Shown: piece by piece, positions 1 through 64,000 of the stretch
Numbering within the stretch: position 1 is the stretch's first letter
How the letters are laid out: the number at the start of each line of letters is the position of its first letter
DNA from: Patescibacteria group bacterium
GTDB lineage: Bacteria > Patescibacteriota > Patescibacteriia > UBA9934 > GWF2-40-263
Assembly: GCA_041661745.1 (NCBI GenBank)
Contig: JBAZTR010000001.1
Location: 15,740 to 79,739 of the forward strand
Direction of reading: 5' to 3'
DNA: 64,000 nt
Position numbers and translations under genes: made by a program
The notes under the pieces: generated by a model
Told to the model about the DNA's origin: nothing
Database searches by the model: none
What the model saw: the letters and a program-made list of their open reading frames with translations, nothing else

Positions 1-556
1 GTTTGAGCTCTTTTTGTAGAGCTTTTTTGGCGCGATGCAGTAAGGTGGCCACCGAACCAGTTGGCATGCGTAGAATATCAGAAATTTCTTGATAACTTTT
101 TTCTTCAAAATAACGGAGAATAACGGCATCGCGATATTTTTTGGAAATTTTTGGCAGAGCTGCGGCCAATTCATCGGCTTCAATTTTTACATCTAACTCT
201 TTTTCAATATTGGTTTCGGAATCAAGGGTTAAAAAAGTTTTTTCCGGATCTTCAACATAGTGTCCGTATGGCCGTAAACTTTTTTTCCGAAAAAAGCTCA
301 TGGTTTCGTTGTGAGTAATGCGATAAATCCATGAGGAGAACGAAAGAGAGTCGTCGAATTCTTGTAAATTCTTATAAACTTTAATAAAGACATCCTGCAA
401 GATATCCTCGACTTCTTCTTTTTGAAACACGCCCAAACGCCTGATGTATCGGCTTAAGCGTTCTTGGTAGCGCGCCACGATGACGGAGAAAAGAAAGCGC
501 TCGTTAATGGACCCTTTAGCCGCTTCTTCATCCGTTAATTCTGCCAATTTTCGCAT
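1..556 (-). CDS. RNA polymerase ECF-type sigma-70 factor (5' part in window; gene continues beyond position 1)
   Basis: Reverse-strand translation from ATG (complement of cat at 554-556) reads MRKLAELTDEEAAKGSINERF...QEFDDSLSFSSWIYRITHNETMSFFRKK...KYRDAVILRYFEEKSYQEISDILRMPTGSVATLLHRAKK. This matches sigma-70 region 2 and the region-4 HTH typical of ECF sigma factors. A TATAAT on the minus strand lies at plus coordinates 566-571, just upstream. Confidence 0.8.
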   Translation of the reverse strand, partial: MRKLAELTDEEAAKGSINERFLFSVIVARYQERLSRYIRRLGVFQKEEVEDILQDVFIKVYKNLQEFDDSLSFSSWIYRITHNETMSFFRKKSLRPYGHYVEDPEKTFLTLDSETNIEKELDVKIEADELAAALPKISKKYRDAVILRYFEEKSYQEISDILRMPTGSVATLLHRAKKALQKELK

Positions 557-687
557 AGACCTATGTATTATACGCCTATTTTTGTTTTTTGTTTCAAAAT
601 TGCCTTTTGAAAGAATTTTGGCCGGCGTGGGTATTAATAACAGAAGCGCGCTTTAACAAATAAAAAAATAATTTTTCCTTTAAAATT

Positions 688-1365
688 ATGCGAAAAAACA
701 AAATCACCACTGGTTTGGCCCTGCTTGGCGTACTCGGCATGTCCGCGGCAGCGCCAAGTGTTTATGCCTCAGACTCCGCTTCTGATTCTGTTTCGGACGA
801 GCCTTCAACGGTTTTTTTAGGTGAGTTTGGCCCTGGTTCTGGCCATGACTCTAAATGGGAAGGGAAAAAGCATCGCGGCCCTGGTCCGGGTGGCCCCATG
901 ACAGCCGAGGAAATTGAGGAAATGTCGACAATTTTAGCTAATAATGATTTTGCTGCGTTTTTAGAAAAAATGAGTGAAAACGCTCCGGCCGATGCTCCGA
1001 TTATGACCGATGAACATATAGCCGAAATGCAGACCAGATTCGCTCACATGATCGAGCTTTACAATAATGGTGAGCTGCCCGGTGATCCGCTGACTGGCGT
1101 TCCCTCGGCTGACGGACGTGGAGCGCACGGCCGCGGCCCGGGCGGCCCGCCGATAAAAAACCAGGCTGACCTAGCCACAGTTTTGGCCAATGATGATTTT
1201 GACGCTTATCTTGACCTGTTACAGGAAAATCGTCCGGCCGAGGCACCGGTTTTGACTGACGAGATGCTCCAAAAGATGCAAAACCATTTTGATCGAATGG
1301 TTGAACGTTATAAAAACGGGGAAATGCCATGGCAACAACCGTCCGCTCCGGTCGAGGCGGAATAA
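688..1365 (+). CDS. secreted hypothetical protein with signal peptide and an internal tandem duplication of about 70 aa
   Basis: N-terminus MRKNKITTGLALLGVLGMSAAAPSVYA is a signal peptide. Two homologous units: GPGGPMTAEEIEEMSTILANNDFAAFLEKMSENAPADAPIMTDEHIAEMQTRFAHMIELYNNGELP and GPGGPPIKNQADLATVLANDDFDAYLDLLQENRPAEAPVLTDEMLQKMQNHFDRMVERYKNGEMP. Confidence 0.6.
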   Translation: MRKNKITTGLALLGVLGMSAAAPSVYASDSASDSVSDEPSTVFLGEFGPGSGHDSKWEGKKHRGPGPGGPMTAEEIEEMSTILANNDFAAFLEKMSENAPADAPIMTDEHIAEMQTRFAHMIELYNNGELPGDPLTGVPSADGRGAHGRGPGGPPIKNQADLATVLANDDFDAYLDLLQENRPAEAPVLTDEMLQKMQNHFDRMVERYKNGEMPWQQPSAPVEAE

Positions 1366-1487
1366 TAACCAAGCGGGGAGATTTTCTTCCCCCGCCTTCC
1401 TAACCCTCTTACATTCGTTTGCGCCACCCCTTATCCAAGGGAAACGAAAAAGAGGGTTAAGAAGGCGGAATTTTTAGAAAAATATAT

Positions 1488-3425
1488 ATGATAAGAAAAA
1501 TTTTGGCGCAAATTAAGAAACGAAAAAAAACTTTCGTTGTTTTGGTTGTGTTTCTGTCAATCGGCGTTGTTTGGACCGTGAGAGCCATGGGAGGCGACAC
1601 AACTGAAACACGTTACTATTTATCAACTGTGGAAAAGGGAACTGTTTCTACGGTTGTCTCTGGCAGCGGCCAAGTTTACGGTAATGACCAAATTGAATTA
1701 AATGCGGAAGTTTCAGGAAAAGTGACGCAGGTTTTAGTCGCTAATAATCAGACTGTCGCCGAAGGGGCGACGCTTGCCACGATTAGTAGTACCTCGGCGT
1801 ATCAGTCGGTTCGTAGTGCTTCAGCCGCTTTGGAAAGTGCTAAGTTGGATTTGGAAGAACTGAAATCACCGACCGACAGTTTGTCTTTGTTGCAAGCCAA
1901 AAACGCTTTGGCACAAGCCAAACGAACCCTCGCCGGTCTTCAGCCGACTGACGAGGAAATTGAGGATGCCGAACAAGCTGTGGAAAAAGCCGAGCGTGAT
2001 TTGCAAGAAATAACTCTAACCTCCGAACAAGATGTTTCTTCGGCGATCGAAGAGGGTTATAACGCCGTGGTTTCGGCTTTCTTGGAATTGCCGGGAATCA
2101 AAAACGATTTAGCCGATCTTCTCGGTACAGCCAATAGTGTCGAAGAATATGTCGGGTTCTACGAATTATTAGTTGGTTCAGATTATACCGAAAAATTATT
2201 GATTGATTATTATTTAGCTGAAGAAAAATTAAATGCCGCCTTAGCAGATTATAATGATGCTAATTTATCCAGTGACAGCGAAGTTAAAACAGAATTATCC
2301 GAGAAAACCCTTGAGGCAGCCAAGGCGCTTTCTAACGCGTTTACTGATGCTCAAAACATGTTGGATGCCATTGAATCCGAAGATTACGATCGTTCCGCGG
2401 CCGCCAGCGTTATTGATGAAATGTCCCCGATTATTTCTTCCGATATCCTTTCTATCAACTCTATTGTTTCTTCGATTCAAACCTCGGTCGATACTATTGA
2501 ACGAGTCAACCTGACTTCGCCATACGATTTATCCGATGCCGAGGACACCTTGTCCGACGCTAAGGAAACTTTGGCTGAATTGAAAGACGGTCCCGAGGCT
2601 GATGATTTAGCCAAAGCCGAAGAAGATGTGGCGGAAAAGACACAACAGTTAGCTGATTTGGAAGCCGGAGCAACGGTCGCAGAAATCGAGGCACAGGAAA
2701 TTGTTGTGGCCCAAAAACAAAATGATTTAACCGAAGCCTACGAAGAACTGGCAAAATACACCATTAAAGCACCAGTCGCCGGCGCTGTCGCCGGACTTTC
2801 AATTAAAAGAGGCGACACTCTTTCCTCGGGAACTACGGTGGCCACGATTGTGTCCGATCAAAAAGTGGCGGTGATTTCTTTGAACGAAGTTGATGTGGCT
2901 AAAGTTAAAGTTGGTAACAAAGTTACTTTATCTTTTGACGCGATTGAAGACTTGGAAATTTCCGGCACAGTCGTTGATGTCGACATGATCGGCAGTACCA
3001 CGCAAAGCGTGGTGACTTATGATGTTCACATTGCTTTTGATACACAAGATGAGCGAATTCTTCCAGGAATGAGCGTGACGGCCGATATTATCACTGATGC
3101 CAAGGTTGATGTCTTAGTTATTGATAATGGAGCAATTGAAAGTCAGGGCGATATTTATTATGTGAATAAATTTGACAAAACATACACAGAAACAGAGATG
3201 ACTGAGGGAATTGTTTCGTCTACTGCGCCCACAGCGACGCAAGTGGAAATTGGTTTGGCCGGTGACACCCAAACAGAAATTATTTCCGGTTTAAGTGAAG
3301 GCGATCAGGTGGTTGTTCGCACCTCAACCAATTCAAGCAGTAGTGCCAGTTCTTCCAGTACTTCCTCGGCGGCCAGTCTATTCGGTACCGGTGGCGGCCC
3401 GGGCGGCGGTATGCCACCGGATTAA
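1488..3425 (+). CDS. HlyD-family periplasmic adaptor (MacA-like) with long coiled-coil insert and a Ser/Gly-rich C-terminal tail
   Basis: N-terminal membrane anchor (FVVLVVFLSIGVVW). It has lipoyl/beta-barrel type segments (GTVSTVVSGSGQV, IKAPVAGAVAGLSIKRGD), a long helical middle and a tail ...SSSSASSSSTSSAASLFGTGGGPGGGMPPD. It lies immediately upstream of an ABC ATPase and an FtsX-type permease. Confidence 0.75.
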   Translation: MIRKILAQIKKRKKTFVVLVVFLSIGVVWTVRAMGGDTTETRYYLSTVEKGTVSTVVSGSGQVYGNDQIELNAEVSGKVTQVLVANNQTVAEGATLATISSTSAYQSVRSASAALESAKLDLEELKSPTDSLSLLQAKNALAQAKRTLAGLQPTDEEIEDAEQAVEKAERDLQEITLTSEQDVSSAIEEGYNAVVSAFLELPGIKNDLADLLGTANSVEEYVGFYELLVGSDYTEKLLIDYYLAEEKLNAALADYNDANLSSDSEVKTELSEKTLEAAKALSNAFTDAQNMLDAIESEDYDRSAAASVIDEMSPIISSDILSINSIVSSIQTSVDTIERVNLTSPYDLSDAEDTLSDAKETLAELKDGPEADDLAKAEEDVAEKTQQLADLEAGATVAEIEAQEIVVAQKQNDLTEAYEELAKYTIKAPVAGAVAGLSIKRGDTLSSGTTVATIVSDQKVAVISLNEVDVAKVKVGNKVTLSFDAIEDLEISGTVVDVDMIGSTTQSVVTYDVHIAFDTQDERILPGMSVTADIITDAKVDVLVIDNGAIESQGDIYYVNKFDKTYTETEMTEGIVSSTAPTATQVEIGLAGDTQTEIISGLSEGDQVVVRTSTNSSSSASSSSTSSAASLFGTGGGPGGGMPPD

Positions 3426-3426
3426 T

Positions 3427-4134
3427 ATGATTGAAATTAAAAACATCTCCAAAAAATACGAAACTGGCGGAACAGATTATTTAGCGTTAGACGACGTCAG
3501 TTTTAAGATTGAAGACGGTGAGTTCGTGGCTATTATGGGGCCGTCCGGTTCTGGTAAGTCGACACTTATGCATATCTTGGGGGCGTTAGACACACCAACC
3601 TCTGGTTCGTATTTTCTCAACGGTCAGGATGTTTCTTCGTTAAGCGAAGACGAACTGGCCGATATTCGTAAAGATAAAATCGGTTTTGTTTTTCAGTCTT
3701 TCAACTTACTGCCGCGCACCAGCGTATTGCGCAACGCCATGCTGCCTCTGGTTTATGCGGAAATGGACAAAGACGAACGAGTGAAAACTGCCAAAAGTTC
3801 CTTGCGGGCTACTGGCTTGGACGAGGATCACTTTGGTCATATGTCCAACCAACTTTCCGGCGGACAGATTCAACGTGTAGCCATTGCTCGAGCTTTAGTT
3901 AATAACCCGACCCTTATTTTGGCCGATGAACCGACCGGCAACCTTGATTCCAAAACCGGCGAAATTGTCTTGGCCACCTTTCAACAGTTGAACGAAGAAA
4001 AGAAACGCACAATTATTTTAATTACTCACGAACCTGATGTAGCCGAACACGCCAAAAGAATTATTTTAATTAAAGACGGTAAACTGGTCAGCGACAAAAA
4101 AAATCACGATCGTCGCATTGCCCCTCACCCCTAA
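3427..4134 (+). CDS. ABC transporter ATP-binding protein (MacB/LolD/FtsE-like)
   Basis: Walker [10 protein letters not shown], signature [15 protein letters not shown], Walker [12 protein letters not shown] and H-loop ITHEP. ATG at 3427 sits 1 nt after the HlyD stop. The ORF-track extension back to 3295 is a finder artefact. Confidence 0.9.
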
Positions 4135-4166
4135 CCCCTCTCCCAGAGTGAGAGGGGGAAAAAACT

Positions 4167-5393
4167 ATGATTTTTTCTGATGTCTTAGAGGAAACCTTCT
4201 TTGCTTTATCAGCCAACAAAGTTCGTTCAGGCCTGACGGTTTTAGGTATTGTTATTGGTATTAGTTCGGTTATTGCCATGACAGCTATTGGCCAAGGAGC
4301 GCAGAATTCCGTGGCTTCGAGCATTGAATCTGCTGGCTCAAATTTGATTATGGTTAGGCCCGGGGCTTCACGCAGTATGGGGGCAGGGGTTAGTTCGGGC
4401 ATGGGCTCGGCCAGTACTTTGACCTTGGATGATGCTGAGGCTATTGCCGCCGAGGTTTCGGATATCGAGGCCGTGGCCCCTGAAAATTCCAGCCGTTATC
4501 AAGTTACAGCCAAGGGTACCAACACTAATACTTCGGTTGATGGCGTAACCGCCACCTATTTAGAAGTAAAAAGTTTGGAAATTGCCGATGGTTCTTTTAT
4601 TACCGAACAAAATATAAAAAGCAGTTCCAAGGTGGCGGTGTTAGGTCCAACCGTTCGTGATGATCTTTTTGGTGAAGATGCCACTGACGTGATCGGCCAA
4701 AGTGTTCGTATCAACAGTATTGAATTCAAAGTTATCGGCATAACCGAGGCCGAGGGCGGCACCGGTTTTGGTAGCCAAGACGACATAATTTATATTCCTA
4801 TTAGTACGGCCCAAAAATATTTATCTGGCAGCGAAACTGTCAGTACTATCAATATTAAAGCCTCGAGCTCGGAGGTTATGACTTCGGTTCAGGAAGAGGT
4901 TACTAGTCTTTTGTTGACTAGACATGATATTAGCGACTCGGCCTCGGCTGATTTTTCTGTAATGAACCAAGCCGACATTATTGAAACGGCTTCCAGTGTT
5001 ACTTCAACTTTTACCACGCTTCTTGCTGCCGTGGCTGCCATTTCACTTTTGGTCGGCGGTATCGGTATTATGAACATGATGTTGACCAGTGTTACTGAAC
5101 GCACCAAAGAAATCGGTTTGCGTAAAGCCATTGGCGCCAAGCGTCGCGAAATCAGTTTACAGTTTTTGACCGAGTCGGTCGTTTTGACCATGCTCGGAGG
5201 GACATTGGGAGTAATCTTAGGTTGGTTAATTTCTTTTATTCTATCGACTTTTAATATCGTGGCTGCCGAAGTTTCGTGGTATTCGGTAATTTTATCTTTT
5301 GTCGTTTCCGCGGCTATTGGTATTGTCTTCGGTTATTATCCGGCTCGCCGGGCGGCCGGTTTGAATCCAATTGTCGCTTTAAGATATGAATAA
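4167..5393 (+). CDS. ABC transporter permease, FtsX/MacB-type (N-terminal TM, large extracytoplasmic domain, C-terminal 3 TM)
   Basis: 408 aa. N-terminal TM LTVLGIVIGISSVIAM is followed by a periplasmic domain of about 200 aa. The C-terminal FtsX-like block is LLAAVAAISLLVGGIGIMNMMLTSVTERTKEIGLRKAIGAKRREI. Confidence 0.85.
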   Translation: MIFSDVLEETFFALSANKVRSGLTVLGIVIGISSVIAMTAIGQGAQNSVASSIESAGSNLIMVRPGASRSMGAGVSSGMGSASTLTLDDAEAIAAEVSDIEAVAPENSSRYQVTAKGTNTNTSVDGVTATYLEVKSLEIADGSFITEQNIKSSSKVAVLGPTVRDDLFGEDATDVIGQSVRINSIEFKVIGITEAEGGTGFGSQDDIIYIPISTAQKYLSGSETVSTINIKASSSEVMTSVQEEVTSLLLTRHDISDSASADFSVMNQADIIETASSVTSTFTTLLAAVAAISLLVGGIGIMNMMLTSVTERTKEIGLRKAIGAKRREISLQFLTESVVLTMLGGTLGVILGWLISFILSTFNIVAAEVSWYSVILSFVVSAAIGIVFGYYPARRAAGLNPIVALRYE

Positions 5394-5414
5394 TAATTAA
5401 TTTATAAAAAAATT

Positions 5415-5825
5415 ATGCAAAATAAAATTATTGCGATTGTTCTCGGGGTGATCGTTGTGGCCGGTCTGTCATTTTTTGGTGGTATGAAGTACGGACAAAT
5501 GAGTGGTGGCGGTTTTGGTGGGGGAATGCCACCAGATGGGATGGCCTTTAGTGGCGGCGTGCCGGATTTAAATAGTGAGGTTTCAATACGAAAGATCGGC
5601 CAAGGCGGCGGTTTGATTGCCGGGGAGATCATTTCTATTGGTGAAAATAATCTGACAATTGAAATGTTCGACGGTGGTTCAAAAACCGTATATTGGTCCG
5701 ATTCGACGGAAGTCACCAAAGCCACGGCCGGAGCAACAACTGATTTGATTGTCGGGGCTCAAGTGACGGTCACTGGTAGTGAAAGTAACGGAACAACAAC
5801 AGCTAAGACGATTCAAATAAAATAG
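5415..5825 (+). CDS. small secreted Gly-rich hypothetical protein
   Basis: Signal/TM MQNKIIAIVLGVIVVAGLSFFGG is followed by GGGFGGGMPPDGMAF, which shares the GGGMPPD motif with the C-terminus of the upstream HlyD-like protein. Confidence 0.55.
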   Translation: MQNKIIAIVLGVIVVAGLSFFGGMKYGQMSGGGFGGGMPPDGMAFSGGVPDLNSEVSIRKIGQGGGLIAGEIISIGENNLTIEMFDGGSKTVYWSDSTEVTKATAGATTDLIVGAQVTVTGSESNGTTTAKTIQIK

Positions 5826-5848
5826 TTTAGAAGCAAGTAAGACAAAAA

Positions 5849-5877
5849 ACACTCCAAACCAATGGAGTGTTTTTTTA
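5849..5877 (+). terminator. rho-independent terminator
   Basis: Hairpin acactcca-aaccaa-tggagtgt is followed by TTTTTTT. Confidence 0.6.
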
Positions 5878-6220
5878 TAGTCCGTTCGCGGCCTGATTTG
5901 GCTCATATAAACAGTCGGTACCTTTCTTGAAGTTATTTCAATGAGGCCGATGCAGCGTCTTTGTGCGGATAGTCTTGCGACCAAAGGCGTTCGACGCAGA
6001 TGATTTTCCCGAATAAACGGGATAACGCGGGGTTCTGATACCGCCGCCAAAGCAACGATAATTCCAAACCCATGAACCAAATTAGCCCAAAACAGTACCG
6101 CGAACTGGACAATTTTATGGTATCATATTAAGGGTTTGGAAGGGAGAGGAAGGGTCGGAAAGCGAACCCCTCGACTCCGAGACGTCGCTCGGGGCCTTCG
6201 GGGGGGGGACGAAGGGTTTT

Positions 6221-6859
6221 ATGAAAATAAAAAAAATAGTTTTTTACAGCTTTACTTTTGTTGTTTTCGCAATAATTGTTTTGTTTTTCGTTTCGCAATT
6301 TTTAGTTTGGCGAGCGGCTGAAGGAAAAATGTTTTCAGTGGCGGCAGCACCAAGTGAAACCGTGGTAATTGTCCCCGGGGCCAGTGTTCTTCGTTCTGGT
6401 CAGCCCTCGGATATGTTGGCCGATCGTTTGTTGACAGCAATCGATTTGTATCAGGCTGGTAAAGTTAGAAAGTTTTTGTTATCGGGCGATCATGGGCGAA
6501 CCGACTACGATGAAGTCGAGGCGATGCGCGAATATTTGTTAGCGCGTGATATTCCCGACGAAGATATTGTTCTCGACCACGCCGGTTTCGATACTTATGA
6601 CACCATGGTCAGGGCCCATGAAATTTTTCAACTTGAGGCAGTTCTGGTTGTCTCACAGACTTATCATTTGTCGCGAATAATTTATATTGGTGAAAATAAC
6701 GATATGGAGGTTTATGGTGTGTCAGCCGATCGTCAGACTTACGTTAAAATTGAATATTTTAAACTTAGAGAATCTTTAGCCAGAGTTAAAGCCGTTCTGA
6801 ACGTTTGGTTCAACAGTTCACCAAAGTATTTGGGTGAACCTATTCCCATTGTTTTTTAA
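6221..6859 (+). CDS. DUF218 family protein (SanA/YdcF/ElyC-like)
   Basis: N-terminal TM, then VVIVPGASV...LLSGDHGRTDYDEVEAMREYLLARDIP...VLDHAGFDTYDTM, the typical DUF218 motif pattern. Confidence 0.8.
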   Translation: MKIKKIVFYSFTFVVFAIIVLFFVSQFLVWRAAEGKMFSVAAAPSETVVIVPGASVLRSGQPSDMLADRLLTAIDLYQAGKVRKFLLSGDHGRTDYDEVEAMREYLLARDIPDEDIVLDHAGFDTYDTMVRAHEIFQLEAVLVVSQTYHLSRIIYIGENNDMEVYGVSADRQTYVKIEYFKLRESLARVKAVLNVWFNSSPKYLGEPIPIVF

Positions 6860-6865
6860 AAATTT

Positions 6866-9310
6866 ATGAAGTATCGCGGTTTAACTTCCAACGAAGCCAA
6901 AAAAAATAAAGGGCGTTTTGGTGCTAATGTTTTACCGGAAGAAAAATTTGCTTCTGGTTTATCGATGTTTTTATCACAGTTTGCCAACCCATTAGTTTAT
7001 GTTTTGCTGGCGATTGGGGTTGTTTCGCTTATTGCCCAAAAACCCAGTGACGCAATTTTTATTTTTTTGGTGGTTTTTTTAAATTCAATTTTTGGTTTTA
7101 CTCAAGAATATAAAACTCAAAGAACTTTAATTGCCTTAAAGCGTATTGTTAAACCAAAAGCTCGAGTTATCCGTGATGGTCTGCGTCAAGAAATCGAGGC
7201 AATTGATTTGGTTCCAGGAGATGTTGTTCTTTTGGGGATTGGCGATCGCGTGCCGGCCGACGGGGCGATTCTGGAAGCCTCGTCTTTTTTTGCCGATGAA
7301 GCCATTTTAACCGGTGAAAGTGAGTCAATGGAAAAAAAGAAAGATGATTTGGTTTTTATGGGGACGATTGTAGCCTGGGGTACGGCGGTCATACAGATTA
7401 AAAAAACCGGCGCGGGCACCAAGATCGGCGAAATTGCCAAAATTATAAAAGAAACCATCCCCCTGCCGACAATTTTACAAGTCCGCCTTAAAAAATTGGT
7501 GCGAGGCATTATTTTTATTGGATTTTTTCTGTGTACTTTGGCACTTATCGTCGGTCTTTATGTTGGTTATGATTTTTGGGAAATCTTTGAAATCATTGCT
7601 GTTTTACTCGCAGCTATTTTGCCCGAAGCTTTGACCATTGCCGTGACGCTTATTTTGGTTTTGGCCATGCAAAAAATGCTTAAACGTAAAGCTTTAGTTA
7701 GAAAACTTTTAGCCGTGGAAACTTTAGGTTCGGTTTCGACCATCTGCATCGATAAAACCGGAACTTTAACCGAAGGAAAGATGCGGGTGACTAAAACCGA
7801 TTTCACCGATCATACTCGAGCCCTGACAACCCTGTGTCTTTGTAATAACCTTTCCAACCCAACCGAGCTGGCTTTGTGGGATTTTCTTTCAGAGCAAAAA
7901 AACTTTTTATCCCAAGAAATTTTCGATAGCCATACTAGATTTTTTGAAGTGCCTTTTAGTGGTCAACATAAATTTATGGCTACGGCCAATTGTCCGCCGC
8001 TCGGCGACGATTGTGCTTTGTATGTTAAGGGCGCCCCGGAAATCGTGGCGGCCATGTGTGGACTGTCGGCCGGTGAAACTAAAAAGATTTTGCAAAAAGT
8101 CGAGCGTTGGGGCAAAGACGGTCTGCGAATTTTGGCTTTGGCCGCCTGTCCCATTTCCAAAGATTCTGTCAAAAAGTTGGGAATAAAATCAATTCCTAAA
8201 CTTGAATGGCTAGGCTTAGTCGCATTATGGGATCCACCGCGAAAAGAGGTAAGGGAAACCCTGGCTATAGCCAGCCAGGCCGGCATTAAAATTAAAGTCA
8301 TTACCGGCGACTATCGTTATACGGCGGAAAAAATAATGAGCTTTTTGGGTTTTGAAATTAAAGCCGGCGGCCTGATAGAAGGTCATGAATTGGAAAGACT
8401 GTCTGATAAAGATTTAAAAGTCCGAGTAACTGATGCAGTTTTATTTACTCGGGTTACGCCGGAGCAAAAATTAAGAATAGTCTCGGCTTTACAGGAACTT
8501 GGTGAGGTGGTGGCCATGACTGGCGACGGCGTTAATGACGCTCCAGCTCTTAAAAAAGCCGATATTGGCATTGTTGTTGGCGAGGCTTCGGAAGTTGCCA
8601 AAGAAACCGCCGACATAACTTTGCTCGACAGTAATTTTAAAACCATTGTCGCCGCGGTCGAAGAGGGAAGAGTGGTTTTTGAAAATATTCGCAAGACGGT
8701 TTTTTACATGATGGCCGATTCTTTTTCGGAAATTTCTCTAATTTTAGGTTCGCTCCTACTTGGTTGGCCGTTGCCGCTTTCGGTTCTACAGATTCTTTGG
8801 ATCAATTTAATTTGTGATGGCCCACAAGATATTTTACTTGGTCTAGAACCCAAGGAACGCGAAATTATGGCCGAAGGCCCCAAACGGATAAATGATAAAA
8901 TTCTTAATCGTTTCCATTTTTTTCTAATTATCGTTATCTCTCTACTGGTGGCCGGCTCGGCTCTTTTGTTGTTCTGGTACTTTGGTTTATACCTAGGTGA
9001 TTTGCGTCTGGGTCGCACAATGTCATTCATGATGGTGGTATTGTCTTCAATTCTTTTGGTTATTCCGGTCAGAAGCTTCCGAAAACCTTTTTGGCGTTAC
9101 GAAAACTTTTGGGCCAATCCTTGGCTTTTGATAATCATGTGTTTCAACGCGATTCTTCAGGTCACTATTATTTATCTTCCCATCACACAAAGAATTTTTG
9201 AGCTTCAAGCCCTGCAACTTACCCATTGGATAATTTTATTTTCCTTCGTGGCCATGACAATATTGATTGTTGAAGCAATAAAATGGATGCGCCCGCGGAA
9301 GGTTTGGTAA
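6866..9310 (+). CDS. cation-transporting P-type ATPase (P2-type, Ca2+/Mg2+-like)
   Basis: Phosphorylation motif ICIDKTGTLTEG, hinge motif MTGDGVNDAPALKKADIGI and 814 aa with multiple TM helices at both ends. Confidence 0.9.
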   Translation: MKYRGLTSNEAKKNKGRFGANVLPEEKFASGLSMFLSQFANPLVYVLLAIGVVSLIAQKPSDAIFIFLVVFLNSIFGFTQEYKTQRTLIALKRIVKPKARVIRDGLRQEIEAIDLVPGDVVLLGIGDRVPADGAILEASSFFADEAILTGESESMEKKKDDLVFMGTIVAWGTAVIQIKKTGAGTKIGEIAKIIKETIPLPTILQVRLKKLVRGIIFIGFFLCTLALIVGLYVGYDFWEIFEIIAVLLAAILPEALTIAVTLILVLAMQKMLKRKALVRKLLAVETLGSVSTICIDKTGTLTEGKMRVTKTDFTDHTRALTTLCLCNNLSNPTELALWDFLSEQKNFLSQEIFDSHTRFFEVPFSGQHKFMATANCPPLGDDCALYVKGAPEIVAAMCGLSAGETKKILQKVERWGKDGLRILALAACPISKDSVKKLGIKSIPKLEWLGLVALWDPPRKEVRETLAIASQAGIKIKVITGDYRYTAEKIMSFLGFEIKAGGLIEGHELERLSDKDLKVRVTDAVLFTRVTPEQKLRIVSALQELGEVVAMTGDGVNDAPALKKADIGIVVGEASEVAKETADITLLDSNFKTIVAAVEEGRVVFENIRKTVFYMMADSFSEISLILGSLLLGWPLPLSVLQILWINLICDGPQDILLGLEPKEREIMAEGPKRINDKILNRFHFFLIIVISLLVAGSALLLFWYFGLYLGDLRLGRTMSFMMVVLSSILLVIPVRSFRKPFWRYENFWANPWLLIIMCFNAILQVTIIYLPITQRIFELQALQLTHWIILFSFVAMTILIVEAIKWMRPRKVW

Positions 9311-9327
9311 AATAAAATAAAAACAAA

Positions 9328-9357
9328 ATCCGGCCGGGTTTAGCGGTCGGATTTTTA
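9328..9357. terminator. bidirectional terminator between convergent genes
   Basis: aatccggccgggtttagcggtcggattttt forms a GC hairpin flanked by an A-run and a T-run. Confidence 0.5.
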
Positions 9358-9360
9358 AAT

Positions 9361-9978
9361 TTACTTTTTCTTTTTTGCGGCAACTTTTTTGGTTGCGACT
9401 TTGGCCTTGGCTTTGGTTTTCTTTTCCTCGACGACTTCCGGCTTTTCAATCTTTTCAATTTTCTCAACCGCTTCTTCCACTGCGGACGGGGCCAGAATTT
9501 TTAGAAGCTTATCAATTTTTGCATTTAAAATTTTAAATTGATCCATCAGCTCACCGGAATTCCTCTGCGGTTTTTCAACATTACTGGCACTGCGATCAAA
9601 GCAAGCTTCGCAGAAGATTGGTTTGCCAGCCATTGGTCGGAAGGGAACTTGGCAATCCTTGCCGCACTTGTCGCAAACAGCATCGTGCATTTGGCGCTCT
9701 TCGAAGCGCGGGCGTTCCGGTCGGTCACGACGTTCGCTTTCGAAGCGGTTAGGTCGGCCGCCATCATCACCCTGTTGCTTGGCAAAACAGTTGCTGCAAA
9801 ACACCGGGCGCTCGCCGGTTGGTTTAAAAGGTAATTGACAATCATCACCACATTCGCTGCAAGTAGCTCTAAACATAGCTGGTCGACCACCGTCTCGACC
9901 GCCAAATTTTCTGGGTCCACCAAACCCACCACGATTAAACCCGCCGCCCGGACGCTGAAAAGTTCCCATAATTAACAT
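9361..9978 (-). CDS. double zinc-ribbon protein with RGG-like Gly/Arg N-terminus and lysine-rich C-terminal tail (putative nucleic-acid binding)
   Basis: N-terminus GGGFNRGGFGGPRKFGGRDGGRP. Two CxxC-x17-CxxC units: CSECGDDCQLPFKPTGERPVFCSNCF and CDKCGKDCQVPFRPMAGKPIFCEACF. A coiled-coil segment follows, and the tail is KKTKAKAKVATKKVAAKKKK. Confidence 0.6.
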   Translation of the reverse strand: MLIMGTFQRPGGGFNRGGFGGPRKFGGRDGGRPAMFRATCSECGDDCQLPFKPTGERPVFCSNCFAKQQGDDGGRPNRFESERRDRPERPRFEERQMHDAVCDKCGKDCQVPFRPMAGKPIFCEACFDRSASNVEKPQRNSGELMDQFKILNAKIDKLLKILAPSAVEEAVEKIEKIEKPEVVEEKKTKAKAKVATKKVAAKKKK

Positions 9979-10090
9979 TTAGATTATTTAAGACGGTAAT
10001 AACCTTAGCATTTTTTCCAATTTAAATCAATGGTAAGCGTCCATAACCGGGATGTTATTAGACAGTCTTGCCTTTTTTCGACTGATTCCT

Positions 10091-10096
10091 TATAAT
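10091..10096 (+). promoter_or_regulatory. candidate -10 element (TATAAT) upstream of tRNA-Asn
   Basis: Exact TATAAT about 30 nt upstream of the tRNA 5' end. Confidence 0.35.
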
Positions 10097-10127
10097 ATCC
10101 ACGCGTTCTTTCGAAGATAGTAAACAT

Positions 10128-10202
10128 TCCGGGGTAGCTCAGCGGCAGAGCAGTGGACTGTTAATCCATTGGTCGTGGGTTCGATCCCCACCCCCGGAGC
10201 CA
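10128..10202 (+). tRNA. tRNA-Asn (anticodon GTT)
   Basis: Acceptor stem tccgggg/ccccgga, D-arm tagctcagcggcagagca and anticodon stem gtgga/tccat with loop cuGUUaa. The T-arm is gtgggttcgatccccac, with discriminator G and an encoded CCA. Confidence 0.9.
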
Positions 10203-10317
10203 TGCACCGTACGGTGCATGGCGGAGCCATCAATAAGGTTTTGCTATGTACCAACAGGTGCATGGCGGAGCTATACACCGAATGGTGTCTAGCGGAGCCC
10301 TCACACCATTCGGTGTG
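10203..10317 (+). repeat. array of degenerate tRNA-3'-end-like repeats interleaved with perfect palindromes
   Basis: GGTGCATGGCGGAGC occurs twice (10213-10227 and 10257-10271), followed by AGCGGAGCCC. The GGAGCCA core mimics the tRNA 3' end CCGGAGCCA. Palindromes are catgcaccgt|acggtgcatg, acaccgaatggtgt and cacaccattcggtgtg. Confidence 0.5.
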
Positions 10318-10421
10318 GGGCAAGCCTTTATTGGTTTGTATGGTTTCGCCATGTATCAAAATAACGGTGAACCGCAAAGACCACCAGTGAAAATTGGCGG
10401 TTTTTGTTATACTAAAAATAT

Positions 10422-10679
10422 ATGTTTTATGTTTATATTCTTATTTGTGTCGATAAAAAGTTTTATATTGGTTTTACTTCTGATCTGAAGAAGAGAATTT
10501 TTCAACACAAAAACGGCGAAGTGCTATCTACTAAACCAAGATTGTCGGTTAGATTAGTTTTTTACGAAGCTTATCTTGATAAATATGATGCTCTGCGACG
10601 AGAAAAATATTTGAAGACGGATAAAGGAAAAACAACATTAAAATCAATGCTAAGAGAGTTTTTAAGTAAACAAAAATAG
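10422..10679 (+). CDS. GIY-YIG nuclease superfamily protein (UPF0213/YhbQ-like)
   Basis: MFYVYILICVDKKFYIGFTSDLKKRIFQHKNG... The GIY-YIG motif (YVYIL...FYIGFT...R...H/E) is followed by an 85-aa body. Confidence 0.8.
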   Translation: MFYVYILICVDKKFYIGFTSDLKKRIFQHKNGEVLSTKPRLSVRLVFYEAYLDKYDALRREKYLKTDKGKTTLKSMLREFLSKQK

Positions 10680-10705
10680 CTTCACTTTTTGTTTACACTT
10701 TGTAT

Positions 10706-11119
10706 ATGACCAAAAAAGAAAAGGAGCAGTGTTCCATTGTGAAATTTTTCGACGAACAAGACATCGTCGGGAAAAATTGTTTTGCTTATGCACTTGGTTT
10801 AGATGTTTATCCGAACAAAAATTCCCAGGAGGCGTGGATCGTCCCCAGTTCTGTTGATATCGCAGGCTGGCTTAACGATCTATTAGTGGAGGACTCCTCG
10901 GGTGATATCATTGTTTATTTTGACGCTGATAAGTTGCCTTGTCATATGGGATTGGTGAAGGGTGAATATGTTGAATCAAAATGGAGAGAATCTCACGTTT
11001 ATCGTCATGATATATTCGCTACCCCTTACGGACGAGCTGTAAAGAGATATCGTGTTACTGATTTTGAGCGGCTAAAACTCGCTTGGAAAGATGAGGTGGA
11101 TTGGATGAAAAATCCTTAA
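10706..11119 (+). CDS. hypothetical protein with Cys...His motif pattern (possible papain-like/NlpC-P60-superfamily hydrolase)
   Basis: The ATG at 10706 is preferred over the TTG at 10700. NCFAYALG (Cys) ... LPCHMGLV ... ESHVYRHD (His residues) are ordered like a permuted papain-fold catalytic set. Weak assignment. Confidence 0.45.
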   Translation: MTKKEKEQCSIVKFFDEQDIVGKNCFAYALGLDVYPNKNSQEAWIVPSSVDIAGWLNDLLVEDSSGDIIVYFDADKLPCHMGLVKGEYVESKWRESHVYRHDIFATPYGRAVKRYRVTDFERLKLAWKDEVDWMKNP

Positions 11120-11217
11120 TAATCGATGAGACCCACGTGCTATCCTGACCCCCTGAAACAGCCCCCGAATCATTGATCAAAGGCGAGTTCTGTACCCGTG
11201 TGCGGAGCCAAGAAAAA

Positions 11218-11247
11218 ACATCTATTTATTTAGATGTTTTTTCTTTT
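11218..11247 (+). terminator. rho-independent terminator
   Basis: acatcta-tttatt-tagatgt is followed by TTTTTTCTTTT. Confidence 0.6.
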
Positions 11248-11370
11248 GTGGGGAGCGAACCGGAAGGGGTTTGGGGAAACACGCTGTTTCCCCACCAATA
11301 GCAGAGGAGGGGTGACAGGCCAGCTCATGCTGGCCGCCATAGGGGAACGACGTTCCCCTATGGAATGTGA

Positions 11371-11390
11371 GATCCCCACCCCCGGAGCCA
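11371..11390 (+). repeat. exact 20-bp direct repeat of tRNA-Asn 3' end (att-like)
   Basis: gatccccacccccggagcca is identical to 10183-10202. Confidence 0.7.
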
Positions 11391-11824
11391 AGACTGACAA
11401 ACCGGGCTTAAAGACTCGGATTCTCCTTTATCTTTATCTGCTTATCGATTTTCAGGTTCGAGCGTTGGTTTTTTGCTGTAAGAATACTGTTAATTAAAAT
11501 TGAATATAATTTCTCAGTTATACTAAAAATTGCCACTTTTGACGATGTAATTTGAAAGAGGTAAAATCAACACGAAAATCAAGTAGTAATTTTTGCCATA
11601 CATATAAACATTGATAAATTTTTTACGATTGAATAAGTGACGAGGATTCTAAGAGTAAATATTCGTTCCGCAAATCGCCACATTGGGTCCGACCGCCTTT
11701 AGACGTCCAAACTAGGAGTTTGACCTATCAAACAGTCTAATCTAAACGCTTTTCTTAAAGGTACGGGAATTATCAAACAAAAAAAGAGGTAAATATATAT
11801 TACAGGAAGTTACCAAGAATAGTT

Positions 11825-14800
11825 ATGAAGAATTTAGATTGGGGGAAAATAAATAATGATAGGGATTTTCAACGTTTAGTGAACGATCTTTTTGCATTGG
11901 AAATTAACCACCCTGCTTTTCTTTCAAGCAATCCAGAGATAGGGGCAGATGGTGGTTGGGACGGACGTTATAGCGGATCATACATGGGCCTTAGCGGTGT
12001 TTGGGATTTCCAAGCGAAATGGACTAAACATAATCTTGATGCAGCTTATAAGCAATTACACACGGAGATTAAAAATGAGTTGGAAAAAGCGAAGAAGAAC
12101 AAAGTACAATTTTTATTAGTTGCAACAAACGCTGATTTAAGAATCGGCACTAACGATCATGTCGGTAAACTTGAGAAACTAAATGAGAACAAAAAATTTG
12201 TCGACCAGTTATTTATTTGGCCACGAGCCAACTTAGAAAGTAAAATAACCCAATATCCGCTGTTAAGGCATAACTACTTTGGCGATCCCCAAGAGCCGAC
12301 ATTCGTCCCAGCTCATGTATTTGCAGAATCAGAGCCGCTTCTTAAGGGAGTTTTTGTCGGACGAAAAGAACCAGTAAGTGTTTTAAAGGGATTTATACAA
12401 AAAGATACATCCAATCTCCTCATTATTCATTCTGGAGGTGGCTATGGAAAAACACATTTTATTGTAGAATCTGGAAAAAGTGGAGATTCTCTATGGCCAG
12501 GTGTTCAAACGTGGTTTTGTCGACCTGGAATTAGAGATATTAACGAAGCTATCAATGAGTTAGACCATGAAAAGGATTGCTTAATATTTCTAGATGATGC
12601 TGAAAGATATTTGGATGATGCAAAAAAACTAATTGCTCACATCAAGACATTTTCTCCTGGAAAATTAAAGGTTATATTGTCTTGCCGCAGCTCAGGCAAA
12701 GAAATTGTCAAAAATTTAGCGGATTCGCAAAGGGTGGATAATTATAATTTGCTTGAGTTACCTCATCTTTCCGAAAAGGAACTTGTAGAAATTTTAAATC
12801 TCGCGGCGGATTCAAAAAAGATTGATCATCCAGAAAGAATTGTAAAAGAACTAAACGGAAATCTGTTTTTGATAATCACGACAGGGAAGCTTATTAAAGG
12901 TGGCGACTTAAACCCAGGCCAGGTTAAAAAGCATATCAAAAATAATTTAGATCAAGAAACCGTCAATGCACTTAAGGATGTACTAGACGAACGTAATTCA
13001 AAGGCTTTTTTAAAAGAGCTATCTATTATTGTTCCATTTTCAAAAGAAAAGCGTGGGAATAACGTGCTTGATAAATTGGCAGCCGTTTTGGAATTAAAAG
13101 TAAATTTAATAAACGAAGCTCTGAATAAACTTATTGAGGCAAAAATTCTTCGTGTTGTTGGCGCCTCGGTAAGATTTAATCCTGATATGAAAGGCGATAT
13201 TTATCTTTCTGTAGAATTAGATAAAGAAAATGGGAAAGATTTAGCGAACAAAATGTTTGAGAATTGGTTACCTATTTTTCCTAAACAACTCACAGCAAAC
13301 CTGGCCGCTGCATCTAGACATAAAGATACGAATTCGGCGAACGAAGCCGTGAAGGAACTTTTCCAAAAATGGATTAATGAAACATCTGAGACTTCCGATT
13401 CATTTAAATCTAAAAGATTAGAACTCGCTGCTTCTATTGCTTTTTTAGCCCCTGAAGAGGCAATCGGTTTGGTTTATGCTTATGTAAATTCATCGAATAC
13501 GCAGAATTCATATGGACTAAATCGAGATACTTATGGGCCAGTCATTTACCATGTTTTGCACGTACCTGGATTTGAAAAAGCAATATTAAAATTGATTCTT
13601 TATCTTGCCCAGAAAGACCTTAAGGGCACTTACGATAATTACAAGCCCACCAGTCTTATAAAACAAGCGATATCACCCGTTGAAGTAAATATAGCTTCAG
13701 CTACTCAATCACTAAAGGAATTGTTGGATTGGGTTAGCAAAGAAAATTGTACCGAACTCGAAGCAAGGCTTGCTAGCGATGGTGTCTCGGAGTCCCTTTC
13801 TGGATCGCACGAACATAGGGAAAGTTACGGTAACCAAATAACCTTTGGCAGAAGAATTCTGCGTTATGAAGGTATATACAAAAAACCAGTGGATGAATTT
13901 AGAGATGTAGGAATGGATGTCCTGAAAGAGTTGGTTCTTCATTCCAATGACAAGATTAAAAAAATAGGCGTGGAAATTGTTGACGACATCGGTCACGAGG
14001 CAACCTCCACAAGTGATGATCTTTGGAAGAGGATTCTATCCGATAAAACAAAAGCTATTGAATGGTTAGAGAAATTAATTAGCGAAACAAGTTCTCATGA
14101 GGTGCTTAGTTCTATCGAAGACGTTCTTGTTAGATATTGGGCCAATAATAATATTTATTTAGGTTTGAGCGATAAAATTGCTGGCATACTTAGAAATTTT
14201 CCGAGATCAACGGAATACATTATTTTTCGATATTTTGTGGCTCGTGATTTGATTATTTCCGATTTTAAAAAAATAGAGTCTGGGGCTCCCGAGAGCGATA
14301 GATGGTCTTGGCTTGTTCAGAATCACTTTCGACTCCATGATTTTCCACAGGAAGAGTTGGACGAGGTAGTAAAAAGGTTATCTGATAAATATAAAAGCAA
14401 GGCCGAGATTATTAAATACTTATATGAACTCGAGAATGAAGTAAAAGGAATTACTCAATGGCAGACCATTCCTTTAGTTGAGACTTGGTCAAAATTCAAT
14501 AACCAATCATTTATTGAGATCGCAGATGATGAAAGTTTGTTGAATAGTGTTCCTAATAGATTCCATCTCGGAATTTATAGAGTTGCCTCCGATAGGGATA
14601 AACAATACATAGTGAAATATGCTAGCCGAATCCTAGGAGATTTAAATAATCTTCAACGCCAAGCTGTAGACAATCTTTTAGACCTTATAATACGACATAG
14701 TGTTTCTACGACAGAATTTATGCCGTGGATATCTCAGATTATTGAGAAAGCAGACGATTATCTTAAGAATCTTATTCTTCATCGTTCTTATTTTATTTTT

Positions 14801-15682
14801 AAGGACAGGGAGCAAACAGAAAAAAAAAAGGTTGTGAATATTCTTGAACAGTCTTTAAGTGGTGTAGTCAACAGCAACGTATTAGATATGTTCGATTTCC
14901 TAGTTCACAGTGCCATAAATTGGAATTTACCAAGCGATGATTTAGATAAAATTCGCAAAAAATTATTTGAAATAATAAAAGATATCCCTTCGGTAGATTA
15001 TCACACAGACGATCTATTAAAATTTGCACTTAATGGTGATTTGGATAAGTTTATTGAATTGGTTGAATATCGTCTCAAAAAACAGAGTGAATATTTTAAA
15101 AATAGAGGCGCTGAAAAATTTGATGCAATTCCCTTTGACGGTTTTCGTTCGGCCACGGAGTTAATTAAGAACTATGACGATTTCGCAAAATTGATGGATA
15201 AAATTAATTTTTGGCGAAATGAGGAGCTTTTATTCTCCTTCGATATTGATGGATTTTTGGGTAAAAGCATTGGTGGCCATGATAGTGAACACGGCGACTA
15301 TTTGTTGCACTATATTGGTGACAAAATAAAGACTGGAGATGCAGAAAGTTTGAAAATAGCTACTAATGCTTTTTTTGGCATCTCCTTTGGTGTAGATACA
15401 ATTGATTTGTTTTTGAATTTTTTGATGGCAGCTGAAAAAGCAGGAGTGTCAGATGAGGCAAAAGACGTTTTTACCCACCAGGTGATAAGTGGTAGTTATA
15501 GTTCCGCGGTAGGGCAAGCTCCACCCGCATTAGTAAATAAAAAAGAAGCATTAGAAAAAATGAGCGCCAAATGCCAGCCAGGAATTATAAAAAACTATGT
15601 AGATTCTTTAACTGGATCAATCGCTGACGATATAAAAAGACACCTAGATGAAGGTGAGGAACTTATATCGCCAAAATCGTAA
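11825..15682 (+). CDS. Avs-like defence protein: N-terminal Mrr-type PD-(D/E)xK nuclease domain + STAND P-loop NTPase + long alpha-helical C-terminal (putative sensor) region
   Basis: Residues about 30-75 read ...EINHPAFL...IGADGGWDGRY...VWDFQAKW, the Mrr_cat pattern E...GxDGGxDG...QxK. Walker A is IIHSGGGYGKTHF, Walker B CLIFLDDAERY and sensor-like VILSCRS. The remaining roughly 900 aa are helix-rich (L/K/E/D). 1285 aa, about 33% GC. Confidence 0.65.
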   Translation: MKNLDWGKINNDRDFQRLVNDLFALEINHPAFLSSNPEIGADGGWDGRYSGSYMGLSGVWDFQAKWTKHNLDAAYKQLHTEIKNELEKAKKNKVQFLLVATNADLRIGTNDHVGKLEKLNENKKFVDQLFIWPRANLESKITQYPLLRHNYFGDPQEPTFVPAHVFAESEPLLKGVFVGRKEPVSVLKGFIQKDTSNLLIIHSGGGYGKTHFIVESGKSGDSLWPGVQTWFCRPGIRDINEAINELDHEKDCLIFLDDAERYLDDAKKLIAHIKTFSPGKLKVILSCRSSGKEIVKNLADSQRVDNYNLLELPHLSEKELVEILNLAADSKKIDHPERIVKELNGNLFLIITTGKLIKGGDLNPGQVKKHIKNNLDQETVNALKDVLDERNSKAFLKELSIIVPFSKEKRGNNVLDKLAAVLELKVNLINEALNKLIEAKILRVVGASVRFNPDMKGDIYLSVELDKENGKDLANKMFENWLPIFPKQLTANLAAASRHKDTNSANEAVKELFQKWINETSETSDSFKSKRLELAASIAFLAPEEAIGLVYAYVNSSNTQNSYGLNRDTYGPVIYHVLHVPGFEKAILKLILYLAQKDLKGTYDNYKPTSLIKQAISPVEVNIASATQSLKELLDWVSKENCTELEARLASDGVSESLSGSHEHRESYGNQITFGRRILRYEGIYKKPVDEFRDVGMDVLKELVLHSNDKIKKIGVEIVDDIGHEATSTSDDLWKRILSDKTKAIEWLEKLISETSSHEVLSSIEDVLVRYWANNNIYLGLSDKIAGILRNFPRSTEYIIFRYFVARDLIISDFKKIESGAPESDRWSWLVQNHFRLHDFPQEELDEVVKRLSDKYKSKAEIIKYLYELENEVKGITQWQTIPLVETWSKFNNQSFIEIADDESLLNSVPNRFHLGIYRVASDRDKQYIVKYASRILGDLNNLQRQAVDNLLDLIIRHSVSTTEFMPWISQIIEKADDYLKNLILHRSYFIFKDREQTEKKKVVNILEQSLSGVVNSNVLDMFDFLVHSAINWNLPSDDLDKIRKKLFEIIKDIPSVDYHTDDLLKFALNGDLDKFIELVEYRLKKQSEYFKNRGAEKFDAIPFDGFRSATELIKNYDDFAKLMDKINFWRNEELLFSFDIDGFLGKSIGGHDSEHGDYLLHYIGDKIKTGDAESLKIATNAFFGISFGVDTIDLFLNFLMAAEKAGVSDEAKDVFTHQVISGSYSSAVGQAPPALVNKKEALEKMSAKCQPGIIKNYVDSLTGSIADDIKRHLDEGEELISPKS

Positions 15683-15685
15683 AAT

Positions 15686-16555
15686 ATGGCCTTAATAATT
15701 AATAACAGAATATGGGAATTATCTGAAAAGTTATACATACACTGTTATGAAACTGGTGGATTTGTTGATTTTTTAAAATCTAACGGGATTAATTTACCCG
15801 ATAATTTTTATGGTAACTTTGAGGCCTATGCATTCATGAGTACTGAGCAAAATAATTTTTCTCAGTTCATGCAAAGAGTTCCTTCATATAGATATTTAGC
15901 CATTTTAGAGAAAGTAATTTTTGATGAAAAAATAAAAAATACACAGAGAGATAGCTGGAATTATTACGGAACCTATATTAAAAAATGGTATCCAGAATTA
16001 TTAGACGAAGTAAAAAAATCCAATTTTAAACTAGACATTTCGCAAAACAAAATAGAATTATTAGAAGAAGGAATAAGTGGGGTTCAAAATAGTTTAGATT
16101 TTTTACAATATGATTTTAATGATCCATTTTTAGATTACATAAAAAAAGAAATAAATGAGAGCTATAGAGAAGGACTTTATTTAGCCGTGATGATTCTAAC
16201 CAGAAAATTAATAGAATGCATAATTCATAGAGTTTTTGAAATAGTTTTCAGGGAACGGGATGAAAATGGAAAATATATACAGCAAAATCACCAATTATGG
16301 TATGACACAACTAACGGAAGAATTTTAAATCTTGATAAATTGATTGATAATTTAAAAGCAAATTCATTCGCCTTTTATGATTTCAAAGATTTGATTGAGG
16401 ATTTATGTAGTTTAATCAAGGTATTTAAAGACGAAGTAAATAAAATGGTGCATCGTGATTATAAAATACCCAAATTAGAAGACGTCGAGAAAAAAGATAT
16501 TCCTGGATTATGTAATAAATTACGAAGAGTTTATAAAAGATTTTGTAATCCTTAA
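15686..16555 (+). CDS. hypothetical protein, operonic with upstream STAND NTPase (4-nt spacer)
   Basis: 289 aa, AT-rich, K/N/E/D-rich helical protein with no recognisable catalytic motif. Confidence 0.65.
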   Translation: MALIINNRIWELSEKLYIHCYETGGFVDFLKSNGINLPDNFYGNFEAYAFMSTEQNNFSQFMQRVPSYRYLAILEKVIFDEKIKNTQRDSWNYYGTYIKKWYPELLDEVKKSNFKLDISQNKIELLEEGISGVQNSLDFLQYDFNDPFLDYIKKEINESYREGLYLAVMILTRKLIECIIHRVFEIVFRERDENGKYIQQNHQLWYDTTNGRILNLDKLIDNLKANSFAFYDFKDLIEDLCSLIKVFKDEVNKMVHRDYKIPKLEDVEKKDIPGLCNKLRRVYKRFCNP

Positions 16556-16567
16556 TTATTAACAAGA

Positions 16568-17131
16568 ATGGAAAATCGAGCACACAACATAGAACCATTA
16601 GAAAAAAGAATTAATCGTTTTCAAAATGGTCATCCGATAGAAATAATTGAGACGCTTTTAAATTCTATCACTATTTTTTTTAATAACGAAATACGTTTAA
16701 CGATTGAGCGTGACAATTATCAAACCTCTTTGTTATTTCTCGGGATTCATGCTGCAGCACTGACGATAGCCGAGGGATTTTTCGGTAAAAAGGGTCCGGA
16801 TGGATATAAATTATTTTTAGAAAAATTTGTCGACGGGAAAACCCCGGATACCAAATTTTCTTCAATAGCTGAACCGATTCATAATTGGCGAAATATAGTC
16901 GCCCATCAATGGTTAGGTATTGTCGGATACGATATTGAATATGATTATAATTCGGTAAAAGGCTGGGAAAAACGGGACAACACTATTTTTATTAATCCAA
17001 AAATTTATTGTGAACATTATCTTAATGCTTTTTCCTCTAAGGGTAAACTATGGAAATATCAGGATATATTTACCGAAGAAGAACTATATCAGATCAAGGA
17101 TCGGCTTCTTAACAAATTTTTACGACGTTAA
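16568..17131 (+). CDS. hypothetical protein with HEPN-like Rx4H motif
   Basis: 187 aa. ...EPIHNWRNIVAHQWLG contains R-x4-H (R108...H113), the HEPN ribonuclease signature. It starts 13 nt after the upstream gene. Confidence 0.55.
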   Translation: MENRAHNIEPLEKRINRFQNGHPIEIIETLLNSITIFFNNEIRLTIERDNYQTSLLFLGIHAAALTIAEGFFGKKGPDGYKLFLEKFVDGKTPDTKFSSIAEPIHNWRNIVAHQWLGIVGYDIEYDYNSVKGWEKRDNTIFINPKIYCEHYLNAFSSKGKLWKYQDIFTEEELYQIKDRLLNKFLRR

Positions 17132-17237
17132 ACCGGGAACTTTCCTTCCAACATATCCACGGCCGCGTCCAGTTTGTAGGACTTCCAACCGCTTAAACTG
17201 ATAGTTCGAAGTTTTCGCGCCGCCTGGAGCCAACATA

Positions 17238-17268
17238 ATCTCAGTTTTAATAACTGAGATTTTGTTTT
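17238..17268 (+). terminator. rho-independent terminator closing the AT-rich cassette
   Basis: atctcagtt-ttaat-aactgagat is followed by TTTGTTTT. Confidence 0.55.
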
Positions 17269-17314
17269 ACTTAATCAATCGCTTTTTATTTCAAAATAAT
17301 GTAAAGTTTAAAAA

Positions 17315-18514
17315 GTGAAGAATATGAAACGCCGCAATATCTTATTAGTAATCGGCTCGCTTATTTTGCTTGGCGTCGGTGGTTGGTTTGTTGTTCGTCT
17401 CATTATTTCAAATCACCAATCGGCCGAAGAAAAACAGGCTAAGGACGAACTGCAAGCGCAAATCCAGTCAGTCGTTGATGCGCGGCTTGCGGTGCAACTG
17501 AGTGGGGAAGAGACTGATCCTTTTGGTGAGGATGGAATTCTTAGTGTACTTCTGCTTGGTTTGGATTCTCGTTCTGGCAGCACTGTTGGACACTGTGACG
17601 CTATTCAGTTTGTGGAAATAAACAAAACCAATCAGACAGTAAATATTACTGCTGTCCCGCGCGGCACCTACTCGCCTTTGCCGGGCAGCGGTCATTTGCC
17701 TAGTGATTATTATATTTCGAACGCTTGTGAGATTGGTAGTCTTGATTATGGTATAACGCAAATTGAAAAGATTTTGGGACAAAAAGCTGAATATGTGGCC
17801 ATGGTCGGTTTTTCCGAAGCCCTCGGAGCTTTTCGTTTACTTGGTTTGCCGACGACGGAAACTTTGCAATGGCTTCGTCTACGCCAAGGTTACGCCATCG
17901 GTGAACCGCAGCGGGCCCATAATCATTCAACTTTTTTAAAACAACTTTTGGTAAAATTTACTCCGACCGATCCTTCGCAGTTGGATTCAGTTTGGGAATT
18001 TCTTTTGTATCAGCTGGTGGATACCGATCTTTCGTTTAAACAAACCCAAGATATTGTCGCAGTCCTTTCGGCCATGGATTTTGCCAATTATCCGGATCGC
18101 GTTAGTCTTTCCATGAAGCCAGCTTATGCCGTGGCCGAGATCCCTTATGATTCTGAAAATCTTGAGGCGTATTTATCGGCTATGTTGGATCCTATTTCCG
18201 CTGTTATACCTGAGGGCGCTTACACCGGTCTTTCCGAGCTCGAAGAGCAACAGCAGCTTATGGCTTTAATTAACGCCGGTTTGGAAGACACTGATTTTGT
18301 AAAACGTGCCTTTGAACAAAAATTATGGTTGCAGATTGACGACGCCTCAACGCGCGAGTCTGTTCATCTTGCCTTGCTGTCAAAATATCTTGCGGGGCTG
18401 TCGGACGGCGAGGAAATTAAAAAACTTTTGGCTGATTATATAATCGAGATGGAAGCCGGCGGACAAATTGATTGGGCCGCGGCCGGGCGTGAGTTGTTAG
18501 CGCAAGAAATTTAG
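17315..18514 (+). CDS. LytR-CpsA-Psr (LCP) family protein
   Basis: N-terminal TM, then ILSVLLLGLDSRSGSTVGHCDAIQFVEINKTNQTVNITAVPRGTY, matching the LCP core LLG.DSR...D.I....I......SIPRDTY. Confidence 0.8.
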   Translation: MKNMKRRNILLVIGSLILLGVGGWFVVRLIISNHQSAEEKQAKDELQAQIQSVVDARLAVQLSGEETDPFGEDGILSVLLLGLDSRSGSTVGHCDAIQFVEINKTNQTVNITAVPRGTYSPLPGSGHLPSDYYISNACEIGSLDYGITQIEKILGQKAEYVAMVGFSEALGAFRLLGLPTTETLQWLRLRQGYAIGEPQRAHNHSTFLKQLLVKFTPTDPSQLDSVWEFLLYQLVDTDLSFKQTQDIVAVLSAMDFANYPDRVSLSMKPAYAVAEIPYDSENLEAYLSAMLDPISAVIPEGAYTGLSELEEQQQLMALINAGLEDTDFVKRAFEQKLWLQIDDASTRESVHLALLSKYLAGLSDGEEIKKLLADYIIEMEAGGQIDWAAAGRELLAQEI

Positions 18515-18621
18515 TAATTAAATAAAGAAGAAGACGGCCGGGGGAAGGGCAAGACGACAGGGTCGCTTGTAAAGACAAAACTTGGTGTTTTGCCTTCATT
18601 TAGCGTAATTCAATCGCGGCT

Positions 18622-19008
18622 ATGGACAAAGCGCGCTTTACCGTGTATACTTTAATTATTAAACAATCATTTAAATATTTAACTATGTTGAGTAAAAATG
18701 AGATCCAAAAAAAACGCAAGCTTTTTAGTCAAACCGACAAAAATGTAGTGGTGGCCTTTAAGGCGCTTAGTGATGTTAACCGTTATAGAATCTTTCGTAT
18801 TTTGACCGAACAACCTAAGCTGTCGGTTAGTGATATTGCTCAAATCTTAGAGCTTTCTTTACCTTTGATTTCTCAACATATTAAAATTTTAGAACATGCT
18901 AACCTGTTGCAAAAAGAACGTTATGGGAAAAAGGTTTTTCCAAAACTTGAATACGCCAATCCCTTCGTAAAAATTATCATTAAGACAACCAGAGTAATGG
19001 CAAAATAA
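18622..19008 (+). CDS. ArsR/SmtB family transcriptional regulator (alternative start ATG 18685)
   Basis: FKALSDVNRYRIFRILTEQPKLSVSDIAQILELSLPLISQHIKILEHANLL is a winged-HTH of the ArsR type. A TATACT inside the 5' extension suggests the shorter start. Confidence 0.75.
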   Translation: MDKARFTVYTLIIKQSFKYLTMLSKNEIQKKRKLFSQTDKNVVVAFKALSDVNRYRIFRILTEQPKLSVSDIAQILELSLPLISQHIKILEHANLLQKERYGKKVFPKLEYANPFVKIIIKTTRVMAK

Positions 19009-19019
19009 TTAATAACCAT

Positions 19020-19907
19020 ATGAACAAGGTAATTAATCCGCAAAATTTTTTTCGCCACAGCCTTATTTTAGGCGGAATATTTGTGGCAATGTTTTTTACT
19101 TCGTTTGTTGGTATTAATAATGCTAGGGCAGAAATAACCGGCCAATTAGATTTAGGCGCAAGCGGATTAAATGTTGTGGCCCTCCAGACATATCTTTCTA
19201 CCGATGTTGATATTTATCCCTCCGGCCTTGTCACGGGATATTTTGATTCCCTTACCCAAACAGCAATACAGAAATTCCAAACAGCCCAGGGGATCGTTGA
19301 CCACGGCACGCCCAAGACCACCGGTTATGGCCGAGTTGGACCCAAGACCTTAAAAAGGATCAATACTTTTATTGACGCAACCCCCGTAGACCAGGTCCAG
19401 AATGAGCTGACGCTTCCGATAAAAATCGCCACCGTTTCCATAAATCAAAAACCAACAATTTCCGGTTTGCCGATGCGGCTGGAAATTACAAAAATTGGTG
19501 TTAATACTACTGTTGATTCCGTGGGCCTTTTGCCAGATGGGGCAATGGACATGATAAAAAGTGTAGATAACGTAGCCTGGTTCGCCCCCGGCCCGCGACC
19601 CGGAGAAGAAGGTAACGCCGTCATTGGCGGACATTATAATGGTGGAAAAGATAATACCATATCAGTTTTCGATAATTTAAATAAATTACAAATAGGCGAT
19701 AAATTATACATTAAAGACGATAATAATGTGACCGTTTCCTTCGTGGTACGCGAGATTCGAATCTACGACCAGAACGCGGACGCCACCGATGTCTTTGTTT
19801 CAGAGGATGGGAAAGCCCACCTTAACCTTATTACTTGTGATGGAGTTTGGGACAGTGTTTCAAAAACTTATTCCGGACGACTAGTGGTGTTTACTGATAA
19901 AGAATAA
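19020..19907 (+). CDS. sortase-family transpeptidase fused to an N-terminal peptidoglycan-binding (PG_binding_1-like) domain
   Basis: The N-terminal TM is followed by LNVVALQTYLSTDVDIYPSGLVTGYFDSLTQTAIQKFQTAQGIVDHG, a PGBD-like segment. The sortase core is AVIGGHYNGG ... LNLITCDG, carrying the TLxTC active-site Cys. Confidence 0.8.
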   Translation: MNKVINPQNFFRHSLILGGIFVAMFFTSFVGINNARAEITGQLDLGASGLNVVALQTYLSTDVDIYPSGLVTGYFDSLTQTAIQKFQTAQGIVDHGTPKTTGYGRVGPKTLKRINTFIDATPVDQVQNELTLPIKIATVSINQKPTISGLPMRLEITKIGVNTTVDSVGLLPDGAMDMIKSVDNVAWFAPGPRPGEEGNAVIGGHYNGGKDNTISVFDNLNKLQIGDKLYIKDDNNVTVSFVVREIRIYDQNADATDVFVSEDGKAHLNLITCDGVWDSVSKTYSGRLVVFTDKE

Positions 19908-19952
19908 AACCATCAAATTAATCAAAAAATTAAAATCTAACCCCTTTACTAT

Positions 19953-20105
19953 ATGTTGTGGACCATTGTCGTTATCTTAATCATTTTGTGGCTGCTCGGA
20001 CTCGTGACTTCTTATACCTTGGGTGGTTTCATTCACGTCTTATTTGTTGTAGCCATTATCGTTGTGCTTATTAGATTAATTAAAGGTGAAAAAATAATTC
20101 ATTAA
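19953..20105 (+). CDS. small membrane protein (lmo0937-like family), below ORF-track cutoff
   Basis: MLWTIVVILIILWLLGLVTSYTLGGFIHVLFVVAIIVVLIRLIKGEKIIH, 50 aa with two TM helices. Confidence 0.5.
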   Translation: MLWTIVVILIILWLLGLVTSYTLGGFIHVLFVVAIIVVLIRLIKGEKIIH

Positions 20106-20112
20106 TTAAATT

Positions 20113-20655
20113 ATGAAAAAACTTATCGCTTTAGGCCTTCTGTCGTTGGGAATTGTCTTTTTGGCAGGTTGCGGCCAACAACAAAATAGTCAAACAGCCA
20201 ATCAATCAGCAACGTCGGCGGTTGTCGATACCAACGGTCAAACATATACCGATGCAAAAACCGGTATTTCATTTTTCCAACCAGATGGTTGGATAGTGAG
20301 CACAAACGAAGGCGGTAATTTATATACCTACACTCAAGGACCTTATCAAACTGTTGTTTTCGAAGTCTTCACAGATAAAAATGTCTGGGAACAAAGGCAG
20401 TATAACCCAGTGAATTCGAGCGACAACTCTCTCGTCCCCGATATCCTTGTTGATAGTGGACAAGAGTCAATCGGTGGTTACCAAGCGTTATTTGAAACTT
20501 ATGAGCGAAGGGATACTTTGCACAACACTGTGACCCTAAGTTATACACGTTATTTTGTGGATACTGGTTCCAGCTGGTACGAGATTGAAACCTCGGAATC
20601 AACAGAAGCTGTTCAAGAGATTGTAAAAAGTACGCAGTTTGCTTCTGTTAAATAA
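20113..20655 (+). CDS. hypothetical lipoprotein
   Basis: Lipobox LAGC (MKKLIALGLLSLGIVFLAGCGQQ). Confidence 0.65.
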   Translation: MKKLIALGLLSLGIVFLAGCGQQQNSQTANQSATSAVVDTNGQTYTDAKTGISFFQPDGWIVSTNEGGNLYTYTQGPYQTVVFEVFTDKNVWEQRQYNPVNSSDNSLVPDILVDSGQESIGGYQALFETYERRDTLHNTVTLSYTRYFVDTGSSWYEIETSESTEAVQEIVKSTQFASVK

Positions 20656-20671
20656 ATCTGCTTTTTTAAAA

Positions 20672-20698
20672 CCATCGCTAATTTCAGCGAAGGTTTTT
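20672..20698 (+). terminator. candidate rho-independent terminator
   Basis: ccatcgct-aatttc-agcgaagg is followed by TTTTTAT. Confidence 0.45.
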
Positions 20699-20830
20699 AT
20701 TATCCAAAATATAGTTAGAATCAGGATCACCGTTCTGATACTCTCCGCACACGGATGAAATCTAAAGACTATTACTCACTATTGCATAATAATAATTTTT
20801 GACTTATAAGTGACACAGGAGGTTTGTTTG

Positions 20831-21490
20831 ATGGAGACAATCGAGGTAACATCTCAGGCCGGTTTGCAGGAGTTTTTGAATCAAAATAGAGCTTATGTAA
20901 ACGGAAAAAATGGCCGTGTGACTCATCTTCACGCAACGGTTGCCGAATCCCGTTTCGAGATCGAAAACATCCAAGGTATCTACCTGGCGCGTCCGGAGTT
21001 TGCTTGGATGGCGGTCTGGATGGCTGTGACGGATAGGACAAAACTTCGCAAGCGCCATCTTTGCTATCAAATGCCTAACGGTGCTGACCGCGTTGGAAGG
21101 TTGATGATCGGCGGTCTGAAAGAGCAAACCGAACCGCGTGATCTGTTGTGCAGCCAAGCCTTTTTGTACCTATTCGAACCCGCACTTTTGCCCACGCGCG
21201 TCTTAGACATCGCCCGAGAGTCGGAGCAGGACCGACTTACGAGTCTCGTGGCGCGCGGCTACTCCTGGCAAGAAATCGAACGACATGGTCGGATGCGTCG
21301 AGCCCTCGTGCCGCCAGTCAACGAACCACCAACGATCCTTGAACTCGATGTCTGGCAAGTCGCGGTCGTTCAGATGCCGCAACTCGTACCGTCTATCGAG
21401 GTTGTGCTCTCTGGTGATGTGGTGAAGGACTTGGCCAGTCTTATCACTTTTCAAGACAAGATACCGGGGAACAATTATCTTGAAAAGTAG
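20831..21490 (+). CDS. hypothetical protein in GC-rich patch
   Basis: Strong RBS (acAGGAGGtttgtttgATG) and about 56% GC, in contrast to the flanks. No recognisable motif. Confidence 0.5.
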   Translation: METIEVTSQAGLQEFLNQNRAYVNGKNGRVTHLHATVAESRFEIENIQGIYLARPEFAWMAVWMAVTDRTKLRKRHLCYQMPNGADRVGRLMIGGLKEQTEPRDLLCSQAFLYLFEPALLPTRVLDIARESEQDRLTSLVARGYSWQEIERHGRMRRALVPPVNEPPTILELDVWQVAVVQMPQLVPSIEVVLSGDVVKDLASLITFQDKIPGNNYLEK

Positions 21491-21667
21491 CTCGCTCGTC
21501 TTTCAGTTCTTTCTCAGCCGCCACAGTTATTGGTGGTTTTTTATTTACGCGGTTTTTTGGACCGAGGTGGTTAGTTCAAATGTGTCCGTCCATGCGAGCC
21601 AATAAAATTTCTTTGTCCATTGTCTGCTTTTGCGGTACGGGTTATGATTTAATAGTAAAATTTAGGA

Positions 21668-22156
21668 ATGATTAAAATTAAAGGATTAATAATAGTTATT
21701 ATGTTAAAAATTTCAGAATTCATGGATAAAGACCATGTGTATTTGAATATACTTTTGACGCATTTTTTAGAAGAATGTAAAAAGACTGAAAGTTTATTAA
21801 AAGTACGGAAATTGTTTGAAAAGTTTAAGAGAAATCTTTTGACACACATGGAACTAGAAGACGAGGTTTTGTTTCCACGTTTAAGCGCCTGTCTGGGGTT
21901 TGAGGTCGATTGTCCTTTAACAAGGCGAGCCAGGAATGATCACGCAAAAATTTTGAAGTTAACTGATTTGATTGAAAAGGCACTGGAAAAACAAGATGCG
22001 AAAAAAGTTTTTTCAGTTGGTGATAATTTGAAACATGCAATAGAAGCACACCATGACCGTGAAAAAGAAATCCATTACCCTGTTTCTGATAAATTTATCA
22101 AGAAAGTTGAGTGGTTGATTTTTTTAAGAAATTTTGAGATGAAAAGAAAATATTAA
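21668..22156 (+). CDS. hemerythrin-like (HHE cation-binding) domain protein (start uncertain: 21668/21699/21724)
   Basis: H...E...H pairs appear as THMELEDEVLFP and HAIEAHHDREKEIHYP. Confidence 0.65.
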   Translation: MIKIKGLIIVIMLKISEFMDKDHVYLNILLTHFLEECKKTESLLKVRKLFEKFKRNLLTHMELEDEVLFPRLSACLGFEVDCPLTRRARNDHAKILKLTDLIEKALEKQDAKKVFSVGDNLKHAIEAHHDREKEIHYPVSDKFIKKVEWLIFLRNFEMKRKY

Positions 22157-22255
22157 ATCAGGTTATTTAGAGTGCAGTCCCCGCATAAGATTTATTGATT
22201 ATAAATTAGAGAATTAACTACAATATAAGAACATAACGTTTTAATAATCAATTAT

Positions 22256-22723
22256 ATGATAAAAATAAACACTAAGGCTCCGGAATTTACACTTTTTGAT
22301 CAAGCTGGGGAACAGCATAGTTTAAATGATTACCTTGGAAAATGGGTACTCCTATACTTTTATCCAAAGGACGATACACCTGGGTGCACAAAAGAAGCTT
22401 GTTCTTTTCGTGATAATTTACCCGTTTTTAACGGGTTAAATTTACAAGTTTTAGGTATAAGTACCGATTCCGTGGACAGTCACCGTAGATTCGCCGAAAA
22501 GAATTCTCTGAATTTTACGATTTTATCGGACACATTAAAACAAACGTTAAAAAACTATGATGCCGGAGGCGTTTTTACCAAACGCATATCGTACTTAATC
22601 AATCCCGAAGGTGTAATTAGTAAGATTTATACCAAAGTTAATCCAAGTTTTCATGCAGAGGAAGTAAAAAATGATTTGAGTGTCTTGCAAAATAAAAGTA
22701 GATCCAACAAAATTTCAGTTTAA
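22256..22723 (+). CDS. bcp: thiol peroxidase / peroxiredoxin Bcp (AhpC/TSA family)
   Basis: WVLLYFYPKDDTPGCTKEACSFRD, with the conserved peroxidatic Cys context PxDxTxGCT. Confidence 0.88.
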   Translation: MIKINTKAPEFTLFDQAGEQHSLNDYLGKWVLLYFYPKDDTPGCTKEACSFRDNLPVFNGLNLQVLGISTDSVDSHRRFAEKNSLNFTILSDTLKQTLKNYDAGGVFTKRISYLINPEGVISKIYTKVNPSFHAEEVKNDLSVLQNKSRSNKISV

Positions 22724-22760
22724 ACGACCGGGATTTTGTTGTATCTAAGAAGGTTTATAT

Positions 22761-23261
22761 ATGGTAGGGTTAATTTGTATGAAATATACTTTTACTGCGA
22801 TTCTTCTTTGTCTCTGCGTTCTTGGGGTGGGTTGTGTTTCTGGTTTAAGCCTTACCCCTCAAACAGGAACAACTAATGTTTCTGGGACAAAACTCGATCT
22901 AAGTAATCAGGGGTTTACCGAGGTATCGCAAGATGTTTTTAAACAGACCAGTCTTGTTGAACTCGATCTTTCCGGCAATAATTTAACCGGAGCTATTCCC
23001 GGGGAAATTCGCTTTTTGGCTAATTTGGAAAAACTTGATTTAAGCGATAACGCCATGACCGGTCTGCCGGCCGAAGTCGGTCAGCTTCAAAAACTTAAAA
23101 CGCTTGATTTGTCCAATAATCAATTAACGGGTTTGCCGCTCGAACTTGGTCAATTGTCAGCTTTGGAAACTCTGGATCTGCGCGGCAATTCTTATTCGGC
23201 ACACGATCTTGGTATCATTCGAACAACTCTTTCGCCACAAGTAAATATTTTGGTTGACTAA
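22761..23261 (+). CDS. leucine-rich-repeat lipoprotein/secreted protein
   Basis: Signal/lipobox plus 5 LRR units LxLSxNxLTGLPxExGQLxxLxxLDL. Confidence 0.8.
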   Translation: MVGLICMKYTFTAILLCLCVLGVGCVSGLSLTPQTGTTNVSGTKLDLSNQGFTEVSQDVFKQTSLVELDLSGNNLTGAIPGEIRFLANLEKLDLSDNAMTGLPAEVGQLQKLKTLDLSNNQLTGLPLELGQLSALETLDLRGNSYSAHDLGIIRTTLSPQVNILVD

Positions 23262-23267
23262 AAAAAT

Positions 23268-23456
23268 ATGAAAATTTTAAGAACACGATCCTTCAAGTAT
23301 TGGGAGATCGGTCTCATCAAAATTTGTTTGCTCTCCCTCGGTATTCTCCTCGGCCTGTACTTTTTTGATTATCTGATCGGTTTGTTGTGGTTGTGGTGGT
23401 TGTTGCTAGCTGTGACGACAATTTATTTTATTATCAAACTTATAAGAGAAGGTTAA
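23268..23456 (+). CDS. small membrane protein
   Basis: 62 aa with two hydrophobic helices (LIKICLLSLGILLGLYFF, LLWLWWLLLAVTTIYFII), followed by a terminator. Confidence 0.45.
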   Translation: MKILRTRSFKYWEIGLIKICLLSLGILLGLYFFDYLIGLLWLWWLLLAVTTIYFIIKLIREG

Positions 23457-23468
23457 AAAATAAAAAAA

Positions 23469-23495
23469 CACCCACTGGTTTCTGGGTGATTTTTG
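23469..23495 (+). terminator. rho-independent terminator
   Basis: caccca-ctggtttc-tgggtg is followed by ATTTTT. Confidence 0.55.
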
Positions 23496-23572
23496 GTTTA
23501 AAAAAACCGCGCGTATTTCAGCACGGAAAGGGACCCTTCGACTTAGCTCAGGGTCTTCGAAAGGCGGACGAC

Positions 23573-24091
23573 CTAGATCGTCCGGGGGCGGGGGAGCCAG
23601 CCGGCTTCAACCCCCTCGTTGATCCAACTGATGTGGTGCTCGACTAAAATTATCGAGCTCCTGGTGGCAACGGTAAGCTTGGCCTTGGGGTGGCCGAAAG
23701 GAAGCCAGAACTCAACGTCGGCTACGGCAAAATCCGTTAGAACGTCACGCCGAAGAAGAACACGACGGCGTTCTTCTATGTCCTTAAGCGAGTCGGTGTG
23801 GAGAATCCAGCGGTGAGCCTGTTCAAATGAAATCGTGCCGTAAATTCGGCGAAGTTCACCAACCAGTTCTAGGTAAGGCACACGAGGATCGGTGACAGCC
23901 TGGTTGGCTTGTCTAGCCTTGTTTAGACCCAGGAAGGCCCGACCTAAGTAGGGGTAGGTTCGACCAATAGTTGTGCTATGTGTTAGGAATATGTCCACAA
24001 GGACAAAAGGGGCCAGCTCCACGATCCCTCCAAGAATCGCCGGACTTGATCGAATACGCCAGCAAGGAGAATAGTCTAAAAAAGCTTTCAT
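23573..24091 (-). CDS. hypothetical protein (GC-rich patch)
   Basis: 172-aa ORF, about 58% GC, divergent from the HD-domain gene. No recognisable motif. Confidence 0.45.
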   Translation of the reverse strand: MKAFLDYSPCWRIRSSPAILGGIVELAPFVLVDIFLTHSTTIGRTYPYLGRAFLGLNKARQANQAVTDPRVPYLELVGELRRIYGTISFEQAHRWILHTDSLKDIEERRRVLLRRDVLTDFAVADVEFWLPFGHPKAKLTVATRSSIILVEHHISWINEGVEAGWLPRPRTI

Positions 24092-24173
24092 GTCAACCTA
24101 GACGATTGACATGAGGGTTAATTTGTACTAAAGTGGTGCACTGTCCTTAAACAATTCAAAGAAAGGTAGACCA

Positions 24174-24824
24174 GTGCCCAGCACCACATATTTTGATCCG
24201 TCTGTTTCACTCGAGGCACGCCTGGTCGCTGCCTTCGACGAGTTGGAGGTGGCCGGGGAAGTAAGGGGAGCGGCGGCCGCGCTTCTTGCTCCGCTTCGCA
24301 ACAACGGCCCGATCACGCGCGAGCACTATGAACACAGCATCAGAGTGGCTTTGGTTGCTCGGGCCATCGCACCCCATGCCGGCCTGATCGAAAGGGCCAT
24401 GTTCTACGCCGGTCTGCTGCATGATGTTGGCAAGGCCCGCACGCGGCTTGAGCTTCTCGGCAGGCACGGAAGCTGGTCCGAGGATGACGCCAAGGAAATG
24501 GAAGAGCATGTCGTCGAGAGCTGGCGGATGCTTCAAGGTTCGTTCAACTTTACGTCGAAGGTGGCTCTGCGCCACCACCGTTCGCAAAAGCGGCGTTATC
24601 CGGAGAATCTCCCTCAGGACGATGAAGCCGACCTCTACGCTCGGCATCTCGCCCTGGCCGACAGCTACGACGCCATGCATCGGGTGGACACGAGCACTGG
24701 TGGCCGAGCCCTGACCGGCGAACAGATCAAGGAACGCATGCTCGAGGCTAACCCCGACCTGCGCGATCTGGTCGAAAGGCTCTACCAGGTCGGCGTCTTC
24801 ACAACCACGATCTACGATCCTTAG
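24174..24824 (+). CDS. HD-domain metal-dependent phosphohydrolase
   Basis: HSIRVALVA...LLHDVGK...ALRHH...LADSYDAMH, giving His...HD...H...D spacing of the HD superfamily. Confidence 0.75.
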   Translation: MPSTTYFDPSVSLEARLVAAFDELEVAGEVRGAAAALLAPLRNNGPITREHYEHSIRVALVARAIAPHAGLIERAMFYAGLLHDVGKARTRLELLGRHGSWSEDDAKEMEEHVVESWRMLQGSFNFTSKVALRHHRSQKRRYPENLPQDDEADLYARHLALADSYDAMHRVDTSTGGRALTGEQIKERMLEANPDLRDLVERLYQVGVFTTTIYDP

Positions 24825-24911
24825 TGCTTCACCACCCCTTACGAAAAGGCGGTGGTTTTTTAAAAAAAATAGGGCTCCACATTGTTGGTGTGAAACCCTT
24901 TGAAGTTACGA

Positions 24912-26240
24912 CTAGCAGCAGCCTTTGGACCGTTGTCGTCCCCGAGCCACCCCGGTCTCTAGACGGCGTTGTTCGGCTGCTTTGGGGAGTTCGTTGGCCA
25001 GAACTGCCTCCAGCACGGCCACGGCCTTGTCCACATCATCTTTGTCGTTGTAGATGTGGAAGGACATGCGCATGGCGCCGTCTTCCAGGTTGAGACGGTC
25101 CATGAGCGGGTCGGCACAGAACCGGCCGGCCCGGATGGCGATTCCGGCCTCGCTGAGAGCCGCGACGAAGGATTCGTGATGGATCCCTTTCTTCGGCATG
25201 AACGTGAAGGCTACGAGGGATCCGGAACCTCCATTGTGTACGTTCTGTCCGAGTATGGTTACACCTTTCAATTCTCCGATATGGTGCTGGGCGTACTGGC
25301 CAAGACTTTTGATGTGAGCCTCGACCCGGGCCATTCCGAGTTCTTCCAAGTACCGAACTGCCGCTGCCAAGCCGACGGCCCCGGCCACATTTTGGGTGCC
25401 GGGCTCGAGCAGGTGGGGCATCGGCTTTGTCTCGAAGCTGCGAGTCGTCACCCGGGTGATCATCTCGCCGCCGCCCTTCCATGGTCCCATACGGTCGAAC
25501 ATGTGTGGGGCCACGTAGAGGCCGCCGATGCCGGTTGGTCCGAGCATCTTGTGACCCGAGAAAGCGTAGAAGTCGACATCCAGTTCTTGGACGTTGACCG
25601 GCATGTGCCCCACGACCTGAGCCCCGTCGACGAGCACGGGCACGCCGTGGCGGTGGGCTGCTTCTACGATTTTTGCGATATCGTTTACCATCCCAAGGAC
25701 GTTGGAAATGTGAGGAATAACCAGTAGAACGACATCCTGAAGCCCATCGAGGAAGTCGTCAACTTCCAGGGGGTGATGTAAGAAACAATTTTCACAGAAT
25801 CCCATTACCCTAGTTTCCACGCCCGGATCGTTTTCGAATACTCCTTCTTTGAGGATGTGCCACGGGACGATTCCGGCATGATGATTGTCGTCCGAGAAGA
25901 CGATGGTACCGCACCGATCCTGTTGGTTGATCTCGGGAACAACGAAGGCCCCGGCCACCATGTTGATGGCCTCGGTTGTGCCGGTTGTCCAAACCAAGCA
26001 CTCCGGCTCTTCGGCACCGATGAAGCGGGCAACGGTTGCCCTGGCGCCCTCGATCATCTCAGTAGCGCGACGGGACTCCCGGTAGGAGTTGCCGCGGCCG
26101 GTGTTTGAATTGAACTCCGCCATGAATCTGGTGACAGTATCAATAACAACTTGCGGTTTCTGAGTCGTGGCTGCCGAGTCCAACCAAGTGGTTCCGGGAT
26201 TCGCGGCAAAGAAGGGAAAGCTATCCTTTACGTGGGTCAT
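24912..26240 (-). CDS. cysteine desulfurase, SufS/CsdA-like (class V aminotransferase)
   Basis: WLDSAATTQKP, HHAGIVPW, FSGHKMLGPTGIGGLYV (PLP-Lys) and RAGRFCADP (catalytic Cys loop). About 62% GC. Confidence 0.85.
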   Translation of the reverse strand: MTHVKDSFPFFAANPGTTWLDSAATTQKPQVVIDTVTRFMAEFNSNTGRGNSYRESRRATEMIEGARATVARFIGAEEPECLVWTTGTTEAINMVAGAFVVPEINQQDRCGTIVFSDDNHHAGIVPWHILKEGVFENDPGVETRVMGFCENCFLHHPLEVDDFLDGLQDVVLLVIPHISNVLGMVNDIAKIVEAAHRHGVPVLVDGAQVVGHMPVNVQELDVDFYAFSGHKMLGPTGIGGLYVAPHMFDRMGPWKGGGEMITRVTTRSFETKPMPHLLEPGTQNVAGAVGLAAAVRYLEELGMARVEAHIKSLGQYAQHHIGELKGVTILGQNVHNGGSGSLVAFTFMPKKGIHHESFVAALSEAGIAIRAGRFCADPLMDRLNLEDGAMRMSFHIYNDKDDVDKAVAVLEAVLANELPKAAEQRRLETGVARGRQRSKGCC

Positions 26241-26364
26241 TGTGCCTGTCTCCGCTATTACTGGTTACGTCATTAGCGAAATTTGTGTTAAAGAACAAGG
26301 CACAATAATGTACGCTTTTTTCGATTCCTGTCAATAACCTCTTATAAAAGAAAAACACCCAGTT

Positions 26365-28134
26365 TTAGTTGGATGTTTTTTCTTTTTCCAATTTTAGCCA
26401 CTCTTTTTCCGTTTGAGAAATTTCGTCATCAATGTCTGTCAAACGTTTGGCTTTGTCTGGTGCGTAATCAGTGGGGTTTTCAAAATAGAATTTAAGAATT
26501 TCACCTTTTTCTTTTTCTAGGTTTTTTAGTTTTTCATCAAGCCGTTGTTGAGTCCGAGAAAGTTGGCGAAGCAGTTGAGCATTTTCTTGTTTGTTTTCTT
26601 TTGTCTTTGAAGCCTTTAAAGCCTCTCCGGCCCCACCGGCCTCTTCGGCCTCAACTGTTAGGTCGGCCACGTATTCTTCGTAAGTGCCGGTGTAATGTCG
26701 CACGGTTCCGTTTCGAACTTCGAAAATCGTATCAACAAAAGCATTCATGAAAGTACGAGCGTGGCAAACAATAATGACCGTGCCCTCATAATCTTTTATG
26801 GCTCGGGCTAATACCTCAACCGTTTCCGTGTCCAAATGGTTAGTTGGTTCGTCGAGAATCAAAACGTTATGTTCTTGCAGAATTAGTCGGGCCAAACGTA
26901 CCCGCGCCTTTTCGCCACCCGAAAGAACCCGACAAGTTTTTTCCAAATCATCATGACGGAAAAGGAAGGCACCGGCGGCCGCAAGAATTCGTTCGGCCGG
27001 GGCACTGGCCGGGGCGGCTTTGGTGAGCGCTTGCAAAACCGTCATTTCCGGATTCAAGGTGTCTTCAGACATCTGCGAGAAATAACCAATATTGGCATGC
27101 GGCCACCATTTTAGTTTTCCACCTAAAGAGGGAATCAGATCAGCTAAAGTTTTTAGAAGGGTTGTTTTACCATGACCGTTTTCACCAACAATCGCCACTT
27201 TGGCGCCACGGATAATTTCCAAGGTTATGTTTTGGGCCACGGTTTTTTCCGGATAACCAATAACTAAATCCTCGGCCCGCACTGCCGGACCCGAAGTAAC
27301 CGAAGGGCAGGGAATGCGAAAAGCGGCGGTTGGTAAAGCTGTACCAAGCTCCTTCATTTGCGCCCGAAGTTTGGTAATGTGTTTTAGTTTGCTTTGCGCC
27401 TGTGAAGCCATGCTGGCCTTGTAACGAAAACGATCGACAAATTCCTGGGTGTGACTTATTTCGCGGCGTAATTTTTTATTAGTGCGGCGAGCGAATCCAG
27501 CTTGTTCAGCTTTGTAGTCAAGATAAGTTTCAACATCACCGGGGAATTCCGTTAACTCACCCTTTTCAATCTCCCAGGTTGAAGTGCAAATATTTTGCAT
27601 GGCTTCACGGTCGTGGGAGATTAGAATGAAAGTTCCGGCGTAGTTGCGTAAAAAAGTTTCCAAAAGAAGCAGAGTTGGTAAGTCCAAATAGTTCATTGGT
27701 TCATCCAGCAGTAAAAGATTTGGATTATCAAGTAACATGCGCACAATTTTTACGCGCATTTGATAACCGCCGGAAAGAGCTGTAGGCGGCAAAGCCAAAT
27801 CACCAGCTTTTATACCAAACTTGGCGGCTAGTTTGGCGGCTTCCCATTCAGGTCGGCCACTGGCTTCGGTTAAAAATTGAAGAGTTGAAAGATCGTCGGG
27901 CAAAGTTTCATTTTGCTTGATTACTCCCAACTTGGTCCATGGCATGAATTTGATTTCGCCATTGTCTTTTTCTTCTTCACCGGTGATTAAACGAAAGAGG
28001 GTGGTTTTGCCAGCCCCATTACGTCCGATAAGACCAATATGCGCCCCTTCGGATATTACAAAAGATAGGTCGTCCAGAATTACTTGACGACCATAAGTTT
28101 TTGCTAAATTTTTAGCTTCGAGCATCGGTCTCAT
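26365..28134 (-). CDS. ABC-F family ATPase (tandem ABC domains, no TMD; EttA/ARE-like)
   Basis: Two Walker A motifs (GRNGAGKTT and GENGHGKTT), two signature motifs (LSGGYQMR and LSGGEKAR) and a C-terminal coiled-coil arm. Confidence 0.9.
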   Translation of the reverse strand: MRPMLEAKNLAKTYGRQVILDDLSFVISEGAHIGLIGRNGAGKTTLFRLITGEEEKDNGEIKFMPWTKLGVIKQNETLPDDLSTLQFLTEASGRPEWEAAKLAAKFGIKAGDLALPPTALSGGYQMRVKIVRMLLDNPNLLLLDEPMNYLDLPTLLLLETFLRNYAGTFILISHDREAMQNICTSTWEIEKGELTEFPGDVETYLDYKAEQAGFARRTNKKLRREISHTQEFVDRFRYKASMASQAQSKLKHITKLRAQMKELGTALPTAAFRIPCPSVTSGPAVRAEDLVIGYPEKTVAQNITLEIIRGAKVAIVGENGHGKTTLLKTLADLIPSLGGKLKWWPHANIGYFSQMSEDTLNPEMTVLQALTKAAPASAPAERILAAAGAFLFRHDDLEKTCRVLSGGEKARVRLARLILQEHNVLILDEPTNHLDTETVEVLARAIKDYEGTVIIVCHARTFMNAFVDTIFEVRNGTVRHYTGTYEEYVADLTVEAEEAGGAGEALKASKTKENKQENAQLLRQLSRTQQRLDEKLKNLEKEKGEILKFYFENPTDYAPDKAKRLTDIDDEISQTEKEWLKLEKEKTSN

Positions 28135-28137
28135 ACA

Positions 28138-28629
28138 TTATTCAACCTTTACTACTTCCACTGTTTGATTATTAAACAAAAATTTTTCGCCAACCACTTT
28201 TCCTAAAAGCGCTTTTCCGAGTGGTGAAAGATGCGAAATTTTTCCATGAGCCGGATTAGCTTCTTGCACACCGAGAATTTCGTAAGTCGTTTCTTTTCCA
28301 TTCATAACAAAAGTTACCGTTGAACCCAGGGCGACCCGACCATCAGTGTTGGCTTTGATAACCACGGCGCTTTTAAGTTTTTCCTCAAGAATGGTGATGC
28401 GAGAATTAATTTGTCGCAAACGTCCCTTGGCCATTTGGTATGCGGCGTTTTCGGAAAAGTCGCCCATTTCGGCGGTGCGTTGAACTTCTTTAATAGCTGG
28501 TTGACGTTGATTTTTTAATAAGTCCTGCAATTCATTTTTGTAACGCTGAATAGCGGCTGGCGACAAAAAAGCGTCAGACACCTTTTTGGTGCCCTCGAGA
28601 ATTTCCGACTTTCTTGTGGGGAGTCGCAT
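28138..28629 (-). CDS. greA: transcription elongation factor GreA
   Basis: 163 aa. N-terminal coiled-coil with GDFSENAAY, then a C-terminal FKBP-like domain. Confidence 0.9.
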   Translation of the reverse strand: MRLPTRKSEILEGTKKVSDAFLSPAAIQRYKNELQDLLKNQRQPAIKEVQRTAEMGDFSENAAYQMAKGRLRQINSRITILEEKLKSAVVIKANTDGRVALGSTVTFVMNGKETTYEILGVQEANPAHGKISHLSPLGKALLGKVVGEKFLFNNQTVEVVKVE

Positions 28630-28686
28630 AGCGCCCTTTATAATAAGTTATTTTCGCGAAAAAGAAAAACCGCGAGCCTTGAGGAG

Positions 28687-29304
28687 TCAGACTCGCGGCA
28701 GACCGGAAGGTTTGGGTGGTCCGAAGATGACGTTGATGTCACACTCGACCCCGTACCTATTGGCGCGCTCAATGGCCCGCACGATGGCCGGAACCAGGAA
28801 GCTGATTCGCGAACAGCCGACCAGATGGATGTGGGGATCGTCGGCACGCCAGCCAGGATGCTGACGAGACAGTACTTTGCCGACTGTGATCGTGTTGAAG
28901 CCGATCCATCGCGCTTTTTCGACCGCTTCGGTCGGTAAGAGCAAGGCTTCAGTTTCTTCAATGAACTCGGTTCCGTCTGGCATACGAACCACCACAATGC
29001 CGACGTCGTAGAACTGGCCGTCCTTTTCGATGACGCCGTTTTCGATGCCGAGTCCGGTGAGCTTGGGAAAGTGCTGGCAGGCAGCCAAGGCGCGGTTGCG
29101 TGCACCGTGAGTGGTTTCTTCTGGGCCAAACGGCTGCTCGTTGACTCCAGAGGCCGCCTTAACAACCCCAATCAACCACTCCGGATACTTCACACCTAAT
29201 TCTTCCAAGGCCATACAAAGGGCAAAGTACTTGATCGGGCTGACCGAGCCGATGGCAAAGCGGGGCTTGAAGGGAATTTTCTGGTAGCTTTTTAGGGTCG
29301 CCAT
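28687..29304 (-). CDS. DUF84/YjjX-family non-canonical purine NTP phosphatase (ITPase/XTPase-like)
   Basis: SGVNEQPFGPEETTHGARNRA matches the YjjX consensus SGVSEQP.G.EET..GA.NRA. GC-rich. Confidence 0.65.
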   Translation of the reverse strand: MATLKSYQKIPFKPRFAIGSVSPIKYFALCMALEELGVKYPEWLIGVVKAASGVNEQPFGPEETTHGARNRALAACQHFPKLTGLGIENGVIEKDGQFYDVGIVVVRMPDGTEFIEETEALLLPTEAVEKARWIGFNTITVGKVLSRQHPGWRADDPHIHLVGCSRISFLVPAIVRAIERANRYGVECDINVIFGPPKPSGLPRV

Positions 29305-29380
29305 GTTTACCTCGATGGGGTTGGGAAAAATCTTGGTTGAATACTTTATGTGTTTTCTCTTGATTTGTCAATGATTAAAA

Positions 29381-29405
29381 AAAGCTGCCGGAGGCGGCAG
29401 CGAGT
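29381..29405 (-). terminator. candidate minus-strand terminator after prs
   Basis: On the minus strand, gctgccgcctccggcagc is followed by TTTTTTT. Confidence 0.4.
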
Positions 29406-29428
29406 CGAGCGAGGCTCGACGAAGGTGG

Positions 29429-30505
29429 TCAGGTGACGCGGCGGATGTCGCGGTCCCAGTGATGGAGGCGAACGATTACCCCAAGGGCCTTGAGCCACGA
29501 GACGACCACGATCTTGCCCGAGGCGGTGAGCGGGGCGAGCTCGGGCCGGTTGTCGAGAGGAATGGTGTCGGTCACGAAGATCCGGTCCACCGGGCAGTCG
29601 GCAGCCGACATGAGGTTGATGGCCGGGCCGCAGAAGACGCCGTGTGAAGCCACTGCCCAGACTTGGGCTGCACCGTAGGAGGTTCCCTTGAGGGCTCGTG
29701 CGTACTTTCCGGTGGTTCCGAAGGTGGCGATTTCATCGTCCACAGACAGGACGATGGAGCCGCGAACCCCTTCGATGTTTCCGAAGATCTTGTGGAGGTC
29801 TGATTTCTCGCTGGAGACGCGTCGTTTGGCCCCGAAGACCTTGGGAAGATCCGAGAGACCCAGACGATTGATGATTTCCTCGATTGCTCCGGCGTCGCGT
29901 TTGGCTGCGCCGTCATCGGGGTAGGCCAAGCAGACCCGATCCGTCAGCTGCCGCGCCTCAGCCACGGCTTGCTCGAGGAGTAGCCGACCGAGGTGGATTT
30001 CGGTGATCAGACCGAGCGGGCCGCCGACGACGCTCTGCGGAGCGTGCATGTCGGCAGTGATGACGCGATCGAGTTTGCCGTAGGCTGCGGCTTGCAGAAG
30101 ATGGGTGACGAAGCCTGGCAGAGCCAGTTCGTTGTTGGCGTCTTCGTCCTTGTCGGAACGACCAAGGAAGAAGTAGTCCATGACCACGGCGATGCGGCCG
30201 GCGCGACGGCCGGCGAGATAGCCGAGGACAAAGAGAAGTTGACCCAGTCGTTCGTAGGTGCAGGGTCCGCTGGTCAGGACGACGCAGTCGTGGCCGCCGA
30301 TGTGTTCCTTGGCGAGCCGACAGAACGGTTCGCCGCTGGCCCGCGTGCCGAAGAACGGTGTGGCGATGTCGACTGGTGTTTTCCTGAACTTGTGTTCGGC
30401 TTCGTGTTGAGCGATGGCCGCCTTGATCGTTTTGGCCGCGGTTTCGAAACCGGGCATGGGAACAAGGGTCAAGCCACCGTGGCAGTTGTATGGACCCTGT
30501 GGCAT
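29429..30505 (-). CDS. prs: ribose-phosphate pyrophosphokinase-like (PRPP synthetase family) with N-terminal extension
   Basis: DRVITADMHAPQ (compare Prs DRV.T.DLHA.Q) and VLSVDDEIATFGT (PRPP-binding loop VLVDDMIDT.GT). About 60% GC. Confidence 0.7.
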   Translation of the reverse strand: MPQGPYNCHGGLTLVPMPGFETAAKTIKAAIAQHEAEHKFRKTPVDIATPFFGTRASGEPFCRLAKEHIGGHDCVVLTSGPCTYERLGQLLFVLGYLAGRRAGRIAVVMDYFFLGRSDKDEDANNELALPGFVTHLLQAAAYGKLDRVITADMHAPQSVVGGPLGLITEIHLGRLLLEQAVAEARQLTDRVCLAYPDDGAAKRDAGAIEEIINRLGLSDLPKVFGAKRRVSSEKSDLHKIFGNIEGVRGSIVLSVDDEIATFGTTGKYARALKGTSYGAAQVWAVASHGVFCGPAINLMSAADCPVDRIFVTDTIPLDNRPELAPLTASGKIVVVSWLKALGVIVRLHHWDRDIRRVT

Positions 30506-30593
30506 GGTCGTTCTCCTGTGAAGAGCCGCCTCATCTTAGGCGCATTTTTCGCTTCCTGTCAAAGAAAGGCAATCTGTGCTAGGATAAGGCCAT

Positions 30594-31412
30594 ATGCAGC
30601 GAATTTTCATTCCATTTTTTTTAGCGGTAATTTTAGTAGGGGCTGGTTGTACCCCAGTTGTTGAGGTTGAAAAACCGGCTCCGGTTTCATCTGACAATAT
30701 TACGGTGTCTTTGCCACTTACCGGGGATGTCGTGGGTAACCCAATTCATGTCGTTGGTGAGGCACGAGTTTTTGAAAATGTCGTTTCTTGGCGTTTGCGT
30801 GATGCCGGTGGAAGTATTTTGACCAGCGGTACCACCGAGGCGGCCGCGCTTGATATGGGGCTGTTTGGCCCGTTTGATTTTTATGTCGTTGTTCCGGCTC
30901 CATATTATCCTGGCGATCCGGTAATGACCGACAGAAATATGACGCTGGAAGTTTTTCAAGCTTCGGCCAAAGATGGTTCTGACACTGATTTGGTTTCCAT
31001 TCCTTTACAAATTGATCGGCTTGATATAGCTGGTGTTGAAATTTATCTTCACAACGACACAATGGATCCGGAAATGACTTGCACTAAAGTTTTTCAAGTT
31101 ACGCGAAAAATTATTGCCACAGACACTCCGGCACGTGCGGCCATGGTTATGCTTTTGCAGGGGCCGACACCTTTGGAATTAGCCAATCAATATTCGACAA
31201 TAATTCCGTTTCGAACTGAACTTAAAGACATAAGTATTTCTGAGGATGGTGTGGCCACAGTTGACCTAAAAGGGGCCATTGCCGGTTCAATGGGTGGGTC
31301 ATGCTATGTCAGTGCTATTGCTCGTGAAATTGAAGACACTTTGAAACAATTTAACTCGGTTAAAGAAGTTAAGATTCTTATCAACGGCGAGGCCGATAGA
31401 CTTCAGCCGTAA
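30594..31412 (+). CDS. lipoprotein with Ig-like (Gmad2-type) and GerMN-like domains
   Basis: Lipobox LVGAGC. C-terminal block ACTKVFQVTRKI...ARAAMVMLLQGPT...GVATVDLKG resembles GerMN. Confidence 0.6.
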   Translation: MQRIFIPFFLAVILVGAGCTPVVEVEKPAPVSSDNITVSLPLTGDVVGNPIHVVGEARVFENVVSWRLRDAGGSILTSGTTEAAALDMGLFGPFDFYVVVPAPYYPGDPVMTDRNMTLEVFQASAKDGSDTDLVSIPLQIDRLDIAGVEIYLHNDTMDPEMTCTKVFQVTRKIIATDTPARAAMVMLLQGPTPLELANQYSTIIPFRTELKDISISEDGVATVDLKGAIAGSMGGSCYVSAIAREIEDTLKQFNSVKEVKILINGEADRLQP

Positions 31413-31416
31413 TAGT

Positions 31417-31452
31417 TGACATTTCTCTTCGGTTATATTAGTATATAGCCAC
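31417..31452 (+). promoter_or_regulatory. sigma70-like promoter for rplU
   Basis: TTGACA, a 17-nt spacer and TAGTAT, about 65 nt before the rplU ATG. Confidence 0.4.
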
Positions 31453-31517
31453 ATTATTAATAAATGATCACTGGCAAGCCCGATTAAGTTCGCGGAAGCC
31501 GTGAGCGCAAAATAGTT

Positions 31518-31826
31518 ATGTTCGCAGTCATTAAGACCGGCGGCAAGCAATATCTTGTCCGCGAGGGCGAGCAACTCAATGTTGAGAAGCTCGAAAAAGA
31601 CGCGGGCGCCAAACTTGAATTCGAAGCTCTTCTCGTCGCTGATGAGGATGACAAGGAAGTCAAAGTCGGCAAGCCCAACGTCGGCCAGGTCCAAGCCACA
31701 GTCGTGGAACAAGGCCGGGCCAAAAAAGTTGCGGTGATTAAGTACAAACCGAAAGTCCGTTATCGCCGTAATGTCGGTCACCGTCAACCGTTTACCAAAA
31801 TCAAAATTGAAAAAATCGTCGCTTAA
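31518..31826 (+). CDS. rplU: 50S ribosomal protein L21
   Basis: MFAVIKTGGKQYLVREGEQLNVEKL...KVAVIKYKPKVRYRRNVGHRQPFTKIKIEKI. Confidence 0.92.
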   Translation: MFAVIKTGGKQYLVREGEQLNVEKLEKDAGAKLEFEALLVADEDDKEVKVGKPNVGQVQATVVEQGRAKKVAVIKYKPKVRYRRNVGHRQPFTKIKIEKIVA

Positions 31827-31872
31827 GCGGCGATTTTTTTATAAAGCTATCCTTGACAAGGATAGCTTTTTG
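31815..31872 (+). terminator. tandem rho-independent terminators after rplU
   Basis: atcgtcgc-ttaa-gcggcgat plus T7 overlaps the stop codon. A second hairpin aaagctatcc-ttgacaa-ggatagcttt is followed by TTGG. Confidence 0.6.
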
Positions 31873-31927
31873 GTTATAAATTATTGCGTCGTGTTGAGGA
31901 TTGGCCCTACTACAGGGGGAGACACAA

Positions 31928-32203
31928 GTGGCCCGCTACCTCCGTTCACGTAAAGACATCGAAAGAAGGATCAGAACGATCGACAGGGAACTCGCCAGGC
32001 GAGAGAACCAACAGCCGTTCAACTGCCGGGCTGATGAGTTCCTCCAGGTCCTGGCGCAGGGTCAGAAGATCAGAGATGAGGCTGTAGCCGCCGGTCTTCA
32101 AGCGTTCCTGGAACACCCCGTTGTTCGGGATCGTCTTGACCTCTTTCGCGAGCGTCACGTTCTCGAGGAACGCCTCGAGGCCTTCAACCGTCTTCGGCAC
32201 TAG
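31928..32203 (+). CDS. orphan GC-rich small ORF (strand ambiguous; antisense ORF 31946..32200 equally long)
   Basis: GGGGGAG lies 6 nt before the GTG at 31928, and a plus-strand terminator follows at 32227-32250. About 58% GC. No recognisable motifs. Confidence 0.3.
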   Translation: MARYLRSRKDIERRIRTIDRELARRENQQPFNCRADEFLQVLAQGQKIRDEAVAAGLQAFLEHPVVRDRLDLFRERHVLEERLEAFNRLRH

Positions 32204-32226
32204 TCCCGGTCCTTCCGCGCTTCTTT

Positions 32227-32250
32227 GACAACCTTCGCCGGTTGTCTTTT
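32227..32250 (+). terminator. rho-independent terminator
   Basis: gacaacc-ttcgccg-gttgtc is followed by TTTT. Confidence 0.5.
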
Positions 32251-32878
32251 ATATTTCCTTTCGCCCTTTAAGAGCGTCACCCAAAGTAATTTCATCAGCA
32301 AATTCCAGGCTGGCGCCGGCCGGGAGACCACGAGCTAAGCGGGTGATATGTTTATTGAAACTTAGTAGTTGTTTGGTTAAATACATCATGGTGGTTTCGC
32401 CGTGAACATCGGGGGAGAAGGCCAAGATAATTTCTTCGACAGCGGTATCCTCACGAAGTTTCTTAAAGAGCGGTTGAACCCGCAAAACATCCGGGGTCAT
32501 GCCCTCAATCGGATTTAAAACACCACCTAAGACAAAATATTTTCCATGATAAGCACTGGTTGCTTCGATGGTGGCAATGTCGCGCGAAGTTTCCACAACG
32601 CAGAGGAGGGAAGGGTCACGACGCGGATCCTGACAAATGTCGCACAAGTTACTTTGAGTGTAACTAAAACAGCTCGGGCAAAGGCGGACTTTTTCACCAA
32701 GCTCTTTTATTAGATTTGAAGTTTGAAGTAATTCCTCTTTGGATAACTGAAGCAGGGCAAAAACATAACGCAGGGCCGTTTTGGGCCCCACGCCGGGCAG
32801 TCGCGTTAATGCGGATGCCAAATTTTGGATTGGTTCGGGAAATTTTCGCACATTAGAGCCCAAGATTTTTGAAAGCAT
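32249..32878 (-). CDS. recR: recombination protein RecR
   Basis: LTRLPGVGPKTALRY is a helix-hairpin-helix, CPSCFSYTQSNLCDIC a C4 zinc finger, followed by a Toprim domain. Confidence 0.9.
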   Translation of the reverse strand: MLSKILGSNVRKFPEPIQNLASALTRLPGVGPKTALRYVFALLQLSKEELLQTSNLIKELGEKVRLCPSCFSYTQSNLCDICQDPRRDPSLLCVVETSRDIATIEATSAYHGKYFVLGGVLNPIEGMTPDVLRVQPLFKKLREDTAVEEIILAFSPDVHGETTMMYLTKQLLSFNKHITRLARGLPAGASLEFADEITLGDALKGRKEI

Positions 32879-33152
32879 CTAGGCCGCCCATTTCTTTCAT
32901 CTTTCCGGCCATTTGGCGTTGGATTTTTTTAATGGAATCGTTGGTGGCATCTTTAACCGCTTCTTCGAGTTTATTTTTATCCTTCAACATTTCTTCATCG
33001 ATTTTTACTTCGAGAATTTGTTGATTGCCATCAATCTTTATTTTTACTTTGCCCCAAGCCGCTTCGCCTTCGGCGGAAATTTCTGATAAACCGTTTTGAA
33101 TTTTTTTGGCTTGGGTGCGGAGGTCTTTGATGGCTTTTATTTTGTTGAACAT
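32853..33152 (-). CDS. ybaB: nucleoid-associated protein YbaB/EbfC
   Basis: 99 aa, MFNKIKAIKDLRTQAKKIQ...KVKIKIDGNQQILEVKIDEE... Confidence 0.88.
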   Translation of the reverse strand: MFNKIKAIKDLRTQAKKIQNGLSEISAEGEAAWGKVKIKIDGNQQILEVKIDEEMLKDKNKLEEAVKDATNDSIKKIQRQMAGKMKEMGGLDAFKNLGL

Positions 33153-33168
33153 ATTTTATTGTTTTAAT

Positions 33169-34641
33169 TTAGAAGGGATTTTGCATTGAATCGATTGGCG
33201 GTGGTGGCGGCAGGGGACTTCCTGTTCCGCCAACTTCTTGATAATTGGGAGCCGAGATGCCGTTGTCCATTGACGGTGGCGGGGCCGAACGACGCATTTC
33301 CAAATTGCGGAAGCTTGTGCGTTGAGCGTCCCAGAACAATCTTATCATGCCGGTCGGACCATTGCGATGTTTACCAATGTAAATTTCGGCAAGAGTTTTT
33401 TCTTCCGGTGACAAATCTTCTTGACGATAGTTCATGTCGGCGGCTTTGCGGTAAATGAATAGAACGACGTCGGCATCCTGTTCAATAGAACCGGAGTCGC
33501 GCAGGTGTGAAAGTTTTGGAATAGCCGGTTTGCTTTGTTCGACAGCGCGGGAAAGCTGCGATAAGGCCAGAACCGGAACATTTAATTCGCGAGCGACTTG
33601 TTTAAGGGAACGACTGATTTCGGAAATTTCTTGCACGCGATTATCAGAACTGCTTTTAACACGGCTTTCGATAAGTTGAAGATAGTCGACAATAATTAAA
33701 CCTAAACCGTGTTCGGCTTGCATGCGTCGAGCTTTGGCGCGAATTTGCATGACGTTGACCGTTGAAGTGTCGTCAATAAAAATTGGTGCTTCGGAAAGTT
33801 TACCTAAAGCATTACCAATTCGTGGAAAATCTTCGTTGTTTTCGGAGAGACGCCCGGTGCGTAATTTCCACAAGTCCACCCCGGCCTCAGACGAAATTAG
33901 TTTATCCACCAACTGTTCTTTGGACATTTCTAGAGAAAAGATTCCCACGGGTATTTTACTTTTAACCCCGACATGGCGAGCAATGTTTAAAGCCAAGCTG
34001 GTTTTGCCGACTGACGGCCGAGCCGCCAAAATGATTAAGTCGGATTTTTGCATGCCGGCCATTAAATTGTCTAGTTCGGTAAAGCCGGTGGCCACGCCGC
34101 GCAACTGGCCATGATTTTGATGTAATTCGTCGATGCGTTCAAAAGCCTCAGACAGAATGTTTTTAATGCCAACAAAAGCCGTCCGCAAAAATTTTTGGGA
34201 AACTGCAAATAAACTTCGTTCGGCCGTATCAAGAACCACGTCAAGATCCTCGGCTTCGTTATAACCTTGTTCCATAATGTCGCCAGCCGCGGAAAGCAGA
34301 CGACGCAGGGTGGATTTCTTTTTTACGATTTCACCATAATGGGCGACATTGCCGGCCGTGGAGATTGAGTTGGCCAGTTCAACCAAGTAAGCCCGACCGC
34401 CACACATTTGCAGTTTATCCAATTCTTCCAGGCGGTTACCCAGCGTTAAAATATCAATCGGTTCATGCCTGGCGTTTAAATCAATCATGGCTTCAAAAAT
34501 GGCCCGGTGAGTTTCACGATAAAAATCATCGCCATCAACAACATCGGCAATTTTATAAAAAGCCTCGGGATCAACCAAAAGACAGCCCAGTAAGCACTGC
34601 TCGGCTTCGTTACTTTGAGGCGGAATGCGTTGTTCAGGCAT
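33169..34641 (-). CDS. dnaB: replicative DNA helicase DnaB
   Basis: Walker A ARPSVGKTSLALNIA, Walker B LIIVDYLQL and an N-terminal primase-interaction domain (QSNEAEQCLLGCLL). Confidence 0.92.
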   Translation of the reverse strand: MPEQRIPPQSNEAEQCLLGCLLVDPEAFYKIADVVDGDDFYRETHRAIFEAMIDLNARHEPIDILTLGNRLEELDKLQMCGGRAYLVELANSISTAGNVAHYGEIVKKKSTLRRLLSAAGDIMEQGYNEAEDLDVVLDTAERSLFAVSQKFLRTAFVGIKNILSEAFERIDELHQNHGQLRGVATGFTELDNLMAGMQKSDLIILAARPSVGKTSLALNIARHVGVKSKIPVGIFSLEMSKEQLVDKLISSEAGVDLWKLRTGRLSENNEDFPRIGNALGKLSEAPIFIDDTSTVNVMQIRAKARRMQAEHGLGLIIVDYLQLIESRVKSSSDNRVQEISEISRSLKQVARELNVPVLALSQLSRAVEQSKPAIPKLSHLRDSGSIEQDADVVLFIYRKAADMNYRQEDLSPEEKTLAEIYIGKHRNGPTGMIRLFWDAQRTSFRNLEMRRSAPPPSMDNGISAPNYQEVGGTGSPLPPPPPIDSMQNPF

Positions 34642-34708
34642 AGCGAGAACATCTTACCGTTGCCGTTGCCATGCTTCAAGTCCTTGGTGTGCATGGTTTG
34701 TGGTATAA

Positions 34709-35875
34709 TTGTGTATACTTATGAAAATAATTCACGGACATCCCGATTTTGCTTGGTGGCGCACGGTTGGCACCATGATTGGCGGAGTGGTCGGGGTAGG
34801 GGTTTTTGGTCTACCTTACGCTTTTGCTCAAAGCGGTTGGTGGCTCGGATTAACCATGTTATTGGTTTTGGGTTTTTTGATAATGCTTCTTAATTTTATG
34901 TATGCCGAAGTGGTTGAACAAACCGCCGGTCGGCATCGTTTGGTTGGTTATGTTAAAAATTATTTAGGCGTCTGGCCGGCTAATTTGATGGGCGTGGTTT
35001 TTATTGTTTATGCCTGGGGAGCCATGCTGGCTTATATTTTGATTGGCGGAGATTTTTTGTACACTTTACTGTCGCCACTTTTAGGCGGTCCGCTTCTTGC
35101 ATATCAATTAGTCATGGCCGCGCTTTCGGCTATTTTGACTTTTGGCGGCATAAAAAAATTAGCCAAGCTGGAAACTTTTATTGTTGGTGGTTTGATTTTT
35201 CTTTTTGTCTTTATAATTCTTTTGTCGTTGCCGTCCATAGAACCGCGCAATATCATGTCGATCCATTGGTCCGGTTGGTTTGCCCCTTATGGTGTTTTGT
35301 TTTTTGCCCTTTCCGGCCTGGGAGTAATTCCCGAAATGAAAGATGTTTTAGACGCTCGTCGTCGACACGAATTACCACACACAATTTTGTTTGGCCAAGT
35401 TTTTATTATTGCCCTATACGCCCTTTTTACCTTAGCTGTGGTTGGTGTAACCGGCCCAGCTACCACTCCCTCGGCCTTTGATGGTCTAGCCTCCATGTTT
35501 GGTCGAACCTTTGCCGTGGCTGGTTCGTTATTAGGTTCGGTTGCCGTTCTATCGATTTTTTCCATAGTCAGTATCGAGTTGCAAGGTATTTTGCGTTTTG
35601 ATTATAAAATCAATCAAAAAACCGCGTGGCTTCTGACAGTTATTGTGCCAGTCGTGTTTTTGCTTCTGGGAGTAAGTCAGTTTATTGAATTGATTAGTTT
35701 CTTGGGCGCGGTTTTTGGCGGTTTGATAGGTATCATTGTGGTGATTATGTATGAAAAAATGCGTAACGCCGGTTTGTGCCCAATCCACAAATGTTTAAAC
35801 GTTCCTCATTTTATTGCCTGGCTATTAGTGGCCGTTTTTATCGGCGGCATTATTCAAACTATTTTTAATTTTTAA
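34709..35875 (+). CDS. amino-acid permease (aromatic amino acid/Trp-Tyr permease-like family)
   Basis: About 11 TM helices. The N-terminal block is TMIGGVVGVGVFGLPYAFAQSGW. Confidence 0.7.
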   Translation: MCILMKIIHGHPDFAWWRTVGTMIGGVVGVGVFGLPYAFAQSGWWLGLTMLLVLGFLIMLLNFMYAEVVEQTAGRHRLVGYVKNYLGVWPANLMGVVFIVYAWGAMLAYILIGGDFLYTLLSPLLGGPLLAYQLVMAALSAILTFGGIKKLAKLETFIVGGLIFLFVFIILLSLPSIEPRNIMSIHWSGWFAPYGVLFFALSGLGVIPEMKDVLDARRRHELPHTILFGQVFIIALYALFTLAVVGVTGPATTPSAFDGLASMFGRTFAVAGSLLGSVAVLSIFSIVSIELQGILRFDYKINQKTAWLLTVIVPVVFLLLGVSQFIELISFLGAVFGGLIGIIVVIMYEKMRNAGLCPIHKCLNVPHFIAWLLVAVFIGGIIQTIFNF

Positions 35876-35879
35876 AAAT

Positions 35880-36314
35880 ATGCGCCCGCTTCGCCTTCTT
35901 TCATTTTGGTTTTTTTCCTTTCTTTCAATTTACGCTCTTAGTTTTTTATCGGTTCTGGCCTGGGGACTGCTTAATTATAATAACGTTTTTTTAGTCGTTG
36001 GTATGGTTTGTCCGCCGCTCGTTACGCTTCTTTTTGGTTGGTTGTATTTTCGAGCCATTTCGGTTCTCCCGTTTTCCGTTAAAATAAAAAACGCGATTGT
36101 TTGGATCGCGTTGGATTTTGTGGCCGGAGCGATTATGTTGGCAATTCTGAAGGGGAGTGGGCCAGCGGATATTTTCTCTACAGTTTCGTTGATAACCGAA
36201 GCCGCAAATTTCTTTGCTCTTTTGGTAGCCGCTTACATTAGCGTGAAGCAACTAGAACATTCTGTAAAAGCATTGCCACCGTCATTGGACCTACGCCCCC
36301 CGGCACAGGGGTAA
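35880..36314 (+). CDS. hypothetical membrane protein
   Basis: 144 aa, 4 hydrophobic helices. The 3' end overlaps the convergent folD. Confidence 0.45.
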   Translation: MRPLRLLSFWFFSFLSIYALSFLSVLAWGLLNYNNVFLVVGMVCPPLVTLLFGWLYFRAISVLPFSVKIKNAIVWIALDFVAGAIMLAILKGSGPADIFSTVSLITEAANFFALLVAAYISVKQLEHSVKALPPSLDLRPPAQG

Positions 36315-37053
36315 GCCAACTGGCCTTTGCCTCGACTGAAGCTCTTTCGATATCGCCAACGACTTTTTTTTCAACCTTTGAGGTGCCAATATCAATAACG
36401 ACTACGCCGTCTTTGACCATTTTTCCGGTAATTAAATTAGGTTGTCCGACCGCAGTAATAAGAAAATCTGCGGTCTTTGTTTTTTCTTCCAGATTTTTTG
36501 TATTTGGTGAAACAACTTCAACCTGGGCCCCCGAGCCGTTTAAGACGGTATAAAAAGGTCGGGCCAGAACCTTACCCATAACCAAAACAACTTTTTTTTG
36601 CGTTAACGGTTCGCGCGTTTCATTAATTAGTCTCATTACCCCAAGAACAACTGGCGAAATAAGACATTTTTTGCCGGCTTCTAAACTGCACAAATTTTCT
36701 GAATGAAAACCATCGACATCCTTGGCTGGACTAATTGCCGCGATAATTCGGTCAGCGTCTTGTTTGGGAAGTGGTAGTTGAACCAAAATTCCATCAACGT
36801 CTTTTTCGTTATTCAGTTCCTTTATTTTTTTTAAAAGTTCGGCTTCGGAAACATCCTCCGGAAAAACGTATTTTTCAAATTTTATTCCGGCATCCAAACA
36901 GGCTTTTTCTTTTAAAGAAACATAAAGGTGTGAAGCTGGATCGCGCCCAACCAAAATAACCGCCAGGCCGGGAATTTTTGGTAAATGAGCCACGTTGGTT
37001 TTGATCACCGAAATAATTTGTTGGGAAATGATTTTTCCGTTTAGGAGGTGCAT
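36238..37053 (-). CDS. folD: bifunctional methylene-THF dehydrogenase/methenyl-THF cyclohydrolase FolD
   Basis: ILVGRDPASHLYVSLKEKACLDAGI, DGILVQLPLP and VVGRSNIVGKPM-like motifs. Confidence 0.88.
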   Translation of the reverse strand: MHLLNGKIISQQIISVIKTNVAHLPKIPGLAVILVGRDPASHLYVSLKEKACLDAGIKFEKYVFPEDVSEAELLKKIKELNNEKDVDGILVQLPLPKQDADRIIAAISPAKDVDGFHSENLCSLEAGKKCLISPVVLGVMRLINETREPLTQKKVVLVMGKVLARPFYTVLNGSGAQVEVVSPNTKNLEEKTKTADFLITAVGQPNLITGKMVKDGVVVIDIGTSKVEKKVVGDIERASVEAKASWLTPVPGGVGPMTVAMLLQNVLVASR

Positions 37054-37937
37054 ATATAATCAATTATACCACCAGCCACATCAATTCCGGTAGCCTCTTC
37101 CAATCCTTCAAACCCTGGGCGAGCGTTAACTTCCAAAACCAACGGGCCGCGGGATGAACGAATAATATCAACCCCGGCGATGTCTAAACCCACCGCTTTA
37201 GCCGCCGCGACCGCGATTTTTTTCTCTTCGTCTGAAAGTTCGACTGGATGTCCGGCGCCACCGGCATGAATGTTGGCCCGAACTTCACCCGGTTTGGCCG
37301 AGCGTTCCATGGCCGCCAAAATTTTATCGCCGGCCACAAAAATTCGCAGATCTTTTCCTTCGGCTTCTTTTATAAATTCCTCAAGAAGCAGCGGCATTTT
37401 ATGATTAACCGTTAAGTAATCAACGATCGGTAAAAGGGTGGCTAAATTTTCGGCCAAAAAGACGCCACGACCGCCCGAACCGCTGGGGGTTTTTGCAACC
37501 AACGGAAAACCAATTGCTTCGGCTTCGGTAGCAATGGTGCTGACATCGCGAACAATCGTGCTTTTTGGCGTTGGCAGACCGGCTTTGTTTATTAAAAGTT
37601 TTCTGGCAAATTTATTTTTAGCGGCCGAAAGAATCAAATTCTGGCTGTTAGTGACTTTAAAACCAGCCGAGATCAAAGCGTCAATTGTAATGGAATGAAA
37701 ACTTTGGTCTTCGATAAAATTAGTTCGGGCAATAAAAATATCAATCGGTGGTAGGGGTTGATTATCGTAAAAAATTTCCAGTCGGCCATTGTTTTGACGA
37801 AACGAAAAAAACGGTTCGCAAAAAATCTTGGCTTCATGGCCGCGAGCCATTGCTGTTTCAAACAAACGATTAGTTTCAAACGGCGGTTCAACCTCAAGGG
37901 TTTTTGGCCGGCCGAAAGTAAGAATACCGATTTTCAT
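37041..37937 (-). CDS. RimK-family ATP-grasp ligase
   Basis: MKIGILTF..., an ATP-grasp fold with GSGGRGVFL and a C-terminal EVNARPGFEGLE. Confidence 0.8.
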   Translation of the reverse strand: MKIGILTFGRPKTLEVEPPFETNRLFETAMARGHEAKIFCEPFFSFRQNNGRLEIFYDNQPLPPIDIFIARTNFIEDQSFHSITIDALISAGFKVTNSQNLILSAAKNKFARKLLINKAGLPTPKSTIVRDVSTIATEAEAIGFPLVAKTPSGSGGRGVFLAENLATLLPIVDYLTVNHKMPLLLEEFIKEAEGKDLRIFVAGDKILAAMERSAKPGEVRANIHAGGAGHPVELSDEEKKIAVAAAKAVGLDIAGVDIIRSSRGPLVLEVNARPGFEGLEEATGIDVAGGIIDYICTS

Positions 37938-37985
37938 AACGAAGAGACTTTAGCGGATTTTATGAAAAAAATCAAGCATTGTGCT

Positions 37986-37991
37986 ATAATT
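37986..37991 (+). promoter_or_regulatory. extended -10 (TGcTATAAT) preceding beta-CASP RNase gene
   Basis: tgctataat lies 10 nt before the ATG at 38001. Confidence 0.35.
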
Positions 37992-38000
37992 TGTTCAATA

Positions 38001-39364
38001 TGAAAATAAGTTTCTTCGGGGCGGCGCGCGAAGTGACCGGCTCGTGTCATTTATTCGAGGCCAAAGACGCCGATGGTGTGGACCGAAAAATTTTGATTGA
38101 CTGTGGCATGTTTCAGGGAGCAAAGTTTACGGAAGAAAAAAACCATCTACCTTTCCCGTTTAAACCATCGGAACTCGACGCTGTGTTGGTTACCCATGCT
38201 CACCTTGACCACATTGGTCGTCTGCCTAAATTGGCTCGTGAGGGTTACGACGGTTGGATTACCATGACTGTTCCGACTTGTGCTTTGACTTATTTGGTTT
38301 TGGAGGATGCTTTGCACGTCATGACTGAGAACACCAAGTATACTGACGAAAAGCCACTTTATACTTTAGGAGATGTCAAAAAAGTTCATGAATTTTGCCA
38401 AGGTGTCGGTTATCACGAGGAAGTAACGCTTGCTCCGGGGATCACGGCCATGTTTCATGAAGCCGGCCATGTTTTGGGTTCGGCTTATATTTCCATTGAG
38501 GCGGAAGGGAAGAGGGTTATTTTTTCCGGCGACATTGGTAACGACAGCGTGCCGATTTTGGCTGATACCGAACCAATTTCCAAAGCTGACATTGTTGTTT
38601 GTGAATCCACTTATGGTCACCGTATCCATGAAAGTCCCAAAGAGCGGGGAAATATTTTAAAAACTTATTTGGAACAAACTGTTCGTAATCACGGTATTTT
38701 GCTTATCCCAGCTTTTTCCATTGAGCGCACCCAGGAACTTTTGTATGAGTTGAACGATATTCTTTTACATAAATTAAAAAGCAAAATTCCGATTTTTCTC
38801 GACAGTCCCATGGCCATTCGGGCCACGGAAATGTATCGCCATTTTAAAACCTATTTGCAATTCGACGCGCCGATTTTTTCCGATCCTGATCGTGATTTTT
38901 TCAGTTTTCCGAATTTGCGTGAAAGTGTCTCGACTTTATCCTCGCGCTCAATTAATTTGGTGCCAGCTCCCAAGGTCATTATCGCCGGTTCGGGTATGAT
39001 GACCGGTGGCCGCATTTTACACCACCTAATTCGTGCTTTGCCCGACAAAAACAGCACCCTTTTGATTATCGGCTACCAAGCCCAGGGCTCGCTCGGTCGG
39101 CGTCTTTATGAAGGAGCCCGCAAGGTTAATATTATGCGCCAAGAAATTAAGGTTAAAGCTACAGTCGAGGCCTTGGGCTCGTTTTCTGCGCACGGCGATC
39201 AAAATAAATTAACCAGGTGGTTGAAGCCGGAAGAAGGTAAAATTGAAAAAATCTTTGTGGTGCACGGTGATGAAGAGGCTTCTCTAGTTTTTGCCACACA
39301 TATTCGGCACGAATTACGTCTTGAGGTTGAGGTGCCGAAAGAAGGGCAAAGTTTTGAAATTTAA
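38001..39364 (+). CDS. MBL-fold beta-CASP family ribonuclease (CPSF/RNase J-like)
   Basis: MKISFFGAAREVTGSCHLFE...LIDCGMFQG...VLVTHAHLDHIGRLP gives the HxHxDH motif. The C-terminal beta-CASP is GGRILHHL...FSAHGD. Confidence 0.85.
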
Positions 39365-39386
39365 ACACTATTATTAAAAAATAAAT

Positions 39387-40418
39387 ATGATTAAAATTTT
39401 AATAGGACTTTTCCTGGCTGTCATTCTCTCTCCGTCGTTAATTTGGTTTGGCCAATCGCAACATTCGGAAGAAAAGTTTTTGCGCAGTAAAGAAGTTTCG
39501 TCCGAAGCTGTTCAGAATGGTTATGTTTCCGTTGTCGGTGCCTCAATACCAGACACGACTTTGAATTGCCCATTAATTAAAGTCGATGAGGTCGAAAAAC
39601 CATGTCTCTTTGTTGATCAAGAAACTTTTGAATATAAAACCTCTTCCTCGGTTCTTTGCGGCGATACTCTCTCCTCGTCGTATCGCGTAATCAAACAAGT
39701 GGAAAACCGTTGTAGCGAAACCGGCGGTAATTGTGAAGCTTGTTATCAAGTGGAAAAGGATGATTGGGTTAGTGTTGAAAGAAAAGTCACCCACGTTCCT
39801 TTTAAAGTCGGTCAATACACGATTTCCCCCACGGAAAAAACCAATTTTATCGATGAATTACAAGGTGAATATTTTGTCAGTTCAACCGGCGAACGTCGTC
39901 TTGGTACCGAGATCCCGGCCCTTGGCGACAAAAATTATAAATTTATTTATTTTCCTAAACCGGAAAGTATCTTAGTAGCTGGTTTGTCGCTTGATGGAAA
40001 AATTGAAAGCGGTGGCGATAACGGAATCTTTGTGGTTTCCAATAAATTAAGGGAAGCCACGGCCTTGGCCCTAAAAAGCGAGGATAAAATTGCGGGAAAA
40101 ATTCTTTCCATCTTTTCATTGTTTTTGATGATGCTGGGTTTTGCCTTTATGGTTTCCCCATTAACCACATGGATCCGCCATGTTTTTGGCGTGGCTTTGC
40201 CGGGCTTGGACAGACTTCTTAGTCGCGGGGCCAGTTGGTTAATTTATTTGGCTGCCGGGGTTGTGGGTGGAGTATTTTGGTTAATTTTGTTTTTGTTGGT
40301 TTTTTTGGTAAAAAATATTTTGATCGCCGGAATTCTCGCGGCAGTAATTGGTTTAATTTTTGCCGTGGTTGTTAGGTCCGGTGGTTTAGAAGCAATGAAG
40401 AAAAAGATAAAAAAATAA
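39387..40418 (+). CDS. hypothetical membrane protein with Cys-rich extracytoplasmic domain
   Basis: N-terminal TM, 8 Cys in residues 60-125, and 3 C-terminal TM helices. Confidence 0.6.
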   Translation: MIKILIGLFLAVILSPSLIWFGQSQHSEEKFLRSKEVSSEAVQNGYVSVVGASIPDTTLNCPLIKVDEVEKPCLFVDQETFEYKTSSSVLCGDTLSSSYRVIKQVENRCSETGGNCEACYQVEKDDWVSVERKVTHVPFKVGQYTISPTEKTNFIDELQGEYFVSSTGERRLGTEIPALGDKNYKFIYFPKPESILVAGLSLDGKIESGGDNGIFVVSNKLREATALALKSEDKIAGKILSIFSLFLMMLGFAFMVSPLTTWIRHVFGVALPGLDRLLSRGASWLIYLAAGVVGGVFWLILFLLVFLVKNILIAGILAAVIGLIFAVVVRSGGLEAMKKKIKK

Positions 40419-40471
40419 TAATTCCGTTGTTTTCTCGACATTTTCGGGAATTTCCGCTAAACTCTCCCCAC

Positions 40472-42262
40472 ATGATGGATCAAAGCAAAATCCGCAACTT
40501 CTGTATCATTGCTCATATTGATCACGGCAAGTCCACTTTGGCTGACCGTTTGCTTGAAGTTACCGGCGCAGTTGATAAACGGAAAATGAAAGATCAGATT
40601 TTGGATTCCATGGATTTGGAACGCGAGCGCGGGATTACCATTAAACTTGCTCCGGCCCGCATGGAGTACAAAGGCTTCACTTTAAACCTCATCGACACGC
40701 CCGGACACGTGGATTTTACTTACGAAGTTTCTCGCTCGCTTGCCGCGGTTGAGGGAACGATTCTTTTGGTTGATGCCACACAGGGGGTGCAGGCACAAAC
40801 CGTAGGAAATTTATTTTTGGCTTTGGGAGAAAATCTGACAATTATTCCGGTTTTAAACAAAATCGATTTACCGGCGGCCAATGTGGAAAAATGCGTGGCG
40901 GAATTAGTACAACTTATTGGTTGCGATCCAGCGGAGATTCTTAAGGTCAGTGGTAAGACCGGCGAAGGCGTGCCAGAACTTTTGGACGAAGTTATTAAGC
41001 GTATTCCACCGCCAACCGGAGGAACCGGCGAAGCCACTCGAGCTTTGGTTTTTGATTCTAAGTTTGATGATTATCGCGGCGTGGTCGCTTACGTTCGAGT
41101 TGTTGATGGAGCCATTAAGAAAGGTGAAATTTTAAAATTGGCAGCCACCAGTGCTGAGAGCGAAGTTTTGGAAGTCGGATCACTGGGGCCGAGCGGTTAT
41201 TTGTCTTTGCCCGAGCTTGAGACCGGTCAAATTGGTTATGTTGTCACTGGATTGAAAGATTTGGCCTCGTGCCGCGTTGGTGACACCATGACCATGGCTA
41301 AAAATCCGACCGACAAGCCACTGCCGGGTTACAAGGAAGTTCGACCAATGGTTTTTGCCGGCATTTTTCCAAAAGAAGGCAGTAACTTTCAAAAACTTCG
41401 CGGGGCCGTGGAAAAATTAAAATTAAACGATGCTTCTTTAACTTCTGATCCCGAACATTCACCGGCCATTGGTTATGGTTTTCGTTGCGGATTGCTCGGC
41501 ATGCTCCATTTGGAAATTGTTAAAGAGCGCTTAGAACGCGAGTACGGGGTTGAAGTTATTGTGACCACACCATCGGTGGCTTATCGCGTTACCAAAAGTG
41601 ATCTTTCGCAAATTGTTATTAAAAGTCCACTGGAACTTCCCGATGCCTCGGCTATTAGAATGATTGAAGAACCGTGGGTTAAAGCCGATGTAGTTACGCC
41701 AAAAGATTCAATCGGCGCGGTTATGGCTTTAGCTCAAGAAAAGCGTGGGGTTTATCGCACCACGGAGTTTCTTTCCGAATCGCGAGCCATTCTTCATTAT
41801 GATTTGCCGCTCTCGACGATTTTGGTTGATTTTTACGATCGTTTGAAAAGTGCCACGGCCGGTTATGCTTCGTTAAACTACGAGCTTTCCGATTATCGCG
41901 AGGCCGATGTAGTTAAGCTGGATATTTTGGTGGCCGAGGAAAGAGAAGATGCTTTTGCTTCGCTGGTTTATCGCGACGAAGCCGAGCGTGTTGGTCGAGC
42001 GATTGTGGAATCGCTTAAGGAAGCAATTCCGAAACAATGGTTTGTTATCAAACTCCAAGCGGCCGTGGGTGGAAAAATTGTCGCCTCTGATCGTATCTCC
42101 GCTTTCCACAAGGAAGTGACGGCTAAACTTTCCGGCGGCGACATTACCCGTAAACGTAAACTTCTTGAAAAACAGAAAAAAGGTAAAGCCAAAATGGCGG
42201 CCATGGGGCGGGGGAGTGTGGAGATTCCTTCGGATGCGTATCTTAAGGTGTTTAAGCGATAA
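40472..42262 (+). CDS. lepA: translation elongation factor 4 (LepA)
   Basis: IRNFCIIAHIDHGKSTLADRLL is the G1 motif and DTPGHVDF the G3 motif. The LepA-specific C-terminus is ...GGDITRKRKLLEKQKKGK. Confidence 0.92.
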   Translation: MMDQSKIRNFCIIAHIDHGKSTLADRLLEVTGAVDKRKMKDQILDSMDLERERGITIKLAPARMEYKGFTLNLIDTPGHVDFTYEVSRSLAAVEGTILLVDATQGVQAQTVGNLFLALGENLTIIPVLNKIDLPAANVEKCVAELVQLIGCDPAEILKVSGKTGEGVPELLDEVIKRIPPPTGGTGEATRALVFDSKFDDYRGVVAYVRVVDGAIKKGEILKLAATSAESEVLEVGSLGPSGYLSLPELETGQIGYVVTGLKDLASCRVGDTMTMAKNPTDKPLPGYKEVRPMVFAGIFPKEGSNFQKLRGAVEKLKLNDASLTSDPEHSPAIGYGFRCGLLGMLHLEIVKERLEREYGVEVIVTTPSVAYRVTKSDLSQIVIKSPLELPDASAIRMIEEPWVKADVVTPKDSIGAVMALAQEKRGVYRTTEFLSESRAILHYDLPLSTILVDFYDRLKSATAGYASLNYELSDYREADVVKLDILVAEEREDAFASLVYRDEAERVGRAIVESLKEAIPKQWFVIKLQAAVGGKIVASDRISAFHKEVTAKLSGGDITRKRKLLEKQKKGKAKMAAMGRGSVEIPSDAYLKVFKR

Positions 42263-42265
42263 TTT

Positions 42266-43222
42266 ATGTCAGAGGGTAATTTCATCCGAGAATCCGGAGT
42301 TACCAGAGTTGTGGATGTTTCTGATGAAGACGAAAGGAATTTTTTAGAGATTTTTCGAGATAAATTTCAAGGAGAAGTAAAAGAAAGTCTTGAGATTGAA
42401 AAAACTCCGGAAATTTTGGAATTGATTAACGATTTTAATAAAAATTTAAAACAATTTTTTCAGAGATATGGAGTGGAGTGGATGGAGGTGCCGGCCGGAA
42501 ATATCCATCTCCTGGACCTTTCCTCGCTTTCCGAAGAACAAAAAACCAGAATAAAATTTGATGGATCTTTTAAATCTATAGTCCAACACCTTGTATTGAT
42601 AGATTATTCGGATAAAGATTTTTCGGCCCTGGCCGTTACGTTGGTACATGAAATGATCCACTTTAATTCTTTTCAGTCGTGGCAAAAAGGCCAAAGGGGC
42701 GCGGAAAGTCTCCCGATGACAAATAAAGAAACTAACGAGAAACTTTTTTTGAATCAGCGCCGTCAGGGGATTAATGTTTTTGATGTTAACGGAAGATCTT
42801 TTTTTCGGGAAATTGATGAGGCAGTAGTTACTGAGTTGGCTATCGAATTTGATCAAGAATTTTTTTCTAAAACCAAAGGTCTAAAAGACGAGGTGGCTCT
42901 AAGAGACCAGATTTTTTCCGAGGCCGCACCAGACCCTTCCAAAAGAAGGCTTGTGAGAAAAATTATTGAACATCCCGAAAACGAAGAAGACAGAAGGTTC
43001 CAGATTTTTTCTTATAAATACGGAGAGGAAAGAAAAAAATTTTGGGAGATTGTTAAAGAAATTTTTGAAAAAAATCGCGACGAATTTACCACAGAGGAAG
43101 ACGTTTTTAATCTTTTTGTTCAGGCCTGTATGACCGGCCGACTTTTGCCTTTGGCCAGAATTTACGAAAAAACTTTCGGCCCAGGGAGTTTTAGAAAGTT
43201 GGGAGAGGAAACGAAAAAATAA
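42266..43222 (+). CDS. hypothetical protein with HExxH motif (putative zinc metallopeptidase)
   Basis: LAVTLVHEMIHFNSF. It starts 4 nt after the lepA stop. Confidence 0.55.
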   Translation: MSEGNFIRESGVTRVVDVSDEDERNFLEIFRDKFQGEVKESLEIEKTPEILELINDFNKNLKQFFQRYGVEWMEVPAGNIHLLDLSSLSEEQKTRIKFDGSFKSIVQHLVLIDYSDKDFSALAVTLVHEMIHFNSFQSWQKGQRGAESLPMTNKETNEKLFLNQRRQGINVFDVNGRSFFREIDEAVVTELAIEFDQEFFSKTKGLKDEVALRDQIFSEAAPDPSKRRLVRKIIEHPENEEDRRFQIFSYKYGEERKKFWEIVKEIFEKNRDEFTTEEDVFNLFVQACMTGRLLPLARIYEKTFGPGSFRKLGEETKK

Positions 43223-43258
43223 AAAACAACCGTCCTTGTTGGGTGGTTGTTTTATTTT

Positions 43259-43696
43259 TTAGTAAAACTTTTTTGCCAAGTAATTATCCAACACTTGTTG
43301 TGAGGCCAGATAAATAGGCGAAGGAAGTTCTTCAAGAGAAAACCAGCGCCATTCGGTAATTTCGTCGGGCTCCATCACCTGCGGCTCGCCGAGGGTATCT
43401 TCACTTAATAGACCGATGGTAATAAACTGAGCGTCAGGAACAATGTTATTGGTTAAGCTGATAACCTTAGTCGTGCCGATTTCCATGCCAGTTTCTTCCA
43501 TGAGTTCTCGTGCGGCCCCGGCTTCAAAAGTCTCGCCAAAATGAAGTTTGCCGCCAGGCATGGTCCAAGTTCCTTCGCCGTGCAGAACACTGGAGGCTTT
43601 GGCCGGATCAACATGGCGCTTGCCTAAAAGAATTTTGTTGTCGCGCAAAATCATGACCCCAAAACCCACGCCGGGTTTTTTGTTTTCTTCGGGCAT
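43259..43696 (-). CDS. NUDIX hydrolase
   Basis: Nudix box GGKLHFGETFEAGAARELMEETG. Confidence 0.8.
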   Translation of the reverse strand: MPEENKKPGVGFGVMILRDNKILLGKRHVDPAKASSVLHGEGTWTMPGGKLHFGETFEAGAARELMEETGMEIGTTKVISLTNNIVPDAQFITIGLLSEDTLGEPQVMEPDEITEWRWFSLEELPSPIYLASQQVLDNYLAKKFY

Positions 43697-43697
43697 A

Positions 43698-44111
43698 TTA
43701 TTCGAAGGGATTATGTCCGGCTTTTAATAAATTTTCAGTGGTTAGAAAAAGCGGTCTTGGTAGGTCATTCCAATCGAACCAGTCCCAGCCCTCACATTTG
43801 TCCGGTTCCATAGTTTGCGGCTCGCCGGATTCATATTCGGCAATTACATAAACCGTGACGTAGTGCTTGTCTTCTTTTTCGAAAAAATCATTAGTATAAA
43901 CCCACGGCTTTAAATTTTTGATAACAATCCCGGCTTCTTCCGCCGTTTCCCTGATGGCACATTCCTCGGGTGACTCGCACCATTCCAAATGTCCGCCTGG
44001 TGGGGCCCAGGTTCCATCACCATGTGCATTTTTTCTTTTACCAAAAAGAATTTTGCCGTCTTTTTTGATAATTACCCCCACGCCGACTTTTGGCCTTTTT
44101 ATTTCTTCCAT
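43698..44111 (-). CDS. NUDIX hydrolase
   Basis: Nudix box GGHLEWCESPEECAIRETAEEAG, with a 1-nt spacer to the downstream NUDIX paralog. Confidence 0.8.
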   Translation of the reverse strand: MEEIKRPKVGVGVIIKKDGKILFGKRKNAHGDGTWAPPGGHLEWCESPEECAIRETAEEAGIVIKNLKPWVYTNDFFEKEDKHYVTVYVIAEYESGEPQTMEPDKCEGWDWFDWNDLPRPLFLTTENLLKAGHNPFE

Positions 44112-44137
44112 ACTGAATTATAATAATCCCAAGACAT

Positions 44138-44230
44138 ATGAAAAACAAGACAACTAGAATAATCTGGACCATTATTACCTTTATCGTCGTTATTTCCATG
44201 ATTATGAGTATGGTCATGTACGGGTTCTAG
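44138..44230 (+). CDS. possible 30-aa hydrophobic micro-ORF immediately upstream of recJ
   Basis: MKNKTTRIIWTIITFIVVISMIMSMVMYGF. A TATAAT lies 14 nt upstream, and the stop sits 1 nt before the recJ ATG. Confidence 0.3.
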   Translation: MKNKTTRIIWTIITFIVVISMIMSMVMYGF

Positions 44231-44231
44231 T

Positions 44232-46001
44232 ATGGAAAATAAAAAGTGGCGGGTGGCCGAGGCAATGCCGGAGGAGGCAAAAATGGCGTTTCCGGAATTA
44301 TCGCCGGTTTTAGCGCAGCTTTTGTGGAACCGTGGAGTTAAAACGCAGGCCGAAGTGGATATCTTCTTGGGGCCCGATTGGACGCGCGACACGCACGATC
44401 CTTTTTTGTTTAAGCAAATGAACGAAGCCGTGGCTAGAACCTTTGCCGCATTAGAAAAAAAAGAAGTTATTACCATTCATGGCGATTATGATGCTGATGG
44501 GGTGTGCGGTACGGCGGTTGTTTATTCAACCCTGCGTGAAATTTGTCGAGCCTTTAAATTTGATTTCGAAAATATCACCACCTACATTCCGCACCGTGAG
44601 CGCGAGGGATATGGATTGTTTGTTGCCACCTCGGAACATTTGCGCCAGCACGATAAAACTGATTTGTTGATTACCGTTGATTGCGGTATTAGCAACGCCG
44701 ATGCCATCGCCCGTGGAAAAGAGCTGGGTTTCGAAACCATTATTTGCGATCATCACGCGGTGCCCGAGGTTTTGCCAGAAGCAATAATTTTACATCCACA
44801 AGTACTGGGTGAACCTTATCCCAACAAGGTTTTATGCGGGGCTGGGGTGGCTTTTAAGTTTGCCTCAGCTTTGATTGTTGAAGCACAAAAGCGTGGCGCG
44901 GAATTCCCAGCTGGATATGAGAAATGGTTACTCGACCTGGTGGCTATTGCCACCGTGACTGATGTTATGCCGCTGACCGGAGAAAATCGTGTTTTGGAAA
45001 CCTATGGGCTTTTAGTTTTGAAAAAGACGCGGCGTTTGGGTTTGCAAAAATTATTTCAAGCAGCCGCCGTTAAAACTGAGCAAATTGATTCTTGGACAAT
45101 TGGTTTTCAAATTGGTCCGCGTTTGAACGCCGCCGGGCGAATGGATCACGCCGATCCGGCTTTTCGTTTATTGGTTTCCGAAGATGAGCAAGAAGCCGGG
45201 ACTTTGGCCGCCCAACTTCATGCGGCTAATGTTTTGCGACAAAAGCGGAGCGAAGAAATTTACCAGGAGGCTTTGGCACAGGTTGGCGAACCGGGTGAAC
45301 AAAAGTTTTTGTCAGCCGCGGCCGAAGGTTGGTCAGCTGGTCTGGTTGGTTTATCAGCCGGAAAACTTTGTGAAAAATACGCGCGACCAGTGGTTATTGT
45401 GGCGCGTGATGGCGAGAAATTTACCGGTTCGGGTCGCAGTATTCCGGCTTTTGATATTATGAAGGCTTTAAATGCCGCCGCGCCTTTTCTTGACCGTTTT
45501 GGCGGCCACCCGCAGGCCTGCGGTTTTTCCACGACTGGTGAGGAGCGTTACAAACAAGCAATTGCCGCCATGGTTGCCACTGCTGAAGCTGAATTGAAAG
45601 TCGAAGATTTGGTTTCGGAAATTTTTATCGACGCAATTACCCCACTTGGAGCAATCAATTGGGAGTTGGAAGCGGCCATTGGTCGTTTAGCCCCTTTTGG
45701 TGAAGGGAACCGACAACCACTTTTTGGCAGCCGCGGTCTTCAGCTGGTTAGTTACGAAACCATGGGGCAAGAAGGGAAACATTTACGAATGACCGTTCGT
45801 GATCCGGCTGACGGAATTATTAAAAAAATGGTGGCCTTTGGTTTTGGATCAATTGCGCCAAATTTATCAATTGGCGGTATCATCGACGTGGCTTACAATG
45901 TCAGTGTTAATGAATGGAATGGAAATCGTGAGTTGCAGTTGAAGGTAGTGGATTTAAGGCTTGAGGCTCGAGGCCCGAGCCGGGAGGCAGAATCTAAATA
46001 A
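44232..46001 (+). CDS. recJ: single-stranded-DNA-specific exonuclease RecJ
   Basis: DHH motifs ITIHGDYDADGVCG and ITVDCGIS...CDHH, a DHHA1 domain GGHPQACG and an OB-fold C-terminus. Confidence 0.9.
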   Translation: MENKKWRVAEAMPEEAKMAFPELSPVLAQLLWNRGVKTQAEVDIFLGPDWTRDTHDPFLFKQMNEAVARTFAALEKKEVITIHGDYDADGVCGTAVVYSTLREICRAFKFDFENITTYIPHREREGYGLFVATSEHLRQHDKTDLLITVDCGISNADAIARGKELGFETIICDHHAVPEVLPEAIILHPQVLGEPYPNKVLCGAGVAFKFASALIVEAQKRGAEFPAGYEKWLLDLVAIATVTDVMPLTGENRVLETYGLLVLKKTRRLGLQKLFQAAAVKTEQIDSWTIGFQIGPRLNAAGRMDHADPAFRLLVSEDEQEAGTLAAQLHAANVLRQKRSEEIYQEALAQVGEPGEQKFLSAAAEGWSAGLVGLSAGKLCEKYARPVVIVARDGEKFTGSGRSIPAFDIMKALNAAAPFLDRFGGHPQACGFSTTGEERYKQAIAAMVATAEAELKVEDLVSEIFIDAITPLGAINWELEAAIGRLAPFGEGNRQPLFGSRGLQLVSYETMGQEGKHLRMTVRDPADGIIKKMVAFGFGSIAPNLSIGGIIDVAYNVSVNEWNGNRELQLKVVDLRLEARGPSREAESK

Positions 46002-46050
46002 TATCCGCCTCCCAGCTCCCGGCTCTAGCCTATGATATAATAATCTAGTT

Positions 46051-46470
46051 ATGATCAAATCCATTCGAATCTATACTGATGGTGGCGCTCGCGGCAATCC
46101 CGGCCCGGCCGGGTCAGGAGCCGTTATCAAATCACTCGATGAAGGTGGTGAAAAAACTATAGCTAAATTAAAAAAGTTTTTTCCGCATGCCACTAATAAT
46201 CAAGCCGAATACGACGCAATTATTTTGGGTTTAACCGAAGCCAAACGTCTTAAGGTTGAAGAAGTTGAACTAGTTATGGATTCGGAATTGGCGGTGAAAC
46301 AGATTCGCGGTGAATATCGAGTGAAAAATCCGGAATTAGCCAAGAAATTTTTGGAGGTTTACAATCTTTCGCGAGCCTTTAAAAAATTTAGTGCTCGCCA
46401 CATTATGCGCGAGCGAAATTTTGAAGCCGACGCCCTAGTCAACGAAGTCATTGATGAAAATTTAAAATAG
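46051..46470 (+). CDS. rnhA: ribonuclease H (RNase HI-like)
   Basis: IYTDGGARGNPGPAGSGAVI ... NNQAEYDAIILGL ... MDSELAV carries the DEDD catalytic residues. Confidence 0.85.
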   Translation: MIKSIRIYTDGGARGNPGPAGSGAVIKSLDEGGEKTIAKLKKFFPHATNNQAEYDAIILGLTEAKRLKVEEVELVMDSELAVKQIRGEYRVKNPELAKKFLEVYNLSRAFKKFSARHIMRERNFEADALVNEVIDENLK

Positions 46471-46513
46471 TTTTTGCCTACCTACTACCCACTACCACCT
46501 ACTTACCTTAAAT

Positions 46514-47899
46514 ATGTTTCAGTTTTACAACACCCTTACTCGCCAAAAAGAGGAATTTAAATCCCTCCACGCCGGCCATGCTCGCATTTATACCTGCGGC
46601 CCGACAGTTTATTGGTTTGCGCATATTGGTAATTGGCGTTCGTATATTTTTTCCGATGTTCTGCGTCGAGCTTTGGAACAGAACGGTTTTAATGTTACGC
46701 AGGTCATTAATATTACTGACGTCGGTCATTTAGTCGGCGATGGTGATGAGGGTGAAGACAAAATGATCGTGGCCATGCAGCGTGAAGGAAAATCAGCTTA
46801 CGACATTGCTCGATTTTACGAAGCAGCGTTTATGGCCGATCGTGAAAAATTGAATATCTTGTCGGCCACGGTTTATCCGCGGGCCACTGAACATATTGCT
46901 GAGCAAATTGAGTTGGTTAAGAAACTCGAAGAAAACGGTTTTACTTATAAAACCACTGACGGGATTTATTTTGATACATCAAAGCTGCCAGAATATGGCC
47001 GTTTGTCCGGTCAAAAAGCCGAGGAAAAGCAAGGTGGAGCCCGGGTGGAGTTGGGCAAAAAGAAGAACGCCACAGATTTTGCTTTGTGGAAATTTTCACC
47101 AGCTGATTCGAAGCGTGAAATGGAATGGGAATCACCCTGGGGTGTTGGCTTCCCGGGTTGGCACTTGGAATGTTCAGCCATGTCTAAAAAATATCTAGGT
47201 GTGCCGTTTGATATTCATACCGGTGGGGAAGACCATGTTCCGGTGCATCATGAAAACGAAATCGCGCAAACCATGGGGGCTGACGGTGTGCTCGAAGCGA
47301 ATGTTTGGATGCATAATGCCTTTTTAATGTTTGATGGTGGCAAAATGAGTAAATCGCTAGGAAATATTTATACTTTGGTACAATTGGAAGAAAAGGAAAT
47401 AGAACCTTTGGCTTTCCGTCTCTTTTGTTTGGGCGCGCAATATCGCGCCAAACTTAATTTTACTTTTGAAGCCGCGCAAGCCGCACAAAATGCTCTCAAT
47501 AAACTTCGTGAAACCGTGCGTGATTGGGACGAACCCACTTCTGATATTTGCGAGGAATACAGAAAAAGATTTTCTGAAGCCATTGAAGACGACTTGAACA
47601 CCCCGCAAGCTTTGGCTGTTATGTGGGAGATGATTGGTGATTCTTCTTGTTGTTCCACGGCCGTTAAAGCCGCGACCTTGCTCGAATTCGACAAAATATT
47701 TGGCCTTGATTTGGGTAAATACATTGGAAAGAAAGTTGAAACACCCGACGCGGTTTTGGTTTTATTAAAACAACGAGAAGTAGCTAGAGAAAATAAGGAT
47801 TGGGGTGAAGCCGATCGCTTGCGCGATGAAATTGCCACACTTGGCTTTGTTGTCGAAGATTCTCCACAGGGGCAAAAAATTAAAAGTGTGCTAAAATAA
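46514..47899 (+). CDS. cysS: cysteine--tRNA ligase
   Basis: HIGH-like YTCGPTVYWFAHIGN, KMSKS (KMSKSLGN) and the zinc-binding Cys context typical of CysRS. Confidence 0.92.
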   Translation: MFQFYNTLTRQKEEFKSLHAGHARIYTCGPTVYWFAHIGNWRSYIFSDVLRRALEQNGFNVTQVINITDVGHLVGDGDEGEDKMIVAMQREGKSAYDIARFYEAAFMADREKLNILSATVYPRATEHIAEQIELVKKLEENGFTYKTTDGIYFDTSKLPEYGRLSGQKAEEKQGGARVELGKKKNATDFALWKFSPADSKREMEWESPWGVGFPGWHLECSAMSKKYLGVPFDIHTGGEDHVPVHHENEIAQTMGADGVLEANVWMHNAFLMFDGGKMSKSLGNIYTLVQLEEKEIEPLAFRLFCLGAQYRAKLNFTFEAAQAAQNALNKLRETVRDWDEPTSDICEEYRKRFSEAIEDDLNTPQALAVMWEMIGDSSCCSTAVKAATLLEFDKIFGLDLGKYIGKKVETPDAVLVLLKQREVARENKDWGEADRLRDEIATLGFVVEDSPQGQKIKSVLK

Positions 47900-47905
47900 T
47901 CAAGT

Positions 47906-48430
47906 ATGGATTCTCCGTTGGGTAAGGAAGTCAAGAAAGAAAACCCACAAGAATTAATTGGTCCACCGGAGCCGCCAAAAGAGGCGCCGGAAATTGTTGT
48001 ATCCGAAACAAAAGAAGTATCGCCAGTTTTAGAACAACCGAAAGAAACTCCTGTTGCTACTCCCGAGGCTCCATTGCCGCCGCCCCCAGCAGCCGCAACT
48101 TTGGCTGCAGCCTCGGTTCCGCCGGTGGCTAAAGACGAATTTACTCAAGAAATTGAAAGCATTTTGTCCGAAGATTTAACTGATTTGTTTTTGAAAATGA
48201 CCCCCGAGCAGCAGGAGGAATTTCAGGCCAAGGGTGAAGAAACGGCTTCTAAAATTCGTATTATCTTATCATCAGCCAAAGTGGGAATGAAAAAAATCCT
48301 CGTACTTATCAGTGAATGGCTAAAGTTGATTCCCGGGGTCAATAAATTCTTCCTTGAGCAGGAAGCAAAAATAAAAACAGATAAAATCCTTCTTAACGCC
48401 GAAGAATTTCGGAAAGAAGGAAAACTATAA
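47906..48430 (+). CDS. hypothetical Pro-rich protein with C-terminal hydrophobic segment
   Basis: PEPPKEAPEIVV...PEAPLPPPPAAATLAAASVPP, with a 6-nt spacer after cysS. Confidence 0.55.
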   Translation: MDSPLGKEVKKENPQELIGPPEPPKEAPEIVVSETKEVSPVLEQPKETPVATPEAPLPPPPAAATLAAASVPPVAKDEFTQEIESILSEDLTDLFLKMTPEQQEEFQAKGEETASKIRIILSSAKVGMKKILVLISEWLKLIPGVNKFFLEQEAKIKTDKILLNAEEFRKEGKL

Positions 48431-48433
48431 GCC

Positions 48434-51025
48434 ATGTTTCTATCATTGTGGGCGGCCTTTTTGGCCGAAGAAGAGTCAACAATCGCAATACCGGGCGTCG
48501 CGGCATCAAGCGACGGGTTTTTTGCATTGATTATTTTGTCGGTGTTAGTGATTGGCGGATTAGCCTTTGTTGGATTATTAATTGCCCGATTCTTTTTATT
48601 GCGGCGTGTGCATGGGCGGACGGGTGGGTTGGAGTTAGTGGTTTTACAAATTTCTATTCCAAAATTTCGGCGGGCCGAGGAAGCGACTAAGGAGATTAAT
48701 ATCGAACAAATTCGCCAGCAGGTAGCCATAGCCGAATCTTTATTTGCTGCCGTCGGCGGTCTTAAAGCCCAGAAAAAATTTAAGCATTGGTTATTCGGTC
48801 GAACCGATGAAATGGCTTTTGAAATCGTCGCTAAAGATAAAATGATTTATTTTTACGTGGCTATTCCAAAATTTTTACAATCACGACTGGAGGAACAGAT
48901 TTCCGCGGTTTATTCCGATGCTCACTTGGAACAAGTTGAAGATTACAATATTTTTTCGCCCACCGGCACGGTGGCTGGAATGTACCTAACTTTTAAACGA
49001 CCGGTCGGTTTTCCCATTAAGACTTACCAAAAAATGGAGACCGATCCGTTAAACGCCCTAACCAACGCTTTATCAAAAATTGAAGATGGTGAAGGTGTGG
49101 TTATTCAGTATGTGGTTCGCTCGGCACGAGCCAGTTGGCGCAAAAAAGGTTTGGCCGTGGCCAAAAGTTTACAACAAGGGGCTTCGTTTGACGAAGCCAT
49201 GGCCGGCCACACCCCGGGAAAATCTAAAGATGGCTTTTTTTCATTTCTAAAAAATGAACCGACAAAACCACAACAAGAACAATCGTTTAGAGTTTCTTCG
49301 ACAACCGAAGAGGCTATTAAAAGTATTGAACAAAAAGCTAGCAAAGCCGGCATGGACGCCAATATTCGTTTAATTGTCTCCACGCCAAGTCCGGAACGGG
49401 CCGAAGCGACTTTGGCCAACTTGTTTACGGCTTTTTCGCAGTACAGTACCTATCAATTCGGTAACGCTTTTGGTAAAGCTGTGCCACGCAGCAAGGAACG
49501 CATGGTTAGACGGTTTATTTATCGAACTTTTGAAGAGCGTTACAAAGTTGTTTTAAATACGGAGGAAATGGCCAGTTTGTGGCACCTGCCGTTACCGACC
49601 ACCGAAACGCCGAACATTCAGTGGATGGCGGCGCGTCGCGGGGCAGCTCCGTCGGAAATTCCAGGTCCGGCCGAGGAAAATATTTTTCTTGGTAGCAATT
49701 TTTATCGCGGCAAAAAAACGCCAATTTACATTAAAAAAGGTGATCGGCAGCGTCACATGTATTTAATCGGTAAATCTGGTACTGGTAAAACGGAATTCAT
49801 GACTTCCATGATTTTGCAGGATATTAAAAATGGCAGTGGAGTGTGCGTGATTGATCCGCACGGCGATTTGGTTGATCGTATCGCCGGTAGTATTCCCAAA
49901 GAGCGCGTTGATGACGTTATTATTTTCGATCCGGCTGATACCGATCGTCCGGTTGGTTTAAACATGTTGGAAGCCAAGACCGAAGATCAAAAAGATTTCG
50001 TTTGCCAAGAAATGGTTTCTATTTTCTACAAACTTGTTACTGATCCGTCCATGATTGGCCCGATGTTTGAGCATCAAATGCGCAACGTCATGTTGACCTT
50101 AATGGCTGATGAAGAAAATCCCGGCACCTTGGCCGAAATTCCGCGCATGTTTACCGATCAAGAATATGCTGATCAGTGGATCGCCAAATTAAAAGATCCG
50201 ATGGTTCGCAATTTTTGGGATAAAGAAATGGCCAAAACTTCTGATTTTCATAAATCAGAAATGTTGGGTTACTTAATTTCCAAAGTTGGCCGCTTTGTCG
50301 AAAACGAAATGGTCCGTAATATTATCGGCCAGTCGCACAGCAGTTTTGATTTCCGCGAAATCATGGATAACAATAAAATTCTTTTGGTTAAACTTTCCAA
50401 AGGTTTGGTTGGGGAAATTAACGCCAACTTGCTCGGTTTGATTATCGTTTCTAAACTGCAAATGACCGCCCTTGGCCGAGCTAACATGGACGAAAGTCTA
50501 CGCAAAGACTTCTATTTGTACATCGACGAGTTCCAAAACTTTGTCACCAATTCCATTGCCACTATTTTGTCTGAGGCTCGCAAATATCGTTTGTGTCTGG
50601 TCATGGCTCACCAGTATTTGAACCAGTTGGTTGATAACCAGGGCAAAGCCGAGGTGCGCGACGCTGTGCTTGGTAACGTTGGCACAACCTTTGTCGCTCG
50701 CGTTGGACCGGAAGACACGGAGATTTTACAAAAAATATACGAACCGTATTTTTCCGGTTATGATTTGATTAACTCGGAAAAGTTTACCTGGTACACCAAA
50801 ATGATTGTCGATAACACGGCTGTAAAACCTTTCACACTCTCGACTTTTAACAAGAACCTACCCAGAGGTAACCCTGAATTGAAAAAAGCTATATTTGAAC
50901 TTTCACGGCTCAAATATGGTCGCGACAAGGCTTTGGTTAATGCGGAAATCATGGAGCGTGCCAATTTGGGTGGCGCAAATTCGCCCGAAGCTGACTTGAA
51001 TCCGGTTGGCGAATCAGCCTTATAA
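48434..51025 (+). CDS. membrane-anchored P-loop ATPase of the TraG/VirD4/TraD (type IV coupling protein) - FtsK/HerA superfamily
   Basis: Two N-terminal TM helices, Walker A MYLIGKSGTGKTEFM and Walker B FYLYIDEFQNF (DEF-type, as in T4CPs). 863 aa. Confidence 0.65.
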   Translation: MFLSLWAAFLAEEESTIAIPGVAASSDGFFALIILSVLVIGGLAFVGLLIARFFLLRRVHGRTGGLELVVLQISIPKFRRAEEATKEINIEQIRQQVAIAESLFAAVGGLKAQKKFKHWLFGRTDEMAFEIVAKDKMIYFYVAIPKFLQSRLEEQISAVYSDAHLEQVEDYNIFSPTGTVAGMYLTFKRPVGFPIKTYQKMETDPLNALTNALSKIEDGEGVVIQYVVRSARASWRKKGLAVAKSLQQGASFDEAMAGHTPGKSKDGFFSFLKNEPTKPQQEQSFRVSSTTEEAIKSIEQKASKAGMDANIRLIVSTPSPERAEATLANLFTAFSQYSTYQFGNAFGKAVPRSKERMVRRFIYRTFEERYKVVLNTEEMASLWHLPLPTTETPNIQWMAARRGAAPSEIPGPAEENIFLGSNFYRGKKTPIYIKKGDRQRHMYLIGKSGTGKTEFMTSMILQDIKNGSGVCVIDPHGDLVDRIAGSIPKERVDDVIIFDPADTDRPVGLNMLEAKTEDQKDFVCQEMVSIFYKLVTDPSMIGPMFEHQMRNVMLTLMADEENPGTLAEIPRMFTDQEYADQWIAKLKDPMVRNFWDKEMAKTSDFHKSEMLGYLISKVGRFVENEMVRNIIGQSHSSFDFREIMDNNKILLVKLSKGLVGEINANLLGLIIVSKLQMTALGRANMDESLRKDFYLYIDEFQNFVTNSIATILSEARKYRLCLVMAHQYLNQLVDNQGKAEVRDAVLGNVGTTFVARVGPEDTEILQKIYEPYFSGYDLINSEKFTWYTKMIVDNTAVKPFTLSTFNKNLPRGNPELKKAIFELSRLKYGRDKALVNAEIMERANLGGANSPEADLNPVGESAL

Positions 51026-51040
51026 AACAAAAACAAAATT

Positions 51041-51658
51041 ATGAACGACGACGAATTGTTGGAAGATGATTTTAGTTTCGAGCCAGAACCGGAGGAAGCG
51101 CCGCGTAAAAGCGAACCTGACCCGCGTCTGGCTTTGGCAAAAAAGATTTTAAAGCAACTCCACGAAAATTTGGGGAATGTTATTGACTTACTCGATGGAG
51201 GAAATATCGAGGAAGCGAACACTGATTTTGCCAAACTGGTGGCTTCAAAAAAAGAAGCCGAGCATACACTTGATGATATTTCCGGATCCCGCGTAATTGA
51301 AGGCGTCTTTGATGGCCAAGCCATGATTGGTTCTGATGGCAAAAGTTATGCTGTACCGCCCAACTATGCCTCCAAATCTCGCCTGGTTGAGGGTGACATG
51401 TTAAAACTCACCATTAAACGCGATGGTACTTTCTTGTTTAAACAAATTGGCCCCATCGAACGCGCTCGTTTGGTAGGCAAGTTGGCTTTTGATGCCTCGG
51501 TTGGAACATTTGTCGCCATGATCGGCGAACAAAATTATAAACTTATAACAGCCAGTGTCACCTTTTTTCACGGTGAACCGGGCGACGAAATTGTCGTTTT
51601 GGTTCCGAAAAATACGCCCAGCGTTTGGGCAGCCGTGGAGAACGTGGTGAAGAAATAA
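51041..51658 (+). CDS. hypothetical protein (acidic N-terminus)
   Basis: 205-aa ORF in the same operon. No motif recognised. Confidence 0.55.
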   Translation: MNDDELLEDDFSFEPEPEEAPRKSEPDPRLALAKKILKQLHENLGNVIDLLDGGNIEEANTDFAKLVASKKEAEHTLDDISGSRVIEGVFDGQAMIGSDGKSYAVPPNYASKSRLVEGDMLKLTIKRDGTFLFKQIGPIERARLVGKLAFDASVGTFVAMIGEQNYKLITASVTFFHGEPGDEIVVLVPKNTPSVWAAVENVVKK

Positions 51659-51679
51659 TTTTTTTATTATACTAACGTC

Positions 51680-54600
51680 GTGTGTATGTATTGGACTAAT
51701 AATTTTAAGAAAATATCATTGTACACGGGTTTGTTTTTATTTTCATTCTCGCTGTTTTTTTTGGTTTGGAATGTCGCTTATGGAGCCAGTCCTGTTACGG
51801 ATTTTGTGCATTTTGACGGAGACGCCTCGGACAATTGGGCGGGCTTTAGTTCAGAGATGATGGATTTCAACAACGATGGAAACGATGACCTTGTTATTGG
51901 TGTAATTTCTGAAGGGACGGTAGGTGCGGAAGTTGGAGCAATTTATATCATCTATGGGGATGGTTCGACCTGGACATCGATGTCAATAGCGGATGCGGAT
52001 GTAAAAATTACCGGGGCGACAGATTCAAATGGGATTGCCTATATGGGGAAAGAAATTATTAATGCCGGCGACGTGGATGGAGATGGAATAGATGATTTAC
52101 TTTTTGGGGCTGAACGAGGAGAAGGAAATAGTATTTTAGATAACGGGCTTGCCTTTTTAGTCTATGGCGGGCAAGGTTTGAGTGGAACGTATAGTGCAAA
52201 CAATATTGGCACAACGATCGCCGGCGCGACATTCTATGGAACAGTCGCACAGGAACAGGCCGGCTCACGATTGTCTGCAGGTGATTTTAACAATGATGGG
52301 TACAATGATCTTTTGGTGAGCGGTATCCTTTATGCCACCGGATTGGCCCAACGAGGTGCAGGATATTTGATTTACGGGGATGATACACGTTTGAGTGGCA
52401 CGAACGCATTGTCAAATGTCGGGGGCTCCATTGCCGGGGTTACTTTTGTTGGAGCCGCGGCCGGAGATCGACTTGGGAAAGGGGTTCGCATGATTGATGT
52501 TGATGGGGATGGCTATGATGATGTGCTTGTGAGTGCAACACTTGCACATTATGGTGGAATCGCAGACGTTGGGGTGACTTATCTCATTTATGGCAACCAA
52601 ACGTTAGTGAGTCCGGTGGATGTTTCAAATGTTGGCGGAAGTGTGACTGGGGCATCATTTTATGGAGAAGTCTTAAATGATTCCTCGGGAAACGATATCA
52701 TGGGCGGATTTTTCAACGAGGATGCTTATGGCGATTTTAGTATTTTTGCAAATGCGGCTGACAACGGAGCTATTAGCAATGTAGGCGTGAACTATTTGAT
52801 CTTCGGGGCCGCGACGCGTTTTACAGGAGCAAATGCGCTAAGTGGCGTGGGTACCACCATTTCAGGATTGAAATTCGTGGGCGAAGGGGAAAGCGATCGG
52901 TTTGGAAATTATTTTACGTCCGCAGATATCAATAATGATGGACTGAAAGAGTATATTGTGACCGCAACATCCAATGATAATGGCGGGGCAATTACGGATA
53001 GTTATGGAGCAATGTACATTGTTTATCGCAATCAGGTGCTTACAAGCCCCATCCTTGCCTCAACCATCGGGACAACGGTAAGCGGAGTAAAATTTGTTGG
53101 AGAAGAGTTAGGCGGGCTTTTGGGGTTTGATGTGACAAATATTGGAGACGAAAACGGCGACCATTATGAGGATGTTTTGGTGGGCGCGTATAAGGTAGAT
53201 GTTGGTGCTTATACAGATGCCGGTAAGGTCTATTTGGCCTATTTTTATATTGACGCGGATCACGACGGTTATCCGGGCACCGCGGGAGTTTTTGATGGTA
53301 CGGATAAGGATGACGCCGATCCGCTTGTACTTGATAGTTGGCATCCGACGATTACAGGCGTCAGTGGGGTTGAGGCAACGGACGGAGGTGGGGAAGTGAC
53401 GGTCACATTTACATTGGATGACCCGGACAATGACGATAATTGCCAAGCAAAAATTGAATACAGTATTGATGGAGGTTCAACTTGGAGTGATCCGACAATA
53501 AGCACCACGAATAGTGATACCACGGCCACCTATGGTGATCCGGACATTGATAATTCGGCCACGTATCAAGTGGGAAAGGCTGGAGCGTATATCACTACCT
53601 CTTCTGGAGCCAACACCGTGGTTGTTAAATGGAATTCGTTGGTCGATGTTCCCACGGCTAATGTTTCAAATGCGCAAATCCGTGTGACTCCTTATGACAG
53701 TCATGCCCCGGGCACTGCGGTCGCGTCTTCGAATTTTATTTTAGATAACGTTGACCCGGCCAGTCTTGCTTCTCTAGCCTACGGCACGTCCACTTACAAT
53801 ACTCTCTCCGTTACCTGGACGGCTGCCACTGATACCAATTTTGACCACTACGAACTTTGGTATGGGACAAACCAAAGTGATGTTGATAGTCTCACCGGCA
53901 CGGCCGCGGAATGGGATAATAGTGATGATGCGGCACTGACCACAGCCACCACAGCTGTCACGACAATTACTAACCTTTCTTCGTTTACAACCTATTACTT
54001 TAAAATATTTGCCATCGATGATTACGGAAACGAATCAACTTTAAGCTCTGTTAGTGCGCGGACGACCAAGAAGGGTTCATCGAGCGGCAGCGGTTCAATC
54101 ACGCCAGCTCAATTGTCAAACTTCGCCGTGATTCAAAAGAACTTTCCTACAGCTACAACCATAAAGACTGGCGAAGCGACCAGCTTCTCTTGGTTGTCAA
54201 CTAAGATCGGCTATTTAATCAATCTTTGGTATTCCCTGGACAATGGGGAAACCTATATAAAAATTGTCGGGCCGGCCGCTGACACCGAAACCTACGAGTG
54301 GACCACACCTAGTAATCTTTCCGGCACTAAAATTATTTTTAAATTGGAGTTAACTGACTCAATAGTAATTCTCGATACCGAGATCACAGAGTTTTCTATT
54401 TTTACGGAAGCAATCGAAGAGGATGTTCAAGAAGAGATAAGTATCATTGGTGCGGTGCTAGAAAGTGTCTTCGGCGGCCGCTGGGAAATTAATCTCGAAG
54501 AATCAGGTATTACCGAAGTTTTCGGCGACTTTCCGGAAACAGTTTCCATTGGTTCACTCATCAAACTGCCTGATGATGGCGACCTCACCACTCAATTCGA

Positions 54601-54952
54601 TTCTGCCGTTTACTACGTCGGGGTCGATAAACGTCGCCACGCCTTTCCCAATGAATCTGTCTATAAAACCTGGTTTCCCGACTTCTACGACATCAGAACC
54701 GTTGATCAAACCACTATGGCCAGTATTCCTTTGGGACCAATGGTGACTTATCGTCCCGGTTCAACCTTGGTTAAATTTCCTTCAGTTCCTAAAGTTTATT
54801 CCATTGATTCCACCGGCTGCCTTCACTGGCTAACCTCAAGGGAACTAGCTATCGACATGTATGGCACAGACTGGGCCGAGATTGTCAAAGACGTTTCCGA
54901 AGCCTTCTGGTCCAGTTACTGTTTCGGTGATGATCTGGTTGCCTCGCGATAA
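51680..54952 (+). CDS. large secreted surface protein with FG-GAP/integrin-alpha-type beta-propeller repeats, Fn3/Ig-like middle, and conserved about 175-aa C-terminal domain
   Basis: Signal/TM at the N-terminus. FG-GAP Ca-binding loops: DFNNDGNDDLVIG, GDVDGDGIDDLLFG, GDFNNDGYNDLLVSG, IDVDGDGYDDVLVSA, ADINNDGLKEYIVTA and IGDENGDHYEDVLVGA. The C-terminal domain is shared with the downstream giant protein. Confidence 0.8.
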   Translation: MCMYWTNNFKKISLYTGLFLFSFSLFFLVWNVAYGASPVTDFVHFDGDASDNWAGFSSEMMDFNNDGNDDLVIGVISEGTVGAEVGAIYIIYGDGSTWTSMSIADADVKITGATDSNGIAYMGKEIINAGDVDGDGIDDLLFGAERGEGNSILDNGLAFLVYGGQGLSGTYSANNIGTTIAGATFYGTVAQEQAGSRLSAGDFNNDGYNDLLVSGILYATGLAQRGAGYLIYGDDTRLSGTNALSNVGGSIAGVTFVGAAAGDRLGKGVRMIDVDGDGYDDVLVSATLAHYGGIADVGVTYLIYGNQTLVSPVDVSNVGGSVTGASFYGEVLNDSSGNDIMGGFFNEDAYGDFSIFANAADNGAISNVGVNYLIFGAATRFTGANALSGVGTTISGLKFVGEGESDRFGNYFTSADINNDGLKEYIVTATSNDNGGAITDSYGAMYIVYRNQVLTSPILASTIGTTVSGVKFVGEELGGLLGFDVTNIGDENGDHYEDVLVGAYKVDVGAYTDAGKVYLAYFYIDADHDGYPGTAGVFDGTDKDDADPLVLDSWHPTITGVSGVEATDGGGEVTVTFTLDDPDNDDNCQAKIEYSIDGGSTWSDPTISTTNSDTTATYGDPDIDNSATYQVGKAGAYITTSSGANTVVVKWNSLVDVPTANVSNAQIRVTPYDSHAPGTAVASSNFILDNVDPASLASLAYGTSTYNTLSVTWTAATDTNFDHYELWYGTNQSDVDSLTGTAAEWDNSDDAALTTATTAVTTITNLSSFTTYYFKIFAIDDYGNESTLSSVSARTTKKGSSSGSGSITPAQLSNFAVIQKNFPTATTIKTGEATSFSWLSTKIGYLINLWYSLDNGETYIKIVGPAADTETYEWTTPSNLSGTKIIFKLELTDSIVILDTEITEFSIFTEAIEEDVQEEISIIGAVLESVFGGRWEINLEESGITEVFGDFPETVSIGSLIKLPDDGDLTTQFDSAVYYVGVDKRRHAFPNESVYKTWFPDFYDIRTVDQTTMASIPLGPMVTYRPGSTLVKFPSVPKVYSIDSTGCLHWLTSRELAIDMYGTDWAEIVKDVSEAFWSSYCFGDDLVASR
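54425..54949 (+). repeat. copy 1 of dispersed about 525-bp repeat encoding shared C-terminal domain (copy 2 at 63297..63821)
   Basis: Copy 1 reads ...KLPDDGDLTTQFDSAVYYVGVDKRRHAFPNESVYKTWF...GCLHWLTSRELAIDMYGTDWAEIVKDVSEAFWSSYCFGDDLVA. Copy 2 reads ...KLPDDGDPTTQFDSAVYYIGLDKRRHAFPNEQVYKSWF...GCLRWLTSEELAIDMYGPDWARIVKDVSEAFWSSYCFGDDLVA. Confidence 0.75.
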
Positions 54953-54970
54953 TAACAAACATACAAATAA

Positions 54971-54999
54971 ACACCCGGGAATTTCGGGTGTTTTTGTTT
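54971..54999 (+). terminator. rho-independent terminator
   Basis: acacccg-ggaattt-cgggtgt is followed by TTTTGTTTG. Confidence 0.6.
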
Positions 55000-55052
55000 G
55001 TGGATAAACTCAGAAGTTTTTTCTGTTTTGTGCTAAAATAGAATCAAATTTT

Positions 55053-58000
55053 ATGGCGCTAAAAAGGAATAATCCTAATTGGATAAACCGATTTTTTTCG
55101 GTTAGTTTTTTGTTTATTGTGGCTCTCTTGTTTTTCAGAGCCAGCCCGACTCTTGCTGCGGCTGTCTCTTGGGACAGTGGTGGGGCCAACAATGATTGGG
55201 AAACCGCAGCCAACTGGTCAGGCGACGCTGTGCCGACCGATGCTGATGACGTAACGATTGATTACGCTGAAACAATTAATATCAATGCAACGACGACGAT
55301 TAATTCTTTGACCGTTGGCGGCACAAACGCGACAGTTTTGAATTTTGATTACGATGCGCTGACTGCGGGAGCACTTATTATCGACGCCGGGGCTTTGACT
55401 GTGGCGGCGAACGGAACGATTACTCATACAGCTGGTTCAACAACCTCGGTGCTTGGCTCAGTTTATATTGATGTACAAACTGGAGGTGCCACAATCACAG
55501 GAACAATTAATGTGGACGCAAAAGGATACACAGAGGGATATGGGACAGGTGTCGGAGGAAATAACTTTTCCGGAGGAGGATTTGGTGGTGAGGGCGGCCG
55601 AGGGGAAAGCGGAACAAGCGGTACAACCTATGGCTCAATCACAGCACCGGTTAGTTTGGGTAGCGGTGGAAACTCATATTGTGGCGCTTCGTCAGGGCAT
55701 GGAGCTGGTGCCGTTCGATTGCATGTCGCTGGGGAACTTAGCGTGGCTGGCAGTATTTCAGCCGTCGGAGGCGATGGCACTGCCTGGTGTGCTGGCGCCG
55801 GTTCAGGTGGGTCGATTTATTTGGATGCAGGAACAATTTCAGGGGCCGGAACAATTTCTGTAAATGGAGGAGCAGACACAAACGGAGAATTACGAGGCGG
55901 TCATGGGGGTGGGGGTCGCGTTGCCATGTATTACGACACAAAAACCTATTCAGGAGGTTTAACCGCATATACGGGATCCTTCGGGAGTAACACTTATTAT
56001 GGTGGGGCTGGAACAATTTACGTTAAGGATAACGCACAGCCCAATGGTGATTTAACAATCGATAATAATTCAAAGGACAATACCACGAGCGATACGGCGA
56101 TTGGAAAGACAAATCTTTCCACCGCGACCTATAAAACGCTTACGATTTCCAATGATGGTCACATCGATATCCAGTCTGGACAGACACTTACCTATACGAC
56201 GCTCACCTGGACCGGTGGAAACATAACAGATAGCGGAGGAACGCTAAATACCGTAACGACCGGGGATGTTGTGATCCCAGCGAGTTCCTATTTCTATGCC
56301 AATGGGAATTATACTGGAGCCAGTGCTTGGACGACATTGCTCGTGAACGGGGTGCTCACACATTCAAACAATGTGAACCTAGCAACATATGATTTGGATG
56401 TAGAGACGACCAGCACGGCAGAAATTGCTGCAGGCGGTTCAATTGATGTTTCCGGTCGGGGTTTTACAAAAGGGAATGGAACCGGCACTGGTAGTGGACA
56501 AGGTGCTGCGGGTGGGCATGGTGGCCAGGGCGGACCAGGTGATGGAACAGGTGGAGGAGTTTATGGTTCCATTACAGCCCCAATTACGCTTGGGAGCGGT
56601 GGAAATAGCAGCTGCGGAAGCGGTGGGCAAGGGGGTGGGGCAGTGAAATTAACTATTGGCACGACATTGACCGTGACGGGAGACATTCTTGCTTCTGGGA
56701 GCAATGCAAGCAACGATTGGTGTTCCGCAGCTGGTGCTGGGGGGTCAATTTATTTGGATGTTACAACAATGGCGGGCGCAGGGGCGATGACTGCTGGTGG
56801 TGGAAATGCAGTAAATGGGGAGCTTCGAGCTGGGGGCGGAGGTGGAGGACGAATCGCATATTATTACGATTCTTCAACTTATTCGGGCACGGTAACTGCA
56901 TATGGTGGATATCAGGCATCGAATTACTATATCGGGGCGGCAGGAACGATTTATGAAAAAGATAACGATGACGCGAATGGTGATTTAAAAATTGATAATA
57001 ATAGCCACGATAATGCAACGTACGATGCATGGCTTGCGCGAACCCCACTTACCCCAACAAGCACTCCTCTTTCTCTGACAGTAGATTCACTCACCCTCTC
57101 CAACGATGGCCACCTATTACTCACCGCAGATACTACCATCGATTACACCACAATTTCCTGGACCGGAGGGAATATTACGGATCGTGGAGGTGTCATGAAT
57201 GATTTGCTGGGTAGCAGTGTTGACATGACCATTCCAACCGGATCAATGTTTTATGCAGATTACGCGCGCACGTTAAATAGTTTGACGGTCGATGGAACTC
57301 TTACACACTCGCAAAATTATTCCACGGCAACATATCGCATGAATTTGACCGTTACCACGGACATGACGATTTCTGCTTCGGGTTCCGTAACTGCTTACGG
57401 GAAGGGTTTTGTGGGTCAGCAAGGGAATGCGACGGGAAAAGGATACAGTACAAACTCTGGTGCGGGATATGGAGGGCAAGGGTATGGGGTGAACACTTCT
57501 TACGGAAACGTCTATGGATCAATTACTGCTCCAACAGATTTGGGAAGTGGTGGAGGAAGCTATATTGGTTGGGCAACGGATGCGAAAACGCTTTACGGTG
57601 GTGGTGCTATCCAACTTACTGTCGGGGGCGAACTAGATGTTTCAGGGTCGATAAATGTCAATGCGTTCACGGGGAGCACGATCTATTGTGATGGAGCCGG
57701 TCAGGGATCCGGCGGGTCAATTTATCTTGATGCCGGCACGCTTTCCGGAGCCGGTTCAATGACAGCGAATGGAGGAATCCCATGTCATGCCAATGGTGGG
57801 GGCGGTGGCGGTGGTCGTATTGCAATTCATTACACCACAAATTCTTCGACACTAGTACCGACAGCATATGGTGGGTGGATCACGGGCGGTGTTAGATTTG
57901 GTGGTGCTGGAACAGTTTATTGGAACGATAAAGATGGCACCGACAATTTAGTGATTGATAATAATAGCCACGATTATACCAGTTCAGTAATTGGATATAA

Positions 58001-61000
58001 CCGCGGTAGAACCGTTCTTACAAACAGTGGAACTCCCGCATCTTTTACTTTTGATACCGTTACCATTTCTAACAGCGGCGACCTTTTATTAAATTCGGAT
58101 ACAACAATTATTTCAACAACAAATACCTGGACTGGCGGAGATATTACCGACCAAGGAGGTACGTGGAATTCATTGTTGACGAATCTTGTTATTCCTACCG
58201 GGGCAAGATTTTATGCAGACACAACAAGAAGTGTTACTTCGGTTGTTGTAAACGGCACAATGACCCATTCATTAAATTCCACAGCGGAAACATACAAAAT
58301 AGATTTCACAACAACCGGAGATTTTACTATCGGAGCGACTGGTACAGTGAATGTTGATGGCTATGGATTTACAGGGCGATATGGGACTGGTGCCGGGGTC
58401 GACGCCGGAACCTATGGATCTGGTGGTGGATACGGAGGTCGCGGTGGTGCAACATCTGATGGCGGGGATACCGGCGGTGCTACCTATGGTTCGGCAACAG
58501 CGCCAACCAATATTGGATCAGGCGGAAGTGGAAATAATGGAACAACAACCGGTGGAAAATCCGGCGGCGGTGCCATTAAGTTAACAGTTGGTGGAAATTT
58601 AGCAGTTGGTGGAGAAATTACCGCTGATGGTGGAACGGAAATGACCTTTGGAAATTCTTGGGAAAACTGGGGCGGCGGTTCTGGCGGATCAGTGTGGTTA
58701 GACATAGTGGGAACACTGTCCGGTACAGCAAATATTACCGCTGATGGTTCCGGAGGGAAGACTGCGGGTGATGGCGCCGGTGGCGGTGGACGTATTTATA
58801 TTACTTGTTCAGCCGATTCACATTCGGGATCAATGAGTGTTATTACCGGTACGGTTGGTATAGCGGGTGGAGGTGGAACCGCGACACTAGTTTTAGAAAC
58901 TCCTCCAACATCTCCAACAATTTCCAACCCTCTTAGTAATTCTTATAACAATAGTTTAACTCCGACCATTACCGGTTCTACTTATGTTTCCGATGTTGCC
59001 CACGTTTCAACTGATTGGAAAGTTGTGGCGTCTTCGGATACTTGTTCAAGCACTGCTGTTTGGGAATCAGAACACGATGCTGTTAATTTAACTTCCATTA
59101 CCGTCGGAGTAGCTCTAACTGCCAGCACAACATATAAGGCATGTGTACGTTATACCAATAGTTTTGGTGATAGCAGCTGGTCTACCGCTATAACTTTTAC
59201 AACTCAATTCGGTGGAACTAGTAACAGTACTACTTGGGATTTTGATGAGGGCGTTGTCGCCGACAATTATGATTTTAATGATATTTATGTTGAGTTGGAT
59301 GCTTCGGGGAATAGTTTAGCCAGACTAAAAGATTTGGGAGCTGGGGTTTATAGAGGGGCTCAATATCCCGGTTATGCTAAGCGCAAAGAAATTACCATTA
59401 CCAATACCACAGCTACGGAGTTAACTAACTATCAGGTTAAGCTCAATGTTTTGTATGACTCCGACATGCAGGCAGATTTCGATGATATTAGGTTTGCTTC
59501 GTCTGACGGATCAACATCAATTGATTTTTGGTTAGAAAGTAAAACCGATTCATCAAAAGCAATCGTGTGGGTTGAGGTGCCAACCATAGGGGCTTCCACT
59601 ACTGCTACGATTTACATGTATTACGGAAACACAAGTGTAAGCAGTGCCAGTAATGGCGCGAATACATTTGATTTTTTTGATGATTTTGAAAGTTACGCCG
59701 TAGATTCAAACATCAATGGTCAGGGAAGTTGGGTTGCTTCTGTTATTGGTGGCAGCGGCGAGGCAAAGGTAAGGAGCGTAAATAGCAGAAACCATTTAAG
59801 AGTTTCTTCTACTAGTACTGGTAGTGCAATTTACAATACATTGATTGGATCAAAAACCGTTTCATCTACACTGGGGTATGCCATTGAATCCTATGTTTCG
59901 CCAGCCGCAGTTGGGGAATGTACAACATATTTCTTTGGAAACACTACAACGATTGGTCCTGATAACGTCGGTCCGAATGATGGGCATGGGGCGTTTTGGA
60001 TTGGTAATGGAGGAACGCCTTGGTCGTGGGTTCGTTCTCACGTTTCCGGAGTACGTGTCGATGGCACATACAATAAAGGCGATACCGCAAGCGTTGGGAC
60101 TTACTATCGTTATACATTCAAGTGGCTAGGTACAAGTTTAAATGCCCTTAAGGACGGGAAAGCAACGTTTTCAACCACTTCTTCAGCCTTTTCCGGGTTT
60201 ACCAATATTTGGGTTGGCACATATAATCCTGCTTCTTGGAACCATGACTGGATTCTTGTAAGAAAGATAACATCTTCTGATCCTGCGATTGCTTGGGGTA
60301 ATGAAGCTAGCACAGTGTTATTGGATTGGAACTATCGCCAGGCTTTTAGTGTTTTTAACGAGACTGCTTCGGAATTAACAAATTTTCAGGTCAAAATAAA
60401 TGTTCCATATAATTCCTCAATGCAAACTGATTTTGACGATGTTCGCTTTGCCTCATCCGACGGTACCACGTTGCTTGACTATTGGTTAGAAACAAAAACA
60501 GATTCTTCTGTTGCCACGTTCTGGGTGGAAATTCCAACAATCGGTGCCTCTTCTTCTACAAATATTTATCTTTATTATGGGAATAGTGGGGCAAGCAGCG
60601 TAAGCAATGGTACAAATACTTTCGATTTTTTTGATGATTTTAGTGGAGATTTGAGTAAATGGACTGCTATCGGTTCGTTTGACACAACGGGCGGCACATT
60701 GAACTTTGTGAGCGGAGCTAGTTGTAGTTCTTCGTTTTGTTTCTTGTTGGCAGATACAGCATCGATGTTTTCTGATTATGTGATGGATTACAGTATGTAT
60801 TACGCCCCAGCTCTTGATAACGGCGCTATTCACCGTTCTCAATCAAAAGTTAACGCCGACAATACGTACGCCACGATTAAAAGGCATGTTCCCAACAACC
60901 ACTATTTTCATCGTCGGGTAGCGACGGCTTGGGGCGCGGCCATAAATGAATTAGCTTATACATACACCGACAATGTTTGGATGTATATGCAGGAAACATT

Positions 61001-63824
61001 TGCTGGTTCGACTCTTAGTACAAGATTTTTTTCTGATCAAGCGAGGACAAATTTAGCAACCTATAATTCTTGGACAGAAGCCTCTTGGGGCACTGGATAC
61101 GTTGGAATTTATAATTATTCAACTTCAACCGGCGTTAAATGGGATGATTTTAGAATTCGCAAATATGCCGCTACCGAACCAACCGTTGTTCCAGGCGGTG
61201 TTGAAAGTGTTGCGTCTTTTGATGAGATTTCTGTTGCTCCTTCCACAGCCGGCACTCACCCCATATACAACGAACTCTATGGTCTCGGGGCCACCACCGG
61301 AACAGTGGAAGGATCAATTGGTTATACTGTTTCTAACAATGGTACCAACTGGTACTATCACAACGGTTCGGCCTGGGTCGCTGTGACAACCGAAACCTCT
61401 CAGTACAACACTCTTGCTCAAGTTGATGCATACCTATATGACTTCACCTCAGAAATCGGCGATGGTGAATTCTATTTCAAAGCTTTCCTTATTTCCGACA
61501 CCACCCAAGAAGTTGAACTCAACAGCCTCACCCTGACATACATTGGTATGCCCACGGTTAACTGGACCACCGCCAGCCAATCTGGTGCAGAAGACGCCGG
61601 CGGCCTGACGGTCACGGCTTCGCTTTCTTTTTCATACGCTCTTGATGTCACGATTCCGTACACAGTGACCGGTACGGCCACTGGTTCGGGAACAGACTAT
61701 TCCATCACGGCCAGTCCGCTGGTTGTCACAGCCGGCAGCACCACCGGCAATGTCACCATCACCGTGACCAATGATGTTATCGATGAACTGGACGAAACCG
61801 TGGTTGTCACCATGGGTTCACTGACTAATGGTATTAAAGGGGCCACTGATGTTCACACCGCTACCATCACCGATAACGATGCCGCCCCAACCATTGCCGT
61901 GGCTGATGTTTCTGTTGCTGAAAACGCCGGTCCGGGTACGGTCACGGTCACCATGACCGGTGGTTCATACCTCGGCACCTCGGTTAACTATGCCACCTCT
62001 GACGGCACAGCTCTTGATGGCACTGACTACACCGCCACCTCCGGCACCCTGACCTGGGCGGCTGACGCCACCGGTGACAAGACCTTCACTATCACTCTCT
62101 CTGATGACACCTTGGACGAAGATGATGAAACAGTCACCATCACTCTTTCCGTTCCGGTTAACGCCACGATTTCTGACACCACCGGAGCTTTAACCATCAC
62201 TGACAATGATGATCCCCCGACCATTACTTTCGATAGCAACACTGCCTCTGGTTCTGAAGCAACGTCTCCAGCCGCTTTTAACGTTTCATTATCTGCCGCT
62301 TCCGGTCGAACAATTACCGCCACCTGTGCCACGCACGCCATCACGGCCACGGCCGGTACTGACTACACGGCAATTTCCTCAACCTTAACCTTTAGTCCCG
62401 GTGATACTTCTAAAACCGTTAACATCACCATCAGCAATGACGCTTTGGACGAAAACAACGAAACCTTTAGTCTTCATCTTAACGACTACTCCAACGTCAC
62501 AGCCGGCACCTATACTGCCGATACCTATACCATCACCGACAACGACGATCCGCCAACCGTTTCCTGGACCACTTCCTCTCAATCCGTGACCGAAGACGCC
62601 ACCACGGCCACCATCACTGCCGAACTTAGTGCTGCCTCTGGTCTAACTGTCACTATTCCATACACCATGACCGGCACAGCCACCGGCAGCAGTACTGACT
62701 ACACCATCACCGCCAGCCCCGTGACCATCTCGGCTGGTTCAACCACCACCGATGTCACGGTCACTATTATCGAAGACGCTGTGGTGGAAACCGATGAAAC
62801 CGTCATCACCACCATTGGTTCACCGACCAATGCTTCGACCGGGGCCACCACAGTCCATACCTTAACCATTGCCAACGATGATCGTCGAAGCAAACCAACT
62901 CCATCCACCGGTGACACAACCCCCAGCACAATTAACCTAACCTCGCCAACCGATAACGAACAACTAATCGCCGGTTCCTTTAAAACCATCACCTGGTCTT
63001 CCACCGGCACCTTTGGTTTCGTTAACCTGGCCTATTCCACTGACGGCGGAGTCTCCTATCAAACAATTGAAGACAACTTAGTCAACTCCGGCTCTTATTA
63101 TTGGTCTATTCCCAACCAATCTGTCACCAACGGCTTCATCAGAATCGAAGGCACTGATCTCGCCTCTATCCTAACCTCTGACATAATTCCGTTCACCACG
63201 TTTGTCACGACCACACCAATCGATGAGGAAACTCCGGCCGAAGAAATCCCCACCGAAGAGGAAGCCGCCGAACAAATAAGTCTTATCGGTATGGCACTAG
63301 AGAGTGTTCTTGGTGACCGCTGGATCAACGAAGCGGAAAAGAACGGGGTCTGGGAAATCTTCCCGGATCTTCCGGAAGAAGTTTCCATTGGCACTCTGGT
63401 TAAACTGCCTGATGATGGCGACCCGACCACCCAATTCGATTCCGCTGTCTATTACATCGGCCTCGACAAGCGCCGTCACGCTTTCCCTAACGAACAGGTA
63501 TACAAATCTTGGTTCTCCACTTTCTATGGCATCAAGACCATCGACTCAGTCACTATGTCCAACATTCCACTCGGCCCCATGGTGACTTATCGTCCGGGTT
63601 CAACTCTAATTAAATTTCCTTCCATTACCAAAGTCTATTCCATTGATTCCGAAGGCTGTCTCCGCTGGTTAACCTCGGAAGAACTAGCCATCGACATGTA
63701 CGGTCCAGACTGGGCCAGAATCGTCAAAGACGTCTCCGAAGCCTTCTGGTCCAGCTATTGCTTTGGTGACGACCTCGTCGCTGCCAATGATCAAGATTGG
63801 GATACGGTGATTGCCTCGCAATAA
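55053..63824 (+). CDS. giant (2923 aa) secreted surface protein: repeated Gly-rich parallel beta-helix modules, 2x DUF2341/LamG-like jellyroll domains, about 5x Calx-beta domains, Ig-like domain and conserved C-terminal domain
   Basis: Signal peptide MALKRNNPNWINRFFSVSFLFIVALLFFRASPTLAAA. About 4 repeats of roughly 300 aa (GYTEGYGTG...GSITAPVSLGSGGNSYCG...GGSIYLDAGTISGAG...GGGGRVAMYYD...DLTIDNNS). DUF2341-like domains NYQVKLNVLYDSDMQADFDDIRFASSDGS...DFWLE appear twice. Calx-beta units TVTASLS...DVTIPYTVTGTATGSGTDYS...NDVIDELDETVVVT appear about 5 times. Confidence 0.85.
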   Translation: MALKRNNPNWINRFFSVSFLFIVALLFFRASPTLAAAVSWDSGGANNDWETAANWSGDAVPTDADDVTIDYAETININATTTINSLTVGGTNATVLNFDYDALTAGALIIDAGALTVAANGTITHTAGSTTSVLGSVYIDVQTGGATITGTINVDAKGYTEGYGTGVGGNNFSGGGFGGEGGRGESGTSGTTYGSITAPVSLGSGGNSYCGASSGHGAGAVRLHVAGELSVAGSISAVGGDGTAWCAGAGSGGSIYLDAGTISGAGTISVNGGADTNGELRGGHGGGGRVAMYYDTKTYSGGLTAYTGSFGSNTYYGGAGTIYVKDNAQPNGDLTIDNNSKDNTTSDTAIGKTNLSTATYKTLTISNDGHIDIQSGQTLTYTTLTWTGGNITDSGGTLNTVTTGDVVIPASSYFYANGNYTGASAWTTLLVNGVLTHSNNVNLATYDLDVETTSTAEIAAGGSIDVSGRGFTKGNGTGTGSGQGAAGGHGGQGGPGDGTGGGVYGSITAPITLGSGGNSSCGSGGQGGGAVKLTIGTTLTVTGDILASGSNASNDWCSAAGAGGSIYLDVTTMAGAGAMTAGGGNAVNGELRAGGGGGGRIAYYYDSSTYSGTVTAYGGYQASNYYIGAAGTIYEKDNDDANGDLKIDNNSHDNATYDAWLARTPLTPTSTPLSLTVDSLTLSNDGHLLLTADTTIDYTTISWTGGNITDRGGVMNDLLGSSVDMTIPTGSMFYADYARTLNSLTVDGTLTHSQNYSTATYRMNLTVTTDMTISASGSVTAYGKGFVGQQGNATGKGYSTNSGAGYGGQGYGVNTSYGNVYGSITAPTDLGSGGGSYIGWATDAKTLYGGGAIQLTVGGELDVSGSINVNAFTGSTIYCDGAGQGSGGSIYLDAGTLSGAGSMTANGGIPCHANGGGGGGGRIAIHYTTNSSTLVPTAYGGWITGGVRFGGAGTVYWNDKDGTDNLVIDNNSHDYTSSVIGYNRGRTVLTNSGTPASFTFDTVTISNSGDLLLNSDTTIISTTNTWTGGDITDQGGTWNSLLTNLVIPTGARFYADTTRSVTSVVVNGTMTHSLNSTAETYKIDFTTTGDFTIGATGTVNVDGYGFTGRYGTGAGVDAGTYGSGGGYGGRGGATSDGGDTGGATYGSATAPTNIGSGGSGNNGTTTGGKSGGGAIKLTVGGNLAVGGEITADGGTEMTFGNSWENWGGGSGGSVWLDIVGTLSGTANITADGSGGKTAGDGAGGGGRIYITCSADSHSGSMSVITGTVGIAGGGGTATLVLETPPTSPTISNPLSNSYNNSLTPTITGSTYVSDVAHVSTDWKVVASSDTCSSTAVWESEHDAVNLTSITVGVALTASTTYKACVRYTNSFGDSSWSTAITFTTQFGGTSNSTTWDFDEGVVADNYDFNDIYVELDASGNSLARLKDLGAGVYRGAQYPGYAKRKEITITNTTATELTNYQVKLNVLYDSDMQADFDDIRFASSDGSTSIDFWLESKTDSSKAIVWVEVPTIGASTTATIYMYYGNTSVSSASNGANTFDFFDDFESYAVDSNINGQGSWVASVIGGSGEAKVRSVNSRNHLRVSSTSTGSAIYNTLIGSKTVSSTLGYAIESYVSPAAVGECTTYFFGNTTTIGPDNVGPNDGHGAFWIGNGGTPWSWVRSHVSGVRVDGTYNKGDTASVGTYYRYTFKWLGTSLNALKDGKATFSTTSSAFSGFTNIWVGTYNPASWNHDWILVRKITSSDPAIAWGNEASTVLLDWNYRQAFSVFNETASELTNFQVKINVPYNSSMQTDFDDVRFASSDGTTLLDYWLETKTDSSVATFWVEIPTIGASSSTNIYLYYGNSGASSVSNGTNTFDFFDDFSGDLSKWTAIGSFDTTGGTLNFVSGASCSSSFCFLLADTASMFSDYVMDYSMYYAPALDNGAIHRSQSKVNADNTYATIKRHVPNNHYFHRRVATAWGAAINELAYTYTDNVWMYMQETFAGSTLSTRFFSDQARTNLATYNSWTEASWGTGYVGIYNYSTSTGVKWDDFRIRKYAATEPTVVPGGVESVASFDEISVAPSTAGTHPIYNELYGLGATTGTVEGSIGYTVSNNGTNWYYHNGSAWVAVTTETSQYNTLAQVDAYLYDFTSEIGDGEFYFKAFLISDTTQEVELNSLTLTYIGMPTVNWTTASQSGAEDAGGLTVTASLSFSYALDVTIPYTVTGTATGSGTDYSITASPLVVTAGSTTGNVTITVTNDVIDELDETVVVTMGSLTNGIKGATDVHTATITDNDAAPTIAVADVSVAENAGPGTVTVTMTGGSYLGTSVNYATSDGTALDGTDYTATSGTLTWAADATGDKTFTITLSDDTLDEDDETVTITLSVPVNATISDTTGALTITDNDDPPTITFDSNTASGSEATSPAAFNVSLSAASGRTITATCATHAITATAGTDYTAISSTLTFSPGDTSKTVNITISNDALDENNETFSLHLNDYSNVTAGTYTADTYTITDNDDPPTVSWTTSSQSVTEDATTATITAELSAASGLTVTIPYTMTGTATGSSTDYTITASPVTISAGSTTTDVTVTIIEDAVVETDETVITTIGSPTNASTGATTVHTLTIANDDRRSKPTPSTGDTTPSTINLTSPTDNEQLIAGSFKTITWSSTGTFGFVNLAYSTDGGVSYQTIEDNLVNSGSYYWSIPNQSVTNGFIRIEGTDLASILTSDIIPFTTFVTTTPIDEETPAEEIPTEEEAAEQISLIGMALESVLGDRWINEAEKNGVWEIFPDLPEEVSIGTLVKLPDDGDPTTQFDSAVYYIGLDKRRHAFPNEQVYKSWFSTFYGIKTIDSVTMSNIPLGPMVTYRPGSTLIKFPSITKVYSIDSEGCLRWLTSEELAIDMYGPDWARIVKDVSEAFWSSYCFGDDLVAANDQDWDTVIASQ
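63297..63821 (+). repeat. copy 2 of dispersed about 525-bp repeat (shared C-terminal domain)
   Basis: See copy 1. The identity is about 80% nt by eye, and a similar terminator follows. Confidence 0.75.
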
Positions 63825-63842
63825 AAACAAATAGACAAAAAA

Positions 63843-63870
63843 CACTCGGGTTCCCGAGTGTTTTTGTTTT
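63843..63870 (+). terminator. rho-independent terminator
   Basis: cactcggg-ttc-ccgagtg is followed by TTTTTGTTTT. Confidence 0.6.
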
Positions 63871-63933
63871 CCCTTTAATCCCCCTTCACCCCCTTTCACC
63901 CCTTCACCCCCTTTGATACAATAGGGCCACAAT

Positions 63934-64000
63934 ATGCCTACACTTTACCGTACTTATCGCCCCCAGACCTTTGCCGAGGTCACGGCACAGGAACATGTAA
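63934..64000 (+). CDS. dnaX: DNA polymerase III subunit gamma/tau (5' end only)
   Basis: MPTLYRTYRPQTFAEVTAQEHV matches the DnaX N-terminus (LYRKYRPQTF..V.GQEHV). Confidence 0.8.
   Translation, partial: MPTLYRTYRPQTFAEVTAQEHV

Follow-up and report, generated by a model that had tools for sequence, protein, structure and literature searches.

Two adjacent genes for very large, putatively secreted proteins in a 64,000-nt stretch of a Patescibacteria genome (hereafter, the window) end in copies of one C-terminal domain (CTD), which belongs to a large, uncatalogued family of extracytoplasmic domains in the Patescibacteria genomes sampled. Our preferred reading of the CTD—held with about even confidence—is that of a position-independent module that tethers proteins non-covalently to the cell envelope. 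This is the discovery of a domain family with an inferred function rather than of a new mechanism. Patescibacteria (CPR) account for a substantial part of bacterial diversity, and most are uncultivated. The one uncatalogued domain marks thousands of their secreted proteins, including adhesin-like giants, a cellulase, cupredoxins and SH3 proteins, and a CTD profile would let annotators flag the tethered surface proteome.

Two neighbouring genes share a paralogous 3′ end

The translations confirmed both ORFs as adjacent genes that share a paralogous 3′ end, and the peptide motifs quoted for them in a preliminary description of this DNA proved correct in both. The features referred to below are the following.

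51680..54952, + strand: ORF A (translation; 1090 aa from GTG, 1088 aa from ATG at 51686)
51686..51784, + strand: signal-peptide-like N-terminus of ORF A, MYWTNNFKKISLYTGLFLFSFSLFFLVWNVAYG
54092..54556, + strand: Ig-like domain of ORF A with its acidic helical linker; the ORF B counterpart is homologous, at lower identity
54557..54949, + strand: CTD copy A (LIKLPDDGD...FGDDLVASR), with repeats R1 (54599-54760) and R2 (54788-54943)
54969..54993, + strand: hairpin A, resembling an intrinsic terminator, AAACACCCGGGAATTTCGGGTGTTT, with a T-run after it
55053..63824, + strand: ORF B (translation; 2923 aa)
55053..55157, + strand: signal-peptide-like N-terminus of ORF B, MALKRNNPNWINRFFSVSFLFIVALLFFRASPTLA
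62910..63395, + strand: Ig-like domain of ORF B with its acidic helical linker, the paralogue of 54092-54556
63396..63821, + strand: CTD copy B (LVKLPDDGD...FGDDLVAANDQDWDTVIASQ), with repeats R1 (63438-63599) and R2 (63627-63782)
63838..63865, + strand: hairpin B, resembling an intrinsic terminator, AAAAACACTCGGGTTCCCGAGTGTTTTT; its A-tract/T-tract form is palindromic and scores on either strand

ORF A runs from a signal peptide through FG-GAP propeller repeats, fn3/Ig-like domains, a Ser/Gly linker, an Ig-like domain and an acidic linker to the CTD; in ORF B, a signal peptide is followed by four Gly-rich repeats of ~330 aa, two DUF2341 and four Calx-beta domains, an Ig-like domain, an acidic linker and the CTD. 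The only hydrophobic segment of either protein is N-terminal and signal-peptide-like (in ORF A, hydrophobic 18-mers occur only at residues 10-11), and both signal peptides are probably cleaved, that of ORF A after AYG. As had been described, neither protein has an LPXTG motif—only loose [LIV]Px[TSA][GNAS] matches were found, distant from the C-terminus—or a C-terminal transmembrane segment, there being no C-terminal hydrophobic 18-mer and no basic tail in ORF A or ORF B.

The shared 3′ end comprises the Ig-like domain (~30% amino acid identity), the acidic linker, the CTD and a similar intrinsic terminator. By BLASTP, the last 400 aa matched at E = 1e-106, with 50% identity across 359 aa, and the homology reaches further upstream via the Ig-like domain, to ~54092 and ~62910. 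Over the 136-codon CTD core, the copies are 82% identical in amino acids and 76% in nucleotides. The identity of ~80% over 525 bp that had been reported for the nucleotides holds for the protein, but not for the DNA, where proper alignment gives 74% identity across 492 nt (51% on average and 55% at most for shuffled controls); the two 525-bp stretches originally compared are shifted by 33 nt relative to each other, since copy B carries 11 additional C-terminal codons. Similarly, the shared C-terminal domain, given earlier as ~175 aa, does exist, but its family-wide conserved part spans ~130–150 aa, and the ~40-aa acidic helix preceding it is common to the two window paralogues only.

Similar terminators do follow both genes, with the 3′ UTR and hairpin ~71% identical and a C-to-T change in the 5′ arm paired with a G-to-A change in the 3′ arm. 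The terminator motif had no further occurrence within the window. Carriers of the domain in other genomes also have A-tract/GC-stem/T-tract terminators downstream, which makes some of the 3′ similarity generic. An assembly artefact, raised at the outset as an objection to the likeness, is an unlikely source of it: contigs encoding the exact 2923-aa protein are on record in four size classes of up to 0.2–1 Mb, and three of them were read. In one displayed place the FG-GAP gene lies directly 5′ of the 2923-aa gene, and two more places have mostly the same neighbours.

The CTD defines a large family of extracytoplasmic domains

A profile search of 1.84 billion representatives retrieved 5202 clusters at 50% identity, 2334 of them at E ≤ 1e-30, and a search of one genome per species gave 417 confirmed matches. 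The 79 best loci all lie in Patescibacteria/Uhrbacteria-type MAGs, several genomes having three loci, and every named match was assigned to Patescibacteria or Uhrbacteria. The database check proposed with the preliminary description placed the domain in no catalogued family: neither Pfam (nothing at E ≤ 1) nor NCBIfam, PHROGs or PDB sequences returned a match, and 24 family members compared with Pfam at E ≤ 10 gave isolated chance-level matches, none of them wall-binding. Searched by sequence with the domain profile and a merged single-repeat profile, the PDB yielded chance-level matches only (the antibody framework 'AVYYC', PQQ propeller blades and EccB1). No match was found by tblastn in 50,697 phage records, and no description of the domain in our literature searches, to which a paper on LysIME-EF1 contributed nothing decisive.

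The domain is mostly C-terminal: in 80 of 92 carrier ORFs, no more than 20 aa follow it. It is also N-terminal in GH5 and cupredoxin proteins, sits at both ends of P0040 and P0042, occurs internally in some proteins and stands alone after a signal peptide in P0255. In a crude test, 142 of 168 Met-initiated members showed an h-region of the signal-peptide type; many carrier N-termini have the look of standard signal peptides with a cleavage site (such as ...AMA/GG and ...ALA/DT), and cleavage is a probable step for carriers. Partner domains include Big_1/Invasin_D3, He_PIG, PKD, fn3, beta-propellers, Calx-beta, TSP3, GDSL lipase and DUF3048, besides a GH5 cellulase, a cupredoxin with an intact type-1 copper motif, SH3_3 and PG_binding_1. 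A fusion to a peptidoglycan hydrolase was absent from the 25 most frequent Pfam families per set in the 120 representatives scanned. The CTD thus recurs as a terminal module on secreted proteins of the adhesin-like type.

The CTD is an internal duplication of a ~50-aa beta-beta-alpha-beta-alpha unit, and its AlphaFold model has a pLDDT of 85–89 (above 90 across most of the domain in copy B). When the domain-only model was compared with the PDB by Foldseek, the ten best matches were all EccB1 or EccB5, and EccB chains again led for a 200-aa model. These matches are weak: none reached E < 1e-3, TM-scores were 0.24–0.32 and the rmsd was ~18 Å because only the repeat units superpose. The periplasmic repeats R1–R4 of EccB, a core component of mycobacterial ESX/type VII secretion (4kk7, 3x3m, 5cyu, 7nps), are nevertheless the only consistent structural match, and appear to resemble the CTD in being tandem, extracytoplasmic units of ~50 aa with a small sheet and two helices. 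A sequence relationship is lacking, with PF05108 giving no match even at E ≤ 10 and EccB1 chains matching the CTD repeat profile at E = 0.9–1.1. In EccB, which is encoded in ESX loci (with EccC, EccD and MycP), four repeats accompany a central core domain and an N-terminal TM helix, whereas the CTD has two repeats and is attached to unrelated secreted proteins; no ESX genes were seen near CTD genes, whose recurrent neighbours are housekeeping genes, none of them looking like an ESX component. Peptidoglycan binding by EccB is itself only suggested in the literature.

A candidate module for tethering proteins to the envelope

Among the functions first listed for the domain, anchoring fits best, and sorting and enzymatic activity were not borne out. 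In the tethering model, carriers would be exported by Sec and their signal peptides removed, after which the CTD, as an autonomous module, would keep passenger domains that are soluble by themselves attached to the envelope of the producing cell. The putative ligand would be a wall component—peptidoglycan, an associated glycopolymer or an S-layer. In the two window proteins, the CTD would fix the C-terminal end at the wall, with the FG-GAP propeller or the beta-helix/Calx-beta stalk pointing outward; for these genes, the domain thus points to the end that is probably fixed to the cell.

Several features argue for this model, among them the size and distribution of the family, its mostly C-terminal location on proteins with signal-peptide-like N-termini, the strong purifying selection on the window copies and the lack of an LPXTG motif or C-terminal TM segment in ORF A and ORF B. 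One constant module carried by enzymes, a redox protein and adhesins is the pattern of a localisation module, and its placement at the N-terminus or at both ends argues for a folded binding module over a terminal signal. Extracytoplasmic, autonomously folding, independent of position and found on several carriers per genome with unrelated passengers, the CTD resembles SLH, CWB2, LysM, GW, SH3b and choline-binding repeats, which are likewise small repeated modules that occur at either protein end, several per genome, on unrelated passengers; it also co-occurs with SH3_3 and PG_binding_1. It differs from these classical modules in its fold, its acidity and its distribution, all CTD loci and named matches examined being from Patescibacteria, and Pfam and NCBIfam models for SLH, CWB2, LysM, SH3b, GW, choline-binding and PG_binding domains had no match within it. 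Endolysin wall-binding domains offer a further parallel, notably PlyCB of the streptococcal phage lysin PlyC, a small subunit that binds a Gram-positive wall and thereby tethers its functional partner there; PlyCB works as an octameric ring and, unlike the CTD, is encoded by a separate phage gene.

Several observations count against tethering, namely the weakness of the structural matches, the absence of PlyCB (4F87) from the best 50 Foldseek PDB matches of the CTD, the status of peptidoglycan binding by EccB as a suggestion, the lack of a peptidoglycan-hydrolase fusion among the frequent partner families scanned, and the acidity of the domain (median pI 5.3; 4.4–4.7 for the window copies). 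A basic character is common among wall-binding modules whose ligands are anionic polymers. The isolated CTD would be a simple reagent for probing which envelope component is recognised.

Possible binding at a distal tip or recognition by a sorting machinery

If the N-terminal hydrophobic segments were uncleaved signal anchors, the CTD would be a distal tip rather than an anchor. It might then act as a lectin-like or other ligand-binding domain whose far-end position lets it bind an external target (a host cell wall, another cell or a polysaccharide), in the manner of the C-terminal binding domain of invasin or of a CBM on a glycoside hydrolase. We regard this as unlikely, even though the domain follows Big_1/Invasin_D3 arrays as an invasin tip domain does, is joined CBM-like to a GH5 cellulase, and has invariant residues rich in aromatics plus Arg, Asn, Lys and Asp, the typical makeup of glycan-binding sites. 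The lifestyle of the cultivated members fits as well: these Patescibacteria are episymbionts that live attached to other microbes and have to bind the surfaces of their hosts (PMC11623550). Against a tip speak the many N-termini that look ordinarily cleavable, the cupredoxin and SH3_3 passengers with no obvious need of a target-binding tip, and the N-terminal location of the CTD in several architectures. Its core motif is also strongly conserved over thousands of clusters, which fits a constant self ligand better than diverse hosts.

A bolder, and doubtful, proposal covers both possibilities: the CTD may be the main surface-display device of a large Patescibacteria branch, either as an unrecognised wall-binding fold for a lineage-specific envelope polymer or as a host-wall binder that sets episymbiotic attachment. 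If true, it would provide a sequence handle listing the whole surface proteome of such uncultivated bacteria, and a CTD-GFP probe that labels them or their hosts.

The C-terminal position in most carriers, together with the multiple carrier loci of several genomes, could instead indicate the recognition domain of a dedicated sorting, secretion or processing machinery, comparable to the T9SS CTD and possibly removed or covalently attached afterwards. In the window, the CTD genes lie downstream of a gene for a T4CP-like ATPase, with gene gaps of 3–21 nt, and co-occurrence with this ATPase had been suggested as a check. We reject this link: tblastn found 0 matches to the ATPase within 6 kb of 79 other carriers. 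No gene family recurs beside carriers, the commonest neighbours being housekeeping genes at no more than 8 of 79 loci. Comparing all 52 window proteins with the 79 loci by tblastn and clustering 710 flanking ORFs de novo yielded only generic matches (ABC ATPases, peroxiredoxin, RluD-like, UvrA, RuvA and a FemAB-like protein), each at no more than 11 of 79 loci, and no conserved processing gene was found near carriers at these loci. With Patescibacteria believed to have no outer membrane, a second translocation step is not expected, and carriers already have Sec-type signal peptides. Sortase/LPXTG, PEP-CTERM and T9SS CTD signals are, like the CTD, mostly C-terminal on large surface proteins; the CTD, however, has no LPXTG, TM segment or basic tail, is a globular domain of ~135 aa, and matched no known sorting domain in NCBIfam. 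With copies at the N-terminus, internally, at both ends or alone and no processing gene nearby, the C-terminal sorting or secretion signal envisaged earlier appears improbable.

An old duplication under purifying selection

The preliminary description had also suggested that the CTD mediates recombination between the two genes. On that account, ongoing recombination or gene conversion would maintain the likeness of the 3′ ends, as a cassette that swaps N-terminal adhesin modules within the genome. The window copies do share 82% of amino acids with each other but at most 67% with any other sequence found, the likeness runs on through the 3′ UTR and terminator, carriers stand in tandem at 11 of 79 loci, and the CTD has been joined to many architectures over evolutionary time. 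The substitution pattern nonetheless makes the idea very improbable: copies A and B differ at dS ~1.5, with a third-position identity of 56% and a longest identical run of 22 nt, and most other tandem pairs are paralogues less alike than their orthologues in other genomes. The terminator form shared with carriers elsewhere accounts generically for part of the 3′ likeness. On dS, run length and the tandem-pair comparison, we reject gene conversion between ORF A and ORF B. With dN/dS at 0.08, the window copies are under strong purifying selection, and codon-level comparison indicates an old duplication that was kept alike through selection on the protein.

Conserved residues and cysteine pairs

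A last reading, as an enzyme or toxin domain such as a wall-modifying hydrolase on large delivery proteins (polymorphic-toxin style), in which the small SH3_3 plus CTD proteins would be autolysin-like, is scarcely probable: autolysins classically join SH3_3 or PG_binding_1 to a domain X, and Arg, Asn, Lys and Asp are invariant with His and Glu conserved in at least 90% of aligned sequences, but Cys is not conserved, the fold of paired small repeat units matches no catalytic domain, and a duplicate at both ends of one protein would be odd for an enzyme. Polymorphic toxins pair a conserved N-terminal delivery region with a variable C-terminal toxin and then an immunity gene, the reverse of the constant CTD and variable N-termini seen here; we rejected membership on this pattern and on gene order, with a terminator rather than an immunity gene directly 3′ of each window gene and dnaX the next gene after ORF B.

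The conserved Cys and His on which the enzymatic proposal had been based fared no better. The His of RHAFPN is conserved in ~90% of members and is replaced by Tyr in some subfamilies. Among 287 aligned domain instances, the two window copies alone have Cys at both of the profile columns concerned, 95 and 129; this pair is therefore not a set of catalytic residues of the family. Clade-specific Cys pairs are present in the family, and we read these pairs as probable disulfides, which would fit an oxidising extracytoplasmic site.

Two adjacent surface-protein genes share an old C-terminal domain

The neighbouring genes for an FG-GAP protein (ORF A) and a beta-helix/Calx-beta protein (ORF B) end in copies of one C-terminal domain (CTD), each followed by a terminator-like hairpin:

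51680–54952, + strand: ORF A, co-directional with ORF B; 1090 aa from a GTG, 1088 aa from the ATG at 51686
54557–54949, + strand: CTD copy A; Cys codons (profile columns 95 and 129) at 54668 and 54770
54969–54993: terminator-like hairpin of ORF A
55053–63824, + strand: ORF B, co-directional with ORF A; 2923 aa
63396–63821, + strand: CTD copy B; Cys codons (same columns) at 63657 and 63759
63838–63865: terminator-like hairpin of ORF B

The 1088-aa product matches the size of the ORF A gene as called on a public contig. Pfam models assign FG-GAP repeats and fn3 to ORF A, and two DUF2341 and four Calx-beta domains to ORF B. Each protein carries a single hydrophobic, signal-peptide-like segment at its N-terminus, and neither contains an LPXTG motif or a C-terminal hydrophobic segment. 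In addition, ORF B residues ~40–1400 (window 55160–59300) form four consecutive Gly-rich repeats of ~330 aa (...GSITAP..LGSGG...GGSIYLDAGT.SGAG...GGGGRIA.YY...), which lack a Pfam model except for a weak G8 match at the extreme N-terminus and probably constitute a beta-helix stalk.

The paired 3′ ends reported in the preliminary description are real (E = 1e-106 over the final 400 aa), with minor corrections to the percentages and the domain boundary. The 525-bp stretches compared there, put at ~80% identity, were offset by 33 nt, as copy B has 11 additional C-terminal codons; in the correct alignment, identity is 74% over 492 nt (shuffles, 51%). Identity is ~30% (aa) and 55% (nt) in the Ig-like domain, 64% (nt) in the acidic helical linker, and 82% (aa) and 76% (nt) over the 136 codons of the CTD. 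An assembly artefact is unlikely, since an identical ORF B protein has been recorded from contigs of four length classes, up to 0.2–1 Mb, with the FG-GAP gene upstream and dnaX downstream in the place shown.

Between the two CTD copies, dN/dS is 0.08 at a dS of ~1.5, third positions are 56% identical, and the longest identical run spans 22 nt. The last three values argue against recent gene conversion as the source of the likeness, and against the earlier idea that the domain mediates recombination between the genes. Rather, the copies are an old duplication, their likeness held by selection on the protein. They are closest to each other (82%, versus at most 67% to any other sequence, with close relatives sparsely sampled), whereas in most other tandem pairs paralogues are less similar than orthologues in other genomes. 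The terminator was part of the duplicated unit: the two hairpins are ~71% identical, a change in one arm being matched in the other, and the motif has no further occurrence within the window. Carriers in other genomes (loci L001 [6462–6510], L026, and L075) possess A-tract/GC-stem/T-tract terminators of the same form, that of L001 having AAACACCC...GGGTGTTTTTG in common with copy A, so the likeness is partly generic.

The CTD defines a large family in Patescibacteria

The suggestion that the domain lies outside well-characterised families held up, as Pfam, NCBIfam, and PHROGs models and PDB sequences all failed to match it; nor did we find a description in the searchable literature. A word-indexed search returned 38 relatives and a profile 590. 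Searching 1.84 billion cluster representatives exhaustively with a profile brought up 5202 clusters (E <= 1e-3), 2334 of them at E <= 1e-30. In a scan of a single genome for each species, 417 matches were confirmed.

All named matches belong to Patescibacteria or Uhrbacteria, under the names 'hypothetical', 'SH3 domain-containing', or 'cupredoxin domain-containing'. The 79 best loci all derive from MAGs labelled Patescibacteria, Candidatus Uhrbacteria, or 'uncultured Gammaproteobacteria' (the latter roughly 1-Mb). We infer that this last label is a placeholder or error, because the CTD is otherwise seen only in Patescibacteria. MAGs so labelled ('uncultured Gammaproteobacteria bacterium', <= roughly 1 Mb; CAY*/CAZ*/OZ accessions) account for L001, L005, L010, L076 (OZ246408.1), and ~30 more loci.

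The CTD is an internal duplication of a ~50-aa unit

The family-wide conserved core of ~130–150 aa (LVKLPDDG ... FGxDI) has invariant residues that are mainly aromatic, Gly, or Pro, alongside Arg, Asn, Lys, and Asp, with D-G-K-R-H-A-F-P-N and Y-R-P-G-x-R-M-V-K-F as the sharpest motifs; the domain is acidic (median pI 5.3). Profile-to-profile comparison aligned its two halves (aVYYig.dGkRHaFPn... with kVYaV..gG.LRWv.tE...; E = 2e-4 over 49–51 columns), showing that the CTD consists of a ~50-aa unit duplicated internally. AlphaFold models of a 200-aa stretch (pLDDT 85.4) and of the domain alone (88.6) both show the element order beta-beta-alpha-beta-alpha twice.

Of 287 aligned instances, only the two window copies have both Cys of the GCL/SYCFG pair, which the other 285 lack as a pair; it is probably a disulfide bridging the second repeat and specific to this lineage. 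At the N-terminal edge, other clades have a Cys pair of their own (KLVCP....DHPCKAVYY). Such pairs look like clade-specific disulfides, which would suit an extracytoplasmic protein.

When the models were compared with the PDB by Foldseek, no match fell under E = 1e-3. For the domain-only model, each of the ten best matches was a periplasmic domain of EccB1 or EccB5, components of mycobacterial type VII secretion (probability 0.97 and E = 7e-3 for the top one), everything below them being noise-like at E above 1; EccB also heads the matches of the 200-aa model. TM-scores of 0.24–0.32 with high rmsd are expected if single repeat units superpose but are arranged differently relative to each other. 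Of the viral models, small uncharacterised actinophage proteins matched best (TM 0.67–0.70 on target), followed by weaker partial matches to CHAP-domain and lysozyme proteins. The models thus suggest a fold-level resemblance to EccB repeats, the nearest structural neighbours, rather than family membership, as the CTD differs from the EccB family in sequence, architecture, and context. In its proposed function it resembles the SLH, CWB2, LysM, GW, and SH3b modules of monoderm bacteria, and models of these gave no match.

Domain architecture favours a localisation module

Of 92 carrier ORFs at the genome loci, 80 have the CTD ending no more than 20 aa from the C-terminus, a bias also seen in the representative set. 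The domain is N-terminal in the GH5 cellulase P0140 and in a Patescibacteria family of cupredoxin proteins some 260 aa long (P0250, P0276, and relatives), internal in several proteins, and alone after a signal peptide in P0255; P0040 and P0042 carry one copy at either end. The type-1 copper motif C-x2-H-x2-M is intact in P0250 and lost in P0276; a tethered extracytoplasmic blue-copper protein would be curious in organisms with minimal respiration. Across 120 scanned representatives, partner domains were overwhelmingly extracellular (Big_1/Invasin_D3, He_PIG, PKD, fn3, Calx-beta, TSP3, beta-propellers, CarboxypepD_reg, GDSL lipase, DUF3048), and small CTD proteins pair it with SH3_3 or PG_binding_1. 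By a crude test, 142 of 168 Met-initiated members have a signal-peptide-like h-region. Several genomes contain at least three CTD loci, and groups of two or three carriers within 6 kb occur at 11 of the 79 loci.

The reading that fits best, to which we give an even chance, is a localisation module tethering proteins non-covalently to the cell's own envelope, because the domain is constant, autonomously folding, extracytoplasmic, position-independent, under strong purifying selection, joined to unrelated passengers (adhesin-like arrays, glycoside hydrolase, lipase, redox protein, SH3), present in several proteins of some genomes, and built of small repeats that may resemble those of an envelope-spanning machine (EccB) and, remotely, a phage wall-binding protein. 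It would bind an envelope ligand, presumably after signal-peptide cleavage. Neither ORF A nor ORF B has another anchor; their C-termini would be fixed at the wall, with the ORF A propeller and the ORF B beta-helix/Calx-beta stalk projecting outward.

Its main rival, which we regard as unlikely, reverses this orientation: an uncleaved signal anchor would hold the protein, and the CTD would act as a lectin-like module at its tip. The N-terminal hydrophobic segments, if uncleaved, would allow this; the copies found N-terminally sit less easily with a tip. A sorting signal is improbable and fits worse, matching the C-terminal bias and not the position-independence. Still less probable is a recombination cassette, compatible with the shared 3′ ends and at odds with their old divergence; least probable is an enzyme or toxin, as the Cys pair is confined to the window copies. 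The CTD is a new domain family, probably with a familiar role in a lineage that has received little study. Specialists would not be astonished by one more domain of unknown function specific to CPR; its abundance and likely surface-display role make surface-protein retention directly testable in these bacteria.

Genomic context of CTD carriers

Preceding the FG-GAP gene, in the order cysS, 174-aa ORF, ATPase, 205-aa ORF, lies a compact group:

47906–51658: 174-aa ORF, 863-aa T4CP-like ATPase, and 205-aa ORF, directly upstream of the FG-GAP gene (gaps 3–21 nt)

The 863-aa protein is TrwB/T4CP-like in its C-terminal half, and neither small ORF matches a Pfam model. Together with the giant surface-protein genes, these three ORFs may form one operon. 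The proposed link between this ATPase and the domain does not generalise, as none of the 79 other carrier loci had a tblastn match to the ATPase or either small ORF within 6 kb. De novo clustering of 710 flanking ORFs recovered only housekeeping families as recurring neighbours, each at no more than eight loci, and no candidate processing enzyme or partner.

By eye, a FemAB-type peptidoglycan-bridge enzyme lookalike lies within 6 kb at seven of the 79 loci (L070 2952–3974 and six others); no other wall-related neighbour recurs, and this one probably does so through synteny among related MAGs. Elsewhere in the window, an otherwise unannotated 1285-aa ORF (11825–15682) has a weak nSTAND_NTPase5 match (E = 1.4e-4), and a 139-aa RNase H/RVT_3-type protein of ordinary RNase HI-like appearance is encoded between recJ and cysS (46051–46470).
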